A stretch of 64,000 nt of DNA. Source: Planctomycetota bacterium (GTDB taxonomy: Bacteria > Planctomycetota > SZUA-567 > H5-PLA8). Numbering within the stretch: the first letter of the stretch is position 1; each line of letters opens with the position of its first letter. Under the pieces are notes generated by a model. That model saw only the letters and a list, made by a program, of their open reading frames with translations. It did not search any database and was not told the DNA's origin. Where the stretch lies: NCBI GenBank assembly GCA_038227875.1, contig JBBRPR010000010.1, positions 96,001 through 160,000 on the forward strand, in the 5' to 3' direction. A program made the translations under genes and the position numbers. This document shows, in pieces, positions 1-64,000 of this stretch.

Positions 1-1241
1 CGATCCTTCAGGCCAAAGACGTTTGCTGCGACTTCAGGAATTAATACCGTGTATGTGGATTCGGTTGTTCCAGCCTGTTCGGTCATCGGCACCGCAGGCG
101 CGCCTCCGATGGGGCTCAGATCGATTTCGACCTTGGCGCCCTTCGCCGCCACGCAACTGAATGTCACCGCGCCTTCTCCGGCGACGACGGCCGGTGGTTG
201 TGCGGCGACATGCGCGATCAGCTTGTGCTCAATGCCGGTGCCTCGATAGAGTTTGTCGTTGATGCACGCGTAAAGCACCGCGCCGTCGGCATTGACGCTC
301 ATCCCAGCGCCATCGGTGACCCACTCACCGACGTAAAGCCCCGTGTTCAATTTCTTCCAGGTTTTGAAACCATCGCTCGACGTCAGCACGCCTTCCTTGT
401 TCGGTTCGTAAATGTACTGCGCTTCGGTGAGCGACGAGGTGTAGCCGGCAGCCATGGAAACAACATAGATCTCCGGCGGACCGGCGTCGGTCTTCGTCAC
501 GCCGAAATCGTCGGAGAGTTTGATGCCCGCGTCAGCCGTGCCCAACCACATGCGCGAACCGAAAAGACTTTCGTTCATTGCGCTTGGCGTGTCCACGCAA
601 ACGCGGAACGAGCCACGGGTGGGATCGAGCCGGAAAAATCCGACTTCATCACCGCCCGCCGGATGCGCGCCGGCGAGGAAGATCGTGGATTCGACGAAGA
701 TCATGCGATCAACGCCGTAGTCTTTGGCGAGGGTCTGCCAGGTTTTGCCGCCATCGTTTGAAACGGAGATGCCGGCCTTCGCGGCGGAGTGCATCGCATA
801 AAGCGTTTTGAACGAGGAGTCGAAGCGGCTGAAGACCAGGCCGTGAATGTGTAGATGCGCCAGCCCGGCCTCGGTGCCGCCGAGCTTGCTCCAGGCGGAG
901 CCTTCGTTCGTGCTCAGAAAAACGCCACTGCTGGCGGTGCCGGCATAAAGCGTTGCGGGCTGCGATGGATCGATGAGCAGCGTGGTGACGTTTTTTAACT
1001 CGGGGTTTACGGGCAGCGCTTTAAATGTCTTTCCGCCGTCTTTGCTGAGCGAGAAGTGATCGGTGCTCCAGACGAAAATCGTATCAGCGTCAACCTCGGA
1101 CGGGAAGACTTTCCGGGCCGGACCGCCTGTCTCGACCACGCTCCAGCGGAATGGGTCGGCAACTACCGGCTCCGATGAGCGGGCAGAATTCGTGAGAAGA
1201 AGTGGGAGAATCGCAGCGCAGCAGAGGAGACGTCGGATCAT
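1..1241 (-). CDS. Secreted BNR/Asp-box repeat beta-propeller protein (3' end runs off the window)
   Basis: Absent from the ORF track; translated by hand and open from ATG at 1241 to the window edge. MIRRLLCCAAILPLLL signal peptide; Asp-box motifs SKDGGKTF, STNEGSAW, SNDGGKTW, SDDFGVT, SSDGFKTW. Confidence 0.85.
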   Translation of the reverse strand, partial: MIRRLLCCAAILPLLLTNSARSSEPVVADPFRWSVVETGGPARKVFPSEVDADTIFVWSTDHFSLSKDGGKTFKALPVNPELKNVTTLLIDPSQPATLYAGTASSGVFLSTNEGSAWSKLGGTEAGLAHLHIHGLVFSRFDSSFKTLYAMHSAAKAGISVSNDGGKTWQTLAKDYGVDRMIFVESTIFLAGAHPAGGDEVGFFRLDPTRGSFRVCVDTPSAMNESLFGSRMWLGTADAGIKLSDDFGVTKTDAGPPEIYVVSMAAGYTSSLTEAQYIYEPNKEGVLTSSDGFKTWKKLNTGLYVGEWVTDGAGMSVNADGAVLYACINDKLYRGTGIEHKLIAHVAAQPPAVVAGEGAVTFSCVAAKGAKVEIDLSPIGGAPAVPMTEQAGTTESTYTVLIPEVAANVFGLKD

Positions 1242-1261
1242 CGATACACCAAGGCAGTAAA

Positions 1262-2248
1262 TCAGGGTTTTCCGAGCACGACCGTGCGCGCGATATTTCC
1301 TTCGCCGTCTTTCGTGGGAAGTGGGGCCGGCTCCTTGCCGTCCTCAAAAATTGTCGACGGCACGCCATCTCCGTTATCTTCAAGACCGGCAACTTCGGTG
1401 AGCACGCGCCGGCCGTACCATCCGTCGAGCACTTCCTGATTGTTGTTGGCCTTCTGTGGCTCGGCGCCACCGGGAGTCAATTCTCGTTCTGGATAGAACT
1501 TCTTGTACAGTGCCTGAAAGTCCTTGCCATGGACGGTCGTAACTTTCTTTTCAGCGAATTGATTCTGATAAAAATGCGTCGTCTCCATCGTCGCATGATT
1601 GAAGGCTTCGAGAAGATTTGTATTTCCTGTTTCGAGCGCGCGGAGAAAGAATTCGCAGAAGTACGTCTGGCTGCGTTGCCCGATCGTGGCGGCGGCGGTA
1701 ATGGTGATGCGGTTTTTTCCCATCATCGTTTTGGTAAATGCCGCGCTGGCTGCAGCCGTATCAATGCAGATGAGCAGCTTGGCTTTCAATCCTTCCAGCT
1801 CGCGCGCGACGTCGGTGTCGGTGAGATCCTTGCCGGGCAGACAAAGCTTGCTCAAGCCTTGCGAATCGTAGCCGTCGCCGATCAAGACAAGAACGACCTG
1901 GTCGTCGGCGCGACTTTCCTTCACCAATGTGGCGAGCGCCGATTTCACGTTCTCCAGACTCGCGGTCTCTGCGGCAGGGACAGTGGACAGCTCAGGCGTG
2001 AGAGGACGCACGGGATTGAGGTCGCCGGGCTTGCCGGGACTGCGCAGCATGCGAATGTTCTCGGCCTTAAAGCCGCACTTCGTCTGCAGCGCGGATTTCC
2101 AGCGCGTGGCCCAGTCGGTGAAGCGTTCCGCGGCGCTGTTGCTCTCGCCGGGGTCGCCGGCGACGATCAGCGCGCGGCATTCGGAAGCTCGCGTGCTGCC
2201 AACGGTGAGCAGCAGTGCGAGAAGTGTGGCGAGTCGGCGGACGATCAT
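1262..2248 (-). CDS. Secreted caspase-like (clan CD/C13-like) fold protein, catalytic dyad apparently lost
   Basis: Signal peptide; RALIVAG...QVVLVLIGDG...CIDTAAASAAF...ITITAA pattern; the His-Gly site reads Asp-Gly and the nucleophile site is Ala. Confidence 0.6.
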   Translation of the reverse strand: MIVRRLATLLALLLTVGSTRASECRALIVAGDPGESNSAAERFTDWATRWKSALQTKCGFKAENIRMLRSPGKPGDLNPVRPLTPELSTVPAAETASLENVKSALATLVKESRADDQVVLVLIGDGYDSQGLSKLCLPGKDLTDTDVARELEGLKAKLLICIDTAAASAAFTKTMMGKNRITITAAATIGQRSQTYFCEFFLRALETGNTNLLEAFNHATMETTHFYQNQFAEKKVTTVHGKDFQALYKKFYPERELTPGGAEPQKANNNQEVLDGWYGRRVLTEVAGLEDNGDGVPSTIFEDGKEPAPLPTKDGEGNIARTVVLGKP

Positions 2249-2263
2249 CGCAAGGCAGCTCCG

Positions 2264-3043
2264 TTAGTGCGTAAGACAGTAGACGACAATGTTGACGCCG
2301 AGGTGGATGGAATTTTCGCGATCGAGTCCGGGCAGATTGCCGAAGCCGACCCAGCCGCAGTGAACGTCGCCAGACGTAACCATCGCCATCAGTCGGCCGG
2401 TATCCTTGTCGAACAGTCCCATCGCCGGATGGCGCACGCCCTGACAGTGCGGCGCGCCGTTCATTTTGAAGAAGCAGGTGAAGATTTCGTGATCGTTGGG
2501 AATGGGACGCATCGGATTTTCTGGAAATATTTTTCCCATCTGTTCGACGAATGATTTGTAAAAATCGTCGCCCACCTGGTCGCGCGTGCAGTCGTCCGCG
2601 TAGAGGAATCCTCCTTTTAAGAGGTACTCGCGCGCGGTCTTCATGTTTTTCTCGGAGACACTGAACGCGCCCTCGGAGGTCATGAAGACGAAGGGATATC
2701 GGAACAATTCATCCGGTTTGTCCAGGTTGACCACGATCGGGTCGGTGAGAATGTTGATGTTGCTCATTTTCTTGATCGCGTCGCGCAATTTCTGGTCGCC
2801 CTGCGGCCAGATGTCCCAGGGCTTGTTGACCGGCTTCAAATTTTGAAACTGAAGGCGTGGAAAATAAAACTGGCCGGACTTCACCAGCTCATTGCCGGAA
2901 CCCGGTGCGGCTTTGATCTGCTCACCAAGCTTCTTGTAGTTTTCGGCGGAGTTGGTGCCGGTCGGCGCCGGTCCGGGCGTCTCTTCCGCGCCGGCGAGGC
3001 ACGCGATGCTCAGCAGTGTCGCGATCAGAATAATCCTGCTCAT
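2264..3043 (-). CDS. DUF4159 domain secreted protein
   Basis: ATGA overlap with the upstream stop at 3040-3043; signal peptide; YPFVFMT...YLLKGGFLYADDC...HEIF...LGVNIVVYCLT. Confidence 0.85.
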   Translation of the reverse strand: MSRIILIATLLSIACLAGAEETPGPAPTGTNSAENYKKLGEQIKAAPGSGNELVKSGQFYFPRLQFQNLKPVNKPWDIWPQGDQKLRDAIKKMSNINILTDPIVVNLDKPDELFRYPFVFMTSEGAFSVSEKNMKTAREYLLKGGFLYADDCTRDQVGDDFYKSFVEQMGKIFPENPMRPIPNDHEIFTCFFKMNGAPHCQGVRHPAMGLFDKDTGRLMAMVTSGDVHCGWVGFGNLPGLDRENSIHLGVNIVVYCLTH

Positions 3044-5313
3044 GCCAGTCCGCTCCTTCTCCTCAAAAACCATTCGGCGATCCACGCGGCGGCAATCAGC
3101 AGCAGCAGGACCGGCGCATCGCGGAGATCGCGCTCTTCGACCAGGTCGAGCAGCTTCTGCTTTTCGGAGACCTGCTTGAGAATCGCGGCGACGGCTTTGT
3201 CGGCGTTGGCTTCGAGGTCCAGCGTGCCATTGCCGGCCGCGGCGATCTGGCGCAGAGCGGCTGTATCCATCGACGTGTGAGCGAATTCGACGGAGGATTC
3301 GACGGCGGAGAAGGACGTGCTTTTCTCCAGCGTATTTCCGGCGAGTGTTGCGGTGACCGTAACGGCGAAATCTCCCTTGTCGGCAGGGCGGTAGGTGGCT
3401 TGGTAAACGCCGTCCTCGCTAAGAATCCAAGGGAGCGAAAGTTCGTCGGTATTGCCGAATGGATCTTTGATCTTCGCCACAACTTTCGCGTCGTTGGACG
3501 GGCGATGCGTTTTGTCGAGCACCTGCGCGGTCAGCACCAGCGGCTGGTGAACATTGATCGTGTCGCGATCGGTGCCGAGTGTCAGCATTTCCTTGGAGCC
3601 GACAGCCAGCCAGCGCATCATCTGCGACCAGAAGCGGCGGAACGAATCGTCGTCGAGCGGGCGGAGCATGCGCCAGCGCCAGGAATTGGCCGGCGCAAAT
3701 GCGGCGGTGCGTCCGGCGCCCACATCTTGAACGGCGAGCAGCACGCCGTTGGCGCCATTCGGACCGGGTCGTGAATCCGTGGCGAGCACGCGCGCGCCGG
3801 CCTTGGCCTTGAAGAGTGGATTCACGCCGCGCAGCGCAGGCATCAGATTCCACTGCGCGAGATTCTCCGACGCTTCACCGGACAGTCGCAGCACTTCGTG
3901 GGTGGCGCCTTCCTTGGTGATCTGAAATGCGAACTCGCTGTCGTCGAACGCGGGAGCGACATGCTCAACATTGAGTGAAACGGGCAGCAGCGCGGCGATT
4001 GGCGTGTCCTGGTATCCGCCGAGATTGAACGAATTCACTCCGCCGAGCATCAGTAGTCCGCCGCCGCGGATTTTTACGAAGTCGGAGATCAGCTGCAATT
4101 GCGCCGGCTTGAAGTACGACGCTTCAATGTCGCTCAAAATGATCGCCTTGAAGCGTCCGAGCTCTTCGGCGGTCTCGGGAAATCCCTGCGTCAGCATGCT
4201 GCTCGTGTCGCCGCTCTGATAATAGTGGCCCTTGCCAATGCGGACGAGGCTGATCACTTTGAATTGTTTGTCGTTCCACATTTCGCGGCGGATGTACGCG
4301 AATTCGTGGCGCGGCGAGCCTTCGACGATCAGGATTTCGACACGCGTTTCTTCAACCTGCATCTGAAAGACGCGCTTGTTGTTGTCGAGGTTCACTTCGC
4401 CGGCAACCTTGGGCAGCTCCAGGCGGTACGATTGCGCGCCTTCCTTTTCCGGTAGCACTTTGACCGTGACCAGCACCGGTTCGCCGTTGAGCGACGGCGG
4501 CACGGTGACGGCTTTGATGAAATTGACGTCCTGGTAGAGATCGACTTCGAGCGGGCCGGCGTAACTGCCACGCTGGACCATTACGTTGACGTCGACCAGC
4601 GCACCGCAGGACGCTTTGCGTGGCGCGTGCACGGCCAGAATTTCGACGTCCGGCGCTGTGGAAACGTCGCCGATGCCGATCGCATGGACTGTCGCGCCGC
4701 GCGAGGCGACGTAGCGCGCCATCGCGGTGGCGTCACCGCTGGTGGTATCGACGCCGTCGGTGAGCAACACGGCCGCTTCGAGCGGCACGCCGCGCGTCGA
4801 TTGCGTCATGTCCTTCAGCGCGCCGGAGAGATTGGTGCCGTCGTCGGTGGGTTCAAGCGTCGCGAGGTCTTCCGGCTTGATCAGCCGGGTGTTGCTGCCG
4901 AACGCGAAGACGCGGACTTCCGTCGCACCGCTCAGGCGGCTTAGGATTCCGCTCTTGCCCGAGAGCAAATCGCGGGCGCGCGAAAAACGGCTGCCGCTTC
5001 CGGCGCTCAGACCCATGCTCTTGGACGCGTCGATGCCGACCACCACCACGCCGTCGCTCTTCTCCTTCTTATGCAGCTTCAATTGCGGGCCGAGAATCGC
5101 GACGAGCAAGAGCGCCAGACCGGTGATGCGTAACGCCGCCAGCGCAGTGCGCTTGCGCCGCGTCAGCTGTGCTTCGCGCCGGTACATCCAGACGATGCCG
5201 GCGGTCAGCGCGGCAAGCCCAAGCAGCACCAGCTCAATGCGCGGTGAAAAGTTAAACCCGAATTCGGCATCGCGGTAGACCGACAACGGGTATTTGAAGA
5301 GCCATTCGAACAC
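3040..5313 (-). CDS. Membrane vWA + class I glutamine-amidotransferase-like domain protein
   Basis: N-terminal TM helices, MIDAS DASKS, LLTDG, GGGLLMLGG..SF..GGY, WRW...FWSQMMRWL, C-terminal TM with EWFLRR. Confidence 0.85.
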   Translation of the reverse strand: MFEWLFKYPLSVYRDAEFGFNFSPRIELVLLGLAALTAGIVWMYRREAQLTRRKRTALAALRITGLALLLVAILGPQLKLHKKEKSDGVVVVGIDASKSMGLSAGSGSRFSRARDLLSGKSGILSRLSGATEVRVFAFGSNTRLIKPEDLATLEPTDDGTNLSGALKDMTQSTRGVPLEAAVLLTDGVDTTSGDATAMARYVASRGATVHAIGIGDVSTAPDVEILAVHAPRKASCGALVDVNVMVQRGSYAGPLEVDLYQDVNFIKAVTVPPSLNGEPVLVTVKVLPEKEGAQSYRLELPKVAGEVNLDNNKRVFQMQVEETRVEILIVEGSPRHEFAYIRREMWNDKQFKVISLVRIGKGHYYQSGDTSSMLTQGFPETAEELGRFKAIILSDIEASYFKPAQLQLISDFVKIRGGGLLMLGGVNSFNLGGYQDTPIAALLPVSLNVEHVAPAFDDSEFAFQITKEGATHEVLRLSGEASENLAQWNLMPALRGVNPLFKAKAGARVLATDSRPGPNGANGVLLAVQDVGAGRTAAFAPANSWRWRMLRPLDDDSFRRFWSQMMRWLAVGSKEMLTLGTDRDTINVHQPLVLTAQVLDKTHRPSNDAKVVAKIKDPFGNTDELSLPWILSEDGVYQATYRPADKGDFAVTVTATLAGNTLEKSTSFSAVESSVEFAHTSMDTAALRQIAAAGNGTLDLEANADKAVAAILKQVSEKQKLLDLVEERDLRDAPVLLLLIAAAWIAEWFLRRRSGLA

Positions 5314-5331
5314 AGGTTGCCTCGCTGACGG

Positions 5332-7827
5332 TTACTTGCCGTTCTCGGATTTCGACAATTCTTCATAGTACGCCGCAACGGCGGGCTTGTAGGCACCGGG
5401 GACTTCGTCCTTGCGGAAGTTTTTCATTGCCTTGGATTCTTTTTCTTTCTCGATCTTCTGCGAGAGACCCGCTTCCAGCTTTTCGACATTCGAGAGCATC
5501 GCCTGAACCTGCGCGATGCTGCGTTCGTAATCGCGTTCGAACGCGGGATCTTTTTTAGCGAGCTCTTCCATCATCTTTGCGGTGGCGGGATCGTTCTTGG
5601 CCAATCGCGACGTGACCTTCAGTAACTCAGCATTGAGCTGCTTGTTGGATGCGTTGAGGACCTGGCCCCAACTCGCGGTGACTTCCGAGTGCGGCGCATC
5701 CTTGCCGTTCTCGCTCTTCTGGCCACCTTCGCCCTTTTCGTTTTTGTCGCCGTTCTTTTCGCCATTTTGCGCGGCGGTCTTGTCCGGCTCGCCGGCGCCA
5801 TTTTTCTCACCGCCTTCGGGTTTTGCGGTGCTGGGATTGGCGCCGTTCTTGTCCTGACCTGCTGCCCCCGGATTTTTTGGATCCGGCTTTGCCGCCAAAT
5901 CGGTCTTTCCCTTTTCGCCGGGCGCCGGATCACCTTTATTTGTGCCCTTCGCTTCGACGGCGTCGTTCGCTCCGCCAGCATTCTTCTGCCCACTGTTGGG
6001 TTCGGCCTTGCCGTTGGGGTCCGCTTTCGCGTTGGGGTTAGCCTGTCCGTTGGCCGCCGCGGCCTTGGCGTTCTGTTCGAGGCGGCGCAGGCCGGCGGCG
6101 AGTTCCTTCAACGTATTGAAATCGCGCTCCAGTTTGTGATCGTCTCCACCCGCCAGCGCGTTGTCCGCGGCGTCGAGACGCCGCTGAACCGTGTTGAGTG
6201 TGCTCTGAACCTTGGCCATCGCGGTCGCGGCGCCTTCGGTATCGCCTTCGCCGAGCTTCATCGTCGCGTCGACGGTCGCCTGCTTGGTCTTGCCGCGGGC
6301 GAGGTCCTTCTCTGCCTTGCCGAGTTCTTCGCGCGCGGCGTTTTCGGCGGTGTGCGCGTTGCCGGCCTTGCTGGCGTCGGCGTTGCCGCGAGCTTGCGCC
6401 AGATCCTTCATCGTGGATTGCAGTTCTTCGATTTGAGGTTTCAGCTTGGATTGTTCGAGCATCAACGCGTTCTGGCGATCCTTCTTGACGCTGTCGGGAA
6501 CCGGCGCGCCGCTGGCGTCTTTTCCGGCCTGCTGCGCCTGCCCCAGAATTTTCTGCTGCTGATCCTGAAGCTTCTCGACTTTCTTCTTGATGCCGTTGAG
6601 TGCTTCTTCCATCGATCCGGTGCCGGCCATGCCTGCGTCTTTCAGCGCGTCGTTGATGCGCCGTTCGGCGTCCGCGCTGGCGGCGGCGGCCTGGGTGAGA
6701 TCATTTTTCTCCACAAGATCGGCGACGTGATCGGCAGCCGCGGCGGCCTGGCGGAATTTGTTGGCGAGCTTATTGTTGTCCGCGCCTTTCAACTGCGCGT
6801 ACTGGTTGGCCAGGTCGTTGAGCGCGCGGGCGATGGCTTTTTCCTTCGCGGACACATTTTGAGCCGTGGATGGCGCGTTCTTGCCAGCGGGGTCGGCCTG
6901 ACCCTGCGGGTCGGCATTGGCTGGGTTCGCGGCATTGGCGTCGGGCTTGCCCGCGTTCGCCTGTTTGGGATCGGCGGGATTGGGCTGCCCGCCGTTGGCA
7001 TTGGGTGGGGGCGTGGTGCCGTTCGGCGTTTCCGGTTTGCCCTGCGGATTTGCTTGCGGCGCGCCGGCATTCGCGGCGGCATTGGGCTGCTGATCGGGTT
7101 TGGCGTTGGGATCCTTTGGCGCATTCGGGTCGGCTTGGCCGGCTGCCGCTGCGGCAGCGGGATTTTGTTCCGGTTTCTGATTCTTATCCGGGTTCGGATT
7201 GCCCGCGGCGTGGGCTGGCGGCGGAGCAGCCTGCGACTGGTCGGGCCCGGGCATGACGATCTTGCGGATGTTCTCGTCTTCTTTTGTCTTTGGTTTTTCC
7301 GGGGCGCCTGGTTTTGCCGCGGCAGCCATGCCCTGAATTTCGATCGTGACAGTCTTCTGTTCCGCGTCGATTTTCTTCGCGGCTTCTTCGGTCTGCTGGA
7401 TCAACTTCCGCTTGTACAAACCATTGTCGACGCTATCCGGCGCTCCAGTGCCGGAAGCCAGACCGACCTCGACGATCTGCTCCATGTCACCGGAGGCATC
7501 GACCTTGTCAAAGGGCGTGCCCTTTTCATTTCCCATTGCGACGCCGGCCATCAGCGGCTCACTGCCCTTTAGTGTATTAAGGTGTTGCGAGATCTCGAAG
7601 GCCTTGCGCAGTTCCGCGACCGCTTCGTCGGGTTTGTGGCCGTCGACCAACAGACGGTAGCCTTTTTCGAGCGACTCGTTGGCGGAATCCAGTTCGGCCT
7701 GCTGTTCAGGCGTCAACACGACATGTTTGGGGCCCTTCATTTTTTTGACTGGTGATGGCGGAGCGTCTTCAGCGTGAAGCGCTCCGGTGGCGAGTGCCGC
7801 CAGCATGAATGCCATAACTTTTTTCAT
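5332..7827 (-). CDS. Secreted low-complexity coiled-coil protein resembling the C-terminal half of DUF4175-type proteins
   Basis: Signal peptide MKKVMAFMLAALATGALHA; Q/N/P/A-rich linkers, coiled coils; terminal VPGAYKPAVAAYYEEL motif. Confidence 0.65.
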   Translation of the reverse strand: MKKVMAFMLAALATGALHAEDAPPSPVKKMKGPKHVVLTPEQQAELDSANESLEKGYRLLVDGHKPDEAVAELRKAFEISQHLNTLKGSEPLMAGVAMGNEKGTPFDKVDASGDMEQIVEVGLASGTGAPDSVDNGLYKRKLIQQTEEAAKKIDAEQKTVTIEIQGMAAAAKPGAPEKPKTKEDENIRKIVMPGPDQSQAAPPPAHAAGNPNPDKNQKPEQNPAAAAAAGQADPNAPKDPNAKPDQQPNAAANAGAPQANPQGKPETPNGTTPPPNANGGQPNPADPKQANAGKPDANAANPANADPQGQADPAGKNAPSTAQNVSAKEKAIARALNDLANQYAQLKGADNNKLANKFRQAAAAADHVADLVEKNDLTQAAAASADAERRINDALKDAGMAGTGSMEEALNGIKKKVEKLQDQQQKILGQAQQAGKDASGAPVPDSVKKDRQNALMLEQSKLKPQIEELQSTMKDLAQARGNADASKAGNAHTAENAAREELGKAEKDLARGKTKQATVDATMKLGEGDTEGAATAMAKVQSTLNTVQRRLDAADNALAGGDDHKLERDFNTLKELAAGLRRLEQNAKAAAANGQANPNAKADPNGKAEPNSGQKNAGGANDAVEAKGTNKGDPAPGEKGKTDLAAKPDPKNPGAAGQDKNGANPSTAKPEGGEKNGAGEPDKTAAQNGEKNGDKNEKGEGGQKSENGKDAPHSEVTASWGQVLNASNKQLNAELLKVTSRLAKNDPATAKMMEELAKKDPAFERDYERSIAQVQAMLSNVEKLEAGLSQKIEKEKESKAMKNFRKDEVPGAYKPAVAAYYEELSKSENGK

Positions 7828-8030
7828 CGACGATCCTCAAGGGCAAATATGCGTGTGATGCGGCGAAAAAGCCGGTACTCGACATAAACTTCAAACGCTC
7901 GAAGTGTCGATTAAAAACGATCCTAAAAAACACCTGTCTCACAGGCGAGACTCTTGAAATTGATTCTGCTCAATTGATCTGGCGGGGGTAGTCCACTTTG
8001 CGCCCGTAAATTCAACGCGCGGAGGTGACC

Positions 8031-9029
8031 ATGGCAGAAGCTGACCCGGGTATTCTGAAAGAAATCGCCGAATTCCGCGACGACATGCGGGAGGCGCTGA
8101 GCGAGGTGATCGTCGGCCAGCCGGAAGCAATCGATCACGTGCTCGTCGCTTTTCTCACCGGCGGCCACGTGCTGCTCACCGGCGGCGCGGCGACCGCGAA
8201 GGGACTGCTCGTACAATGCATGTCCAAAGTCGCGAACCTGGGCTTCAAGCGCATTCAGTTTACTCCCGATTTGATGCCTTCCGACATCACCGGCTCGGAA
8301 GTGCTCGAAGACAACGCGGGCGCGAAATCCGAAGGACGCAGCACGCGCTTTGTCTCCGGCCCGATCTTTACCAATCTGCTGCTCGCCGACGAAATCAATC
8401 GCACGCCGCCGAAGACTCAGGCCGCGCTGCTGGAAGCGATGCAGGAAAAACAAGTCACCAGCGGTGGCGTCACGCGTCCGCTGCCGGCTCCATTTTTCGT
8501 GATGGCCACCAAGACGTCCGTCGAAACCGACGGCACGTACGCCCTCCCCGAAGCGCAGCAGGATCGTTTCATGCTCAACGTCGAGATGATTCCACTGAGC
8601 GAAGAAGAGGAAATGCGGGTGGTGCTCGAAGATCCCGCGACGTTTCTTGACGAACTGACCGAGATCATCGACGGACCGGGCTTGATCCGTTTTCAGCAAG
8701 CCGTGCGCGCCGTTGAAATTCCCAAAGCGGTGCAGAAATACATCGTCGACCTCAGCGGCGCGTCGCGACCGAACATGCCGGGCGGCGCGGCGGCGATCAC
8801 CAAATACGTGGCGTGGGGTGCCGGCGTGCGTGCGACGCAGTGTCTGGCGCTGGGCTGCAAAGCGCGCGCGGCGATGGAAGGCCGCAAGGCGGCGACAAGC
8901 GCTGATGTCAAAGCCGTCGCACTGCCGGTGATGCGTCACCGCATCGGCGTAAATTTCCGCGCGGAGAACGAAGGCATTACGTCGTCGAAGCTGGTCGGCA
9001 TGTTGATCGAGAGCGTCAAGGCTCCCTGA
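8031..9029 (+). CDS. MoxR-family AAA+ ATPase, degenerate paralog
   Basis: GGAGG RBS; RIQFTPDLMPSDITG and LLADEINRTPPKTQAALLEAMQE intact, but Walker A is GGAATAKG and the ATQNP motif is ATKTS. Confidence 0.9.
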   Translation: MAEADPGILKEIAEFRDDMREALSEVIVGQPEAIDHVLVAFLTGGHVLLTGGAATAKGLLVQCMSKVANLGFKRIQFTPDLMPSDITGSEVLEDNAGAKSEGRSTRFVSGPIFTNLLLADEINRTPPKTQAALLEAMQEKQVTSGGVTRPLPAPFFVMATKTSVETDGTYALPEAQQDRFMLNVEMIPLSEEEEMRVVLEDPATFLDELTEIIDGPGLIRFQQAVRAVEIPKAVQKYIVDLSGASRPNMPGGAAAITKYVAWGAGVRATQCLALGCKARAAMEGRKAATSADVKAVALPVMRHRIGVNFRAENEGITSSKLVGMLIESVKAP

Positions 9030-9138
9030 ATTTGCCGATGATTTGGAATCGTCGGCATAAATTTATCCTATGTTCAAAAAGAAACAGTTCGTTGCAAATT
9101 TGTGTGAGTTTTCGTGCGGGTGTTGAGAAGGAGAAACC

Positions 9139-10149
9139 ATGACAGCTCCACAAGCGGCGACCGGCAAGGAAAGCGTGGTGCGCGTGCAGAAAGCGCGCGA
9201 CGCGATTCTGTCGGAAGTTCAGAAGGTCATCATCGGGCAGCACGACATTGTCGAAAACGTGCTCACCAGCTTTTTCGCCGGCGGCCACTGCCTGATTACC
9301 GGCGTGCCGGGCCTGGCGAAAACGCTGCTGATCTCCAGTCTCGGCAGCGTGCTGGCGCTGAAATTCAAGCGCATCCAGTTCACGCCCGACCTGATGCCCT
9401 CCGACATCGTTGGCCACGAAATCCTGACTGAAAAAGACGGCAAGCGCGTGCTCTCGTTCGTCAACGGTCCGATCTTCAGCAACATTGTGCTGGCCGACGA
9501 AATCAACCGCACGCCGCCCAAGACGCAAGCCGCGCTGCTCGAAGCGATGCAGGAACATCAAGTCACCAGCGGCGGCATCAGCCGCAAGCTGGAAGAGCCG
9601 TTTTTCGTGCTCGCGACGCAGAATCCGATCGAACAGGAAGGCACCTATCCGCTCCCGCTGGCACAGCAGGATCGCTTCATGTTCAGCCTGATCATCGGCT
9701 ACCCGACACCCGAAGAAGAAATTCAGATTCTCGACAACACCACGTCGAATCGCAAAATCGCATTGAAGTCCGCGATCACCGGGCCGGAATTGTTGGAAGC
9801 GCAGAAGATTGTCCACGCGCTTCCCGTCGCCGCGCCGCTGGCACGTTACGCGGTGCAACTCGCGGCGTCTTCGCGGCCGTACAACAAGGACGCGCCGGAT
9901 TACGTGCGCCAGTACGTCTCGATTGGCGCGAGCTTGCGCGGGTCCCAGTACTTGATTCAAGGCGCGCGAGCCCGGGCCGTGATGGCGGGCCGACTCGCCG
10001 TCTCGCTCGACGACATTCGCGCCGTCTCGACGGCCGTACTGCGCCACCGCATCGTGGTGAATTTCAAGGCTGATGCGGCGAAAGTGAATTCCGACGAAAT
10101 CATCCGTCGTCTGATCGAAACCGTGCCCGCGCCGAAGGCGAAGCTCTAA
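9139..10149 (+). CDS. moxR: MoxR-family AAA+ ATPase
   Basis: GVPGLAKT Walker A, RIQFTPDLMPSD, DEINR Walker B, ATQNPIEQEGTYPLP, VLRHR. Confidence 0.95.
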   Translation: MTAPQAATGKESVVRVQKARDAILSEVQKVIIGQHDIVENVLTSFFAGGHCLITGVPGLAKTLLISSLGSVLALKFKRIQFTPDLMPSDIVGHEILTEKDGKRVLSFVNGPIFSNIVLADEINRTPPKTQAALLEAMQEHQVTSGGISRKLEEPFFVLATQNPIEQEGTYPLPLAQQDRFMFSLIIGYPTPEEEIQILDNTTSNRKIALKSAITGPELLEAQKIVHALPVAAPLARYAVQLAASSRPYNKDAPDYVRQYVSIGASLRGSQYLIQGARARAVMAGRLAVSLDDIRAVSTAVLRHRIVVNFKADAAKVNSDEIIRRLIETVPAPKAKL

Positions 10150-10156
10150 AAAGGTA

Positions 10157-11080
10157 GTGCCCGAGGACTGGATTGTGGCAAAGACCCCGTCGGCCAAACC
10201 CGAACTGCTCGACACCGCGACGCTGGCGCGGCTCAACAGCCTGCAGCTGCTGGCGAAGACGGTCGTTGAAGGATTTATTCTCGGGTTGCATAAATCGCCG
10301 TTCCAGGGCGTCAGCGTCGAATTCGCGGAATACCGCGCTTATGTTCCCGGCGATGACATCAAACACATCGACTGGAAAGTTTACGCGCGCAGCGACCGGC
10401 ATTTCATCAAGCTTTTCGAAGAAGAGACAAATCTCGCCTGCCATGTGGTGCTCGACGCCAGCGGTTCGATGGCCTACGGCTCGCAGCCACTGACGAAACT
10501 GGAGTACGCTGCGCGCATGGCCGCGTGCCTCTGCTATTTCATGATGGGCCAGCGCGACGCCGCGGGGCTGGCGGTGTTCGACACGGAAGTGAAAGCGTTC
10601 CTGCCCGCGCGCTTGCGGCAGAGCCAGCTGCAACACATTCTTTCCACGCTGGAAGAGACCAAACCCGGCGCGGAAACGGACCTCGCCGGACCGCTTCATT
10701 CGGTCGCGGAAACGATCAAGAAGCGCGGCATGGTCGTCGTGATCAGTGATCTGCTCTCCGATGTCGAGCCGCTGGTCGAAGCGCTCCAGCATCTCAAATT
10801 TTCCGGTCATGACGTGCTCGTTTTCCAGGTGCTCGATCCCGATGAAATCGAATTTCCGTTCTCGAAACTGACGGAGTTCACCGACCTGGAAACCGGCGAG
10901 CGGCTGAAGACCTCTGGCCGGTCCGTGCGCGACGAATACATCAAGGAATTCAATACGCATCAGAAAGCCATTCAGGACGCGCTGGCCGATTTGAAGATCG
11001 ACTTCGCGCGCTTCGACACGCGCATGCCGCTGGATTTTGCGCTTTCGGAATACCTCTACCGTCGCGGGAGAAGTGGATGA
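10157..11080 (+). CDS. DUF58 (vWA-like) protein
   Basis: GLHKSPFQGVSVEFAEYRAYVPGDDIKHIDWKVYAR...DASGSM...VVISD; follows moxR. Confidence 0.95.
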   Translation: MPEDWIVAKTPSAKPELLDTATLARLNSLQLLAKTVVEGFILGLHKSPFQGVSVEFAEYRAYVPGDDIKHIDWKVYARSDRHFIKLFEEETNLACHVVLDASGSMAYGSQPLTKLEYAARMAACLCYFMMGQRDAAGLAVFDTEVKAFLPARLRQSQLQHILSTLEETKPGAETDLAGPLHSVAETIKKRGMVVVISDLLSDVEPLVEALQHLKFSGHDVLVFQVLDPDEIEFPFSKLTEFTDLETGERLKTSGRSVRDEYIKEFNTHQKAIQDALADLKIDFARFDTRMPLDFALSEYLYRRGRSG

Positions 11081-13095
11081 CCTGGCTTACCCCGTCGCTG
11101 CTCTGGTTCGCGCTGCTGGGCGCGGTACCGATTCTGCTTCACTTTCTGTTGCGGGAGCGCGTGCAGAAAGTCGCATTCAGCGCGATGCGTTTTTTGCGCA
11201 AGCAGAGCCGCGAGGTGCTGTCGCGCAAGAAGTGGCTGGAATGGCTGCTGACGATATTGCGCGTCGCGTGCATCATGCTGCTGGTCGCTGCGTTTGCGCG
11301 TCCGTTCTTCGCGAGCGGAATCGATGCTGCCGGAAAATTCGGCTCCGACACCTACATTCTGCTGGACACCTCGCGCTCGATGACCTTCGGCACGCGTTTC
11401 GCCGATGCCCAGGCGCAAGCCGAGCAGCTCGCCAAGGCAGCTGCGGGCGATTCGCGCATCACTGTCGTCACGTTCGGCGGTGCCGAACAAATTCACTTCA
11501 GCGAACCGGGGGATGCTACGGCCGCTGTCGACGCGATTCATCATGCCGCAGCGACAGCTGGCTCGACGGACGTCTTCGCGGCGATCGACAAAGTGCTGGA
11601 GACCGTGAAACAGCACAATGGCAGCGGCGAAGTTCATCTGATCTCCGATCTCCAGGCGTCGGGACTTCCGCGCAATCGCGATGTCCGGAAGCTACCGCCC
11701 TCCTACAAATTCGTAGTTCACGCCATCGCGGGAAAACTGCCCGAAGCCGGCGGCGTGGCTATAGAAGGTGGCGCGTTCTCCGCTGATGTCACCCCCGGGG
11801 AACAGAATTTCAGTGTTGCCGCGCGCGTTCACAACCGTGGCCCGGCGCGCGAAGTTGAGGCCCAGCTGAAAATCGCCGGCAAGAGTATCGCCACCAAACG
11901 CATTCAACTGGCCGCCAACGGAGAGACCGCGCTAACGCTCGGCGGCACGCTGCGCGACGTTGGCGAACATCCCGGTCAAGTTGTGATTACCGGCGCGCCT
12001 GTGATTCTGCCAGGCGACGACGCGTACAATTTTATCGTTCGCGTGGTGAAGAAAGTGAAAGTCGTTGTCGTCAACGGCCATCCCAGCAAGAACGAAAAGG
12101 ACGACGCCGCCTATTACATTCTCGCCGCGTTGAACGCCGGCGACGACAGCCCGTACAGCGCCAAGGCCTACGAAACGCTCCCCGACCTGAAAGACGTCAA
12201 CGTGGTCATTCTCTCCGCGCTCTCGACGTTGCCTCCGGCGGATGTGAAGCGCCTGGAAGAGTTCGTGAAGTCTGGCGGAGGAATGATGATCAGCGCCGGC
12301 CCCGGCGTCAACGCGGCATCGTTTGACGCGAGCATCGGCACGATCTCGCCCGCGAAATTGCGCGCGTGGACGGCCGGCGACGATCTGTTCCTGATGCCTG
12401 CCAACGCGCATCACTCCTTGGTCACGCGGATCGTTTCCGAAGGCGGCGGCGATCTTACGGCCGGACGTTTCAACGGATACTGGGACCTGAAAGATTCGCA
12501 GGAAGCTGATGTCGTCCTGCGCTTCAGCAACAATCGTCCCGCGCTGCTGCAAGGTCACCTCGGCAATGGCACCACGATTTTCTTTCCCGCCGCGATGGAT
12601 ATGCGCGCCGGCGATTTTCCCCTGCACGGCATTTTCGTGCCCTTCATTCGCGAGGCCGTACGAATTCTGCAGGACCACGGCACGAAAGCCGCCAGCGTCC
12701 TCGCTGGGGAATCCTATCAACTCGGCGCCGATGGCAGCATCGAAGGCCCGGACGGGAAAATTCAGCGCAGCGAGAAGTCTGCCGTGGCCGTGACACTCAG
12801 TGCGCCGGGCATCTATAAGGTGACGCAGTCGAACACCACCGAACTCCTGGCCGTGAATGGCGACGTGAAGGAATCCGACCTCACGCCCGCGTCTGCTTCC
12901 GATCTCGAGAAGATGATTGCCTCCGCGCCAGAAACTGAAGTTCGCCGCACGGCCGAAGGTTTCGAACGCGTGCTTAGCGGCGACGCGCGGGTGGGGGCGG
13001 AGCACAAACAGAATATCGGCTGGTACTGTCTGCTCACCGTCGCGGCGTTGTGTCTGACGGAACTTTACGTGGCCCAGCTTGCATCGAGGAAATAA
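11077..13095 (+). CDS. BatA N-terminal domain + vWA membrane protein
   Basis: PILLHFL...FSAMRFL...LVAAFARP BatA motif, MIDAS DTSRS, LISD, C-terminal TM; ATGA-coupled to DUF58. Confidence 0.9.
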   Translation: MTWLTPSLLWFALLGAVPILLHFLLRERVQKVAFSAMRFLRKQSREVLSRKKWLEWLLTILRVACIMLLVAAFARPFFASGIDAAGKFGSDTYILLDTSRSMTFGTRFADAQAQAEQLAKAAAGDSRITVVTFGGAEQIHFSEPGDATAAVDAIHHAAATAGSTDVFAAIDKVLETVKQHNGSGEVHLISDLQASGLPRNRDVRKLPPSYKFVVHAIAGKLPEAGGVAIEGGAFSADVTPGEQNFSVAARVHNRGPAREVEAQLKIAGKSIATKRIQLAANGETALTLGGTLRDVGEHPGQVVITGAPVILPGDDAYNFIVRVVKKVKVVVVNGHPSKNEKDDAAYYILAALNAGDDSPYSAKAYETLPDLKDVNVVILSALSTLPPADVKRLEEFVKSGGGMMISAGPGVNAASFDASIGTISPAKLRAWTAGDDLFLMPANAHHSLVTRIVSEGGGDLTAGRFNGYWDLKDSQEADVVLRFSNNRPALLQGHLGNGTTIFFPAAMDMRAGDFPLHGIFVPFIREAVRILQDHGTKAASVLAGESYQLGADGSIEGPDGKIQRSEKSAVAVTLSAPGIYKVTQSNTTELLAVNGDVKESDLTPASASDLEKMIASAPETEVRRTAEGFERVLSGDARVGAEHKQNIGWYCLLTVAALCLTELYVAQLASRK

Positions 13096-14849
13096 TGACA
13101 GAGCTGCAGCGAAAAATCGATGCGGTGCGCGGCGCGTGGCGGCGCACAGAGATGCTCAAAGGCGTCGCCGCGCTGATTTCCGACGCGATAGTGATTGTGC
13201 TGGCCCTGATCGCCATCGACGCGATTTATCACCTCGCCGCGCCGATCCGCGGCGGACTGCTGCTAGTTGGACTCGGGATTCTTGCCGGCGCCGCGTTTCT
13301 TGCATTGTTGAAACCGCTCAAGAAAAAGCATCAAGACGGCGACCTGGCGCTCTACGTTGAAAATCGATTTCCCGATTTGAAAGGCACGCTCATCGCCGCC
13401 GTGGAGTTCGAAGGCCGCGACGCCAGCAGCCCGATGCAGGCCGGCCTGATCGAATCGCTCGTCACCGACTGCCTGGAACGCGCTGCCAAGGTCAACATCG
13501 CCGATGCCATCGACAAAGGGCGGCTGAAGACACGCGTGATCGCTGCCGCCGTGCTGCTCGCGTTTTTTCTCGGCGCGGTGTTGATCAAGCCGCAACTGTT
13601 CCAGCATCAGCTCGCCCGCGTTCTGACGCCGTGGGTCGATGTACCGCTCAGCGAATCCGAGCAGGCGCTGCTGCGCGAAAAGGAAGAGCAGAAAGCCCGG
13701 GCTGAGCAGGTGCTTCATCAGATGGAGGAAGCCGCCAAGCCCATTAAGATCGAACTGAATGTGATGCCCGGCAATACGGATGTGATTCGCGGCGGAGAAC
13801 TGGCGATCGATGCCGGCGCCAACAAGATTACCGCGATTCCCGTGCTGAAATTCAAAGGCAGCGACGGCGAATGGCGCAAGCTGGAGATGAACGAAGACCC
13901 GTCGCGGCCCGAACACTACACCCGTACGCTCAGCGACCTCAGCGAGGACGTCACGTACCGCGTCGCGATGAAAGACGTCGAATCACCGGAATACACGATC
14001 CACGTTTTCGATCCGGCCACAATCAAGAACCTGCGCCTGACGTACCACTTTCCGAAGTTCATGGAGAAGCCCGATCACATCGTCACGGGCATGGACGGCA
14101 ATATCGAGGCGCTCGAAGGGTCCACGGTCGACATCGCACTGCTGGCGACGGGGCCGTTGAAGTCTGGCAAATTGGCGCTGAGCAGCGGCGAAATAGTCAC
14201 GATGTCCGCGACGGGCAACGAAGTTTCCGGCACGATCACCGTCGACAAACCCGGCGACTACAGCATCGTCGCCACCGACACGCGCGGAGCGTCGCTCGCG
14301 CCGCCGACGCGCTTTTCGATCACTCCGCTCAAGCCGTTGCCGCCGACGCTGGACGTCGTCTACCCGGCGCTCGATTCGCTGGTTCATCCCATGGAAGAAA
14401 TCGCGTTCGCCGCGAAAGTCGAAGGCAGCGTCGGTCTGAAGGAAGTGCGCCTCCATTCGTTCTACAACAGTGAAGCCGAGCAAGTCCAGCGCGTCTCGTG
14501 TCGCGAAAACGATCAGCCCGCGACGATGAAACTGGCGGAATTCGTCATCGATCTGGAGAAGCGCAAGAACGTCCAGGCCGGCGACACGATTCTCTATCAC
14601 TTCGAAGCCGAAGACATGAAGGGTCAGGTGTCGTCGAGCGACGTGTACTCCGTGACCGTCCGCGCGATCGAATCGTTCTCCGCCTACGGATATCATCCCG
14701 TCATGCCCGCGCACGGCTATGCCGGCCCGGCGCTGATCAATGTCATCGGCGCCGCGTGGGATCTGCACACCAAAGAGAAAACGATGACCCCCGAAGAATT
14801 CAAAGCCGCCTGCGAAAAAGTGGCGCGTGCGCTGGAAGACAATCACTAG
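13095..14849 (+). CDS. DUF4175-type membrane protein, N-terminal TM + Ig-like portion only
   Basis: TAATG coupling at 13093-13097; three TM helices, ALYVENRFPDLKGTLIAAVEF, tandem beta-rich Ig-like segments; no long coiled-coil tail. Confidence 0.7.
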   Translation: MTELQRKIDAVRGAWRRTEMLKGVAALISDAIVIVLALIAIDAIYHLAAPIRGGLLLVGLGILAGAAFLALLKPLKKKHQDGDLALYVENRFPDLKGTLIAAVEFEGRDASSPMQAGLIESLVTDCLERAAKVNIADAIDKGRLKTRVIAAAVLLAFFLGAVLIKPQLFQHQLARVLTPWVDVPLSESEQALLREKEEQKARAEQVLHQMEEAAKPIKIELNVMPGNTDVIRGGELAIDAGANKITAIPVLKFKGSDGEWRKLEMNEDPSRPEHYTRTLSDLSEDVTYRVAMKDVESPEYTIHVFDPATIKNLRLTYHFPKFMEKPDHIVTGMDGNIEALEGSTVDIALLATGPLKSGKLALSSGEIVTMSATGNEVSGTITVDKPGDYSIVATDTRGASLAPPTRFSITPLKPLPPTLDVVYPALDSLVHPMEEIAFAAKVEGSVGLKEVRLHSFYNSEAEQVQRVSCRENDQPATMKLAEFVIDLEKRKNVQAGDTILYHFEAEDMKGQVSSSDVYSVTVRAIESFSAYGYHPVMPAHGYAGPALINVIGAAWDLHTKEKTMTPEEFKAACEKVARALEDNH

Positions 14850-14963
14850 TCATTTCGAAACGGCAATGCCACCGGGCCTCGCTTCTGCTAAAATGCAGAG
14901 CGTGCGTCGGGCGGTGTGCCTTGCGCTGCCCGTTTGTTCCGAACTTTGTGGCTCCTTTCCGTC

Positions 14964-16004
14964 ATGTCGAATCCCCGAACGATCGTTTCCATGTCCGAAG
15001 ATGAATTGGCCGCGCTCTTCAAGAGTTACGGCGAGCCCGCGTTTCGCGCGACGCAGTTGCGGGAGTTTGTCTTCCGGCGCGGCGTCGCTTCCTACGATGG
15101 CGTAACCAATCTAAGCAAAGTGCTGCGCGCGAAGCTGGCGGAGACCGCGCCGCTTTACGAAATGACCGTCGCCGGCGAAAGCGAAGGCGACGACGCGACC
15201 AAGTGGCTGTGGAAAGCCCGCGACGGAGCGCTGATCGAGTCCGTGCAGATCCGCACGCCCGATCGCGTCACGAGCTGCCTCTCGAGCCAGGTGGGATGCG
15301 CGATGGGCTGCGTTTTCTGCGCGACGGGACTTGGCGGCTTCGAACGCCACTTGAGCTACGCCGAAATCATCGAGCAGTACCTGCAAATGTGGGCGCGATC
15401 CGGCGTGCATTCCAGCCACATCGTGTTCATGGGCATGGGTGAGCCGTTCCACAATTACGACGAAGTCATGCGCGCCGTCCGTATCCTGAACAGTCCGCCG
15501 CCGAAGGGCGTGGGCATCGGTGCGCGCAAGATCACGATCTCCACCGTCGGCATCGTGCCGGGCATCAAGCAGCTGGCGCAGGAAAAGCTCCAGATCGAGC
15601 TGGCCATTTCGCTCCACGCGCCCGACGAAGAGACGCGCCGCAAATTGATTCCCGTGGCCAAGCGCTACCCCATTAAGGAAATCATGAAAGCCGCGGAGGA
15701 GTTCTCGCGCAACACGCGGCGTATTGTGACGTACGAATATGTATTGCTGGCCGGCGTCAACGATTCATCACACCAGGCCGGCGAACTGGTGGGGCTGCTG
15801 CAGTCACACCCCTGCAAGGTGAATCTGATTCCGTTCAATGCCGTCAACGATAGCGGCTACGCGCGGCCGACCATCGAAGCGCAGGAGAATTTCAAAGGCA
15901 TTCTCGAGCGCGCGCACATTCCCGTCACGATCCGCTTTTCGAAAGGGCGCAAAGTCGACGCAGCCTGCGGTCAATTGCGGCGGCACACGGCGGAAACCAA
16001 GTAG
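14964..16004 (+). CDS. rlmN: 23S rRNA (adenine(2503)-C2)-methyltransferase, radical SAM
   Basis: CLSSQVGCAMGCVFCATG, FMGMGEP, ITISTVG, LAISLHA, C-terminal AACGQL. Confidence 0.95.
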   Translation: MSNPRTIVSMSEDELAALFKSYGEPAFRATQLREFVFRRGVASYDGVTNLSKVLRAKLAETAPLYEMTVAGESEGDDATKWLWKARDGALIESVQIRTPDRVTSCLSSQVGCAMGCVFCATGLGGFERHLSYAEIIEQYLQMWARSGVHSSHIVFMGMGEPFHNYDEVMRAVRILNSPPPKGVGIGARKITISTVGIVPGIKQLAQEKLQIELAISLHAPDEETRRKLIPVAKRYPIKEIMKAAEEFSRNTRRIVTYEYVLLAGVNDSSHQAGELVGLLQSHPCKVNLIPFNAVNDSGYARPTIEAQENFKGILERAHIPVTIRFSKGRKVDAACGQLRRHTAETK

Positions 16005-16049
16005 CCGTCATTCATGAGTCGTAGTTGCGACAGGATTATTACAGGAAAA

Positions 16050-16077
16050 ACGCCGATTTTAATCGGCGTCTTTTTTT
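16050..16077 (+). terminator. Rho-independent terminator after rlmN
   Basis: Inverted repeat ACGCCGATT/AATCGGCGT followed by C and T7. Confidence 0.75.
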
Positions 16078-16103
16078 GAAACTTTATTCAACTCCACGTC
16101 GTC
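16077..16103 (+). promoter_or_regulatory. Putative ECF-type promoter upstream of the first ECF sigma gene
   Basis: TGAAAC-N17-CGTC, matching the generic AAC/CGT ECF promoter layout. Confidence 0.4.
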
Positions 16104-16155
16104 CCCTCTACCGAAGTTGAACTCGAATCTTCGAGCTTCGACGCGGGAGTTGTGG

Positions 16156-16782
16156 ATGGCGATGGCAGCGGCCCTGGCAGACGGTCAGCAGATTTCGCAC
16201 TTCCGGTGTGAGCCGGATGCAACCGGCGCGAACGTCACGGCCGAATCGATCGAATCCTTGCGCGCAGGCGATGCCGGCTGCTGGGAGCGCCTGCTGATCC
16301 GCATGGAACGCCGCGCGCTGGCGCTGTCATGGCGGATTCTCAACGACGCGCATCTTGCCGCGGACGCGGTCCAGAACGCGTTCGTCAAAGCGTACACGCG
16401 CCGCTCTGCGCTCCATGCTGGCAGCGACGTGGAGCGCTGGCTGCTGGCGATCGTCGCCAACGCGGCCCGGGATATGGCCCGCCAGAACGCGCGCGCACAC
16501 GGACGAATTCAAGGCAACGCCGAAGAGTTGGCTCAGCGTGCGGAGCATGCCGCGCCGGAAGTCTGCGAGAGCGAAATGGAGCAGCGCTTGCGCGTGGCGT
16601 TATCGAAACTCGATGAGGAGTCGCGCGTGCTTTTTCTGCTCGTCCATCAGGAAGGCTTTTCGTACGAGGCCGTCGCGAAAGAACTGGGGTGGCCGCTGGG
16701 TACGGTGCGGTCGACGCTGCATCGGGCGCGGTTGAGGTTGCGTGAATTACTCAGAAATAGACGCGGGGAGTCCGGATCATGA
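16156..16782 (+). CDS. ECF RNA polymerase sigma factor
   Basis: AADAVQNAFVKAY, WLLAIVANAARD, region 4 GFSYEAVAKELGWPLGTVRSTLHRAR; start uncertain (TTG 16117 or ATG 16156). Confidence 0.9.
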   Translation: MAMAAALADGQQISHFRCEPDATGANVTAESIESLRAGDAGCWERLLIRMERRALALSWRILNDAHLAADAVQNAFVKAYTRRSALHAGSDVERWLLAIVANAARDMARQNARAHGRIQGNAEELAQRAEHAAPEVCESEMEQRLRVALSKLDEESRVLFLLVHQEGFSYEAVAKELGWPLGTVRSTLHRARLRLRELLRNRRGESGS

Positions 16783-17627
16783 ACTGCGATTCAGCGCAAA
16801 TCCTGATTCAAGCGCGGCTCGACCGCGAGCTGGATGTCGAGCGCGCCATCGAGTTGGGGGGGCACCTGGCGCTCTGCCCGGAATGCCGCGACTTGTCTGC
16901 GGATCTAGAACAGTGTTGTGTCTCGGCCGGAGTGCTTCCTGAGTTTCGCACCGGCAGTGTGGTGAGCGCAGCGGCGTTGAATCGGATACGCAATGCAGAC
17001 CAACTGCCGAGGCGGAATTGGAGACCGCAGTGGGCCGCTCTGGCGGCAGGTATCGCGATGATCCTGGGATTCGGCGGCTATTTTCGTCTTCGAAGCCCTT
17101 CTCTAACCGAATATCCGAAAGCCGCCGCGCCCGACCGGGTTGTTGTTCCGAAAATTCCTCCACCACATTCAATTCCAGTCGCGCCTGCACCCGCGCCCGA
17201 GGTGGAAATGAATCAGGATCCGATGCAGGCACTTCTGGTGGAGCACTACTGGAGCGAACACCGCCGCCCGGAAGGCGAACGCGCGCGCGAACGCCGCCGT
17301 GCCGAACTGCTTCGCGACTTGCGCAATCCAGACAAAGCCGGCGACGCTGCAGAGGAATTGCTGGATGACGCCGACAACGCCACAGTCTGGGCCGTGGCCG
17401 CGAGCGTGTCGGACACCTCCAGTGGAGCGGAGGTGTTCGCCGCTGCCGCGAAACTCAAGCCCGACCTGCGGCTGGTGCCGGTCTACATTGCCGCTCTCGA
17501 CGCTTCGAAAACACGCGCGCGCGCCACCGAGCTGCTGTGCAGCGCATCGGGAAAAAAGTTTGGATCTCAAAAGGAAATTTGGCTGACGTGGTGGGCCGGA
17601 GCCCGTTCTCAACTCCGCGATGATTAA
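16779..17627 (+). CDS. Zinc-binding (zf-HC2) transmembrane anti-sigma factor with HEAT-like C-terminus
   Basis: ATGA overlap with the sigma gene; HLALCPEC; one TM; C-terminal GKKFG...WLTWW motif. Confidence 0.85.
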   Translation: MNCDSAQILIQARLDRELDVERAIELGGHLALCPECRDLSADLEQCCVSAGVLPEFRTGSVVSAAALNRIRNADQLPRRNWRPQWAALAAGIAMILGFGGYFRLRSPSLTEYPKAAAPDRVVVPKIPPPHSIPVAPAPAPEVEMNQDPMQALLVEHYWSEHRRPEGERARERRRAELLRDLRNPDKAGDAAEELLDDADNATVWAVAASVSDTSSGAEVFAAAAKLKPDLRLVPVYIAALDASKTRARATELLCSASGKKFGSQKEIWLTWWAGARSQLRDD

Positions 17628-17664
17628 ATTTTCATGCTTTCGGATTCTTTCAGGAGCAGGCGAC

Positions 17665-18672
17665 ATGCGAAAACTATGGATGGTGATGCTGCTGTGTGGT
17701 GTGGTCTCTGGCGCGTCGGCCCCAGCGGAGGAGGCCAAGCCCGGACTCGCCGTTGAACTGCAGATTTACGATGTCGCGGACATTATCAAGCAGCCCACGG
17801 ATTTTCCGGCGTCAAGGCTGTATCCCGGCAACTCCGATTCGTCCATTGTGTCGCCTTTTGTTGACATTACGCCCGCGCCGTCGTTTCAGGCCGCGGATAT
17901 TGTTTCATTGCTGCACGACCGCGTATTTGCCGCCGAATTCGCCGATCCAAGGACCAGTATTGCCGAAAGTGGCGGCTGCCTGGTGGTGATGCAGACGCCC
18001 GCGATCCAGAAGAAGGTGACCAGTTACATTTCGAAGCTGCGCGGAATCATGAAACCGCAAGTGATCATCAAGGGAAAGTTGATGAGTGCAGCGGATATTC
18101 CTGCAGGAACGATCTTCGATGCCGCGGCGTTCTCAAAATTGAACGCGACGGTAAAGCCGGAGAGCATTCTCGCGTCAACCCGGCTGTTGAGTTACAACGG
18201 CCAACTGGTCCATACTCAGAGCGGACGGCTGTACAGCTACATCCGTGATTACGATGTCGCCGGAAGCGTCTACGACCCGGTGATTGGCCATGGACTGGAA
18301 GGCTATGTTTTTGAAACCCGCTCGACGCTCAGCAGCGATCGCAACAGTGCCGATGTCAATCTCCGCTTCACCTTCACTGCACCCAGCGGAAAGCCGGAGA
18401 CGCGCAACATCGTGCTGGCACCGCCGGTAACCTCGGTCACGGCCGCGGGAGAGAAAGCGCCGGACGCCGCCGCGGCTGCCCAGACGGTCACGCTCCCGAT
18501 AGACGTACCATCCATCGATGTCCAGGAAATCAGCACCACGCTGCGCGTGCCCCTGGGCAAATGGATGCTGGCTGGCGTGATGAACAACCCCGTCCCCAAT
18601 GCGGCAGAGAAACGCGTGCTGCTGTTTATCAGCATCGAACTGGCCGGAACTAACGCTCCCGCTGCCAAGTAG
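17665..18672 (+). CDS. Compact secretin-like secreted protein 1
   Basis: Signal peptide; IYDVADII..PTDFP, SIAESGGCLVVMQTP N-domain; YIRDYDV...DPVIG..LEGYVFE secretin-like segment. Confidence 0.6.
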   Translation: MRKLWMVMLLCGVVSGASAPAEEAKPGLAVELQIYDVADIIKQPTDFPASRLYPGNSDSSIVSPFVDITPAPSFQAADIVSLLHDRVFAAEFADPRTSIAESGGCLVVMQTPAIQKKVTSYISKLRGIMKPQVIIKGKLMSAADIPAGTIFDAAAFSKLNATVKPESILASTRLLSYNGQLVHTQSGRLYSYIRDYDVAGSVYDPVIGHGLEGYVFETRSTLSSDRNSADVNLRFTFTAPSGKPETRNIVLAPPVTSVTAAGEKAPDAAAAAQTVTLPIDVPSIDVQEISTTLRVPLGKWMLAGVMNNPVPNAAEKRVLLFISIELAGTNAPAAK

Positions 18673-18722
18673 CCGCGGCACTCCAGCACGATTCCTCCCA
18701 TTGATCCTCAAGGAGATTTTCC

Positions 18723-19805
18723 ATGCGTACACGATGTATGACAGTTCTGATGGTCGTGGGTTGCCTGGCATCCTGTGCCTTTGGCGCCGACGATCCGCCC
18801 AAGATCGACGTCGAAATGAAAATCTACGACGTCCATAGCCTCGTAAACCCGGTTGTGGATTATCCCGGTCCGGATTTGAATTTAGGCGCGTCTCCTGTCT
18901 CTGCCGCCCCCACGGCACCGATGGGCAACGGGGTGAGTCCCAAGGTAACGGTCGTTCCCACGGTCGCGAATATTGTAGACATGCTCAAATCCCGAGTGCG
19001 ACCGGAATCATGGGATCCAGCGCTCGGGACCAGTGTCGAGGAGATGAGCGGCTATCTCGTGATCATGCAGCGGCCCGAAGTTCATGCATTGATTACTCAA
19101 CTGCTCGCCGCGTTTAGCAACACGTCGCAAAGGCAGGTGGTGGTCAAGTCACTGCTCATTCCCGCGGCCACAATTCCCGACGAGACGTTCTTCGACGACG
19201 CTGAACTGAACAAGGCATTCGATGGCAACGCGGCCGCGGCTGCTGTTGCCGCGCCGCGCATATCCTGCTTCAACAAGCAGCGCGTTTACGTGCTGAGCGG
19301 AACTATGGTCTCTGTCGTTCGCGACCTGGACGTCAACGGCGATAGTTACGATCCCGTCGTGACGTCGCAGGTCGATGGCTTTGTTCTCGATGTGCGCCCC
19401 ACGGTTTCCTACGACAGCAGCGTGACGGAACTGGAGCTACGCGCCTCGTTTAACACCAATTTGAAGCGCAATCCCCGGACGCTGGGGACCCCCGCTTCCA
19501 GCGCACTGCGCTCCGTGGCGGCGCTGGCGCAGGAAGAGTCGAGTAGCACCACGACAAAAAAAGAGAACGGCCATGACGAAGTCACTGCCAGCAGCCGCCG
19601 CCCCGCTGGCCAGATCCTGAACGCGCAGTACCTGGTCGGAATCGACATGGATTTTCCCTCCGTCGACAGCGGCAATGTTCGCACGGAACTTTCGATCCCC
19701 ACGGGGAAATGGGTGCTCGCCGCGACGCTGAACAACCCCGACGCAAAATCTCCCAAGAAGAACATGTTGCTCTTCGTGAGTTCCGAAACGATCGACACGA
19801 AGTGA
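18723..19805 (+). CDS. Compact secretin-like secreted protein 2 (tandem paralog)
   Basis: Signal peptide; IYDVHSLV..VVDYPGP, SVEEMSGYLVIMQRPEVH; PRISCFNKQR...DPVV...GFVLDVRPTVSYD; aligns with 17665-18672 by eye. Confidence 0.6.
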   Translation: MRTRCMTVLMVVGCLASCAFGADDPPKIDVEMKIYDVHSLVNPVVDYPGPDLNLGASPVSAAPTAPMGNGVSPKVTVVPTVANIVDMLKSRVRPESWDPALGTSVEEMSGYLVIMQRPEVHALITQLLAAFSNTSQRQVVVKSLLIPAATIPDETFFDDAELNKAFDGNAAAAAVAAPRISCFNKQRVYVLSGTMVSVVRDLDVNGDSYDPVVTSQVDGFVLDVRPTVSYDSSVTELELRASFNTNLKRNPRTLGTPASSALRSVAALAQEESSSTTTKKENGHDEVTASSRRPAGQILNAQYLVGIDMDFPSVDSGNVRTELSIPTGKWVLAATLNNPDAKSPKKNMLLFVSSETIDTK

Positions 19806-19821
19806 ATGGGACTTGGTCCAT

Positions 19822-19892
19822 TGGTCAAAATCCAACATGGGGAAAATTTTCCCTATCCTGCCAACCCTGTCGTAAATTTACGACAGGGTTGG
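19822..19892. repeat. AAATTT-centred palindromic repeat pair (family B)
   Basis: TGGTCAAAATCCAACAT + GGGAAAATTTTCCC, then perfect 32-bp palindrome CCAACCCTGTCGTAAATTTACGACAGGGTTGG (19861-19892). Confidence 0.85.
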
Positions 19893-20007
19893 TTCCAGAC
19901 ATTTGGGCGTACTCGCAACGCTCAAGCGTCAACGCATCCATGACACCCGCCTTCCGCGTGCGTTTTTTATTTTGAATTTTAAATTTTTAACTTTCCCCGC
20001 CCCATCC

Positions 20008-20033
20008 TGTAACCTCGCCTGTTCCCAAGCGTC
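20008..20033 (+). promoter_or_regulatory. Putative ECF-type promoter upstream of the second ECF sigma gene
   Basis: TGTAAC-N16-CGTC about 20 bp before the ATG. Confidence 0.5.
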
Positions 20034-20053
20034 TCACGTGGGTGCGAACAGGC

Positions 20054-20680
20054 ATGGCTGAAAAAGCGATACCCATCGGCGCCGGAGCTGCAATGAGCTC
20101 CGCTGCCGCGGACGTCTCCGATGCGGAGCTGCTGCGCCGCGTCGCTGCGTCCGATCACCTCCCGGCACGGACCAGGGCGCTGGAACTGCTCTTCGAACGG
20201 CACTCCGAACCGCTGCTCCGCTTTCTCACCCGTACCCTGCGCCACGAACACACCGCCGAAGACATCCTTCACGACGTGTTTGTGCGCGTCGCGGAAGCGG
20301 CGCCGACGTTCCGGGGAGAAAGCACTGTGCGCACGTGGCTCTTCACTCTGGCCTTGAACAAAGTCCGCAGCGGCAAACGCCGCGACGCCGTCGAAAACCG
20401 CGCCACCGAAATGATGGTGGCGTCCCGGCCGGCGCAACACACCGATCACAAGCACGATCCGTTCGAGCAGGCGCAGCAGCGCGAATTGCGCCAGCGCGTC
20501 GACGTGGCCATCGGCGAACTAGGCGCAGACGAACGCGAAACCTTTCTGCTCTACTGGTTCGGCGGCATGAACTACGCCGAAATCAGCGCCGCCAGCAACA
20601 TCACCGTTTCCGCGGCCAAGGTGCGCGTCCATCGCGCGCTGCTGCGTTTGAACAAACTTCTGGGCGAGGCCACGGCGTGA
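20054..20680 (+). CDS. ECF RNA polymerase sigma factor
   Basis: AEDILHDVFVRV, FRGESTVRTWLFTLALN, GMNYAEI...AAKVRVHRA. Confidence 0.9.
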   Translation: MAEKAIPIGAGAAMSSAAADVSDAELLRRVAASDHLPARTRALELLFERHSEPLLRFLTRTLRHEHTAEDILHDVFVRVAEAAPTFRGESTVRTWLFTLALNKVRSGKRRDAVENRATEMMVASRPAQHTDHKHDPFEQAQQRELRQRVDVAIGELGADERETFLLYWFGGMNYAEISAASNITVSAAKVRVHRALLRLNKLLGEATA

Positions 20681-20729
20681 CGTTTTACTCCGCCTGTTTT
20701 CGCCGACTGCAATTTTGGGAGAGCCGTAC

Positions 20730-23700
20730 ATGAACCAGACCTGCGAACACATTGAAGAGCAAATTCCCGATGCGCTCAGCGGCCGCTTGAATGGCGCCGC
20801 GCTGGCCGAACTGGAAGCGCACTGCGAAATCTGTGCGGATTGCCGGGCACTCTACGGTTCATTCGAACAGACCACGCAACTGTTGGAACGCGCGTTTCCC
20901 GTCTCGGGCGGCCATCGTCCTGAACTGTGGGATCGGATCGAATCCAGCGTGAGCGCCAAGTCGGCGCGCATGGCCGCGCCACGCGTGATTCCGGCGTGGG
21001 GCCCGATCGCTGCCGCCGCCGCGATGGTTGCGCTCGCTGTTCTGCTCTTTGCCGGAAGCCCGGCGCGCCGCACCGAAAACGTTGCGAGCGTGACTGTGCC
21101 ACCCATCACAGAAACTCCACGTGAGAAAACGTCGAAAAGCACGACGCCGACGCCCGTGGCGATCGCGCGCGGTCCTCGTGAGGTCATCGACGACACGCGC
21201 GGCCTGGCGCTCTTGCGGACGACCGGCCCGGTCTTTACGTTCGACGCGGAGCACCAGGCGTGGCGTCAGGTCGTCTCCGGTGAGCGAATCGCTTATGGCG
21301 CCGCGCTCCGCACCGCGCCCGGCGCACTGGCGGAACTGGCCTTCGGCGAAAGCCGGGTGCGCGTCGATGAAAAGTCGGAAGTCACGGTCTCCAACGCGAC
21401 GGTATCCGCCGCGCGGGTGGCTGAATTGACGCACGGCCGTGTGCGCGTCGATCTGCTCCATTCCGAACGCCCCTTTCAGATCCGCTCCGGCGGCGGCATG
21501 GTGGAACTCACCGGTACCGTCGTCGACGTGGACGCGCCGGCCACCGATCTCGCTTTCGTGCAGGTCCTCGAAGGCCACGTCCGCGTCACGCCCGCCGCGA
21601 ACACAGCCGACGTTGCGCCCGTATCCGTCGTAGCTGGGCAGGAAGCGTTGGTCGCGTCGCGCATCAACGCTGCGCTGCTGAAGTCTCTCCCTGCCGACGT
21701 GCAAGCGCGCTTGAGCGCCTTCAAATCGTCGCAGGCCCTCGGCCGCGATGCAGCCGCGAACTGGACGGATTCGCTCGATCATCCGCCGTCGCCGAAAAAT
21801 TCCGCGATCGGACAACTGATCGTCAAAGACGAACACGGCCGCGAAGCCGAACCACTGCGCATCGTCAGCATGGATGTGAAAACGCAGGTTCGCGGTCCAG
21901 AATCGATCACCCGTATCGACCAGAGCTTCTACAACTCCACCAACGGTACGTTGGAAGGCACGTTCTATTTCAACGTGCCGCCCGGAGCCGCGATCTCGCG
22001 CTTTGCGATGTACGTCGACGAAAAAAATCTGATCGAGGGTGAAGTTGTCGAACGTGGCCGGGCCCGCGCCATCTACGAATCGATCCTGCACGCCAAGCGC
22101 GATCCCGCGCTGCTGGAATGGGTCGACGGCAACACCTTCAAAGCGCGCGTCTTCCCGATCCAGGCGCGCAGCAACAAGCGTATCATCATGGAATACACGC
22201 AGGTGCTGCCTGCGTTCTTCGACACGCGACGTTACGTTTTTCCGCTCGTCAGCGATCTGGCGCAGAAAGCCGAAATCGGAAAACTGAGCATCCAGGTTCA
22301 ACTCGCCACCGGCGACAGCTCGAGCTTCAGCGAAATCGCGTCGCCGTCCTACTCAAGCGACCTGCGCATCCAAGGCGATGGTGAAGCCTTCGCCACTGCG
22401 TCGCTCCATCTGGAGCACGCCCGCCCGGCGGCCGACTTTGTCCTCAATTTCTCCGCGCCGCGCGCGTCGGAACTCTACGCGTCGGCATATGCGCAGAACG
22501 GCGAGCAGCCCTACCTTCTATTGGGCTACCAGCCGCGCCTTCCGGCCACCTACAAGCGCGCCGCGAATGCCGCGGGCCGCGACATTCTCTTCGTCGTGGA
22601 AACCTCCGGCGCGCGCACGCCGCAGGACCTGAGCGCCCAGCGCCAGGCGCTCACCGCGATGCTCGCCGCGCTGAACGATAACGATCGCGTCGCATTCGCC
22701 GCCGCCGACATCGGACTCGTGCCGCTCACGACACGTTTTCTCCCCGCGCGCGCCGCGGAAGTCGATGCCGCTCTCGCCGCGCTCAAGCAGCGTGTGGCGA
22801 TGGGCGCGCTCGATCTCTCGGCGAGCATTCGCGCCGCCGCTACCAGCTTCGATACATCAGCCCCAACTCGCGAGCGCCTGATGCTCTTCATCGGCTCCGG
22901 CGTGCCCGCGCTGGGCGAACTCGACAGCGGCAAAATCGCAGCGGAAGGTGCGGAAGCTCTGGCCAAAGCGAAAGCGTCGTTCGTCGCCGTCTCGCTCGGC
23001 CAATCGGTCGATGCGCTGACGCTCTCGGAAGTCGCGCGCCGCAGCAATGGTTTCTATCTGCCGCTGAAAGCCGACGAAGGCCTCGACGCCGCCGCCTTCC
23101 AACTGGCGCTCGGTCTGCAAACGCCGCTGCTCACGTCGCCGGAATTCAAAGCCGACGCCAACTGCACCGCCGAAATCTATCCCGCGAACCTCGGCGCGTT
23201 GCTGCCCGGCCAGGAGATCTTCCTCAACACGCGCGCCGCCAAAACCGGCGCTTCAGTGCTTCGCTTCACGCTGAGCGCCGAACTTCAGAAGCAGCCGTTC
23301 ACGTCCAACTTCGTGGTCGCGCTCCCGTCCGACCTCAGCGCCGACCCCGCCGCCGGCCGTTTCTGGGCGCGCGCGCGTCTGGATCATCTCCTCGCGCAGC
23401 CGCAAAGCGACGAATTGCGCAACGAAGTCATCGAACTGGCCAAAACCTGGACGCTGATGAGCCCGTACACATCATTCCTGGTGCTCGAATCCAACGAGGA
23501 ATACAAACGCTACGACATCGACCGCAGCAAACGCCGCCCGGCCTGGCGGGATCTGGAAGCTCCGACAGTGGCTCAGAATCCGGGCCAGTCGCTCATCGGT
23601 GTGCTCACCCGCGTCAAAGGCAGCAGGAGCGGGGTCGCCTACGAGAAGTCTGCGAATGCCTATGTAATTCGCGATCCTGCTGCGGAATCCACCGGCTTGC

Positions 23701-26700
23701 TGCAAGAAGGATTGAAGTTCTTCAACGAACTCGAATACGAGTCGGCGAAGCCGGCTCTCGAGCGCGCCGTTCTTCTGGATCCGACCAACGAAGTTGCAAA
23801 GCAGAAACTGCAGACTGTGAACTCGTTGCTCGCAATCCATGTAGACAAAATCGGGCGCAAGATTCGCGAATTGGAACAGGGGGAGCGCGTCAGGCAGTCG
23901 GAGTCGCTGGTCCAACTTGCCAACGCGTTTCAAGATGGCCGGAGTCAAGAAGAACTGGGCTCAAAGCCCGCGCAAGAAACGACCGGCGCGAACAAGGAAC
24001 AGATTCTTGCCGACCAGCTCGACCATTTGCGAAAGGCACAGGACAAGTTCCGCCGCGTCACAGAAATCCTGAACTGGTTGCCGCCGTCGTTCGACCTGCC
24101 GTCTGAACGTGCGTCAGTCGAAGATTCCTTGAAGCGCACTAAACAGAAAATCGCTGAGAAGGAAGACGAGATCATTTACCTGCGACGCGTCGCTGCGCAA
24201 AAAGAGGCCGACGAAAACCGCGTGCGGGAGACGGAATTGTTCAAGGCGCGCATTGCCAAACTGACCGAGCAGGTCAAGGATCGCTACTATCGCGGCGACT
24301 ACAAAGCAGCCGAGCGGCTGTCGACGCGGATTCTCCAGATAGATCCGTTCAACACGGACGCTGAAGGCTGGAAGTTGAAAGCGCAGGGAGCGGGGATGTC
24401 GCTCAACGGAAGAAACGCTTCAGAGCATCCTGATGAATACGTGGACGCGGATATCGACAAAGCGACCATTGGGTTTGCGCCAATCATTCTCTACCCATCT
24501 AACTGGGACCAGATTACACGGCGTGTGGACGATTTGACAAAAGTATCGCGCGGCAGCTTGGCTGAGAAAGCAAGTATCGGCAAAGAGTATCAAGGATTGG
24601 ATGCCCGAGTCTTATTCGGCGACTTTGGAGATATTAAGAATTTGCCACGCGTCGATCTGGGAACGACACGCGGCGAAGTCATTGATCCCTTCAAAGCTCC
24701 ACTGAGATGGGACCTTCAATCGCAAGCCGACGCGCACCGCGAAGCCGGGAAGCGCCTGTTCGATTCCTTCAAGCTCGCGGATACCAATCTCGAGAGTTCA
24801 GATTCTCGAAAATCCAAACAAGAGCAGAGTGAATTCGATCAATTGAAGCGCGAAATTGAAGATTTACGAAAGCGGCTAAAGACTGCGGGAACAAACCCGC
24901 GAATCACCTATGTGGATAGCGTGTTGGATAGCAAATATGGTCCCAATACTTCTGTAACCACGAAGAACGGCGATCTGAAAATCGGTGGGCTGACTCAGGC
25001 CTGGCATGGGAAAGAGTCAGATCCAGAGACCGCGGCTCGCATCCATGGTGTGGATTCGGAAACTGGCGAGTCGAATGCCGAGCAACGGGCTCGCATGCGC
25101 GAATACGAGAAGCAGAAATTCAGCACGGTAGAAAAGGCAGCAGAGGACCTAACAAAAGCGCAGCAAGACGATGAGTTGAAGAGCTATAAAGTTCTTAACG
25201 GTCGGCTCGATGTCCACTCGGAAGAGGTCGCTGAAGTCCGGGACAATGACACGGAAACAACCGGCCGCAAAGAGGTCGCCATCGCCGCGAAGGACAATAC
25301 CATCCGCCAGCAGGAATCACTGCTCGCTCAGGAGAAAGCGGAGAAGGAGACACTCGCCGAACAGAACAAGGCGTTGGCTGAACAGAATCTCCAACTCGCT
25401 GAAAAGAACGCCAGGATCGCCCAAGAGCAGGCTGCGGAAACGATGGCGCTGGGTCAGAAAATTGCGGAACAGGACAGTTTACTTCATGACTTGGGAACGC
25501 TGTACTCGCGCGGCGCGATGACGGATACGAAGCACGACGCGTTGGAGAAGATGCCGGAATCGGCAACGAAAACGCCAGCGCTTTCTCCGGAACTTGAGAT
25601 CTACGATGTCCGCGATTTGACAAATACCATTGCCGACTTCCCAGGACCGGAATTGAAGCTGGAGAAGAAAGAGGCCGCTCCGCCGACGCCTCCAACGGAA
25701 ACGGCGACACCGCCAAAGAGAGACATTGCGGATCTGATGGCAAAATTGATCGACAAGGGTGTGCCCAATACGTCGATTGCAGAGAACAACGGGCAACTCG
25801 TGGTCATGGCCGACCCCGTGTCCCAGGCGAAGGTGGCGAAGGCGTTGAAGGAAATGCGCGAGCCCAACAACTCCAATATCTTCGAAACGATAAATGATCA
25901 GTTGAAGACTGCTCGCAATACCGCAAAAAGCGGGGGATTCGGACCCGTGAGTTCGCCGCAGCCGAAAATCTGCGCGATCTGTAATCAGCCTTTGTTCAAG
26001 CACGCCGATCCGAATTTTGTCTGTCAGCCAAACGCGGACCGTAGCGACCAGCGAGCAAACCAGGAGTTGCGTCTCAAGTTCAACGCCGAACGGGATGCTC
26101 ATCAGGAGGCTCTCGCAAAACTCGCGACTGCGGAGCACGAAAATGGCAAGCTGCTGGCTGAAGACCAGGAATACATCAAGAAAAGTACGCAAGAATTGAA
26201 CGACCACACGTCGGTATTGAGTTCGCCGGTGCTCTTCCAGGGATTGACCAAGGAGCTGCTACGTACCACGCCAACCGACCCGCAGGTCCGCGCGCGAAAC
26301 GAGAAGTCGGAACTCGAATATGAATTGGCGATCACCAACCAGACGCTCAGCGCGCTGGAAAAGGATAAGCGCAGCGTTGAAGAAGACCTGGCACTTCAAA
26401 CCAGCCGAATTGAGCGGCTGCTAAAATCAGGTGTTCCAATCGCTCGGCTTCTGGGAGAAGATTCGGCGTCCGATGGGCCAGCCACAGCCTCGGCACCGAA
26501 AACCCCTCCAGCAAGCGCGCCTGGCGATGTTCTTCCAGGCTTCTTTAGCCGCGCGGAGATTCCGTTGGATCTGCCGCAAACCTCCCAGCGAATCGAAGTC
26601 ACGAAAGTGGTCCCGTCGCCGGTGCCGGAACATCCCGCGTCGCATGAACAACCCTACCGGGCAACCTTCGGTCCGATCAGTAACGATTCGGCCGACATCG

Positions 26701-28430
26701 CGAAGCTCAAAGATGAAGTGAACGCCGCCAAGCAGAAGCTCGCGCAGCAGAATCGGGACAAGCATGCCATCGAAGAAGATCTCGCCCTGCAAACCAGCCG
26801 CATTGAAAGGCTGATGAAGAACGGCGTGCCGATCGCGCATCTTGTTGGGGAAGATCCAACCGCGACGCAACCGTTCGTCGCCGATGGCCAAGTGCTGGGC
26901 GTTCGTCCTGAGATTAGACTTGTGATGCTGTCCATAGGTTCGCAACAGGGCGTCAAGCCTGGCTTCCAGTACACCATTAAGCGCGGTGACCAATACGTCA
27001 CACGAGTAATTGTCGAAAAGGTGTATCCAGATATGTCGTCGGCCCGCTATGTCGAAGGTCTTATGAATAAAGAAGGCCGTGAGGTCGAAGTGAACGACGA
27101 AGTCATCACGCGTGGCGGGAGCGCACCCGTCTCCGACGACAAACCCCTCGCGCCGAAAACCGCACCCGTCAATCTCTCCCGCGACCAAATCGCCGCACTG
27201 CTTGCCACCATGCCCAAAAATTCCGATGTCGCCGCCGCGCGTGCGGAACTTTACCGCAAGCTTGCGGCGCTCAGCACTGGGCTTGACGCCTGCCGCGTCC
27301 TCGCGCAAGGCCTCGCGGAATTCCAGGGTGAAGGGACGCAGGCCGAACAGCTCGCGGGCGATGTCGTTGTGCTCGTCGACAGTGAATCCAGCGCGGCGGT
27401 GCTCGACGCGATGCTGCCGCTGCTCAGCGATGAAAATCTGCGAGCGCGGGTGCTCGCTCGGCGCGGCGCGGTGGAACCGGACTTGAACAAGCGCTGTGAA
27501 TTTCTGGCGTCGGCGTTCGAAGCGTCCGGAAAAGAAGTGTCGTACCTTCACCCGCTGGCGGTGGCGCTGAATACCGGAGGGCGTCACGCTCAAGTCATTG
27601 CGCGGCTGGAAGCGAGTCTGCGTTCCGGCGGCGCGCAGAATTGGATGTGGCCGCTGCTCACCGTGTCGTACCGCGCGATCGGCGATGCGGCCGGCGCACT
27701 GCGCGCGGGCTCGCAGCTTGTCGCGCAGCATCCGCGGGAAGCGGCGCCGCGCATGGAATTCGCACGGGCGCTGGATGGCCTGGGCCGGGGTGCCGATGCG
27801 ATCCGCGAAATGCGCGCAGCCTGCACGTTTGCGCCGGAGAACGTCGACGCGGTGCGCGCGCTGCGCGACCTTTCTAAAAAGTACGACGATGCGGAAACGC
27901 GCGCGTGGGCGCTGCTGGCGCTGCTCCGCAACGACTGGGGCAACGACAGCCAGCCGATCTGGGCCGACACGCGCAAGGAACTGGACGCGCTGAAAGCCGA
28001 TTTTCTCAAAGCCGGAATGAAGGACAAGGCCGCGGATCTCGCCAGCCGAGCCCGCGAAGCGGACGTCACCGACATCGTCGCGGTGATGAGCTGGAACACG
28101 GACAAGACCGACATTGATCTGCACGTGGAAGAGCCCGGCCAGCAGCGCGTCAGCTACAATTCACGCTCGACGTTCCGCGGCGGCAACCTCGATCACGACA
28201 ACACCTCCGGCTACGGCCCGGAGACGTACACGCTGCGCCACGCGCCGGCCGGGCGGTACATCATCAAGGTCCACTACTATTCCGGCCAACCACCGACCGA
28301 CGTGACGATCAACGTCACGCGCCGCAAGGGCGGAGCAGAAGAGACGACGCAGACGTTCCACGTTCACCTTGAGAAGGCGCATGACGAGCAGATTGTGGAG
28401 ACGATCGATATTCCGAACGGAACGGAATGA
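20730..28430 (+). CDS. Giant anti-sigma protein: zf-HC2 - TM - FecR-like - VIT - vWA - mosaic centre - TPR - DUF2135/YfaP-like
   Basis: HCEICADC; TM; FecR-like LTHGRVRVD...VQVLEGHV; VIT LEGTFYFNVPPGAAISRFAM...RDPALLEW...FKARVFPI; vWA (ETSGA, degenerate MIDAS); MSPYTSFLVLE; C-terminal WNTDKTDIDLHVEEP...DNTSGYGPETY. Confidence 0.85.
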   Translation: MNQTCEHIEEQIPDALSGRLNGAALAELEAHCEICADCRALYGSFEQTTQLLERAFPVSGGHRPELWDRIESSVSAKSARMAAPRVIPAWGPIAAAAAMVALAVLLFAGSPARRTENVASVTVPPITETPREKTSKSTTPTPVAIARGPREVIDDTRGLALLRTTGPVFTFDAEHQAWRQVVSGERIAYGAALRTAPGALAELAFGESRVRVDEKSEVTVSNATVSAARVAELTHGRVRVDLLHSERPFQIRSGGGMVELTGTVVDVDAPATDLAFVQVLEGHVRVTPAANTADVAPVSVVAGQEALVASRINAALLKSLPADVQARLSAFKSSQALGRDAAANWTDSLDHPPSPKNSAIGQLIVKDEHGREAEPLRIVSMDVKTQVRGPESITRIDQSFYNSTNGTLEGTFYFNVPPGAAISRFAMYVDEKNLIEGEVVERGRARAIYESILHAKRDPALLEWVDGNTFKARVFPIQARSNKRIIMEYTQVLPAFFDTRRYVFPLVSDLAQKAEIGKLSIQVQLATGDSSSFSEIASPSYSSDLRIQGDGEAFATASLHLEHARPAADFVLNFSAPRASELYASAYAQNGEQPYLLLGYQPRLPATYKRAANAAGRDILFVVETSGARTPQDLSAQRQALTAMLAALNDNDRVAFAAADIGLVPLTTRFLPARAAEVDAALAALKQRVAMGALDLSASIRAAATSFDTSAPTRERLMLFIGSGVPALGELDSGKIAAEGAEALAKAKASFVAVSLGQSVDALTLSEVARRSNGFYLPLKADEGLDAAAFQLALGLQTPLLTSPEFKADANCTAEIYPANLGALLPGQEIFLNTRAAKTGASVLRFTLSAELQKQPFTSNFVVALPSDLSADPAAGRFWARARLDHLLAQPQSDELRNEVIELAKTWTLMSPYTSFLVLESNEEYKRYDIDRSKRRPAWRDLEAPTVAQNPGQSLIGVLTRVKGSRSGVAYEKSANAYVIRDPAAESTGLLQEGLKFFNELEYESAKPALERAVLLDPTNEVAKQKLQTVNSLLAIHVDKIGRKIRELEQGERVRQSESLVQLANAFQDGRSQEELGSKPAQETTGANKEQILADQLDHLRKAQDKFRRVTEILNWLPPSFDLPSERASVEDSLKRTKQKIAEKEDEIIYLRRVAAQKEADENRVRETELFKARIAKLTEQVKDRYYRGDYKAAERLSTRILQIDPFNTDAEGWKLKAQGAGMSLNGRNASEHPDEYVDADIDKATIGFAPIILYPSNWDQITRRVDDLTKVSRGSLAEKASIGKEYQGLDARVLFGDFGDIKNLPRVDLGTTRGEVIDPFKAPLRWDLQSQADAHREAGKRLFDSFKLADTNLESSDSRKSKQEQSEFDQLKREIEDLRKRLKTAGTNPRITYVDSVLDSKYGPNTSVTTKNGDLKIGGLTQAWHGKESDPETAARIHGVDSETGESNAEQRARMREYEKQKFSTVEKAAEDLTKAQQDDELKSYKVLNGRLDVHSEEVAEVRDNDTETTGRKEVAIAAKDNTIRQQESLLAQEKAEKETLAEQNKALAEQNLQLAEKNARIAQEQAAETMALGQKIAEQDSLLHDLGTLYSRGAMTDTKHDALEKMPESATKTPALSPELEIYDVRDLTNTIADFPGPELKLEKKEAAPPTPPTETATPPKRDIADLMAKLIDKGVPNTSIAENNGQLVVMADPVSQAKVAKALKEMREPNNSNIFETINDQLKTARNTAKSGGFGPVSSPQPKICAICNQPLFKHADPNFVCQPNADRSDQRANQELRLKFNAERDAHQEALAKLATAEHENGKLLAEDQEYIKKSTQELNDHTSVLSSPVLFQGLTKELLRTTPTDPQVRARNEKSELEYELAITNQTLSALEKDKRSVEEDLALQTSRIERLLKSGVPIARLLGEDSASDGPATASAPKTPPASAPGDVLPGFFSRAEIPLDLPQTSQRIEVTKVVPSPVPEHPASHEQPYRATFGPISNDSADIAKLKDEVNAAKQKLAQQNRDKHAIEEDLALQTSRIERLMKNGVPIAHLVGEDPTATQPFVADGQVLGVRPEIRLVMLSIGSQQGVKPGFQYTIKRGDQYVTRVIVEKVYPDMSSARYVEGLMNKEGREVEVNDEVITRGGSAPVSDDKPLAPKTAPVNLSRDQIAALLATMPKNSDVAAARAELYRKLAALSTGLDACRVLAQGLAEFQGEGTQAEQLAGDVVVLVDSESSAAVLDAMLPLLSDENLRARVLARRGAVEPDLNKRCEFLASAFEASGKEVSYLHPLAVALNTGGRHAQVIARLEASLRSGGAQNWMWPLLTVSYRAIGDAAGALRAGSQLVAQHPREAAPRMEFARALDGLGRGADAIREMRAACTFAPENVDAVRALRDLSKKYDDAETRAWALLALLRNDWGNDSQPIWADTRKELDALKADFLKAGMKDKAADLASRAREADVTDIVAVMSWNTDKTDIDLHVEEPGQQRVSYNSRSTFRGGNLDHDNTSGYGPETYTLRHAPAGRYIIKVHYYSGQPPTDVTINVTRRKGGAEETTQTFHVHLEKAHDEQIVETIDIPNGTE

Positions 28431-28523
28431 CGATGCGATTGGGTTCAAATTACAACTTTTGCACTTCCCAAGACTTTGCGAAACTGTTAATAACACCCTC
28501 GGGGGAAACTAGGGTAATGTTAG

Positions 28524-30098
28524 ATGCGCTGTTCCCTCGTGCGGTTCGGTGTCTATTTGGTTTTTGCGGCAAGCCCTTTCGTGGCCTATGCCAGCTCGAT
28601 TGATGACCTGCGGCAGGAAGTCGAGCGCCTCAAAAAAGAAGTCGCGGTCCACGCCGCTCCCGAAATCCCCATTGAACAAAAATATCCCGGCTCCGTCGAC
28701 GCCTGTTCATCCGCTGTTGCGGTGCGCAGCCGTGCGACATTGACCGTCGGCGGCTTGCTGCAGGTCTGGTATCAATCGGTTCAGAACGATCGGCGCGGCA
28801 TCGTCTTCAATTCGCCGGTCAGCGATCTCAGCGGCGAATCGAACCAGACCAACGACAACGATACCTTCCGTATTCGCCGCGCGGAACTGCGCTTCGTCGC
28901 CGATGTCGACGAGCATTTCAGCGCTCACGTCACGCTGGATCCAGCGCGTGAAAGTTCGGCCTCGTTTTACCCGCTGCCCACGTTCATGAATCACAACCGG
29001 CTGCTGTCGCCGGCGCTTCCCAACACCACGCTTGGCGGTGTACCCGTCGCCGCGGGCACACGCACGACGCTCAGCGCCAACCAGATCACGCCTTTATTAT
29101 TGGAAGACGCGTACATCAGCATTCACGATTGGCTGCCGCACCATGAAGTTCTGCTCGGACAGATGAAGCCGCCGTCGGGCGCGGAAGCGTGGACGGACAA
29201 TGGCGACCTCGATTTTGTCGAACGCTCACTGATCGCGCAGGCGTCGGACATCCGCGACATCGGCGTGATGGTCCACGGCACGTGGTTCTGCGAACGACTG
29301 CAGTACTGGGTCGGGGCGTTCAACGGGCCGGACGGCACGACACTGGCCGATACCGAGAACGTCACCGGTGCCAATCGCGCTGACGACAACAACGACAAGG
29401 ATTTTGCGTGGCGTGTTCTGGCCCGGCCGGTGTGGAATGCCGATGCGTGGTCCGGCCGCCTGGAAGTCGGCTACGCGCGCACCGATGGCTACCGCGGCAG
29501 CAGCGGCCAGGCCTTCGATGCGTCGACGCCGCTCAACGCGTTGAACGAGCAGCGTACCGCCATCAACCGGCAGAACGCCTGGTTGACGTACCGTCCCGGC
29601 GGAGTGCTGCGCGGCGTCTGGGCGCGCGGCGAATGGGAATCGCAGCATGCACGTTTTAGCGCGTTCCGCGGCCGCACGAATCTGCTCGGCACGGGTTCCG
29701 ACGCCGCGAGCATTGATGGGACAACGGTGATCTTCGGGCAGCTGAACCCCGCGCCGGTGACCGCGTCCGGCTGGAGCGCTTCGGCCGGCTACCGCCTCTC
29801 GGAATCCCGCTTCGCCGCTTGTTCGTGCGATTCCTCGGGTCTGCGCCAGGCGCTGAACAATTTGGAGTTCGCCTTCCGCGCCGAACAGTATGAAAACGTC
29901 GCCGCCGAAAGTTTCGTGAATCCCGATCGCGCCACGAATCTCTACCGCACGCGCGTCTACACCGGCGGCGTGAATTACTACATGAGCGCCGCGAGCAAAC
30001 TGCAGTTGAACTACGGTATCGTCAAAGACCCCCGCAGCGGAGCCCTCCGCGACGTCCGCAACAATTTCCTCGCGCTGAATTTCCAGGTGGGGTTTTGA
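28524..30098 (+). CDS. Outer-membrane porin (OprO/OprP-like)
   Basis: Signal peptide, short coiled coil, FRIRRAELRF, GQMKPP..E...LDFVERS, RDIGVMVHG, terminal NFQVGF. Confidence 0.8.
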   Translation: MRCSLVRFGVYLVFAASPFVAYASSIDDLRQEVERLKKEVAVHAAPEIPIEQKYPGSVDACSSAVAVRSRATLTVGGLLQVWYQSVQNDRRGIVFNSPVSDLSGESNQTNDNDTFRIRRAELRFVADVDEHFSAHVTLDPARESSASFYPLPTFMNHNRLLSPALPNTTLGGVPVAAGTRTTLSANQITPLLLEDAYISIHDWLPHHEVLLGQMKPPSGAEAWTDNGDLDFVERSLIAQASDIRDIGVMVHGTWFCERLQYWVGAFNGPDGTTLADTENVTGANRADDNNDKDFAWRVLARPVWNADAWSGRLEVGYARTDGYRGSSGQAFDASTPLNALNEQRTAINRQNAWLTYRPGGVLRGVWARGEWESQHARFSAFRGRTNLLGTGSDAASIDGTTVIFGQLNPAPVTASGWSASAGYRLSESRFAACSCDSSGLRQALNNLEFAFRAEQYENVAAESFVNPDRATNLYRTRVYTGGVNYYMSAASKLQLNYGIVKDPRSGALRDVRNNFLALNFQVGF

Positions 30099-30520
30099 TC
30101 GCTTAACCTCGCGTATCTTGTGGGCACTTGCATAGACCCTGCCTGCACTTCACACCTTAACAAGTGTCCCGCCAGTGGAACGCGATTTGCACATGAGCAT
30201 CCCCGATTCACGATCACGCAAAACCGTGCCGCGACTAGACTATCTCTTCTGGGGAGCTAAACTGTGCAGTGTTTTGGAGATAAGCATGACGCAGAGGTGG
30301 ACGAAGCGCTTCGTTCGCTCTGCGCGTCGCTGGCCGATCTGCTCAACGAGTTCAAGAAGCACCAGTCGTTGACTCCATTTGCAGTCTGTCCGCGTCCACC
30401 ACGTCGCTGTTCCTGCTCGGTTGGCCAGTTCAGGTTTGGCCAGGTCCGAACGGACGACGCGGTCCGGCATGCCTCGCATTCCCTGGGAAGCTCTCAGCCA
30501 GATCTGAGGTCAGGACCAAC

Positions 30521-31222
30521 ATGGTAATGGTGACGGATTCCGCCGCGGCCTTTCTGCGGCAGCTCAATACCGACATTCACGCGCATCCTTTTCTTTCCGA
30601 TCCGTTCCTTAAGCGCATGGCGACGCCCGGCGCGATCAGCCGCGAGCAGGCCCGGCGCTTCGCGGTGCTCTACTACCCGCACATTTTCCGGACGCGGCTT
30701 TACCAGGCCAACTCGCTGGGCATCGCCGCCGACGAGAACGTCCAGTTCGTGCTCGCCGAAATTCTTTACGATGAGTACGGCAACGGCGACAAGACGCGCA
30801 CCCATCCGGCCGTCTATCGCAAGTTCATGAAAGCACTCAACGTCGACGCTGCCGATTACAATACCGACCCTCGCTTCCCCGAATTGGTGCTCTACGTCGA
30901 TGCGATGATGCGCCTGACGCAAAGCGGCGACTGGCTGGCTGCGGCCGCCGCCGTCGGCATCGCCAGCGAGTGGCCGATTCCGCAGTACTACGGCGATCTG
31001 CTCAAAGGCCTCCGCACGGTGCCGGGCATTGTCGAAGACGACCTGGAATTGTTCTCCAGCCACATCGGCATCGACGAACACCATTCCAAAATGATGTACG
31101 ACGCGCTGGCGCCATACGCCGGCTCGACGGAAGGCCAGGCGCGCATCCGCGCGGGCGTGAAAGCGAATCTCGATGCGCGGCGCGTGATGATGCAGGGGCT
31201 CAACCGACTGGTCTTTGAATAA
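30521..31222 (+). CDS. Heme-oxygenase-like diiron enzyme (PqqC/CADD/TenA superfamily)
   Basis: DEYG......HPAVYRKF, ASE, FSSHIGIDEHH metal-ligand pattern. Confidence 0.8.
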   Translation: MVMVTDSAAAFLRQLNTDIHAHPFLSDPFLKRMATPGAISREQARRFAVLYYPHIFRTRLYQANSLGIAADENVQFVLAEILYDEYGNGDKTRTHPAVYRKFMKALNVDAADYNTDPRFPELVLYVDAMMRLTQSGDWLAAAAAVGIASEWPIPQYYGDLLKGLRTVPGIVEDDLELFSSHIGIDEHHSKMMYDALAPYAGSTEGQARIRAGVKANLDARRVMMQGLNRLVFE

Positions 31223-31236
31223 CCGTAGCGAAGACA

Positions 31237-31301
31237 GTTTTGAGTTTTGAGTTTTGAATTATTGCCGCCGCGAAGCCATTCAAAACTCATCACTCAAAAC
31301 T
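31237..31301. repeat. Heptamer (AGTTTTG) tandem repeat forming an inverted-repeat hairpin between convergent genes
   Basis: AGTTTTGAGTTTTGAGTTTTGAAT ... ATTCAAAACTCATCACTCAAAACT; related tracts near 32290-32320 and 40833-40860. Confidence 0.8.
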
Positions 31302-31337
31302 ATTCCGCGAGTTCCGCGCTCGGAAGGCGGCCGCTCC

Positions 31338-32255
31338 TCACACCGGTTTGATCCGGTCGATCGCCTTCTGAAACAGATCGCTGAGGATCGTCACGCGCAC
31401 GCGGTTGCCGGGGATGGGAATTTTCTCGGCGGCGAATGCGCGGTTGATCCGTTCGACGAACAGGTTGTTGATCACGTCCTGCTGCTGCGGCAGCACGTAA
31501 ACGCGGATGCGCAGGTAGACATCCTGCGTGGAACTGCTGATCACACCCTCCACGCGCGGCGGCACGGTGAAGTAGGGCAGTTCCTTCGCCAGATCGACGC
31601 AGATGCGGCCGGCGATTTCGCGGGCTTTTTCGCCGAAGCTGGCGTTTTCCAAAGAGACGTCGACGACGGCGGGAATCGCGCCGGTGGTGTAGTTGCTGAC
31701 CATGCCGATGGTGCGATTGAAGATCACGTGCTGCGCGCCAAGCTGGTCGCGGAGCTTGACCACGCGCAGTCCGATCTCTTCGACCGCGCCGGACTTGCCG
31801 TTGATCTCCACGTAATCACCCACGGCCAGTTGCTCTTCAGCGAGCATCGACAGGCCGGTAATCAAATCCTGGACGAGCCCCTGCGAGCCGAAGCCGATGG
31901 CCGCGGCGACGACCGCCGAACCGGCGAGCAGGGAATCGCGCGGCACACCCCAGAGCGTCAGAATCCAGAGCAGTGCGGCGATGTAGATGGCGTACTTGGC
32001 GGTGCTGAGCGCCAGCGAGCCGATGGTCTCAACTTTGCGCCGGTAGCTGGGATGTTTGACGACATCGACGCGGCCTTCGATCTTCTTAATGCTGCGCTTG
32101 ATGAGCCACAGGACCAGCGACGCCAGTATCAGTACGAAGATGGAATCGATGATCGTCTGCAGCACCACCGACCAGTGCGTCGCGTCGAAACGGTCCTCGT
32201 AGGCCCGTTCGAAATGATTCCAAAGCCGTTCCAGAAAATTGCTGAAGCGCCACAC
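31338..32255 (-). CDS. Small-conductance mechanosensitive channel (MscS family)
   Basis: Three TMs, AIGFGSQGLVQDLITG, VGDYVEING.SGAVEEIGLR. Confidence 0.9.
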   Translation of the reverse strand: MWRFSNFLERLWNHFERAYEDRFDATHWSVVLQTIIDSIFVLILASLVLWLIKRSIKKIEGRVDVVKHPSYRRKVETIGSLALSTAKYAIYIAALLWILTLWGVPRDSLLAGSAVVAAAIGFGSQGLVQDLITGLSMLAEEQLAVGDYVEINGKSGAVEEIGLRVVKLRDQLGAQHVIFNRTIGMVSNYTTGAIPAVVDVSLENASFGEKAREIAGRICVDLAKELPYFTVPPRVEGVISSSTQDVYLRIRVYVLPQQQDVINNLFVERINRAFAAEKIPIPGNRVRVTILSDLFQKAIDRIKPV

Positions 32256-32347
32256 GGAAAGTGCATCCTCGAGAGAAGCGGTCGCGGATAGTTTTTAGTG
32301 TTGAGTTTTTAGTTTTGAATCGCGGCCAGCGCAACTGTTGTTTGTAA

Positions 32348-32508
32348 TGGTGCCACGGATGCGCAGGTGTTTGAGCGTAGCGAAAACGCCTGTTCATCCG
32401 TGCGTGCAGCGTTTCAGGCAAAATAAGAGCGTTGGAAATTGGGGCGACTAACGCACGGATGAACGGCTGTTTTCGCGTCGCTCAAACAGCCGCGCATCCG
32501 TGGCACCA
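32348..32508. repeat. Inverted doublet of 56-bp hairpin element (family A)
   Basis: Copies at 32348-32403 and 32453-32508 in opposite orientation; TGGTGCCACGGATG...CATCCGTGC. Confidence 0.9.
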
Positions 32509-32509
32509 T

Positions 32510-34156
32510 TCACTTTCCGTCCGGCGGCTTGACGGGGCCGGCGGGCGTATTTTCCTTTGGCGGCGCGGGCTGCTGGGCTGCGGGCGGAGTCTCAGCGGCG
32601 GGGGCGTCGGGAATATTCCGCCAGCGGATCTTCCACTTGTCGCCTTCGCGGAACGCGAACTGGATCGCCGACTTCGCGACCAATCCAGCCGACGGATAGA
32701 TGTCGATGAACATCGTTGCCGAATCCTTCTTCGGGCTGTATTCGATGTTGCGCACGATCACGTCGGAGAAGGTCAGCAGCGGCACGAACGTGTCGCCGGG
32801 TTCGTCCAATTCCTGCTTGAATGAATCGGCTTCGTCGCTGGGCACAAAATCGGTGAGCGCCTTGGGGTCGCGCGTGCGGACGGCGCGCAGAAATCCCGCC
32901 AGTGCGCCGGCGGGGCCTTCTTCGGTCTCGGCCGGTTCCTTCGGAAACTTTCCGGCGGCTTTCAGCTTCAACCGTTCGAGGACCTTGTCGACGTCCTTCG
33001 GATCGATCATGTCGGGGAAGTATTCGTGGAGCATGGAGTAGCCGCGCTCGGCCTTGTGGAAGTCCCTGGTCACGTACTCGCTGGTGCCGCCGAAACACTT
33101 GGCAATGTCGACGTCGATCCGTTCCAGCGGCAGCGTAGCCATCGCCCATTCGGACAATTCCGCCACGCGCTTGTAATCGTGTTCCTGGTCCATCAGGCCG
33201 GAGAGCAAGGACGTTAACGACTGCTGCACTTCCTCGTCGATCGGGAAGGCGTTGAACGTGTCCTTCAGCTCGCGGATCGCGTCGTCGAAGCGCTTCTCGC
33301 GGACGAGCGTGTCAATAATCGACTGCCGCGCGAAACGGGTTTCCAGAGCGCGGGGAAATTCGGTGAGCAGCTTCTTGGACGTGGCGCGGACGCTTTCAAA
33401 ATCATTCAAGCGCTGAAAGGCTTCGATCTGCAGACGCAGCGACACCGGCGTCAGCCGTCCCGTTTTCCCGCTGGCCTGTTCCGCTTCCTGTGCAGTGCCG
33501 AGCACTTCCTTGTCGCGCAGCAGCAGTTTCAGTGCTTCGGCGCGATTGATCAGCAGCGATGCACGGTAGAGTCCCTGCGGCGCCGGATCGGCTTTGAACT
33601 CGACTTCCAAATCCTTCAGCTTGCGGGTGGCGGCGTCGACGTTGCCGAGCGTGCGCTTGATTTCGCTGATCGCCTGAAACGCGTGCTGCTTGACCTCCAG
33701 CACCGACGAATACGTGGCGACTTGCGTCCATTTGTTCTTGAGTTCTTCGAGCGGCTCGGCTTCCAGCGGCTTGGAGTAAATGCGTTCGCGCTGCTCTTCG
33801 GCGCCCCGGTAGAGCGCGTACGATCGTTCGTCGATTTTCGCGCGCAGATCCTTCACGCGCTTGATCAAGTCGATGTCGCTGCTTTTCAGCAGCGTGCCGA
33901 GAACGTTGTACCCGAGCTGGCCGGCGTCGTAGAAGGCCTTGCCTGCCGCTTCCTGTTTGGCCTTGTCGGTGCCCTGCATGTCCTGGAGATACGGCCCCCA
34001 ATCGGAGACCTGGCCGACCGACTGCGTTTTCGGATCTTCGCCGGCGTGAGCGGACCCCACGAACAGCGGGCCGGAGAAACTCACGGCAGCCAGACAGATC
34101 AACGCAAAACGGACAAAGGACAGCGAAAACAGTGGGGACTGTGGGAGGTGGGTCAT
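32510..34156 (-). CDS. Secreted/anchored TPR-like helical repeat protein
   Basis: Hydrophobic leader ending AHA; TPR-like helices (LLTEFP, FDDAIREL, LHEYFP); ATG 1 bp after the HMA gene stop. Confidence 0.7.
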   Translation of the reverse strand: MTHLPQSPLFSLSFVRFALICLAAVSFSGPLFVGSAHAGEDPKTQSVGQVSDWGPYLQDMQGTDKAKQEAAGKAFYDAGQLGYNVLGTLLKSSDIDLIKRVKDLRAKIDERSYALYRGAEEQRERIYSKPLEAEPLEELKNKWTQVATYSSVLEVKQHAFQAISEIKRTLGNVDAATRKLKDLEVEFKADPAPQGLYRASLLINRAEALKLLLRDKEVLGTAQEAEQASGKTGRLTPVSLRLQIEAFQRLNDFESVRATSKKLLTEFPRALETRFARQSIIDTLVREKRFDDAIRELKDTFNAFPIDEEVQQSLTSLLSGLMDQEHDYKRVAELSEWAMATLPLERIDVDIAKCFGGTSEYVTRDFHKAERGYSMLHEYFPDMIDPKDVDKVLERLKLKAAGKFPKEPAETEEGPAGALAGFLRAVRTRDPKALTDFVPSDEADSFKQELDEPGDTFVPLLTFSDVIVRNIEYSPKKDSATMFIDIYPSAGLVAKSAIQFAFREGDKWKIRWRNIPDAPAAETPPAAQQPAPPKENTPAGPVKPPDGK

Positions 34157-34157
34157 C

Positions 34158-34379
34158 TCAGCAGCACTTCTTCCCTTGAGTCCGGAAACCGGCGCCGAGC
34201 AACGCGCTGTGGAGCGCCTCGCTGGTTGTGGACTTTTCATCAAACGTCACCTCGGCAATATGATCGTCCAGCGACGTAATAACCTTGACCACGCCGGAGA
34301 CGGCCATCAACGTCGTGACGACGCGTCCAGCGCACCCATTGCACTGCATGTCGTCGACGCATAGCTTTTCGGTCATCAT
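34158..34379 (-). CDS. Heavy-metal-associated (CopZ-like) chaperone with C-terminal CC
   Basis: VDDMQCNGC MxCxxC motif, GV..V, AEVTFD, AGF. Confidence 0.85.
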   Translation of the reverse strand: MMTEKLCVDDMQCNGCAGRVVTTLMAVSGVVKVITSLDDHIAEVTFDEKSTTSEALHSALLGAGFRTQGKKCC

Positions 34380-34542
34380 GGTTTGTAAACCTCGCAAAAT
34401 TCGTGTTTTCCCGGCACGTACACTATCCAGAATTTTGCGTGAAATTCGAGTCGCGAATTTCAGTTTCCAGACTGCATGAAAATGTGGTTTAGAACGTAAA
34501 AAGTCAGACGCCGATTCTGATTCTATATAAAGTGCAAGGGCT

Positions 34543-35292
34543 TCACGCCGGCTGTTCCGGCGGATTGCCGCCCACTCCGCCGCGCGCCTTGGGATGGAAG
34601 ATCAGTCCGCTGACGAACAGCAGCCCCATCACCGCCCAGAACAGCCATTTCGGAATGCCTTCCACGTGATGCCCCATCGCGCCTTCCAGGGGCGGCTGTC
34701 CGAGGGACGCGATGACTTCGGAGCTCAACTTGATGCCGATCCACGCAACGATCAGGTACGCGGACGCTTCCAGCCCCTGGTAGCGGTCCAGCAGCTTCAG
34801 GAACAGTCCCGCCACAAAGCGCATGGTGATGATGCCCAGGATTCCGCCGAGCCAGACGATGTAAATATTGGAACTCATCGCCACCGCCGCAAGGATGGAA
34901 TCCAGGGAGAACGCAATGTCCATGCATTCGACCCAGAAAACCGTCATCCAGAAGCTGCGCGGTTTGGCCGACGGACCGGCGGGCGCGCCAGTCTTGGAAC
35001 GGTACTTGGCGTAGAAATGCCGGATTGCCAGAAAGAACAACCATCCGGCACCCACGGCCTTCAGATACCAGATGCGGATCAGGAATTGCGCCAGCCCCAC
35101 GCCGATGGCGCGAAAGATGAACGCACCGAGCAGCCCGTAGCGCAACGCATGGCCACGTTCATGGTCGGGCAGATGCTTGACCATCACGGCGAGGACCAGC
35201 GCGTTATCGGCGGAGAGCAGACCTTCCAGCACCACCAGCGTCAGGACGATGGCAGCGCTGTCGAGTAGCTGGGGTGAAAGTAGAACGTCCAT
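34543..35292 (-). CDS. TerC family (YkoY-like) membrane protein
   Basis: LEGLLSADNALVLAV, ECMDIAFSLDSILAAVA, GGILGIITMRF. Confidence 0.9.
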   Translation of the reverse strand: MDVLLSPQLLDSAAIVLTLVVLEGLLSADNALVLAVMVKHLPDHERGHALRYGLLGAFIFRAIGVGLAQFLIRIWYLKAVGAGWLFFLAIRHFYAKYRSKTGAPAGPSAKPRSFWMTVFWVECMDIAFSLDSILAAVAMSSNIYIVWLGGILGIITMRFVAGLFLKLLDRYQGLEASAYLIVAWIGIKLSSEVIASLGQPPLEGAMGHHVEGIPKWLFWAVMGLLFVSGLIFHPKARGGVGGNPPEQPA

Positions 35293-35366
35293 CCGAAAAA
35301 GGCTCGCGGCCGCGTTTAACGTCAGACGCGCGAGCTTAGCGGGGATTCAACAATTGTGCCACAGAT

Positions 35367-35816
35367 TCACGCAGCCTTCACTGTTCCCGACGCGAGGACT
35401 TCGGCGATCTTGCGGCGGAGCGCCACAGAGGAGATCGGTTTTTCAAGAAACGGCGCCGCGGGCATGTAGCCGAATTTCAGCGCGGCAGCTTCGGTGAAGC
35501 CTGACATAAAAATATGCTTGAGTCCTGGGAACAGAGCCTGCATCGCACCGGCCAGTTCCGGGCCGGTCATTTTGGGCATCACCAGATCGGTCAGCAGCAG
35601 ATCGACTTTTCCATCGCGTGCAAAGCTCAACGCTTCGGCGCCGCTGCCGGCCAGGAGTGTGCGATAGCCGCAGTTGCTCAATACGGTATGGATAAACTTC
35701 CGGCCATTGACGTCGTTGTCCACGATCAGAATCGTCGGCGGAAGGGGCGTTTCTGCCACGGCAAAGTTTGCAGGCCCCGCTGACGCTTCCGAAATGTTGG
35801 ACACGCTGTAAGTCAT
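35367..35816 (-). CDS. Single-domain response regulator receiver
   Basis: ILIVDND, LLTDLVMPKMTG, MSG, LEKP; GGAGGA RBS before ATG 35816. Confidence 0.85.
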   Translation of the reverse strand: MTYSVSNISEASAGPANFAVAETPLPPTILIVDNDVNGRKFIHTVLSNCGYRTLLAGSGAEALSFARDGKVDLLLTDLVMPKMTGPELAGAMQALFPGLKHIFMSGFTEAAALKFGYMPAAPFLEKPISSVALRRKIAEVLASGTVKAA

Positions 35817-35952
35817 ACTGTCCTCCCGCCCGAACACGCTCATGGGCAACCCGCTTAATTCCCGGGTCTGAAGTAAGTTAAGGCAACCGTTGTGCCACAC
35901 TTTTGCGCGAATTGCGTCACTTGAGTGGTAGACTTACCCCAACGACAGGTGG

Positions 35953-36465
35953 ATGGAGATGCACGTGCAACCGGCCAACATCGAAGCCATTTTCGCCAGC
36001 GGCGGCGCTCATCAGCACTTGAGTCCGCACGCGCCGTCGGACGTGATTCTTGCCGACATGGTTCGGATCCAGGCTCTCGCCGCGCACGAACGCTTGGAGG
36101 CGCTGGAGCCGTACCTCGAAGGCTGGCACGCGCGCCAGAAAGATCCAATCGAGATCGCATATTATCTCGCCGCCGCGGGATTGAGCTTCGACGAAGCGTG
36201 CGCGCTGGACGAAAGCGTCCGCTCCCGCGCGCGTGGCCAACTGAAACTCCGCGCCCGCCACGACGTGATCCGCGGCCTCGCGCTGATTGTCGCGGGGTTG
36301 GTGAGTCTGATTCTCGGCGAATGCATCGATCCTCACTTTCCGGCTTGGGCTATCGTCCTGATGGTCTGCACGATCGGCGGCGTCTCGCTGCTGGCGCGCG
36401 GCCTGCGCTTGCAGCGCCGGATCACGCCGATTTCGGACGAGGTACTGGATCGGGATAACTTTTAG
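35953..36465 (+). CDS. Hypothetical membrane protein (two C-terminal TMs)
   Basis: 170-aa ORF with genome-like codon usage and two hydrophobic segments. Confidence 0.6.
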   Translation: MEMHVQPANIEAIFASGGAHQHLSPHAPSDVILADMVRIQALAAHERLEALEPYLEGWHARQKDPIEIAYYLAAAGLSFDEACALDESVRSRARGQLKLRARHDVIRGLALIVAGLVSLILGECIDPHFPAWAIVLMVCTIGGVSLLARGLRLQRRITPISDEVLDRDNF

Positions 36466-36588
36466 GGCTCGCCGTTCTTGGCGTCTTTGGGTCTTTGCAT
36501 GAGATTTGAAAACCGTTTTTCGCAACTCGAAACTGCACACGCCTTGGTTATCGTGGACTCGGATTTTTGAATACCTTTGGGAGGTGGC

Positions 36589-37608
36589 ATGGGTCTGGGT
36601 CTTGCGTTTCGGTGTTTCTTTACGGCGCTGGGTGGCGGGGAGCCGTCGATCCGGCTGGCGCGGGCGTTGTCAGGCGTGAAAGAGCCGCCGGAGATCCGCG
36701 AAGTCATTCGCGAAGTCGCCGTGCCCACCAAGGATTCGCCGCCGCCGCGCGAGATCGTCCGCGAAGTGCCCGTCGAAGTGATCAAGGAAGTGCCCGTCGA
36801 GGTGATCAAGGAAGTCATCAAGGAAGTTCCCGTTGAGGTCGTCAAAGAGGTCATTAAGGAAGTGATCAAGGAAGTCCCGGTCGAAGTGGTCCGTGAAGTG
36901 ATTAAAGAAGTGCCGGTCGAAGTCATCAAGGAAGTCATTAAAGAGGTGGAGAAGGAAGTCATTCGCGAAGTTCCCGTCGACCGCGAGGTGATCAAGGAAG
37001 TCGAAGTGATCAAAGAGGTGATCAAAGAAGTCCCGGTGGAAGTCGTCCGCGAGGTCATCAAGGAAGTGCCCGTCGACGTCGTGCGCGAAGTAATCAAGGA
37101 GGTAATCAAGGAAGTGCCGGTCGAAGTGATCAAGGAAGTCGTGCGCGAAGTTCCGAAGGAAGTGATCAAGGAAACGATCCGCGAAATTCCTATCGAAACG
37201 ATCCGCGAAGTGCAGAAGCTCGTCCCGGACACGCACGGGCCCGCGCAGTTGCTGGCGCTGCTGCAGCAGGATGGGCGGCTCGTCGATTTCCTCAACGAAG
37301 AGATCGAAGGCTTCGAAGACGATCAGATCGGCGCGGCGGTGCGCGAGATCCATTCGAAGTGCCGCAAAGTGTTGAACAAGTACGTGCAGATCGAACCGGT
37401 GCGCACCGAGAAGGAAGGCGACGTCATTTCGCTCGGCGCGGGGTTCGATCCGTCGGCGGTGCGGCTGACGGGGCAGGTGCGCGACAAGGCGCCGATGTTC
37501 GGCACGCTGCGCCACCGCGGCTGGCGCGCGGCGAAAGTCGAGCTGCCCACGCGGCCCAGCGGCGCGGACCCGTCGATCATCATGCCCGCCGAAGTCGAGA
37601 TCGAATAA
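36589..37608 (+). CDS. DUF2760 domain protein with long EVIKEVP repeat region
   Basis: GGAGGT RBS; QLLALLQQDGRLVDFL.E.I.GF.D.QIGAAVR, GFDPSAVRLTG, GTLRHRGW, PAEVE; repeats about 36690-37215. Confidence 0.9.
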   Translation: MGLGLAFRCFFTALGGGEPSIRLARALSGVKEPPEIREVIREVAVPTKDSPPPREIVREVPVEVIKEVPVEVIKEVIKEVPVEVVKEVIKEVIKEVPVEVVREVIKEVPVEVIKEVIKEVEKEVIREVPVDREVIKEVEVIKEVIKEVPVEVVREVIKEVPVDVVREVIKEVIKEVPVEVIKEVVREVPKEVIKETIREIPIETIREVQKLVPDTHGPAQLLALLQQDGRLVDFLNEEIEGFEDDQIGAAVREIHSKCRKVLNKYVQIEPVRTEKEGDVISLGAGFDPSAVRLTGQVRDKAPMFGTLRHRGWRAAKVELPTRPSGADPSIIMPAEVEIE

Positions 37609-37611
37609 ATC

Positions 37612-39072
37612 ATGTACACGCTCGCGGATGGCAATGCCCAGGCGCCCGGCGATGTCGCCGCTTTCCTGGCGACCGTCAACGGACTCGGCGCGCATCCCGT
37701 CGCGGAAGCGCGGACCCTCTTTGATCCGAACGCCGACCTGATCGTCGCGCGCGCGCCGGGGCGGCTGGATGTGATGGGCGGCATCGCCGATTACTCCGGT
37801 TCGCTGGTGCTGCAGATGCCGACCCGCGAAGCAACGCTCGTCGCGCTGCAGCAGTCGGTGGAGCGGACTCTGAAGATCGTGAGTCTCGGCGATGCCTCGG
37901 ATCGCTCCGTCGCGTTCGAGATGCAGCTTTCGGATTTTGAAAAAGGCGGCGCACCAATTTCGTATGCGGACGCCGGCGTGCTCTTTAAGAAAGATCCGGC
38001 CAAACATTGGGCGGCCTACGTGGCCGGCGTGTTACTGGTGCTGATGCGCGAACGCGGCGCAGTGTTCTCCGGCGGCGCGCGGCTGCTGGTCTCGTCGCAG
38101 GTGCCCGAAGGAAAAGGCGTGAGTTCGTCGGCGGCGATCGAAGTCGCGGCGATGCGCGCGGTGGCGACGGCGTTTGGTTTGGAACTCGAGGCGCGCGAGC
38201 TGGCGATTCTCTGCCAGAAAGTAGAGAACCTGATCGTCGGCGCGCCGTGCGGCGTGATGGATCAGATGGCCTCGTCGTGCGGGCAGGAACATCGCCTCCT
38301 GGCATTGCTCTGCCAACCGGCCGAATTGCAGGGACTGGTCACGATTCCCGATGAGATCGCCGTCTGGGGTCTGGATTCCGGCGTGCGCCATTCGGTCTCG
38401 GGGGCCGACTACGGTTCGGTACGCGTCGGTGCGTTCATGGGCTACCGCATCATTGCCGACAAGGCCGGCTTGAACGTCGAAACGCGCGGCAAGGGCGAGC
38501 CGGTGAAGATCGACGACCCCAAGTGGCACGGCTACGTCGCGAATGTTTCGACTGACGAATTCGAGCAGACCTTCAAAGACGCGCTGCCCACGACGATCGG
38601 CGGCGCGGAGTTTTTGGATCGTTATAACGGCACGACCGATACGGTCACGCGCGTCGATCCGGCGAAGACCTACGCGGTGCGCGTGCCGACGGCGCATCCA
38701 ATCTACGAGCACGCGCGGGTGCGGAAGTTCGCCGAATTGCTGCGCGGACCGGCCGACGAGAAGCGCTTGTCGCAGCTCGGCAAACTGATGGTGCAGTCGC
38801 ATCTGAGTTACTCCGCGTGCGGACTGGGATCGGACGGCACGGACCGGCTGGTGCGGTTGGTTGAGCGCGCGGGTCCGGCGAAGGGTTTGTTCGGCGCGAA
38901 GATCACCGGCGGCGGCAGCGGCGGCACGGTCGCGGTGATTGGGCGGAAGGACGCGCAAGGCGCGATCGACGAGATCGCGGCGCTCTACGCCAAGCAGACC
39001 AAACACACGCCGCACATTTTTTCGGGCTCGTCGCCGGGGGCGTGTAGTTTTAAGGTGAATCGATTGATTTAG
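37612..39072 (+). CDS. GHMP-family sugar kinase (galactokinase / L-arabinokinase-like)
   Basis: RAPGRLDVMGGIADYSGSLVLQMP, VPEGKGVSSSAA, CGVMDQ, GAKITGGGSGG. Confidence 0.9.
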   Translation: MYTLADGNAQAPGDVAAFLATVNGLGAHPVAEARTLFDPNADLIVARAPGRLDVMGGIADYSGSLVLQMPTREATLVALQQSVERTLKIVSLGDASDRSVAFEMQLSDFEKGGAPISYADAGVLFKKDPAKHWAAYVAGVLLVLMRERGAVFSGGARLLVSSQVPEGKGVSSSAAIEVAAMRAVATAFGLELEARELAILCQKVENLIVGAPCGVMDQMASSCGQEHRLLALLCQPAELQGLVTIPDEIAVWGLDSGVRHSVSGADYGSVRVGAFMGYRIIADKAGLNVETRGKGEPVKIDDPKWHGYVANVSTDEFEQTFKDALPTTIGGAEFLDRYNGTTDTVTRVDPAKTYAVRVPTAHPIYEHARVRKFAELLRGPADEKRLSQLGKLMVQSHLSYSACGLGSDGTDRLVRLVERAGPAKGLFGAKITGGGSGGTVAVIGRKDAQGAIDEIAALYAKQTKHTPHIFSGSSPGACSFKVNRLI

Positions 39073-39074
39073 GG

Positions 39075-39145
39075 GCGGATTCTGACCAGCGGGCAAATTT
39101 GCCCGCAGGTCATTTTGACCTTCAGGCCAATTGGCCTGAAGGTAA
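39075..39145. repeat. Tandem 30-bp palindromes (family B)
   Basis: TGACCAGCGGGCAAATTTGCCCGCAGGTCA (39083-39112) and TGACCTTCAGGCCAATTGGCCTGAAGGTAA (39116-39145). Confidence 0.85.
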
Positions 39146-39159
39146 TCAGGAGGAGTGGC

Positions 39160-40128
39160 ATGAAAGTTCTGATCACGGGCGGAGCGGGTTACATCGGCAG
39201 CCACACGGCGAAGGTCATGGCGAAGTCGGGCTTTCAGCCCGTGGCGCTGGACAACATGAGCTTCGGCCACGACTGGGCCGTGAAGTGGGGGCCGCTCGAG
39301 AAAGGTGAACTCGGCGACGTCGAATTCGTCCGGGCTGTGATCAAGAAGCACAAGATCGAAGCCGTGATCCACTTCGCCGCCAACGCGTTCGTGGGTGAGT
39401 CGATGACCAACCCGCGCAAGTATTTTCAGAACAACGTCGTCAACACGCTCAACCTGCTCAACGTGATGAACGACGAAGGCGTGAAGAACTTCGTCTTCTC
39501 GTCCACCTGCGCGACGTATGGCGATCCGATCCGCGTGCCAATCGACGAGACGCATCCGCAGAGCCCGGTCAATCCGTACGGCGAATCGAAGTTGTTCGTC
39601 GAGAAGATGCTGAAGTGGTACGGCCCCGCGTACAACCTGAAGTGGACCGCGCTGCGCTACTTCAACGCCGCCGGCGCCGATCCGGAAGGCGAGATCGGTG
39701 AAGACCACGAACCGGAAACGCACCTCATCCCGCTGGTGATCCAGGTGGCGCAGGGCATCCGTCCGCACGCCAGCATTTTCGGCACGGATTACGCGACGCC
39801 GGACGGCACGGCGATCCGCGATTACATCCACGTCACGGACCTCGCCGACGCGCACGTCAAATCGCTGCAGCGTCTGTTGAAGGGCGAAGAGAGCACGGTT
39901 TTCAATCTCGGCACGGGCACGGGCAGTTCGGTTCGCGACGTGATCAAGGCCGTCGAGAAAGCCAGCGGTAAGGCCGTGAAAGTGATCGAAGCCCCGCGCC
40001 GTGCCGGCGACCCGCCCGCGCTGGTGGCCGACGCGAAGAAAGCCAACACGGTCCTCGGTTGGAAGCCGCAGTACGCGAAGATGGAGACGATCGTGGAGCA
40101 TGCATGGAAGTGGCATAGCAGGAAGTAG
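39160..40128 (+). CDS. galE: UDP-sugar 4-epimerase (GalE family)
   Basis: GGAGYIG, HFAA.A.VGES, FSSTCATYG, YGESK, LRYFNAAGA, RDYIHV; AGGAGG RBS. Confidence 0.9.
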   Translation: MKVLITGGAGYIGSHTAKVMAKSGFQPVALDNMSFGHDWAVKWGPLEKGELGDVEFVRAVIKKHKIEAVIHFAANAFVGESMTNPRKYFQNNVVNTLNLLNVMNDEGVKNFVFSSTCATYGDPIRVPIDETHPQSPVNPYGESKLFVEKMLKWYGPAYNLKWTALRYFNAAGADPEGEIGEDHEPETHLIPLVIQVAQGIRPHASIFGTDYATPDGTAIRDYIHVTDLADAHVKSLQRLLKGEESTVFNLGTGTGSSVRDVIKAVEKASGKAVKVIEAPRRAGDPPALVADAKKANTVLGWKPQYAKMETIVEHAWKWHSRK

Positions 40129-40132
40129 CTCC

Positions 40133-40427
40133 TAGCTCTTGATGGTGGGACAGGGAGCTTGCATATTCACGGTTGAAGTGCGCATGGTTCTTGAGTCGGC
40201 GATATGCGGATGGAAGCCTGTGTGTCAAGGAGCAAGCGGCCGTATGCTTGCTCCTTGCTGTTGTGTGTGCGACTTTCGCGCAAGCGGTTGATAAGATTAC
40301 TGCCAGGATGTACGACTTCTCAAATTTGGGTGCGCTGAGCAAGGAGCAAGCAAACGGCCTTGCTCCTTGACACACGGCCTTCATCGACTTGCTATACGCC
40401 AACTCCTTGCACCATTCCCAAGAGCTA
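40133..40427. mobile_element. MITE/REPIN-like ~295-bp nested inverted-repeat element between convergent galE and ridA
   Basis: Terminal TAGCTCTTG/CAAGAGCTA; internal inverted copies GTGTGTCAAGGAGCAAG...CTTGCTCCTTGCT at 40220-40259 and 40338-40375. Confidence 0.55.
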
Positions 40428-40811
40428 AGAACCACTCTTCACCGCGATGCATTCGATCTCCACGCGGGCATTCGCCGGAAGCTTCGCGACCTGAACCGTG
40501 CTCCGCGCCGGGCGGTGGGTGCCGAAGAACGCGGCGTAGGTTTTGTTCATGCCTTCGAAGTCGGCGAGGTCGTGCATGAAGACGGTGGTTTTGATGACGT
40601 CGGCGGGAGTGCAGCCGGCGGACTTCAGGACTTCGCGCAGATTCTCGAGGACCTGCTGCGTCGCGGCTTCGATCGAATCGGAGATGACCTTGCCGTCGGC
40701 GGTGCGGGGGATCTGGCCGGAGGTGTAGACGAAATTCCCGAACGAGGCGGCCGGGCTGTACGGGCCGAGCGTGGTGGCTCCGGCGGGGGCGTGGGTTTGG
40801 ATGTCGGGCAT
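40425..40811 (-). CDS. RidA/Rid family reactive intermediate deaminase
   Basis: GPYS, YTSGQIP, VIKTTVFM, MN..YA.FF...RPARSTVQVAKLP..ARVEIECIA. Confidence 0.9.
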   Translation of the reverse strand: MPDIQTHAPAGATTLGPYSPAASFGNFVYTSGQIPRTADGKVISDSIEAATQQVLENLREVLKSAGCTPADVIKTTVFMHDLADFEGMNKTYAAFFGTHRPARSTVQVAKLPANARVEIECIAVKSGS

Positions 40812-40899
40812 GGGGCGGAGTCCTTTACAGACAGTTTTGAGTTTTCAGTTTTGAGTTTTGAAATTGGCTTCGCGAGAAACTTCGAATGGGATGCGTCTG

Positions 40900-40955
40900 G
40901 CACGGATGAACAAATTCCTTCGCTACGCTCAGGAATTTGCGCATCCGTGGCACCA
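40900..40955 (-). repeat. 56-bp hairpin element (family A)
   Basis: GCACGGATGAACAAATTCCTTCGCTACGCTCAGGAATTTGCGCATCCGTGGCACCA. Confidence 0.9.
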
Positions 40956-40965
40956 GTCGTCATAG

Positions 40966-41685
40966 TTACATTTTGCCGTTGCCGTCGTCATCCGTGCGTT
41001 TCTTGTTGTCGTTCTTCGTGGGCTTGCTCGTGCGCGGTTCGGAGGGCGGGTTGGTTTCGTAGACCGACGGGGCCTGGACGGCGACGCGGCGCTGTTCGCC
41101 CTGCCACCACTGGCGCCAATCGTCGACGGACTTGGCGCGGGCAACTTCGCCGTTGCTCGGGCCGTAGCCGAAGTCGCGGCGCGTGCGGGATTTCAGCGCC
41201 TTGAACGCGGTTTCGCGGATCGAGTATTCGTTGTCGGCAAGGCACTCGATCAAGTCGCCGGTGGCATCCGGGCCGCCGAACTGGACGGTCAGGCGCAGCG
41301 CGGGGGCGCGGACTTCGACGCGCGGGTTCTTCAGCAGCAACCGCACGTCGCGGACGACGATCTTGTCGACGCCCTGCTTGGTGCCGAAAAACTTGAGCTG
41401 CTCTTCGGCGGGAATCGCGATCGAAGGTTCGGGCTTCTGCAGGCGTTCGACGAGGATGCCGACGGCCTTTTCCGGATCGGTGTCGTCCTTGACCGGCTCG
41501 AGCTTCTCCGCCTTGCGCTTGCTCTTCTCACCAGAATCCGGATCGAAGCCGGTGTAGGCGTCTTCGGTCGCGGGCTTGTTCATGGCCTTCTTGGCGGCTT
41601 CGGTCGTGCAGCCGGTCGTGACCAGCAGCAGCAGCGACAGCAGGCCCAGGCGATGACTCAACGCGCTCTTCAACATTCCACCCAT
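40966..41685 (-). CDS. HEAT-repeat lipoprotein
   Basis: Lipobox-like LLLVTTG-C; HEAT repeats (VEVRAPA, LIECLAD..YSIRETA); WRQWW motif; start uncertain. Confidence 0.75.
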   Translation of the reverse strand: MGGMLKSALSHRLGLLSLLLLVTTGCTTEAAKKAMNKPATEDAYTGFDPDSGEKSKRKAEKLEPVKDDTDPEKAVGILVERLQKPEPSIAIPAEEQLKFFGTKQGVDKIVVRDVRLLLKNPRVEVRAPALRLTVQFGGPDATGDLIECLADNEYSIRETAFKALKSRTRRDFGYGPSNGEVARAKSVDDWRQWWQGEQRRVAVQAPSVYETNPPSEPRTSKPTKNDNKKRTDDDGNGKM

Positions 41686-41769
41686 TTTCACTCGGTACGT
41701 CCTCCTGGTATTCGCGCTAGTTTGATCCAAACTAGACGCCGCTTCCCCCAAATTCATTACAGAAATTAC

Positions 41770-44151
41770 TCAGTTCCTCATGTCGATACTGGCATTCTTC
41801 ATGAAATGTTCTTTCAAGAATGTACCCGTGTGCTTCTGATCTTCAAAACCCGGTTCGTCTTCCGGGTCGTCGGGCTTGCACATTTCGGTGCACTTCTCGA
41901 GGATGTCCAACTGCGCTTCCGTTTCGCGCATCAGGCCCGGGAAGGTGAGATGGTTGTCGTCTTTGTGCTTGCGCAGGGCTTCGAGCTTCTCGGCGGCGCC
42001 TTTGCGCATCTTTTCGCGCTCGTTAATGTTGTTCCACCAGGCTTTCCATTTTGAGATTTCCCAGCCGCGGCGGACGTTGATGCGCGCTCCGCCGTACGTC
42101 GATTGGGTCAGCAGCGCCATGGCTTCCTTGACGGAAGCTTCGGCGCCCGGGTTCCGTTCCAGAATGTTCATCACGATTTCGCAGGCCTTCAGATCCTTGC
42201 CGTGCGTGCGCTTGCCCAGCGCGGTGATGAAGGCGTTCATGGTCTTGCCAGCCATCGGATTTTTGAACGCTTCGAGCACCATCTTGGCGCTGTCGGCGTC
42301 GCGCAGTTCGCCCAGCGTGTTGGCGGTTTCGACGCGGACGTTTTCGTCGGTGTCGGTGATCAGTTCGGTCAGCGATTGAACCGAACCGCTCATGCCGGTC
42401 GTCGGGATGCCTTTGACGGCGGCGGCGCGGATTTCGGGCAGCTTGTCTTTGAAGGCGCGGATCAGGCCGCCGCAGGCCGCCGTATCGTTACTGCGCTTGG
42501 CCAGCGCGAGGACCACTTCGTGGCGGACGTCGTCGGACGGATCGTTGACCAATCCCGCCAGCACTTCGCTCTTGGCGCTGTCGCGGACTTGTTCGAACGC
42601 GCGCTTACAGACGGTCGCCAGATCCTTGTCGGCTCCGCCCACGGTCTGGAGCAGCGCTCCGGCGGCGTCGGGGAGGGCGGTGTATTCGATGCCATCGCGC
42701 GCTTTGATTTTCAGGTCGGCGTCGCCGCTGGTGGCAATCTTGATCAAGACGTTACAGACGCCCGGCACGCGCAGTTTGCCGAGGCTTTCGACGGCGGCGG
42801 TGCGGACTTCCGGAGCCTGTTCGGTGGCGGCTTCGGCGCGGGGCATGATCGCGGTGGCGACGGCGGTGAGGTCGTTGACGCTGTCCTTGTCTTCCTTGCC
42901 TGCTTCGCCGGGCTTGATCTCCGTGGCGATCTCGCCGAGCGCTTTGATGATCAGGACTTTCGTGGCCGGTTCAGCGGAGCTGAGCGCCGTGCCGAAGCTG
43001 GTAATCGCCATGCCGCGCATGTTGCGGGAGTGGCCCAGCAGTCCCATGCCGTAGATGCCCGCTTCGCGGATGCCGGCGTCGGGGTTGCTGATGGCCATGC
43101 CGCAGACTTCGTAGCCCTTTGAAGCGTCAAATTCGACCAGCGACTTGGCGGAACTCTTGCGAGCGTCGACGGTGGCGTCCGGCCCCGTGATGCCCTTGGT
43201 ATACATGTTCACCATGAATGGACTGTAGCCGGCGACGACCACGAGAATCACGACCACGGCGACGATGGCGCCGATCTTGTGGAGTTTGGTCAGCCTGAAG
43301 CCGACGGGCTTGCCGCGGATGGAGCGCTTGGTGGTGCGGCGCGAGACGCGGGTGTTGTCTTCGTCCTCGTCTTCTTCGGCCTCCACTTTTTCGACGCGGC
43401 GCGAACCGCTCTTCATCACGCGGCTGTTGGACTTGGCGGGCAGCTTCTTGCTCGACTTGGGTTCAGCAATCAGTTCGGCATCGTCGTCGATGGCGGCGGG
43501 CTTGTCCTCCGCGGCTTCGTCCTTGCCCTTCGCGGCGGGTTTCATGATGCGGCTGTCGGGGCGGCCGGGCTTTGCCAGCCGTTTGCTCATGCTGCTCTTG
43601 GATGGTTCTTCGGCGGCTTCTTCAACATCCTCGTTCACAGCCGCGGCGCTGCCGTTCGAATCCTTTGCGGCCGGAGCGGGAGCTGGTGCGGCGGGTTCCG
43701 CGGGCTTGAGCTTCTTGCTGGGTGCGGCGACCGGCGCGCGTGCGGACGCCTTGTTGGGCGTCGGGAGCATCGGCTTGCGCTTGCCGGCGGTGACGAGCGG
43801 GTCGTCGTCTCCGTAGAGCGAGTCGTCGGAGAGCAGGTGCTCATCGGCCTTCAACGACATGCCATCGCCGCGCTTGGGGACGGCGTGAACGGCCTCGCCC
43901 AGATCGCCGAGAAGCGATTCGTCCTCCTGAACCGGTGCCGCCTCTTCGGCGACTTCTTCGACGACCTCCTCTTCAACTTCTTCGGGTTCCGGAGGCGGCG
44001 GTGGCGCGGCCTTGGTTTTCACCGAGGGGCGCATGCGGTTGGAGGTCGATGTTGAGGTGGACGTCTTCACGGCTGGAGCGCGCCCGGAAGCAGAAGCTTT
44101 GGGAGCGACGTCGACTGAACGTTGCGACGTTTTCTTCGGAAGGTTTGCCAA
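41770..44151 (-). CDS. Membrane protein: long disordered N-terminus, one TM, HEAT repeats
   Basis: About 290 aa P/K/E/S-rich region, IGAIVAVVVILVVVAG TM, repeated D....VR..A...LG units. Confidence 0.8.
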   Translation of the reverse strand: MANLPKKTSQRSVDVAPKASASGRAPAVKTSTSTSTSNRMRPSVKTKAAPPPPPEPEEVEEEVVEEVAEEAAPVQEDESLLGDLGEAVHAVPKRGDGMSLKADEHLLSDDSLYGDDDPLVTAGKRKPMLPTPNKASARAPVAAPSKKLKPAEPAAPAPAPAAKDSNGSAAAVNEDVEEAAEEPSKSSMSKRLAKPGRPDSRIMKPAAKGKDEAAEDKPAAIDDDAELIAEPKSSKKLPAKSNSRVMKSGSRRVEKVEAEEDEDEDNTRVSRRTTKRSIRGKPVGFRLTKLHKIGAIVAVVVILVVVAGYSPFMVNMYTKGITGPDATVDARKSSAKSLVEFDASKGYEVCGMAISNPDAGIREAGIYGMGLLGHSRNMRGMAITSFGTALSSAEPATKVLIIKALGEIATEIKPGEAGKEDKDSVNDLTAVATAIMPRAEAATEQAPEVRTAAVESLGKLRVPGVCNVLIKIATSGDADLKIKARDGIEYTALPDAAGALLQTVGGADKDLATVCKRAFEQVRDSAKSEVLAGLVNDPSDDVRHEVVLALAKRSNDTAACGGLIRAFKDKLPEIRAAAVKGIPTTGMSGSVQSLTELITDTDENVRVETANTLGELRDADSAKMVLEAFKNPMAGKTMNAFITALGKRTHGKDLKACEIVMNILERNPGAEASVKEAMALLTQSTYGGARINVRRGWEISKWKAWWNNINEREKMRKGAAEKLEALRKHKDDNHLTFPGLMRETEAQLDILEKCTEMCKPDDPEDEPGFEDQKHTGTFLKEHFMKNASIDMRN

Positions 44152-44282
44152 GTGCCCGTCTCCGCTGAGGTGTAAAAATCACATGTTAGCTCGTTTTCCG
44201 TTATCGTCGAGACGTAAGTTCGAAGGAAAGCATTAGGGGCATTGCGGATATGTGCGGTGAAAGCGCTGGTTGATCTCTGTGC

Positions 44283-44310
44283 AATGTTACGGAATGTTAC
44301 CGAATGTTAC
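44283..44310. promoter_or_regulatory. Three AATGTTAC direct repeats at 10-bp period (putative regulator site)
   Basis: Exact copies at 44283, 44293 and 44303 in a divergent intergenic region. Confidence 0.4.
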
Positions 44311-44788
44311 GTGGGCGGGTGCCTCCCTTCATAGTTGCACGTTGAGCGCGGCGAGCCGCGAGGGGCCAGGGGTCAGGGGCCAAGGGTCAGAATAGACGCG
44401 CGTGCCGCGAGTTGCAGTGGGCAGGGCGATTGAGAGTGTTTGGAGGGGATGGAAGGAAATGGGGCGTCTCCTTTGCGTTCTGCGGGGCTGTGGGAGGGTG
44501 GGGTGGTCATCTGGGCTTTCTCCCGGGTTGGGGCTGTGGAGTAGCTCAGACGGCGCTGGGACGTAAATTTTCGGGCAATAGCGGAGACGACGGGGTTCAA
44601 CGATTCGATGTTGAGCGGGACCTGTTTTAATATGAGCGCTGCACGATTTCCTACTATATCTAAGCGGTCGAGAAACGCGAAAATCAAGTGTTTTCTGTAA
44701 ATTTAGTAAAAAAGATTTTATAATACATGATGTGCATGAGGCGCACGTAGTGGGTGGGTTTGGGAAGGGACTCGACGAATGGTTGTCT

Positions 44789-44818
44789 CGGTCTCCCGGC
44801 AAATTTGCCGGAGGGTTG
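44789..44818. repeat. AAATTT-centred palindrome (family B)
   Basis: Perfect core CCGGCAAATTTGCCGG (44796-44811) ending in GGTTG. Confidence 0.7.
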
Positions 44819-44964
44819 TGTCTGGTTTTTGGGCTCGGCGTGTTACGTAGTCCGATGTGGCGGGATTTCGGGTGGTGGTGGGGCGGGGCAGCAGTGATGT
44901 GACTGCACGGAAATAGTTACTCCGGCGTGTAAATCTGATTTCATTCGCATATCCTGATCGTTCT

Positions 44965-46698
44965 ATGCGACCCACTCTGCTCACCACGGTGCTGTTGATT
45001 TTGGTAGAGCTGACATTGTTCTGCTGCAATTCAGTAGCGGGCAGCGATGCGCCCAAGCCGCCTGATGATTATCTTTCCGAACGCTACACCGCTGACGGTA
45101 CTGGTCTGAACGCGGGAGCCTTGGCGACGCTGATTCGGGACCGCATTTTTGCGCGGGAGTTCGCGGATGCGCAGGCGTCGTTGAAGATCGACGCGGGCGC
45201 GCTGGTGGTGACTCAGACGCGGGAAGCTCACGCGCAGCTTCGCGATTTTCTGGCGCTGCTGCGCAAGCCGCTCGCTGCTGGAGCGATGGCCGTGAGCGAA
45301 ACCGACGCGTGGCGCGCGGCGATTGAATCGAGTCTTTTAGAGAAGCGCGTGAGCGTTTCATTTGCGCAGACGCCGCTGAACGAAGCCGTGGCTCAATTGA
45401 GCACGTCGACGGGGATCGCGATCACCGTCGATCGGGGCATCACCGCGGAGAAAATGCGGAAGGTGGATTTGAAGCTCGACACTGTGTCGCTGGCCTCTGC
45501 ACTGAAGTGGATCACCTGCAGCACCCAGACGAACTATTGCCTGCACGATCACGGAATATTGATCACGGATGGGTCTCGCGAAGATCTGGAATTGCGCATC
45601 TACGCCATTGCAGATCTGCTGCAGGCGCCAGATTTTATCACGCGACTTTTTGATACTGATAAAAATGATTTATTTCAACCCGTGCCCATGTACCTGCCTT
45701 ATTTGTCTGCTCCAGAATGGGGGCAGGTGGTTCAGTTTTTGGGCGATCGCATGATTGTCAGGGGGGACCGTTTCGAACAAAAGCTGGTCAACGGCTACAT
45801 CTCGGGACTGCGTCTGTTTCTAAAACAAATCCGCGACGTTGAGCCCGATGGCAAGCCGCCGAAAAAGCCCTTGGACCCGGCTCGAGTCCCCGGGCATTCG
45901 TTGCCGGAAGTGGAAGAACCTTGGAAAAAGGAACTGCGCGCGAAACTCGAAAAGCACGTTTCGTTCGATTTTAAAGATAAGCCATTCAAGGATGCGATTG
46001 CGTTTATCCGGAGCGAATGCGGGGTGAACCTGGTGCTCGATCCGAAGGTCTTGGCCAACGCCGTGGACAGTCCGATCACACTTCGCGTGAGCGACATGCG
46101 TGCTGAGCTCGCATTGGAATGGATATTGAAGCTTAACTATGTTGAATATGATTTTGTTGATGAAGTAGTGTATCTGCATCCGCATTTGAATATCAACTAT
46201 TCTGCGGAAGTTCGATATTTTTACGTGCGTGATTTGGCTTCGGTAATCGCGGCATCCGAGCTGAAGTCCCTGGTTACTGACGCCATTCTTGATGGCAGCT
46301 TTGAACTGGCGCTAGGAACGGCGATTGATGAAAAGAACGGAATTTTGATCATAATGCAGCGTCCGTATGAACTGTCTCGATTGGAAATACTCTTTGATCA
46401 ATTTCGATTGCATGCTAATGATCCCGATTTCTATCCGACGCACATGGCCTTTAAGGGTCGAGAGCTCTATCCGGACAATGATTGCGCTATTTTCAACTTG
46501 TCGGATATGTGCGAGGTGCAAGCGGCTGCTCTGGTTGAAAAATTTCAGGTGAACTTTCCCGCAGCGGATGGTGCTGACGGGCGGCGGTTTATTCGTCTCG
46601 CGGGAAAGCGGTTGATCGTGCAGGGCACCCGCGCGATGCGCGACGAAATTGCGCGCGCGTTGGAGGAGATTCGCAAGGCACGGGTGGATAAGCGGTAG
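44965..46698 (+). CDS. Secreted protein of tandem STN / secretin N-terminal-like domains, no secretin barrel recognised
   Basis: LEKRVSVSFAQTPLNEAV and KLEKHVSFDFKDKPFKDAI STN-like units; IYAIADLL, FYVRDL, GTAIDEKNGILIIMQRP similar to the 17665/18723 genes. Confidence 0.7.
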   Translation: MRPTLLTTVLLILVELTLFCCNSVAGSDAPKPPDDYLSERYTADGTGLNAGALATLIRDRIFAREFADAQASLKIDAGALVVTQTREAHAQLRDFLALLRKPLAAGAMAVSETDAWRAAIESSLLEKRVSVSFAQTPLNEAVAQLSTSTGIAITVDRGITAEKMRKVDLKLDTVSLASALKWITCSTQTNYCLHDHGILITDGSREDLELRIYAIADLLQAPDFITRLFDTDKNDLFQPVPMYLPYLSAPEWGQVVQFLGDRMIVRGDRFEQKLVNGYISGLRLFLKQIRDVEPDGKPPKKPLDPARVPGHSLPEVEEPWKKELRAKLEKHVSFDFKDKPFKDAIAFIRSECGVNLVLDPKVLANAVDSPITLRVSDMRAELALEWILKLNYVEYDFVDEVVYLHPHLNINYSAEVRYFYVRDLASVIAASELKSLVTDAILDGSFELALGTAIDEKNGILIIMQRPYELSRLEILFDQFRLHANDPDFYPTHMAFKGRELYPDNDCAIFNLSDMCEVQAAALVEKFQVNFPAADGADGRRFIRLAGKRLIVQGTRAMRDEIARALEEIRKARVDKR

Positions 46699-46831
46699 AC
46701 GACGCGGCGGAACGTGCGTTTTGTGTCGCCTATACAAGGAAGATGATTTTTTCAATGAAATTTAAGAGTCGTTATTTTCAAATTCGTATTGCAACTCTTA
46801 CTGTCCTGGATTTCCCGAGCACCGGCCGGAA

Positions 46832-46936
46832 AGCCGGCTGAAGCCGGCTGGTGGGGCGTGATTAATGGTGCGCCCCCACTTGAAAGTGGGGGCAAGCAAC
46901 GGCTTGAACTGCAACTGCAACTGCAACTGCAACTGC
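46832..46936. repeat. REP-like palindromes followed by (AACTGC)5
   Basis: AGCCGGCTGAAGCCGGCT, GCCCCCACTTGAAAGTGGGGGC (46872-46893), five AACTGC at 46907-46936. Confidence 0.7.
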
Positions 46937-47360
46937 AAGTGGGCTCGAATCTGACGCTGCTGGCCCGTGCCTCGGCGGCCGTCTTCAGGGTTACATTGAG
47001 AAGCAGGTTGTTGACAGAAGAATCACTCATCGCAACGCTCCAGAAAATTGCAGAGAGATTGTCACGGGTTGATTCTGTTTATGCTGAGTTCGAATCGGAA
47101 TTCAATCGCTCGGTGCAACCACCGACCGATGAGGGGCGCATTCATCATGATCTCGGGAATGCTTGCGGTTTGTTCGTAGACTGGTGTGTGGTTGCGTGTC
47201 TCCGATTCCACTTCGGTTTTGTGACTGAATATCGGTGGAGTTTTCGACGCGGGGACGGACTTCGCGGGCTTAACGACGATTTATATCATTGGACTTGCAG
47301 TTGCGTTTACTCCTTCGGACGCCGAACGGCGCGCGGGCTTTAGCTGCAAAGGAGATGACA

Positions 47361-47516
47361 ATGATTCGCATGGTTTTGGTGGTTCTATTTGTGTTGATGC
47401 TGTTGGGGACGATGCCGGTGTGGGGATACAATTCTCAATGGGGTTATGGTCCGGTCGGGCTGAGCTCCCTACTGCTGGTTATTGCGGTGATTTTTTACAA
47501 TTTTCGGCGGGTGTAA
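47361..47516 (+). CDS. DUF3309 family small membrane protein
   Basis: AAGGAG RBS; LLGTMPVWGYNSQWGYGPVG motif between two hydrophobic stretches. Confidence 0.75.
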   Translation: MIRMVLVVLFVLMLLGTMPVWGYNSQWGYGPVGLSSLLLVIAVIFYNFRRV

Positions 47517-47720
47517 ACCCGTCGCGGAGATTGATTGGCGTTGCGCTCAATTGGGCGACGCGTTGGCCCCTTACCCCGTCACGTGGCCCACTCCCTCAAG
47601 GGAAGGGAGGGGCACGCGCGTGGTGCAGTCTATAATGTGGACTTTCGGCTCAAATTTCTTACAACCAAGGCCGATTCCATGCGTCTAGATAGCATTCCAC
47701 ATTAAAGGGTAACGGAACTA

Positions 47721-49361
47721 GTGGCTGGACTGGCGTATTCTGCGGGAATGATGCGACCGAAGGCGGCGGAGCCGATCCGTCTGCCGGCGGCGTTGATCTT
47801 TGCGGCGCTGGTCCATTTTATTCCGATGGTCTACCTGATCATGCCGGCTCCGCTGGTGCCGGATGAGACGGAAACCGTGTCGGTTGATTTGAATGACCTG
47901 CCGGATTTTGTGAGCGGCGCGGCGTCGCCTTCGCCAGCTCCAGAAGAACGGAAAGCCAACACGTCGTCCCTGTCTCCCGTGATTCCAAACGCGCCGGCTG
48001 CTCCTGACGTGGCGAAGCCAGCGACGCCCACTCCGCCGACGCCTCCTCCGCCTCCGGCCAAAGTTACTCCTCCTCCTCCAGCTACGCCGCCGGCCGTGAA
48101 AGCTCCGGCTCCGAAGGCGGCGCCGCTCGCACCGGCTCCTGCCCCTGCGCCGGCTAAACCGGCTCCGGAGAAGAAGGCCGATACGCTGGCGGTTTCGCCG
48201 TTGTCGAAGAATAACATGACGGCGTTCGATGACAGCAAAGTGACGACCGAGAAAGCGCCCGACGACGCATTCGCTTCCGACAAGAACAGCACGGCGGCGG
48301 ACAACGGGCCGAAGAATCTGCCGCGCGGGATGCCGTACAGCAAGGAAGGTCAGACGGATATTCAGACGACGCTGGGACACAGCGGCGAAGGTGACTTGCC
48401 GCCGATCACGGTTTCGCCGACGGCCGGTTCGATCAAGGTCGAAGGTTCTCCGGACGTGGGGAAGGGCATCGCGAGCACCAAGCCGGACGAAGAGCGGCCG
48501 CTGGCGTCGTTGAAGCCAGCGGACAATCCCGACGCGCGTTCGAAGCCCACGCCCGCTCCTGCGGCAGCGCCGACGAAGGCGAAGGACTCGACTAGCGCGC
48601 CGGAGATCGCGGAGAAGATCACGCCGAAGTCGAAGCCGCTCAACGCCGGCGCGGAGCGCGATCCGAGCGGCAATGGGACGATGCCGATCGGCGAGAACGT
48701 GCAGAAGGGGCCTGAGAAGACGGCCAAAGGCCTGACACGCAATCCCGACGAGACGCCACAACCGCTCGCGAAGATCGATGCGCCGGAAAGTACGTTCACG
48801 GCGGCGCCCGGATCGAAGCAGGACAAGAAGAAGGCGGAGATGGACGCGTTTGCGGCGCTGCTCGACGGAGCTTCCAACACGAATGGGAACGGCGGGGCGA
48901 CGGGCACCAAAGTCGGCGGAGCGGGGCGGCCGGGCCAGAAGGGCCATGAAGGCGACGGCACGCTGCGGCCTGGCGACCAGAACGCGGTGAGCGAGCTTGC
49001 GATGATCAATCTGCATTCCAGCGCTGAAGAAGCGGGCGGGACGCGGTTTGCCAAGCGGCTGGATCCGGTCGCGGCGTATTTTCGGCCGATCATCCGGCGC
49101 ATCGATGCGAAGTGGCGCGCTCGCGTGGCGACGACGCGCACGCGCGCGGTGACCGGGATGGTGACGGTCTGCTTGACCATGGAGCGTTCAGGCAAGCGCG
49201 TGGGTACGGAGGTTGTCGAGCGCAGCGAAGGGTTGCCGGACGAGTACGTCGAGATGGTGAAGGACGCGGTGGAGCAGGCGACGACGCCGACGGCGGAGCC
49301 GTTCACCGGCGATCTGGCGAAGGACAATCGGACGTCGATGACGTTTACGTTTTTTTATTGA
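47721..49361 (+). CDS. TonB/TolA-like protein (TM, Pro-rich linker, C-terminal TonB-like domain)
   Basis: AALVHF TM with His, long P/A/K-rich stalk, Y...I.RRI...W...GMVTV.L....SG, terminal FTFFY. Confidence 0.7.
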   Translation: MAGLAYSAGMMRPKAAEPIRLPAALIFAALVHFIPMVYLIMPAPLVPDETETVSVDLNDLPDFVSGAASPSPAPEERKANTSSLSPVIPNAPAAPDVAKPATPTPPTPPPPPAKVTPPPPATPPAVKAPAPKAAPLAPAPAPAPAKPAPEKKADTLAVSPLSKNNMTAFDDSKVTTEKAPDDAFASDKNSTAADNGPKNLPRGMPYSKEGQTDIQTTLGHSGEGDLPPITVSPTAGSIKVEGSPDVGKGIASTKPDEERPLASLKPADNPDARSKPTPAPAAAPTKAKDSTSAPEIAEKITPKSKPLNAGAERDPSGNGTMPIGENVQKGPEKTAKGLTRNPDETPQPLAKIDAPESTFTAAPGSKQDKKKAEMDAFAALLDGASNTNGNGGATGTKVGGAGRPGQKGHEGDGTLRPGDQNAVSELAMINLHSSAEEAGGTRFAKRLDPVAAYFRPIIRRIDAKWRARVATTRTRAVTGMVTVCLTMERSGKRVGTEVVERSEGLPDEYVEMVKDAVEQATTPTAEPFTGDLAKDNRTSMTFTFFY

Positions 49362-49467
49362 GCGTTTTTTTGTGTTTCGTCTAGCGCCTGAATAATTGTC
49401 AAAATTCGAATGACTAACCCGCGAGGGGTGGCGCGCGTCCGATGGTTCACTTCGCCGCGCGCGCCTC

Positions 49468-49523
49468 GCACGGATGAACAGGTGTTTTCGCTCCGCTCAA
49501 ACACCTGCGCATCCGTGGCACCA
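49468..49523 (-). repeat. 56-bp hairpin element (family A)
   Basis: GCACGGATGAACAGGTGTTTTCGCTCCGCTCAAACACCTGCGCATCCGTGGCACCA. Confidence 0.9.
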
Positions 49524-49528
49524 GATCA

Positions 49529-51787
49529 TTACGCGGTTGGCGTCGTGGTAGCGATGACGGGGGTGACGACGGGGGCGGTTTTGGCTTTGCGGCCCCAGAC
49601 GCGGACGGGGAGCACCACCATCGGCAGGCCCTGCCACTGCAACCGGCGCTGCACGGCGAACGCGGTTTCGTTGTGGAGGAAGCGCTGGTACCACGCGTCG
49701 CGTTGGAAGACCAACTGCCCGGCAAAGAACGTCGAGTGCGGGAAGCGCAGGCCGACTTCGACGCAGAGTTCTTCCAGACCAGCGACAGGATCCTGGCCGA
49801 TCAGCATCATGCTCGTGGTCGCCAGACCCATCTTGCGGGCGAGGGCCTCGTACTTTTTCAGCGTCGCTTCGGTCTCAGTGCGGAGCCGCTCGGTTTCTTC
49901 GGCGCCTTTGAAGTTGCCGGAGTCGATGATGCCGACGGAGACGAAGACGATCTGTTCGTAGTGCTTCGGGAAGAGCCGGAAAATCTGCGCCAGAGCGTGG
50001 AGTCCCAGCCCGCCGTACTGGCCGACGAGGAGCACGGCGGTCGGCTTCTTCACGTCCATCTTGCGGTCGGTTTCGGGATGCGAGGGCATCTCCATTTCTT
50101 CGACGCTGAGCATGCCCAGCTTCTGGTAGACGACGCGGTAGTAGCGCTTGATCAGCAGGCAGACGGTGATCAAGAGCGACGTGACGACCAGTGTCATCCA
50201 CGCGCCTTCAGCGAACTTTTCGATCACGACGATGGTAAGAATCGAAACGCAGAGCGTCAGGCCGGTCATGTGGATCGGCAGCGCGTGCTTCCATTCTTTG
50301 TGTTCCTTGCGGTGCGTGATGTAGAACTTGCACATGCCCAGCTCGGTCAGCGAGAAGGTGATGAAGACGTTGATCGAGTACATCGTCACCAGCGTTTCGA
50401 CTTTTCCGCCGGTGTACCAGAGCGCCAGGATCGAGGCGGCGCCCATCAGCAGCACGCCGTAATGCATGGTCAGACGTTCGGAGAGCGAACTGAGGCGGTG
50501 CGGCAACCACGAATCGAGGGCCATGTTGGCCATCACGCGCGGGCCATCGATGAAGCCGGTCTGCGCGGCGATGAGCAGCAGCAGCGCTTCGGCGATGAGC
50601 GTCAGCACGACAAACCAGTTGCCGAAGAATTTGCTGCCGGTTGTGAGGCTTTCGAGCAGGCGGGCATTCAGCGGCTTATCCATGTCGACGGGATCGTAGA
50701 CGACTTCGATCGATTTGCCGTCGGCACTGATGATCTTGCCGTCGCTTTCAGCCGCCAGCGCCATGCCGCCGCCGTCGGCGAGGATCTGCCCCTTCTTGAT
50801 GCTGCGTTCGAGTTCGTTCTCGGTGGCTTTGTGGTCTTCGGCGACTTCCACCGGCGCGGCGGTTTCCTGCGGCTTCACTTTCAGCTTCATTTCCGTGTTG
50901 GTCAGCTCGTACTTTTTGGTGAACGTGTTGCTCGGCAGGCTGACGTTGAGCAGCTGGTACGCGAGGAGAATTCCGCCGGCGGTGATGGCCAGCGAGACGG
51001 CCATGTAGACCATGGTGCGCTTGCCGGTTTCGACTTTCGGTTCGCGCATGATGGCCAGGCCGTTGGAGACGGCTTCGATGCCGGTGAACGTTCCGGCGCC
51101 CATCGAGTAAGCCTTGGCGAAGATCAGGAAGAGCGCCCAGCCGCCGAGCTTGATGTAATCGGCGTGGAGCTGCGTCTTGACCGTGTGCGCGACGACGGGG
51201 ATGTCGTGGTAGTGCGTGATGAACGCCGAGCCGAGCATGATCGCGTGCGTGGCGAGGAAGAGCAGAAAGATCGGAACGAGGACGGTGATCGATTCCTTGA
51301 CGCCGCGGAGATTCATGACGATGAGCATGACGATCGCCGCGTACTGCACGGGCAATTTGAAGGCTTGGTAGTTCTCCGGCAGAAACGCGAAAATGGCATC
51401 GGCGCCAGAAGCGATCGAGACGGTGATGGTCAGCACGTAGTCGATCAACAGGGCGCTACCGGAAACGAGTCCGGCGTGCGTGCCGAGCAGTTTCGTCGCG
51501 ACGACGTAACCGCCGCCGCCGGTCGGGAAGTGTTCGATGATGCGGCTGTACGCAAACGAGATGACGAAGACCGTCACGGCCGTGGCGATGGCGAGGAAGA
51601 CGGCCAGTTCCGTGTGCGTGCCGAGGCGGCGGAAGGCTTCGTCGGGGCCGTAGGCCGAGGAACTCAAGCCGTCAGCACCCAGGCCGATCCAGGCGAGGAA
51701 CGCGACGAGCGAAATCTTGTGAAAGATGTGCGGGTCTTCGACGTCCTTGGGCTTGCCGACGAGCACCCGTTTCAATGTTGCGAGCAC
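49529..51787 (-). CDS. APC-superfamily transporter, KimA/YdaO-like (probable K+ importer)
   Basis: GADGLSSSAYGPDE, FPTGGGGYVVA, LLIDYVLTITVSI, NLRGVKES, TGIEAVSNG, LHNETAF; GTG start with AAGGAG RBS. Confidence 0.85.
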   Translation of the reverse strand: MLATLKRVLVGKPKDVEDPHIFHKISLVAFLAWIGLGADGLSSSAYGPDEAFRRLGTHTELAVFLAIATAVTVFVISFAYSRIIEHFPTGGGGYVVATKLLGTHAGLVSGSALLIDYVLTITVSIASGADAIFAFLPENYQAFKLPVQYAAIVMLIVMNLRGVKESITVLVPIFLLFLATHAIMLGSAFITHYHDIPVVAHTVKTQLHADYIKLGGWALFLIFAKAYSMGAGTFTGIEAVSNGLAIMREPKVETGKRTMVYMAVSLAITAGGILLAYQLLNVSLPSNTFTKKYELTNTEMKLKVKPQETAAPVEVAEDHKATENELERSIKKGQILADGGGMALAAESDGKIISADGKSIEVVYDPVDMDKPLNARLLESLTTGSKFFGNWFVVLTLIAEALLLLIAAQTGFIDGPRVMANMALDSWLPHRLSSLSERLTMHYGVLLMGAASILALWYTGGKVETLVTMYSINVFITFSLTELGMCKFYITHRKEHKEWKHALPIHMTGLTLCVSILTIVVIEKFAEGAWMTLVVTSLLITVCLLIKRYYRVVYQKLGMLSVEEMEMPSHPETDRKMDVKKPTAVLLVGQYGGLGLHALAQIFRLFPKHYEQIVFVSVGIIDSGNFKGAEETERLRTETEATLKKYEALARKMGLATTSMMLIGQDPVAGLEELCVEVGLRFPHSTFFAGQLVFQRDAWYQRFLHNETAFAVQRRLQWQGLPMVVLPVRVWGRKAKTAPVVTPVIATTTPTA

Positions 51788-51844
51788 AGCTTCTCCTTTG
51801 GCGATGGGCCAGAAAGCGTTGAGAATCACGATACTCAGCGGCGC

Positions 51845-51892
51845 ATCAGGAAGCCGTAAAGCTTGAATGACCGGGCATTAAAATGTTGTTAA
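51845..51892 (-). promoter_or_regulatory. Putative KdpE/OmpR-type direct-repeat binding sites
   Basis: Minus strand TTAAC-N6-TTAAT and TTTAC-N6-CTGAT, 11-bp period, upstream of the transporter. Confidence 0.35.
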
Positions 51893-52060
51893 GAAGGTGG
51901 CGTTGCACCGGGGTGCTCGTTGTGTAGTTGTATTAAAGTTGGAATTTAACCACGTAAAAATAGCGCTGAAATACTAACGCACTCTTAACGACATCCGGCT
52001 CCATCAAAACATCATTTTGACAGGCGAAAAGGTACTCTTCAGTCGTGGGAGGACCTGATC

Positions 52061-52585
52061 ATGAACTACGTTAATGCTCGCTTCCGAACGCTTCGCAGTC
52101 ACGCGGCTCAGTGGGTGGACGCATTTCGCGAGACGGTTTCGAAGTGGAAATTAGGCCGCGTAAGCCGGCGCGTGTTGGGCGAAATTCCGCGCGCGACGCC
52201 GCGACTCGGGCTGAAGTACCAGGAACTGGACGAACAGGAACTGGCGCTGCGAATTCTGCAGCACGTCGATGAATGTGTTTCACTGCAGCGCTACGCGCGG
52301 GAGCTGGAAATCTGTCCGGACGTGCTGCCGGCGTTCCGGGAGCAGGCTCATACCGCCGATGAACTGGCCTTCATGCTTTCACTTATTCCGCGCATGAATG
52401 AATGTCCGCAACTGGCGCGCGCACACCGGGCGCTGACGCGGTACTGGACAAACGCGTGGACCGGCGGTGGAGTGAGCGATTCGGAGTACCGCTGCACGCT
52501 GAAGGGCGCGGCGTTGTATCTGCGGCAGCACGTGGAGCCGGTCGGCCCGACGGTGGATCTGGCGGAGATGCTGGCGCGCGGGTAA
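52061..52585 (+). CDS. Hypothetical protein
   Basis: 174-aa ORF, GGAGG RBS, no family recognised. Confidence 0.6.
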   Translation: MNYVNARFRTLRSHAAQWVDAFRETVSKWKLGRVSRRVLGEIPRATPRLGLKYQELDEQELALRILQHVDECVSLQRYARELEICPDVLPAFREQAHTADELAFMLSLIPRMNECPQLARAHRALTRYWTNAWTGGGVSDSEYRCTLKGAALYLRQHVEPVGPTVDLAEMLARG

Positions 52586-52631
52586 GACTCTCTGCTTTGC
52601 GGGTGACCGCGAGTATGCGATAATCATCGGA

Positions 52632-55331
52632 ATGGAAGACAAGCGACCCGATCCGGAGGCACTGCTCGACCGCGCCAACGCGGAAGAGCTGCGCCAGAAG
52701 CGGGGGCGACTGAAGATTTTTTTCGGCGCATCCGCGGGCGTCGGGAAGACCTACGCCATGCTGGAAGCGGCGAAGGCGCGCAAGGCGGAAGGCGCCGACG
52801 TGGTCATCGGCGTGGTCGAAACGCACGGCCGCAAAGAGACCGAGGCGCTGGTTAACGGCCTGGAAATTCTGCCACTCAAATCGATCGAGTACCGCGGCGC
52901 AACGCTGCGGGAGTTTGATCTCGCCGGCGCGCTGGCGCGGCGCCCGCGGATTATTCTGATCGACGAGCTGGCGCATTCGAACGCGGAAGGCTCCAGGCAT
53001 TCCAAACGCTACAAGGATGTCGCGGAGCTGCTCGACGCGGGCATTGACGTTTACACGACCGTGAACGTCCAGCATCTCGAGAGTCTCAACGATGTCGTGG
53101 CGCAGATCACGCATGTCTCGGTGCGCGAAACGATTCCCGACGCGGTGATCGAACAGGCCGACGAAATCGAGCTGATCGATCTGCCGCCGGACGATCTGCT
53201 GCGGCGTTTGAAGGAAGGGAAGGTCTACGTTCCGTCCCAGGCGGAGCGTGCGGCTGCGAATTTTTTCCGCAAGGGCAACCTGATCGCGCTGCGTGAACTG
53301 GCGCTGCGCTGCACGGCTGAGCGCGTGAACCGGCAGGTCCAGTCGTACCGCGAAGAGCAGTCGATCAAAAGCATGTGGCCGACGGCCGACCGGATTCTGG
53401 TCTGCGTCAGCGCCAGCCCATTATCGGAGCGGCTGGTGCGCGCGGGGCGGCGCATGGCGGCGGGGCTGGGCGCGGAGTGGTTTGCGGTCTCCGTCGAGAC
53501 GCCGGCGCAGGTGAACATGCCGGAGCGCGATCGCCAGCAGCTCAAGCACAACCTGGGTCTCGCGGCGCAACTGGGCGCGGAGGTGCTGACACTGCAAGGC
53601 GCGAGCATGGTCAGTGAAATTCTGCTTTACGCGACGCGGCGGAACATCACGAAGATTATTGTCGGCAAACCCACGCGCTCGCGCTGGCTGGATCGCCTTT
53701 TCGGTTCACCGGTCGACGAGTTGATTCGTCAGAGCGGCGATGTCGACGTGTACGTGATCAAAGGTGATGCGGAGACGTCCTCACAGGTTCGCAGATTGCC
53801 CGAGCAGCATCCGGTGCCCGGCGCGAATTATGCGTGGGCGATTGGCACGGTGGCGCTGAGCACGGCGCTCTGCTGGCCGATGTTTCACGAGTATCATTTC
53901 GAACGATCGAATCTGATCATGTTGTATCTGCTCGGCGTAGTGGTGATCGCGGCGCGATTGGGTTTGGGGCCGGCGATTGTGACCTCGGTGCTGGGTGTGG
54001 CGGCGTTCGACTTTTTTTACGTCGAGCCTTTCTACACGTTCGCGGTGCGCGACTCGCAATTCTTCGTGACGTTTCTGGTGATGCTGGCGGTCTCGATCGT
54101 AATTAGTTCGCTGACGTCGCGCATCCAGCGGCAGGCGGGCGTGGCCAGCGTGCGTGAGCGGCGCACGGCGGCGCTGTATTCCATGACGCGGCAGTTGTCG
54201 AGCACGCGCGGGATGGAGCGGCTGCTGCAGATTGCGGTGCAGCATGTCAGCGAGGTTTTCGAAAGCGATGTGGTCGGCTTGATGCCGGACGCGGATGGCC
54301 GGTTGCTGGTCCGCGCGGGCAATGAGAAGTTTCCATTCTCGCCGCGAGAACGGAGCGTGGCGCAGTGGGTGTTTGACCTGGGGCGGCCGGCGGGCATGGG
54401 CACCGATACGCTGCCGGCGGCCGAAGCGATGTATGTGCCGCTGATGGCGACGCGCGGTCCGGTCGGCGTGCTGGGAGTGCATCCGGCGCGACCCAGCCGG
54501 CTGCTGACGGCCGATCAGATCCAGTTGCTGGAGGCATTCGCCAGCCAGGCGGCGCTCGCGATTGAGTGCGATCGTCTCGCGGACGAAGCGCAGAAGGCGC
54601 AGGTGGAGGCCGAGACGGAAAAATCGCGCAGCACGCTGCTGAGTTCTGTCTCGCACGATTTGCGCACGCCGCTGGCCTCGATTACCGGCGCGTCGAGCAG
54701 TCTGCTCGAAGAGAACCGCCTGCCGGAGGCAGCGCGGCGCGAGTTGCTCGAGACCATTCACGAAGAGTCGGCGCGCATGACGCGGCTGGTGGCCAATCTG
54801 CTGGAGATGACCAAGCTGGAAGCGGGCACGAAGATGAAGAAGGAATGGTGCCCGCTGGAGGAAGTGGTTGGCGGCGCTTTGACGCGGCTGGAAAAAACGT
54901 TGCGCGACCATCCGGTCACGGTGAAATTGGCGCCCGATCTGCCACTGGTGCCGCAAGACGTGATTTTAATGGAGCAGGTCTTCACCAATCTGCTCGAGAA
55001 TGTGGTGAAGTACACTCCGACGGGAACGGCCGTGGACATTTCCGCGATCGTGGAGAACAATGAAGTGCGCGTCGACGTAGCCGATCGTGGTCCAGGTTTG
55101 CAGAGCGGCGACGAGAAGAAGATTTTCGACAAATTCTACCGCGGCAAGGGCGCTGGCGCGTCGCGCGGCGCGGGATTGGGGTTGGCGATTTGCCGCGCGA
55201 TTGTCGAAGCTCACGGCGGTAAGATCTGGGCGGAGAATCGCGTGGACGGCGGCGCGGTTTTCCGGTTTACGCTCCCTTTAAAGGGGGAGAAGCCCGTGAC
55301 AGAACAACTTCCCGAGGTCCAGGTTTCGTAA
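52632..55331 (+). CDS. kdpD: K+-sensing histidine kinase KdpD
   Basis: GRLKIFFGASAGVGKTYAML, DELAHSN, NVQHLESLND, Usp domain, four TMs, GAF, SHDLRTPL, GLGLAIC. Confidence 0.97.
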   Translation: MEDKRPDPEALLDRANAEELRQKRGRLKIFFGASAGVGKTYAMLEAAKARKAEGADVVIGVVETHGRKETEALVNGLEILPLKSIEYRGATLREFDLAGALARRPRIILIDELAHSNAEGSRHSKRYKDVAELLDAGIDVYTTVNVQHLESLNDVVAQITHVSVRETIPDAVIEQADEIELIDLPPDDLLRRLKEGKVYVPSQAERAAANFFRKGNLIALRELALRCTAERVNRQVQSYREEQSIKSMWPTADRILVCVSASPLSERLVRAGRRMAAGLGAEWFAVSVETPAQVNMPERDRQQLKHNLGLAAQLGAEVLTLQGASMVSEILLYATRRNITKIIVGKPTRSRWLDRLFGSPVDELIRQSGDVDVYVIKGDAETSSQVRRLPEQHPVPGANYAWAIGTVALSTALCWPMFHEYHFERSNLIMLYLLGVVVIAARLGLGPAIVTSVLGVAAFDFFYVEPFYTFAVRDSQFFVTFLVMLAVSIVISSLTSRIQRQAGVASVRERRTAALYSMTRQLSSTRGMERLLQIAVQHVSEVFESDVVGLMPDADGRLLVRAGNEKFPFSPRERSVAQWVFDLGRPAGMGTDTLPAAEAMYVPLMATRGPVGVLGVHPARPSRLLTADQIQLLEAFASQAALAIECDRLADEAQKAQVEAETEKSRSTLLSSVSHDLRTPLASITGASSSLLEENRLPEAARRELLETIHEESARMTRLVANLLEMTKLEAGTKMKKEWCPLEEVVGGALTRLEKTLRDHPVTVKLAPDLPLVPQDVILMEQVFTNLLENVVKYTPTGTAVDISAIVENNEVRVDVADRGPGLQSGDEKKIFDKFYRGKGAGASRGAGLGLAICRAIVEAHGGKIWAENRVDGGAVFRFTLPLKGEKPVTEQLPEVQVS

Positions 55332-56030
55332 ATGTCAGACACCGCGCCGGTCATCTTAGTCATCGAAGACGAGCCGCAGATCCGCCGCTTTTTGCGCGCG
55401 ACGCTGGGCAGCCAGGGCTACACGCTGTTGGAAGCGACGACGGCGCAGGAAGGCCTGAGCGAAGCGGCGTCGCATCCGCCGGACATTGTGCTTTTGGATC
55501 TCGGCCTGCCGGACATGGATGGCCTGGAGGTCGTGCAGCGACTGCGCGAGTGGACGACGGTGCCGATCATCATTATTTCAGCACGGGGACAGGAGCACGA
55601 TAAAGTCGCGGGACTGGACGCCGGCGCCGACGATTACCTCACCAAGCCGTTCGGCGTCGCGGAACTGATGGCGCGCGTACGCGTGGCGATGCGGCACGCC
55701 AACCGGACGCTCAACGATGGCGCAGATTCGGTCTTCAAGACGGGTGATCTGGAAGTGGACCTCGCGCACCGCAATGTTCGCGTGGGCGAGAAAGAGATTC
55801 GGCTGACGCCGATTGAATTCAAGCTGCTGGGACTGCTGGTGAAGCACGCAGGAAAAGTGCTGACCCACCGGCAGATCCTGAAGGAAGTCTGGGGACCGAA
55901 TTACGCGGAAGAGAGTCACTATCTGCGGGTTTTCGTGCATCAGTTGCGCCATAAACTCGAAGCGGACCCCGCGAAGCCAAAGTACCTCGTGACGGAAGCG
56001 GGTGTGGGGTATCGGTTGCGCACGGAGTGA
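55332..56030 (+). CDS. kdpE: Response regulator KdpE
   Basis: IEDEPQIRRFL, LDLGLPDMDG, HYLRVFVHQLRHKLEADPAKPKYLVTE; directly after kdpD. Confidence 0.95.
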   Translation: MSDTAPVILVIEDEPQIRRFLRATLGSQGYTLLEATTAQEGLSEAASHPPDIVLLDLGLPDMDGLEVVQRLREWTTVPIIIISARGQEHDKVAGLDAGADDYLTKPFGVAELMARVRVAMRHANRTLNDGADSVFKTGDLEVDLAHRNVRVGEKEIRLTPIEFKLLGLLVKHAGKVLTHRQILKEVWGPNYAEESHYLRVFVHQLRHKLEADPAKPKYLVTEAGVGYRLRTE

Positions 56031-56037
56031 AGGGCGA

Positions 56038-56077
56038 TTCTCGCCAGGCAAATTTGCCTGATGTTGGCTTTTGACCA
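56038..56077. repeat. AAATTT-centred palindrome with linker (family B)
   Basis: CAGGCAAATTTGCCTG (56045-56060) followed by the reverse complement of TGGTCAAAAGCCAACAT. Confidence 0.8.
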
Positions 56078-56136
56078 CTGCGTGCCTTTGAAACTGACGC
56101 TCGCGGGTTGAGAGCCTGCGGTACAATGCGCGCGGC

Positions 56137-58350
56137 ATGCGCACTTCACTTACTCCCGTTCGCGATCTGATCCTCGTTGGAGGCGGGCACGCTCACGTCC
56201 AGGTGGTGAAGATGCTGGCGATGGACGGACCGCCGGACCTGCGCGTGACGCTGGTCTCCGAATACCCGACCGCGTTCTATTCCGGGATGTTGCCGGGTTG
56301 CGTCGCGGAATTGTACGAACCGCGCGACATCCAGATTGAGCTGCGCCCGCTGGCGCGCTGGGCGGGCGCGCGATTTATCGAGTCCCGTGTTGCGGGCATC
56401 GATTGGAAAGAGAAAGTCGTCCGCTTCGACGACCGGCCGGAGCTGGCGTACGACGTGCTCTCGTTGAATGTCGGATCGACAACGCGTGGCGGCGATGTGC
56501 CGGGCGTGCGCGAGCATGCGTTGATGACGCGGCCGATCAACACGCTGCTGACGAAGCTCGAAGCATTCGAGAAGAATTTTACGGGCGGGAAAAAACCGGA
56601 GGTCGTGGTCGTCGGCGGCGGCGCGGCGGGATTTGAGCTCTGCTGCGGCCTGCACGCGCGTTTCAACAAACGGTTTGGCGGCTGCCACATTACTCTGGTC
56701 GACAGCAATGCGGATATTTTGATGGAGCGCGGCGCGCGGACGACAGCGCTGGGGCGCAAGACGTTCAAAGAGAAGGGCATCGATGCCATCTTTAATGTTC
56801 GCGCCAAAAAAGCGGAGGCGACGTCGCTGGAATTGAGCGACGGACGGACGCTGCCGTTCGATCTGCTCGTCTGGGCGACGGGTGGAGCTCCGCCAGAACT
56901 GGCGGCGCGGACGGGTCTAGCCGTGGACGACGCGGGCTTCATCAAAATCAAGCGGACGCTGCAGACGGAATCGTCGCCGGATGTGTTTGCGGCGGGGGAT
57001 TGCGTGCAGCTTGAGGGGTTTCCGAAGCTGCCGAAATCGGGCGTTTACGCGGTGCGCGAGGGGCCCTATCTGGCGCACAACATCCGCGCGCATTTGCGGG
57101 ACGAGGTGCTGGAAGAATACGTGCCGCAGCGTGGATTTCTGGCGCTGTTGATGACTGGCGATAAAAGCGCGATCGGCAGCCGGAATGGTTTGGCGGCGCG
57201 AGGGAAATGGGTGTGGCGCTGGAAGGATTACATCGATCAGCGCTTCATGGACATGTTCGTGCCGCAGTTCATCGACCGTGTGCCGATGCGTTCGGGATTG
57301 CCGATCAACCGAGAACCGCCGGATCCGAACGAGGCGGTGCGCTGCGCGGGTTGCGGCGGGAAAGTTGGCGGCACGGTCCTATCGAAGGTGCTCGGTAAAC
57401 TGGAGCTGCACACGCATGCGCGCGTGCGTGTCGGGCTGGACAAACCCGACGACGCGGCGGTGGTGAAGATTCCCGATGGGCTGGAGTTGGTGCAGACGGT
57501 CGATCACTTTCGCGCGTTTCTCGAGGATCCGTACCTGGTAGGGAGGATCGCGACGATTCACGCGGCGTCGGATATTTTCGCGATGGGCGCCAAGCCCGAC
57601 ACGGTGCTCGCGTTTGCAACGCTGCCGCGGGGGAGCGACGACCTGGTGGCTCGCGATCTGGCGGCGGTGATGGCCGGAATCGTCCGGGAGACGCATGCGC
57701 TCGGCGCGTCGCTTGTCGGCGGGCACACAGACGAAGGTGAAGACCTTTCAGTCGGCTTGGTGTTCAACGGGCTGATCGATCCGAAAAAAATTCTGACCAA
57801 GAGCGGACTGCGCGTGGGCGACCGGCTGATTCTGACCAAGCCGCTGGGCACGGGCACGATTCTAGCGGCGGAGATGCGCATGCTGCCGGTGGGATCGGCG
57901 GTGAGCGCGGCGGTGAAATCGATGCTGACGAGCAATGGCGCGGCGGCGGAAATTCTGATCCGCTCCGGCGCGCATGCGCTGACGGACGTTACCGGCTTTG
58001 GCCTGGCGGTACATTTAAGCGAGATGCTGGAGGCCAGCGGCGTCTCGGCGGAACTGGAGCTTCAGAAACTGCCGCTGCTTCCTGGCGCGACGTGGTGTTT
58101 TGCGCAGGACGTGAACAGTTCACTGCACAATTCGAATCGGCGGCATCTGATTCATCGGTGGGAAGTGACCGGCGATCGCCAGCGCGGCGGGGAGATTCTG
58201 TACGACCCGCAAACCAGCGGTGGCTTGATCGCCGGCGTGGCGGAAGCCGATGTGAAAGCGGTTCTTGATCAACTCCACGCGGCGGGTTATGCCGAAGCGG
58301 CGGAGATCGGACGCGTGATCGCCGGCGAACGCGAACTGAAGATTGTATAA
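56137..58350 (+). CDS. selD: Selenide, water dikinase fused to an N-terminal pyridine nucleotide-disulfide oxidoreductase domain
   Basis: LVGGGHAH, YSGMLPG, GVYAVR, WKDYIDQRFM; then RCAGCGGKVG, DDAAV, QTVD.F, DIFAMG, GGHT, TKPLGTG, TDVTGFGL, DPQTSGGL. Confidence 0.92.
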   Translation: MRTSLTPVRDLILVGGGHAHVQVVKMLAMDGPPDLRVTLVSEYPTAFYSGMLPGCVAELYEPRDIQIELRPLARWAGARFIESRVAGIDWKEKVVRFDDRPELAYDVLSLNVGSTTRGGDVPGVREHALMTRPINTLLTKLEAFEKNFTGGKKPEVVVVGGGAAGFELCCGLHARFNKRFGGCHITLVDSNADILMERGARTTALGRKTFKEKGIDAIFNVRAKKAEATSLELSDGRTLPFDLLVWATGGAPPELAARTGLAVDDAGFIKIKRTLQTESSPDVFAAGDCVQLEGFPKLPKSGVYAVREGPYLAHNIRAHLRDEVLEEYVPQRGFLALLMTGDKSAIGSRNGLAARGKWVWRWKDYIDQRFMDMFVPQFIDRVPMRSGLPINREPPDPNEAVRCAGCGGKVGGTVLSKVLGKLELHTHARVRVGLDKPDDAAVVKIPDGLELVQTVDHFRAFLEDPYLVGRIATIHAASDIFAMGAKPDTVLAFATLPRGSDDLVARDLAAVMAGIVRETHALGASLVGGHTDEGEDLSVGLVFNGLIDPKKILTKSGLRVGDRLILTKPLGTGTILAAEMRMLPVGSAVSAAVKSMLTSNGAAAEILIRSGAHALTDVTGFGLAVHLSEMLEASGVSAELELQKLPLLPGATWCFAQDVNSSLHNSNRRHLIHRWEVTGDRQRGGEILYDPQTSGGLIAGVAEADVKAVLDQLHAAGYAEAAEIGRVIAGERELKIV

Positions 58351-58359
58351 CGAGGGACT

Positions 58360-59331
58360 ATGGCACGATTCGACGACTGTCTGACTCGAACCGGCCACGC
58401 GGAGCTTCGCGCGGATCGGATTTCCACGCTGCAGGTCAACGTCGGAAAGTATTGCAATCAGACCTGCCGCCATTGCCACGTTGACGCGGGTCCGCATCGT
58501 ATTGCCGAACAGATGACGCATGAGACGGCGCAGTTGATTGTGGAGGTGCTGACGCGGCATCCGTCGATCGAGACGCTGGACATCACGGGCGGCGCGCCGG
58601 AATTGAATCCGGAATTCCGCTTTCTTGTGCGCGAAGCGACGGCGCTGAAGCGGCACGTGATCGACCGCTGCAACCTGACGGTGATGTTCCAGGACGGGCA
58701 GCGCGAGCTGCCGGAATTTCTCGCGGCGCATCGCGTGCACGTGATCGCCTCGCTGCCGTGTTATTCCGAGGAAAATGTCGACCGGCAGCGCGGCAAGGGC
58801 GTGTTCGCCAGCAGCATCGCGGCGCTGAAGGCGCTGAACGCGCTGGGGTACGGCGCAGAAAATTCCGGACTGGCGCTGGATCTGGTTTTCAATCCGCAGG
58901 GGCCGAGTCTGCCGCCTCCGCAAGCTGCGTTGGAAGCGGATTACAAACGCGAGCTGGGGAAGCTGGGCGTGCGCTTCAACAGTCTGCTGACGATCACTAA
59001 CATGCCGATCTCGCGATTTAAATTGGATCTGGAGCATTCGGGAAAACTGCAGAAGTATACCGAGCTGCTGGAGTCGAAGTTCAATCCGACCGCCGTTGAT
59101 GATGTGATGTGCCGGTCGCTGATTTCGGTGAGCTGGGATGGGCGGCTGTTCGACTGCGACTTCAATCAGATGCTGGAATTGCCACTGGCTGAAAAGCCGA
59201 TCGCGCACCTTCGCGACTTTGATTTGGATGTGCTGCAGCGGCGAAAAATTCACACGGCGGAGCACTGCCTGGGTTGTACGGCCGGCGCGGGGTCGTCGTG
59301 TACGGGAGCGCTGTTGACGGGGGCGCGATGA
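58360..59331 (+). CDS. arsS: Arsenosugar-biosynthesis radical SAM protein (DUF3641 C-terminus)
   Basis: LQVNVGKYCNQTCRHCHVDAGP, DITGGAPELN, DRCNLT, ASLPCY, MCR, DCDFNQML, HCLGCTAGAGSSC. Confidence 0.92.
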   Translation: MARFDDCLTRTGHAELRADRISTLQVNVGKYCNQTCRHCHVDAGPHRIAEQMTHETAQLIVEVLTRHPSIETLDITGGAPELNPEFRFLVREATALKRHVIDRCNLTVMFQDGQRELPEFLAAHRVHVIASLPCYSEENVDRQRGKGVFASSIAALKALNALGYGAENSGLALDLVFNPQGPSLPPPQAALEADYKRELGKLGVRFNSLLTITNMPISRFKLDLEHSGKLQKYTELLESKFNPTAVDDVMCRSLISVSWDGRLFDCDFNQMLELPLAEKPIAHLRDFDLDVLQRRKIHTAEHCLGCTAGAGSSCTGALLTGAR

Positions 59332-60041
59332 GCGACGCGGCGGCGCCGCCAGAGGCGGGGCACTCGCGGCGGATTGTGCTGCTGGTCGTCACAGTGGCGG
59401 CGATCTCGGTCGCGTTTTTGTTTCTGCCGATGGCCCAGTACGTACAGCAGCTGCGCAGTTTTTTCGAACAGGCGGGCTGGTGGGGCAAGGCCGTTTATGT
59501 TTTCGCCTACATCGTCGCAACGGTGTGTCTGGTTCCGGCCAGCGCGCTGACGCTGCTGGCCGGCGGCGTGTACGGATTTGTCACGGGATTCGTGCTGACG
59601 GTGATCGCAAGCAATCTGGGCGCGCTGTGTGCGTTTCTGCTGGGGCGGAGCGTGCTGCGGACACGCGTGGAAGCTTGGGCGAAGAGCGCGCCGAAATTCG
59701 CGTCGTTGCGCGATGCGATCGGGCGGAGTGGTTTCAAGATTGTGATTTTAACGCGCCTCTCGCCGATCTTTCCGTTCACGCTGTTGAATTATGTGCTGGG
59801 ATTGACGACGGTTTCGACGGTTCGGTATGCGTTGGCGTCGTTTTTGGGCATGCTGCCGGGGACGGCGGTGTTTGTGTACCTCGGGGCGCTCTCGGGGGAA
59901 TTGGCGGGTGGCGAGCGGCCGCATACTCTGAAGCTGGCGTCGCAGATCGTCGGGCTTGTTGCTACGCTGGCGGCGACGTTTTTCATCGCCCGGGTGGCGA
60001 AGCGCGCATTGAACGAAGGCACTCCGCATGAGCAGTCCTGA
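59328..60041 (+). CDS. TVP38/TMEM64 (DedA/VTT) membrane protein
   Basis: ATGA overlap; VPASALTLLAGGVYG, RLSPIFPFTLLNY.LG.T, GMLPGT. Confidence 0.9.
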   Translation: MSDAAAPPEAGHSRRIVLLVVTVAAISVAFLFLPMAQYVQQLRSFFEQAGWWGKAVYVFAYIVATVCLVPASALTLLAGGVYGFVTGFVLTVIASNLGALCAFLLGRSVLRTRVEAWAKSAPKFASLRDAIGRSGFKIVILTRLSPIFPFTLLNYVLGLTTVSTVRYALASFLGMLPGTAVFVYLGALSGELAGGERPHTLKLASQIVGLVATLAATFFIARVAKRALNEGTPHEQS

Positions 60042-61545
60042 GCCCGATGACATTCACAACCGTGCGCTGCGCGCCAATGCGTTTCCGGAAGGCTACACGC
60101 ATCCGACGCCGGCGAAGAGATACAACCTGGTCGTGATTGGCGCGGGGCCGGCGGGCCTGGTCGTCGCGGCGGCGGCTGCGTCGCTGGGCGGAAAAGTGGC
60201 GTTGATCGAGCGGCACCGGATGGGCGGCGATTGCTTGAATGTCGGCTGCGTGCCGTCGAAGGCGCTGATCTCATCGGCGCGCGCGGCAGCAGCGGTGCGC
60301 GAGGCGGAGCATTTTGGTGTCGGCGTGGCAGCTCCGCAGGTGGATTTTCCGCGCGTGATGGAACGGCTGCGAAAACTGCGTGCGGAGATCAGCCGCGCGG
60401 ATTCCGTCGAGCGGTTTTCGGGGCTGGGCGTGGATGTGTTTCTGGGCGAGGGACGATTCACCGGGCCGGATGCCATCGAAGTCGGCAGCAAGACGTTGAA
60501 GTTCGCGCGCGCGGCGATCACGGTAGGCAGCGTGCCCTTCGTGCCGGAGATTCCGGGCCTGAAAGAGGTGGGATTCGAAACGAATCTCTCGATTTTCAAT
60601 CTAACGGAGCTTCCGGAGAGTCTGTGCGTGATCGGCGGCGGGCCAATCGGCTGCGAGTTGGCGCAGTCGTTCGCGCGGCTGGGATCACAGGTGACGCTGG
60701 TGCAGCGCGGCGGGCGGTTGCTGCCGCGCGACGACGCTGACGCGGCGAAAATCGTGCAGGCGAAACTGGAGGCGGACGGTATCCGCGTGATGCTCAACGC
60801 GAAGGTGACGGCCGCATCGAAGCTCAATGATCGCCAGCGGCAGGTCAGCGTAGAGTGTGATGGGAAGCAGATGCAGATTCCGTGCGCGACGATTCTGGTG
60901 GCGTCAGGACGCCGGACGGATCTGTCGGCGTTGAATCTCGGCGTGGCGAATGTGAAGTCCGACGAACACGGCGTGATCGTGGACGATTTTTTGCGCACGT
61001 CGAATTCGAACGTGTACGCGGCGGGGGATTGCTGTTCGGGATTCAAGTTCACGCACGCGGCGGATGCGATGGCGCGACTGCTGATTCGCAACGCGCTGTT
61101 TTTGGGGCGCGGGCGGGTGTCGAAGCTGGTGATTCCGTGGGCTACGTACACGGAGCCCGAGGTGGCTCACGTGGGCCTCACGACTGTTGATGCGGCCAAG
61201 CGCGGCATCACGACCGACGTGATCACCGTCGAGATGCGGGACGTGGATCGCGCGGTTCTCGACCACACACGCGAAGGCTTTGGGCGATTGGTGCTGCGAA
61301 AAGGCACAGACGAGATTCTCGGCGCGACGCTAATCGGGTCGCACGCGGGGGACATGATTCCCATCGCGGTGCTGGCGATCCAGAACAAACTCGGCGCGGG
61401 GAGTCTGGCGAGTTCGATTCTGCCGTACCCGACGGTCGGGGAGATCTGGCGGAAGCTGGGCGATGCGTACAACCGCACGCGGTTGACGCCGCGGTCGAAG
61501 GGAGTTCTGTCGGCGGTATTGCGGTGGCGCCGCGGCGGAGACTGA
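60028..61545 (+). CDS. Mercuric-reductase-like flavoprotein disulfide oxidoreductase
   Basis: GAGPAG, GGDCLNVGCVPSK, GGGPIGCE; no C-terminal CC; terminal motif ILPYPT. Confidence 0.85.
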   Translation: MSSPEPDDIHNRALRANAFPEGYTHPTPAKRYNLVVIGAGPAGLVVAAAAASLGGKVALIERHRMGGDCLNVGCVPSKALISSARAAAAVREAEHFGVGVAAPQVDFPRVMERLRKLRAEISRADSVERFSGLGVDVFLGEGRFTGPDAIEVGSKTLKFARAAITVGSVPFVPEIPGLKEVGFETNLSIFNLTELPESLCVIGGGPIGCELAQSFARLGSQVTLVQRGGRLLPRDDADAAKIVQAKLEADGIRVMLNAKVTAASKLNDRQRQVSVECDGKQMQIPCATILVASGRRTDLSALNLGVANVKSDEHGVIVDDFLRTSNSNVYAAGDCCSGFKFTHAADAMARLLIRNALFLGRGRVSKLVIPWATYTEPEVAHVGLTTVDAAKRGITTDVITVEMRDVDRAVLDHTREGFGRLVLRKGTDEILGATLIGSHAGDMIPIAVLAIQNKLGAGSLASSILPYPTVGEIWRKLGDAYNRTRLTPRSKGVLSAVLRWRRGGD

Positions 61546-61650
61546 TTTTTTTATCTCACGCAAAGCGCTAAGTCGCAAAGAACCGGCATTTTCCGTTTTC
61601 CATTTTGATTTTCCATTTTCCATTGCGCAGGCGGGTGAAACGGATTTTGT

Positions 61651-62391
61651 ATGCGTGATGTTTCGATTGTGATTCCGGTTTTGAATGATGCGGAGGCGTT
61701 GGGGCGCTGTCTGGCGGCTTTGAGAGCGGATCGGCCCTCGTTCACAGTTGAGATTCTGGTTTGTGATGGTGGCGGGGATGCGCGGTGCGCGGCGGTGGCG
61801 CGGGAATATGGGGCGCGGTATCTGGTTTCGGCGCCGGGGCGCGCGGTACAGATGAATGCGGGGGCGGAACTGGCGTCGGGGGAGTGGATCTGGTTTTTGC
61901 ATGCGGATTGTGTGCCGTCTGCAGGCTCCGTCGATGCGATTGCGCGAGTGGATGAGCGGCGGGGGTGGGGCTGCTTTCGGCATCGGATCGATGCGGCCGG
62001 AATGTCGCTGCGCTTGATAGAGGCGGCGGACAATCTGCGCGCGCGCTTAATGCGGATGCCGTATGGTGATCAGGGAATCTTTGTGCGGCGCGCGCTATTC
62101 TTTCGCGTCGGCGGATTTCAAAACGTACGGCTACTCGAAGATGTCCTGCTCGCTCAAGCGCTGGTGGAATTCGGTGCGCCGCGCGTGCTCCATCCGCTGC
62201 TTCATTCGGATGCGCGGCGCTGGCTGAAGCATGGCGTGCTGCGGACGACGTGGATGAACTGGCGCGTGATGTGGATGTATCTGGTTGCCGGCCAAAGTAT
62301 CGATGAGATCGCGGCGTACTATAAGGGTGGGCGTTCGCTGGGGAGCGCGCCAATCAAGCGGAGCGCTTCCAGCGTCTCAGGCGCGAGCTGA
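61651..62391 (+). CDS. TIGR04283-like GT2 glycosyltransferase (arsenosugar/rSAM-associated)
   Basis: SIVIPVLN, DGG, GRAVQMNAGA, FLHAD, PYGDQGIF, LLED. Confidence 0.9.
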   Translation: MRDVSIVIPVLNDAEALGRCLAALRADRPSFTVEILVCDGGGDARCAAVAREYGARYLVSAPGRAVQMNAGAELASGEWIWFLHADCVPSAGSVDAIARVDERRGWGCFRHRIDAAGMSLRLIEAADNLRARLMRMPYGDQGIFVRRALFFRVGGFQNVRLLEDVLLAQALVEFGAPRVLHPLLHSDARRWLKHGVLRTTWMNWRVMWMYLVAGQSIDEIAAYYKGGRSLGSAPIKRSASSVSGAS

Positions 62392-63032
62392 GGGTTGGCT
62401 TCGAGTCGTCGGCGCAACGGGAGCAGATCGGCGGGTTCGTCGACGTCCCACCAGACCAGTTCGCTTTCACGCGTGTCGATGCCCGCGGCGCGGATGCGGT
62501 CGCATTGTTGGCGTGCGGTCTCCGATGTTGACCACACGATGTTCTCGAAAACGCTTGAAGGCGCTTGCGCGGGCAAGGCCAGCAGCGCGTAGCCTCCGTC
62601 GGCGGTTTTCATGAGATAAGCGCGACCGTCCTGCGCGTAACGCAGGCCTGTGATGATGAAATCGATCGGCAGGTCGGGCGCATCGGTGCCGATGAAGACG
62701 ACCGGAGCCTTCACGTGAGATTTTACGGCGGCGAGGCGTTGGCCCAAGTCGCCGGGAGACTGGCTGAGCAGATCGATGCGGCGGTGCAGGTGGAGCGCGT
62801 GTATGCGAGTCGCGAAGTGTGCGGCGGCTTCCGGCGGATCGTAGCAGAGGAGCATGCGCGTCTGCGGCGCGAGTCCAGCGGCGAGGCGCGGCAGAAGATC
62901 GTTGAGGAACGCCGCGGAAAGACGTGCGGCTGCTTCTGCGCCAAGCGCGGGAATCAGGCGCGTCTTCGCTCGACCGGGGTGCGGTTCCTTGGCGAAGATG
63001 GCCAGCGTGCCGCTCGGGTCAGCTACGTTCAT
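62319..63032 (-). CDS. TIGR04282/DUF2064-like transferase (arsenosugar/rSAM-associated)
   Basis: IFAKEP.PGRAKTRL, Q..GDLGQRL, IGTDAPDL, ADGGYAL, IVWST, WDVDEPADL; ATGA-coupled to the Rieske gene. Confidence 0.9.
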   Translation of the reverse strand: MNVADPSGTLAIFAKEPHPGRAKTRLIPALGAEAAARLSAAFLNDLLPRLAAGLAPQTRMLLCYDPPEAAAHFATRIHALHLHRRIDLLSQSPGDLGQRLAAVKSHVKAPVVFIGTDAPDLPIDFIITGLRYAQDGRAYLMKTADGGYALLALPAQAPSSVFENIVWSTSETARQQCDRIRAAGIDTRESELVWWDVDEPADLLPLRRRLEANPQLAPETLEALRLIGALPSERPPL

Positions 63033-63514
63033 TTCTTCTTGGGCTTGGCCCAGTCGGGGAGTTCGGCCCAATCGCCCTGCTTGACGGTTTTTCCGGCATC
63101 AACGCTGATCGCGCCTTCCTTGGAAATTTCGGTGTGGTACCAATTCAAGGCCTGTGTGGCGGGGCCGCCGGAGGGATTGCCTTCCAGATCGAACATGCTG
63201 CTGTGCACCGGGCAGAAGATGTTCCCATCTTTATCGACGTCGAGTGTGTTGTGTTTGTGGGTGCAGATGGTCGACAGACACGCCACGCCCTTACTGGTAC
63301 GCGTCAGGATGACGTTGGGTTTTTCGATCTTCCGGGCTGTGTCATTGGCAATCCTGATCAGGTCCGCGATCTTGACCAGTCCAGGGGTGTCGTCGCCCCA
63401 CGTTCGCGTGGTGATGCCGGCGACGGCAATGGCCGAAGCACGCGCCAGCCATGCCAGGCAGTCGCGGCGGGACATGCCCTGGCCTTCAACCTGTTGCGCT
63501 TCCCTGTCGTTCAT
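63029..63514 (-). CDS. Tat-exported Rieske [2Fe-2S] protein
   Basis: SRRDCL twin-arginine leader; CTH...CPVH..MFD..G....GPA. Confidence 0.85.
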   Translation of the reverse strand: MNDREAQQVEGQGMSRRDCLAWLARASAIAVAGITTRTWGDDTPGLVKIADLIRIANDTARKIEKPNVILTRTSKGVACLSTICTHKHNTLDVDKDGNIFCPVHSSMFDLEGNPSGGPATQALNWYHTEISKEGAISVDAGKTVKQGDWAELPDWAKPKKK

Positions 63515-63550
63515 GAAACGAATCCTCGCCGCAAGCGGCCGTGAATGAAA

Positions 63551-64000
63551 TTAAAATCCCGTGGAGACACTGAACAAAAACGCGTGCAGGTGTTTCTTCA
63601 ACCCCGTTTCGCTTTCGTCGTAGTCCTGTCCCGCCAGGCCGGAGCCGAGCCAGTCGTTCTGGTAGTCGAACTTGAAGACCGTGTTCGGCAGCGGCCGGTA
63701 GCTGATCCCGGCGGTGAGACGCTGGACGGACGGGGTGGCGGGAAGCTCGTTGTCAAGGTTGACGTATTCGTAGCGCAACGCGGCGACGAGCTTGGGATCC
63801 TTGAACTTGCCGAAGGGCGAGTGGCTCAGGAAACCCGGCCAGAATTTGTAGTAGCCTTCGGCGTAATAACCCCACGCGTCTTGGCGTTTGCCGGTGATGT
63901 TGTTGCCGGAATCGGCGTGGTCGAGCGCCGCTTCGCCGCGGAAGCCGATGTTCTTTTTCTCCCACGAGACATCGGCGGCGGTGACGTACAAGCGGCCCGG
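63551..64000 (-). CDS. Outer-membrane beta-barrel/porin, C-terminal part (5' end outside the window)
   Basis: Frame open to the edge; GYYAEGYY, LRYEYVNLD, LTAGISYRP...VFKFDYQ, terminal F. Confidence 0.75.
   Translation of the reverse strand, partial: PGRLYVTAADVSWEKKNIGFRGEAALDHADSGNNITGKRQDAWGYYAEGYYKFWPGFLSHSPFGKFKDPKLVAALRYEYVNLDNELPATPSVQRLTAGISYRPLPNTVFKFDYQNDWLGSGLAGQDYDESETGLKKHLHAFLFSVSTGF

Follow-up and report, generated by a model that had tools for sequence, protein, structure and literature searches.

We found that the stretch of DNA analysed here (the window, 64,000 nucleotides) encodes a giant protein, P0001, with the domains of an anti-sigma factor and a centre that is a mosaic of pieces copied from envelope proteins of the same genome. 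Such a self-imitating centre suggests a sensor that watches the envelope. We favour an explanation in which the envelope copies would be docking surfaces, pairing like with like and controlling the anti-sigma factor's proteolysis, as an expanded form of FecR/PupR signalling; we place this explanation, jointly with the assignment of the gene as a membrane-anchored, putative ECF anti-sigma factor belonging to the FecR type of cell-surface signalling, at about even chances of being right.

The gene is a single open frame of 2,571 aa, read from a TTG codon (20715..28430; all features given here lie on the + strand); the database copy, P0003, begins at M6 and has 2,566 aa. A co-oriented gene for a 212-aa ECF sigma factor (P0002, 20042..20680) stops 34 nt upstream, identified by Pfam (Sigma70_r2, 47.1 bits; Sigma70_r4_2, 42.9 bits) and NCBIfam profiles (sigma70-ECF, 93.8 bits), and the pair is also present at five orthologous loci. 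P0001 consists, in order, of zf-HC2, a membrane helix, FecR, VIT, vWA, a 1,190-aa centre, TPR and DUF2135. The candidate zf-HC2 anti-sigma domain (aa 10-44; 20742..20846) scores 17.9 bits in Pfam (cut-off 22.2), with 30.6 bits (P0008) and 21.2 bits in orthologs, and all three residues of its HxxxCxxC motif (H36-x3-C40-x2-C43) are invariant in six orthologs. Of two features typical of ZAS-type (class I) ECF anti-sigma factors, P0001 thus has the position directly behind a co-oriented sigma gene and a candidate for the N-terminal zf-HC2 domain. The presumed single membrane helix is a hydrophobic stretch found by eye in the translation (aa 95-113; 20997..21053). It is followed by a FecR domain (aa 198-290; 21306..21584; Pfam PF04773, 38.4 bits) and by VIT and vWA domains (aa 384-494 and 623-781; 21864..23057; Pfam VIT 81 bits, VWA_3 56.8 bits). 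The canonical MIDAS motif of vWA domains, DxSxS, is absent from the vWA of P0001, which instead reads E629-T-S631-G-A; E629, T630, S631 and G632 are invariant in six orthologs. The NCBIfam model 'marine proteobacterial sortase target' matches partially, and since the score is 146.8 bits against a cut-off of 551.65, P0001 is not that equivalog. Beyond the centre lie a TPR-like region (aa 2257-2395; 27483..27899; NCBIfam MamA-like, E 3.7e-4), for which orthologs also give TPR matches, and a DUF2135-like C-terminal domain (aa 2510-2551; 28242..28367), which falls below the Pfam cut-off in P0001 (14 bits) and exceeds it in orthologs (23.1-25.9 bits), with strongly conserved columns. An earlier note on this DNA had described a giant ECF anti-sigma-type protein whose centre lies between a vWA module and a TPR/DUF2135 tail. 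The first description is supported, and the Pfam and NCBIfam matches (DUF2135 below cut-off here) bear out the second.

To trace the centre, P0001 was divided into 84 tiles of 60 aa (step 30), which were compared by blastp with 53,153 ORFs of its own genome (E<1e-3, self removed). Another ORF of the genome matched 34 of the 40 centre tiles (36-97% identity), and six had no own-genome relative at this threshold; in the flanks, matches were found for 8 of 31 N-terminal tiles (VIT/vWA paralogs and one zf-HC2) and 1 of 13 C-terminal tiles. The earlier note had read the centre as partial domains stitched together from the cell's own envelope proteins. Every element that it named has an own-genome relative at the corresponding place, full-length donor genes are present in the genome, and the sources are secretins and porins as well as an OmpA lipoprotein and two further proteins that are exported or membrane-anchored.

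The mosaic begins with a short secretin-N-like fragment (aa 955-990; 23577..23684). A GspD-like secretin of 678 aa matches it at 61% identity in residues 291-321 (31 aa), a stretch within this donor's Secretin_N match (256-342). Piece A (23685..24644), a TPR block with a short tail, comes from a TPR-secretin at C18:105273-108329 (68-69% aa and 66% nt identity, dN 0.26, dS saturated). Its aa 991-1278 correspond to residues 195-482, the TPR region, in a block that ends NWDQITRR, and aa 1287-1310 to residues 712-735 of the same donor, so the N0/N1 domains of this secretin were skipped. Piece B (aa 1364-1431; 24804..25007) corresponds to the mature N-terminus of a porin, comprising a coiled coil, a linker and the first beta-strand; it is 41-60% identical to N-terminal parts of at least seven ORFs, five of them confirmed as Porin_O_P. 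Piece C (aa 1513-1603; 25251..25523) is the coiled-coil stalk of the OmpA-family lipoprotein P0010 (77% aa, 72% nt, dN 0.20, dS 1.5), copied from just past the lipobox Cys to just short of the OmpA domain. Piece D (aa 1626-1716; 25590..25862), a secretin N-domain-like module, is 37-42% identical to N-domains of three own secretins and 31-35% identical to two upstream neighbour ORFs. Piece E (aa 1716-1780; 25860..26054), the CxxC..H..C region, matches residues 46-111 of an exported DUF2225/TPR protein on C21 that has a signal-peptide-like N-terminus (62% over 65 aa). The last two pieces derive from P0009, a membrane-anchored protein of 291 aa: piece F (aa 1771-1943; 26025..26543) from its coiled coil (residues 72-249; 51-59% identity), and piece G (aa 1996-2133; 26700..27113; 83% aa) from its C-terminal coiled coil, here in a second copy, together with a small beta-barrel. 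This barrel (aa 2056-2133) retains 92% aa identity to P0009 at 79% nt identity (dN 0.058, dS 2.1), with synonymous differences at 36 of 78 codons.

All donors are exported or membrane proteins, and the copied parts are exclusively periplasmic, non-barrel ones. Pieces B, C and E begin at the mature N-termini of their donors, and P/A-rich linkers occur in the centre. Pfam gave no match in P0001 to the secretin pore domain (PF00263), the secretin-derived parts being N-terminal TPR and N-domain parts alone. Among the 165 own-genome ORFs of at least 1,200 aa, we found no second one whose local matches of at least 50% identity go to several single donors unrelated to one another. Two ORFs ranked above P0001 in this comparison, and we read one as a paralog in fragments and the other as a large family of repeats.

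The base composition of the centre is distinct. The GC counts in the earlier note were exact (25/60 at 24901-24960, 45/60 at 22741-22800), and GC is 0.551 in 23560-27110, below the 0.645 and 0.653 of the gene's own two flanks. K+E+Q make up 22.7% of the centre compared to 13.3% of the flanks, GC2 in the centre is 0.34-0.46, and GC3 is 0.63 in the centre compared to 0.77 and 0.78 in the flanks; over donor-aligned codons, GC3 is 0.62-0.69 in the pieces and 0.75-0.86 in the donor genes. Thus, the low GC of the centre results partly from amino-acid composition (K+E+Q, GC2) and partly from codon choice (GC3). Weaker selection on the centre could underlie a GC3 below that of flanks and donors. We also considered horizontal origin as the cause, which is unsupported, as the pieces group with donors of their own genome.

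The pieces are old. Pieces A, C and G are 68, 77 and 83% identical to their donors in amino acids and 66-77% in nucleotides, dN is 0.11-0.26, dS is at least 1.5 or undefined, and the longest exact DNA match of a piece to any donor is 16-22 nt. Saturated dS combined with low dN marks these as old copies maintained by purifying selection and not as an assembly chimera; with no exact match beyond 22 nt, we found no recent conversion at the DNA level. The earlier note had raised a chimeric assembly, which saturated dS, the shortness of exact matches, long-contig coverage and colinear orthologs make very unlikely. Because the genome is a metagenomic bin (176 contigs, 88% complete, 4% contamination) and base composition shifts within the gene, one might suspect a chimera of the assembly or a pseudogene in decay, but the gene runs for 2,571 codons without interruption and dN/dS is well under 1. 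Repeats cannot have misjoined the contigs, because DNA identity between pieces and donors is just 66-80% with exact matches of at most 22 nt. A 12.5-kb Logan contig from run X1 covers 23400-27300 unbroken, with 0 differences and no joints, although it is not independent, because X1 may be the source sample. Moreover, the junctions are colinear in independently assembled orthologs: P0004 (aa 6-1431 and 1716-2569), P0005 and P0006. An artefact is close to refuted. Runs X2-X4 contained small identical or near-identical pieces only, which indicates no more than that this organism, or one closely related to it, is also present elsewhere.

Comparison with orthologs agrees with the suggestion in the earlier note of conserved flanks and swapped centres: both flanks are kept, and the centre, from about 660 to 1,500 aa long, is not colinear across genera. 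The centres in genomes G010 and G008 are also mosaics, built of their own secretins, porins and P0009 homolog, with 16 (up to 72% identity) and 20 (up to 82%) non-self matches, respectively. Pfam identified STN, GspD_N0 and Secretin_N domains in ortholog centres, and POTRA in P0005. A mosaic centre is not universal in the family: the ortholog in genus g7 keeps both flanks around a 761-aa centre without a paralog in its own genome, and more distant 'b-type' paralogs have no such envelope-copy modules. Thus, self-copies are not required for retention of the frame.

In phylogenetic trees, piece A of P0001 is sister to its own secretin (support 100/99), piece C groups with its own OmpA stalk (93/88), and piece G groups with its own P0009 gene (94/86); piece G of G010 lies with the G010 gene (86% identity) and that of G008 with the G008 gene (96/92). 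A single clade was rejected both for the six anti-sigma G pieces (delta lnL 157, p-AU 1.8e-4) and for the six A pieces (delta lnL 78, p-AU 6.7e-6), in AU tests whose groups were defined after the first trees had been seen. Branch lengths are 0.17-1.6 for pieces and 0-0.33 for donors. Copying thus ran from envelope genes into the anti-sigma gene, and different genera hold copies of their own donor genes at equivalent positions; in the three genera, pieces group in the trees with donors of the same genome or genus, with a single shared origin rejected. The G pieces share one aligned position beside the C flank (invariant columns 2020-2128). Those of P0001 and P0004 are sisters (90/97), and a pieces-only clade of P0001, P0004 and P0005 was not rejected (AU p 0.307), so that the trees of these three fit one capture before their split, with later re-templating unsupported there. 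Ongoing conversion within this group, which we also tried, is unsupported by the same result.

An ECF-type promoter-like motif, GTAACC-N15-CGTCT (20009..20034), lies 7 nt upstream of the first start codon of the sigma ORF, and by eye GTAACY-N15-C[GA]TC[TC] is seen in the corresponding position upstream of the sigma gene at six of six orthologous loci. A genome scan located the candidate promoter at C10:116009. GTAACY-N14-16-C[GA]TC[TC] is not enriched genome-wide (33 matches vs 105 in a reversed-genome control), the 27 ORFs downstream of matches show no pattern, and the only relevant match is that of the sigma gene itself; neither the donor genes nor the downstream porin have one upstream. Thus, there is no visible regulatory loop back to the donors. 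The porin gene just downstream (28524..30098; Porin_O_P, Pfam 59.4 bits) is weakly like piece B and is not conserved, with no tblastn match in the orthologous loci examined. Among the 15 neighbouring ORFs scanned there was no TonB-dependent transducer and no mobile or defence gene. Of P0001, its sigma factor, P0009, the two neighbour ORFs and the porin, PADLOC matched none; its match to P0010 is due solely to the OmpA/MotB domain.

The P0001 barrel resembles small barrels that form rings. Its confident AF2 model (pLDDT 87.6, pTM 0.78) is similar to FlgT (TMq 0.67, E 2.1e-3), ATPase crown domains and MreC, and Foldseek gave P0009 a weak likeness to MreC, FlgT and ATPase-crown barrels. P0009 was ruled out as MreC, because a canonical MreC (PF04085, 81 bits) is encoded elsewhere in the genome. 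A sequence-profile search of the PDB with the P0009 family returned coiled-coil noise alone (keratin, E 6.6e-4), and in the Atlas the family matched solely unnamed Planctomycetota clusters. We predicted a complex of P0009 residues 147-291 with P0001 residues 1990-2140, which scored 0.57 (best of three controls, 0.00), with at least 91% of contacts agreeing between runs and a partner pLDDT of at least 74. Of 157 solved complexes, 116 passed the mark for such scores, as did 2 of 215 mismatches, and passing scores of 0.60 or below comprised just 18 of the 157 solved complexes and both passing mismatches. The prediction lends weak support to an association, and the pass is to be read as likeness, not as binding, because the P0001 piece is a close paralog of a self-associating protein.

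In the explanation that we favour, a conserved periplasmic frame (FecR-VIT-vWA at one end, TPR-DUF2135 at the other) would hold a replaceable middle, assembled in this lineage from in-frame copies of periplasmic, non-barrel parts of its own envelope proteins. Docking would occur via coiled-coil pairing, packing of N-domains and oligomerisation of beta-barrels, such that the anti-sigma factor would sit on the parental complexes or compete for their partners. The periplasmic part would be shielded in the docked state; if the parental complexes were missing, misassembled or changed, it would be open to proteolysis, which would lead to intramembrane cleavage and release of the sigma factor. The logic reported for FoxR/FoxA and PupR/PupB, where it involves a single STN pair, would thereby be widened to take in a panel of envelope proteins. 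Several observations count against docking: coiled coil or TPR makes up much of what was copied and might be plain spacer; g7 and b-type proteins lack self-copies, GC3 of the centre is low, and no motif lies upstream of the donors; and neither FecR_C/STN behind FecR nor a neighbouring TonB-dependent transducer is present. Somewhat more tentatively, P0001 may belong to a self-mimicking planctomycete family that monitors the envelope with a cassette repeatedly re-templated from the resident secretin, porin, OmpA-type tether and coiled-coil/barrel genes. If re-templating has been repeated, the sensor would keep in step with the complexes to which it would dock, in their present versions.

We considered two other accounts of the centre. 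The earlier note had suggested that it is a bait, on which a protease, phage protein or misassembled partner would act. As an integrated decoy, the pieces would bait a foreign agent that attacks envelope proteins, supposedly a protease, bacteriocin, secreted effector or phage protein that reaches the periplasm, and a hit on the anti-sigma factor would activate the sigma factor. Such a decoy would share with docking the own-genome origin of the mosaic, and it would suit both the variation in content between genera and the longer branches of the pieces, expected if these are freer to change than donors. However, the copied parts are periplasmic, whereas phages and most bacteriocins recognise surface loops, dN/dS is low and not elevated, and neither a PADLOC model for the protein, its sigma factor or neighbours nor a mobile or defence context in the scanned ORFs points to defence. 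We therefore hold the bait to be improbable, along with the agents proposed for it; periplasmic copies, purifying selection and the lack of a defence model fit a self-docking or assembly sensor better.

The centre could also have grown as a spacer, a long periplasmic linker accreted by illegitimate recombination from segments that fold in the periplasm and kept for its length or stiffness, with no specific binding. The wide range of centre lengths in orthologs, the g7 centre without own-genome relatives, the prevalence of coiled coil or TPR among the pieces, the reduced GC3, the P/A-rich linkers and the six tiles without a relative all agree with this. A spacer would not be expected to maintain 92% identity to the donor barrel across saturated synonymous sites, or to be rebuilt from the same families (secretin, porin, P0009) in three genera, and no other mosaic of this kind was found among the 165 large ORFs. 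We think a spacer unlikely, though a contender to be taken seriously.

Anti-sigma factors are usually viewed as having one signal and one sensor domain. The sensor arm of P0001 is a panel of copies of own envelope proteins, traceable to each lineage's own genes, and if the copies dock to their parents, a single regulator could report on several envelope machines simultaneously. The like-with-like STN pairing of iron cell-surface signalling would then widen into a general design principle. If the self-mimicry is real, integrated decoys would have a counterpart in bacteria, one whose input is the condition of the cell's own envelope machines and not a single ligand. Docking would also yield testable partner predictions, both for the planctomycete outer envelope, which is poorly understood, and for the P0009 family (TM, coiled coil, small barrel), widespread in Planctomycetota and uncharacterised. 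Conserved flanks around a centre rebuilt from resident genes clearly illustrate how modular sensors evolve in nature through capture or conversion within a genome.

Literature searches outside subscription journals returned nothing that combined 'integrated decoy' with 'anti-sigma' or 'anti-sigma' with 'inter-alpha-trypsin', and among the matches listed, judged by titles and abstract openings outside subscription journals, none described a mosaic anti-sigma centre. In plant NLRs, an integrated decoy duplicates a domain from some other host protein, and pathogen effectors target the copy. P0001 likewise carries domain copies of the same organism's other proteins; it differs in kingdom and signalling chemistry, and its copies are under purifying selection. 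[quoted passage not shown] Proteolysis of RseA is thus tied to the state of the envelope, as we propose for P0001, but RseA is not known to carry copies of envelope proteins. The outer sensor modules of RsgI proteins are of the same kinds as modules of the proteins that they regulate (carbohydrate-binding modules); they bind substrate and are not known to bind parental proteins, and we know of no lineage-specific re-derivation of RsgI modules from resident genes. This family of anti-sigma factors, described in Clostridium thermocellum (PMC10328401, PMC12203970), resembles P0001 in sharing module kinds with other own proteins; unlike P0001, it is Gram-positive and polysaccharide-sensing.

ECF289-type anti-sigma factors, in which DUF3520 is described as fused to a von Willebrand domain (PMC7826278), also have a vWA in the extracytoplasmic part, as does P0001. 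Pfam found no DUF3520 in P0001, and the passage of PMC7826278 on ECF289 mentions no VIT, TPR/DUF2135 tail or mosaic centre. P0001 is also close to FecR, PupR and FoxR, the sigma regulators that act with the transducers FecA, PupB and FoxA. With them it shares a putative N-terminal anti-sigma domain, a presumed single membrane helix, a periplasmic FecR domain and a neighbouring ECF sigma factor. The periplasmic domain of PupR is described as a FecR-type subdomain with a secretin/TonB-type STN subdomain that is homologous to, and binds, the signalling domain of PupB (PMC7186176), and the signalling domain of FoxA is described as binding FoxR without signal and guarding it from proteolysis (PMC11637429). 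PupR, as described, has 324 residues (PMC7186176), compared to 2,571 in P0001, and in P0001 VIT-vWA, not FecR_C/STN, lies behind FecR (no match at E<=0.1). STN-like modules in the family are confined to the centre (piece D in P0001; Pfam STN in orthologs). Unlike in FecR, PupR and FoxR, the homologous modules of P0001 come from several envelope proteins and vary between genera.

The giant anti-sigma-type protein (P0001) is encoded by one uninterrupted frame of 2,571 codons at 20715-28430 on the plus strand of the window (2,566 aa in the database copy, whose first residue is M6); 34 nt separate its start from the end of an ECF sigma gene (20042-20680; Sigma70_r2, 47.1 bits; Sigma70_r4_2, 42.9 bits; NCBIfam sigma70-ECF, 93.8 bits). 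Its zf-HC2 region (aa 10-44) scores 17.9 bits against a Pfam cut-off of 22.2, and up to 30.6 bits in orthologs; within it, H36-x3-C40-x2-C43 is invariant across six orthologs. A hydrophobic stretch read by eye (aa 95-113) is followed by FecR (aa 198-290, 38.4 bits), VIT (aa 384-494, 81 bits) and VWA_3 (aa 623-781, 56.8 bits) domains and, in the C-terminal part, by a TPR-like region (aa 2257-2395) and a weak match to DUF2135 (aa 2510-2551). The centre (aa ~950-2140; 23560-27110) was without any family match in a domain search of the whole protein. Relatives are assigned to Planctomycetota by database names, and a match at 1e-10 was found in 28 of the 41 genomes of the class, a tally that includes this genome (G000) and the unpublished G017. 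A promoter-like motif, GTAACY-N15-C[GA]TC[TC], lies 5' of the sigma gene (here 20009-20034) at six of six orthologous loci (the others being L037-L041) and is not enriched across the G000 genome.

We compared the centre with its own genome by tblastn (34 matches), by blastp against 53,153 stop-to-stop ORFs, and by Pfam searches of the matching ORFs. An earlier note had read it as a mosaic of envelope-protein parts, and indeed its segments match secretin, porin, lipoprotein and DUF2225 genes and the gene for P0009, a 291-aa membrane-anchored protein. After a short fragment resembling the Secretin_N region of a GspD-like secretin (aa 955-990; 61% over 31 aa), piece A corresponds to residues 195-482 (aa 991-1278; 68-69%) and then, with N0/N1 skipped, to residues 712-735 (aa 1287-1310; 79%) of a TPR-secretin. 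Piece B (aa 1364-1431; 41-60%) matches the N-termini of at least seven ORFs, five of them confirmed Porin_O_P, from the mature N-terminus (a coiled coil) to the first beta-strand; piece C (aa 1513-1603; 77%) matches the stalk of P0010, an OmpA-family lipoprotein, from just past the lipobox Cys to just short of the OmpA domain. Piece D (aa 1626-1716) resembles secretin N-domains (37-42%) and two upstream neighbour ORFs (31-35%), and piece E (aa 1716-1780; 62%) matches residues 46-111 of an exported DUF2225/TPR protein, starting near the mature N-terminus of this donor, which has a signal-peptide-like start. Pieces F (aa 1771-1943; 51-59%) and G (aa 1996-2133; 83%) both match P0009, at ORF residues 72-249 and 161-298. 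Every donor is an exported or membrane protein, and only non-barrel parts were copied. The search by 60-aa windows that had been suggested gave the same picture, with an own-genome relative for 34/40 windows of the centre, 8/31 of the N flank and 1/13 of the C flank.

As a control, 165 non-overlapping ORFs of at least 1,200 aa were searched against all ORFs of the genome (identity at least 50%, at least 50 aa, local match <40% of the query, SEG filtering on). P0001 ranked third by independent donor groups (3 groups, 4 segments); in our reading, one of the two ORFs ranked above it is a fragmented paralog, with all its matches on one contig in several frames, and the other belongs to a large repeat family with dozens of paralogs. 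A 1,542-aa ORF (G000:C16:115005-119630) has parts 61-84% identical to short ORFs in different frames at G000:C100:8796-11076, which have the appearance of a broken-up paralog or a badly assembled copy.

The donor TPR-secretin stands in tandem with a second TPR-secretin (G000:C18:102340-108329, L082), flanked by seryl-tRNA synthetase and deoxyhypusine synthase genes and two genes from an S41 tail-specific protease gene; the tandem pair is also found in G010 and G008. A zf-HC2 anti-sigma-type protein with five DUF4349 stretches (G000:C36:11731-14322, L021) contains a stretch 37% identical to P0001 aa 1514-1682, and coiled-coil and N-domain modules may be common to several anti-sigma factors of G000. 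In the window, the region 16117-19805 contains a second ECF sigma gene (16117-16782) paired with a gene for a zf-HC2 anti-sigma factor (16779-17627); next come two paralogous ORFs of ~350 aa (17620-18672 and 18723-19805; mutual identity 30-31%) without a Pfam family, each with a secretin-N-like domain related to piece D. A 672-aa BatA-N and vWA protein lies 7 kb upstream (11077-13095).

We considered that the mosaic might be an artefact. Piece and donor DNA are 66-80% identical and share exact matches of at most 16-22 nt, so misjoining of contigs by repeats is impossible. The earlier note had raised a chimeric assembly; a 12.5-kb Logan contig (run X1) crosses 23400-27300 with 0 differences and 0 joints, although it is not independent evidence because X1 may be the source sample. 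The junctions are colinear in independent assemblies as well: P0004 (2,768 aa), the nearest ortholog, is colinear with P0001 over aa 6-1431 and 1716-2569, and P0005, an ortholog from another metagenome, and P0006 over large parts. Since synonymous sites between pieces and donors are saturated (dS at least 1.5 or undefined) and dN is low (0.11-0.26), the copies are old, with strong purifying selection on both partners; P0009 and the beta-barrel of P0001 (aa 2056-2133) agree at 92% of residues, whereas 36/78 codons differ synonymously (dN 0.058, dS 2.1). Judged from these sequences, the centre is neither a recent copy nor an artefact, the latter being scarcely credible.

The expectation of conserved flanks around different centres was borne out in a-type orthologs of genera g7 (G006, G012, G014), g9 (G008a), g3 (G010a) and g4 (G003, cut by a contig end). 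The N flank is kept to about aa 950 (identity 47-59%) and the C flank from about aa 2140-2180 (43-44%), while the centres (about 650-750 aa for G008a and G006/G012, roughly 1,500 aa for G010a) show only patchy likeness to that of P0001. Both flanks are also present in a more distant b-type set (G008b, G010b, G015, G021) at 32-35% identity. P0004 is 80% and 72% identical to P0001 in the flanks and 56%, 62%, 47% and 58% identical in the colinear pieces A, C, F and G, each value below that of the same P0001 piece to its own-genome donor. In the near-complete G014 genome, the ortholog (L041, G014:C3, 2086-8677, minus strand) is split between two frames, with ORFs of 1,357 and 1,101 aa that have 782 nt in common, reflecting either a frameshift or a sequencing error.

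Ortholog centres contain STN, GspD_N0 and Secretin_N by Pfam, and two of them also match their own genomes. The 16 non-self matches of the G010a centre include two tandem TPR-secretins at 59-72% identity and a GspD-like secretin of 650 aa (with N0 and Secretin_N) at 46% by tblastn and 44% by blastp. For the G008a centre there are 20, including its own P0009 homolog (63%), two secretins (45-55%), porin N-termini and a short match at 82%. Nothing else in the nearly complete G006 genome matched the 761-aa centre of its ortholog at 1e-4, and such envelope modules were not found in b-type proteins. A POTRA domain in the P0005 centre (residues 2364-2425; 23.4 bits, cut-off 21.3) is possibly a copy from a BamA-type protein, and a weak SQHop_cyclase_C match in the centre of the G008 b-type protein (L044, G008:C56, residues 1132-1244; 24.1 bits, below cut-off) hints at an alpha/alpha-toroid domain in place of envelope-protein copies. 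Among 1.84 billion representative proteins, 550 matched the P0001 centre at E<=0.001; among the matches listed (150 of 550), 11 were of at least 1,500 aa, the query's own excluded, and most others were secretin-sized (~850-1,000 aa) or P0009-sized (~290 aa).

Trees place pieces with resident genes. In the P0009-family tree (C-terminal ~140 aa, 21 rows), the pieces of P0001 (94/86), G010a (94/73; 86% identity) and G008a (96/92) are each sister of the gene of their own genome. When P0004-P0006 were included (21 rows, minus identical L055, near-identical L059 and piece F), P0001-G and P0004-G were sisters (90/97) within a clade of P0001-G, P0004-G, P0005-G and the G000 gene (100/99). Similarly, in the secretin TPR region (20 rows) P0001-A is sister of its own secretin (100/99), and in the enlarged tree (20 rows, minus L069, L077 and the very long G010a piece 1) P0001-A, P0004-A, P0005-A and this secretin form a clade (100/99), with the G010a piece within g3 secretins (99/98), the G008a piece with G008 (89/40) and P0006-A with G001 (88/77). 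In the OmpA stalk tree (13 rows; orthologs with a stalk short of E 1e-3 left out), P0001-C and P0004-C are sisters (98/94) and the stalk of the G000 gene is next (93/88). A single clade of all six anti-sigma pieces was rejected for the P0009-family region (157 lnL units worse, p-AU 1.8e-4) and the secretin TPR region (delta lnL 78, p-AU 6.7e-6), p-values that call for caution, as the clades to be tested were named with the first trees already known and a number of the piece branches are long. In each of the six proteins, the G piece adjoins the C flank at one shared alignment position (invariant columns 2020-2128). The simplest origin is therefore that different lineages replaced or converted the piece from their resident gene; repeated capture at this position would be a less economical explanation. 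For the P0001/P0004/P0005 group, one event before the split would suffice (pieces-only clade, AU p 0.307).

GC counts reported previously for two stretches (25/60 and 45/60) were reproduced exactly, and GC is 0.551 in the centre versus 0.645 and 0.653 in the flanks. This drop is partly a matter of amino-acid make-up (K+E+Q 22.7% versus 13.3%, with low GC2) and partly of codon choice (GC3 0.63 versus 0.77/0.78). The genome median GC3 is 0.76 (2,229 non-overlapping ORFs of at least 450 aa), with 14.7% of ORFs at or below 0.64; GC3 falls around 24315-25065 to a level (<=0.55) reached by 3.2% of 4,365 300-codon windows. At donor-aligned codons, GC3 is 0.62-0.69 in pieces and 0.75-0.86 in donors, although the pieces derive from those donors. 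Ortholog centres show a smaller dip (G010a, G006, G012; 0.75 versus 0.81-0.85) or none (G008a).

P0009 (G000:C88:1082-1957, L083) falls in unnamed clusters commonest in Planctomycetota, where the family is conserved at ~290 aa, with homologs (L050-L065) in 16 related genomes and a strongly conserved N-terminal membrane helix. It begins with the membrane helix, continues as one long helix and ends in a small beta-barrel with weak likeness to FlgT, MreC and ATPase crowns; the model (pLDDT 86) has a ~190-residue single helix before this beta-domain, and its first match is MreC (9.7e-4), a canonical form of which is encoded elsewhere in G000. Modelled alone, the P0001 copy of the beta-domain folds confidently (pLDDT 87.6, pTM 0.78), and weakly resembles ring- or oligomer-forming small barrels, namely an LPHT-ring chain (E 1.1e-3, TMq 0.65), FlgT (2.1e-3, 0.67), ATPase crown domains and MreC. 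For P0009 147-291 and P0001 1990-2140, complex prediction was graded as 'weak support' (0.57, against 0.00 for the best control of three; contact agreement at least 91%, partner pLDDT at least 74), at a mark reached by 116/157 solved complexes and 2/215 mismatches, with just 18 of the 157 and both passing mismatches at <=0.60. This score indicates interface likeness rather than binding, because the P0001 domain is a close paralog of a probably self-associating protein.

Together, these comparisons show an anti-sigma frame of the FecR type whose periplasmic cassette is replaceable and consists of copies, old and under selection, of the periplasmic parts of envelope proteins native to the lineage. 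We propose that the copies would bind like-with-like to the complexes of their parent proteins, or compete for the partners of those complexes, and that this would govern exposure of the anti-sigma factor to proteolysis. We give this docking explanation as a whole an even chance. Against it, self-copies are missing in one orthologous genus, the GC3 of the centre is lower, and we see no regulatory connection with the donors, the sigma-gene motif being at none of the donor genes whose upstream regions were checked. Moreover, spacer-like coiled coil and TPR dominate the centre, as would be expected of a pure spacer, a reading we consider rather unlikely. That the centre serves as a decoy for foreign attack, as the earlier note had entertained, seems to us improbable.

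Anti-sigma factors with vWA are already known (ECF289, in an excerpt of PMC7826278), and we found no description in the open-access literature of an anti-sigma sensor arm made of resident envelope-protein copies. The nearest parallel to docking lies in FecR/PupR regulators. Excerpts of PMC7186176 describe the PupR periplasmic domain as a FecR-type subdomain plus an STN subdomain; the STN subdomain is a homolog of the signalling domain found in the outer-membrane partner of PupR, and PupR binds that domain. In an excerpt of PMC11637429, the FoxA signalling domain, without signal, binds FoxR and guards it from proteolysis. The giant protein differs in that it is without FecR_C/STN after its FecR domain and no TonB-dependent transducer adjoins its gene, but its mode of action would, by analogy, be like theirs.
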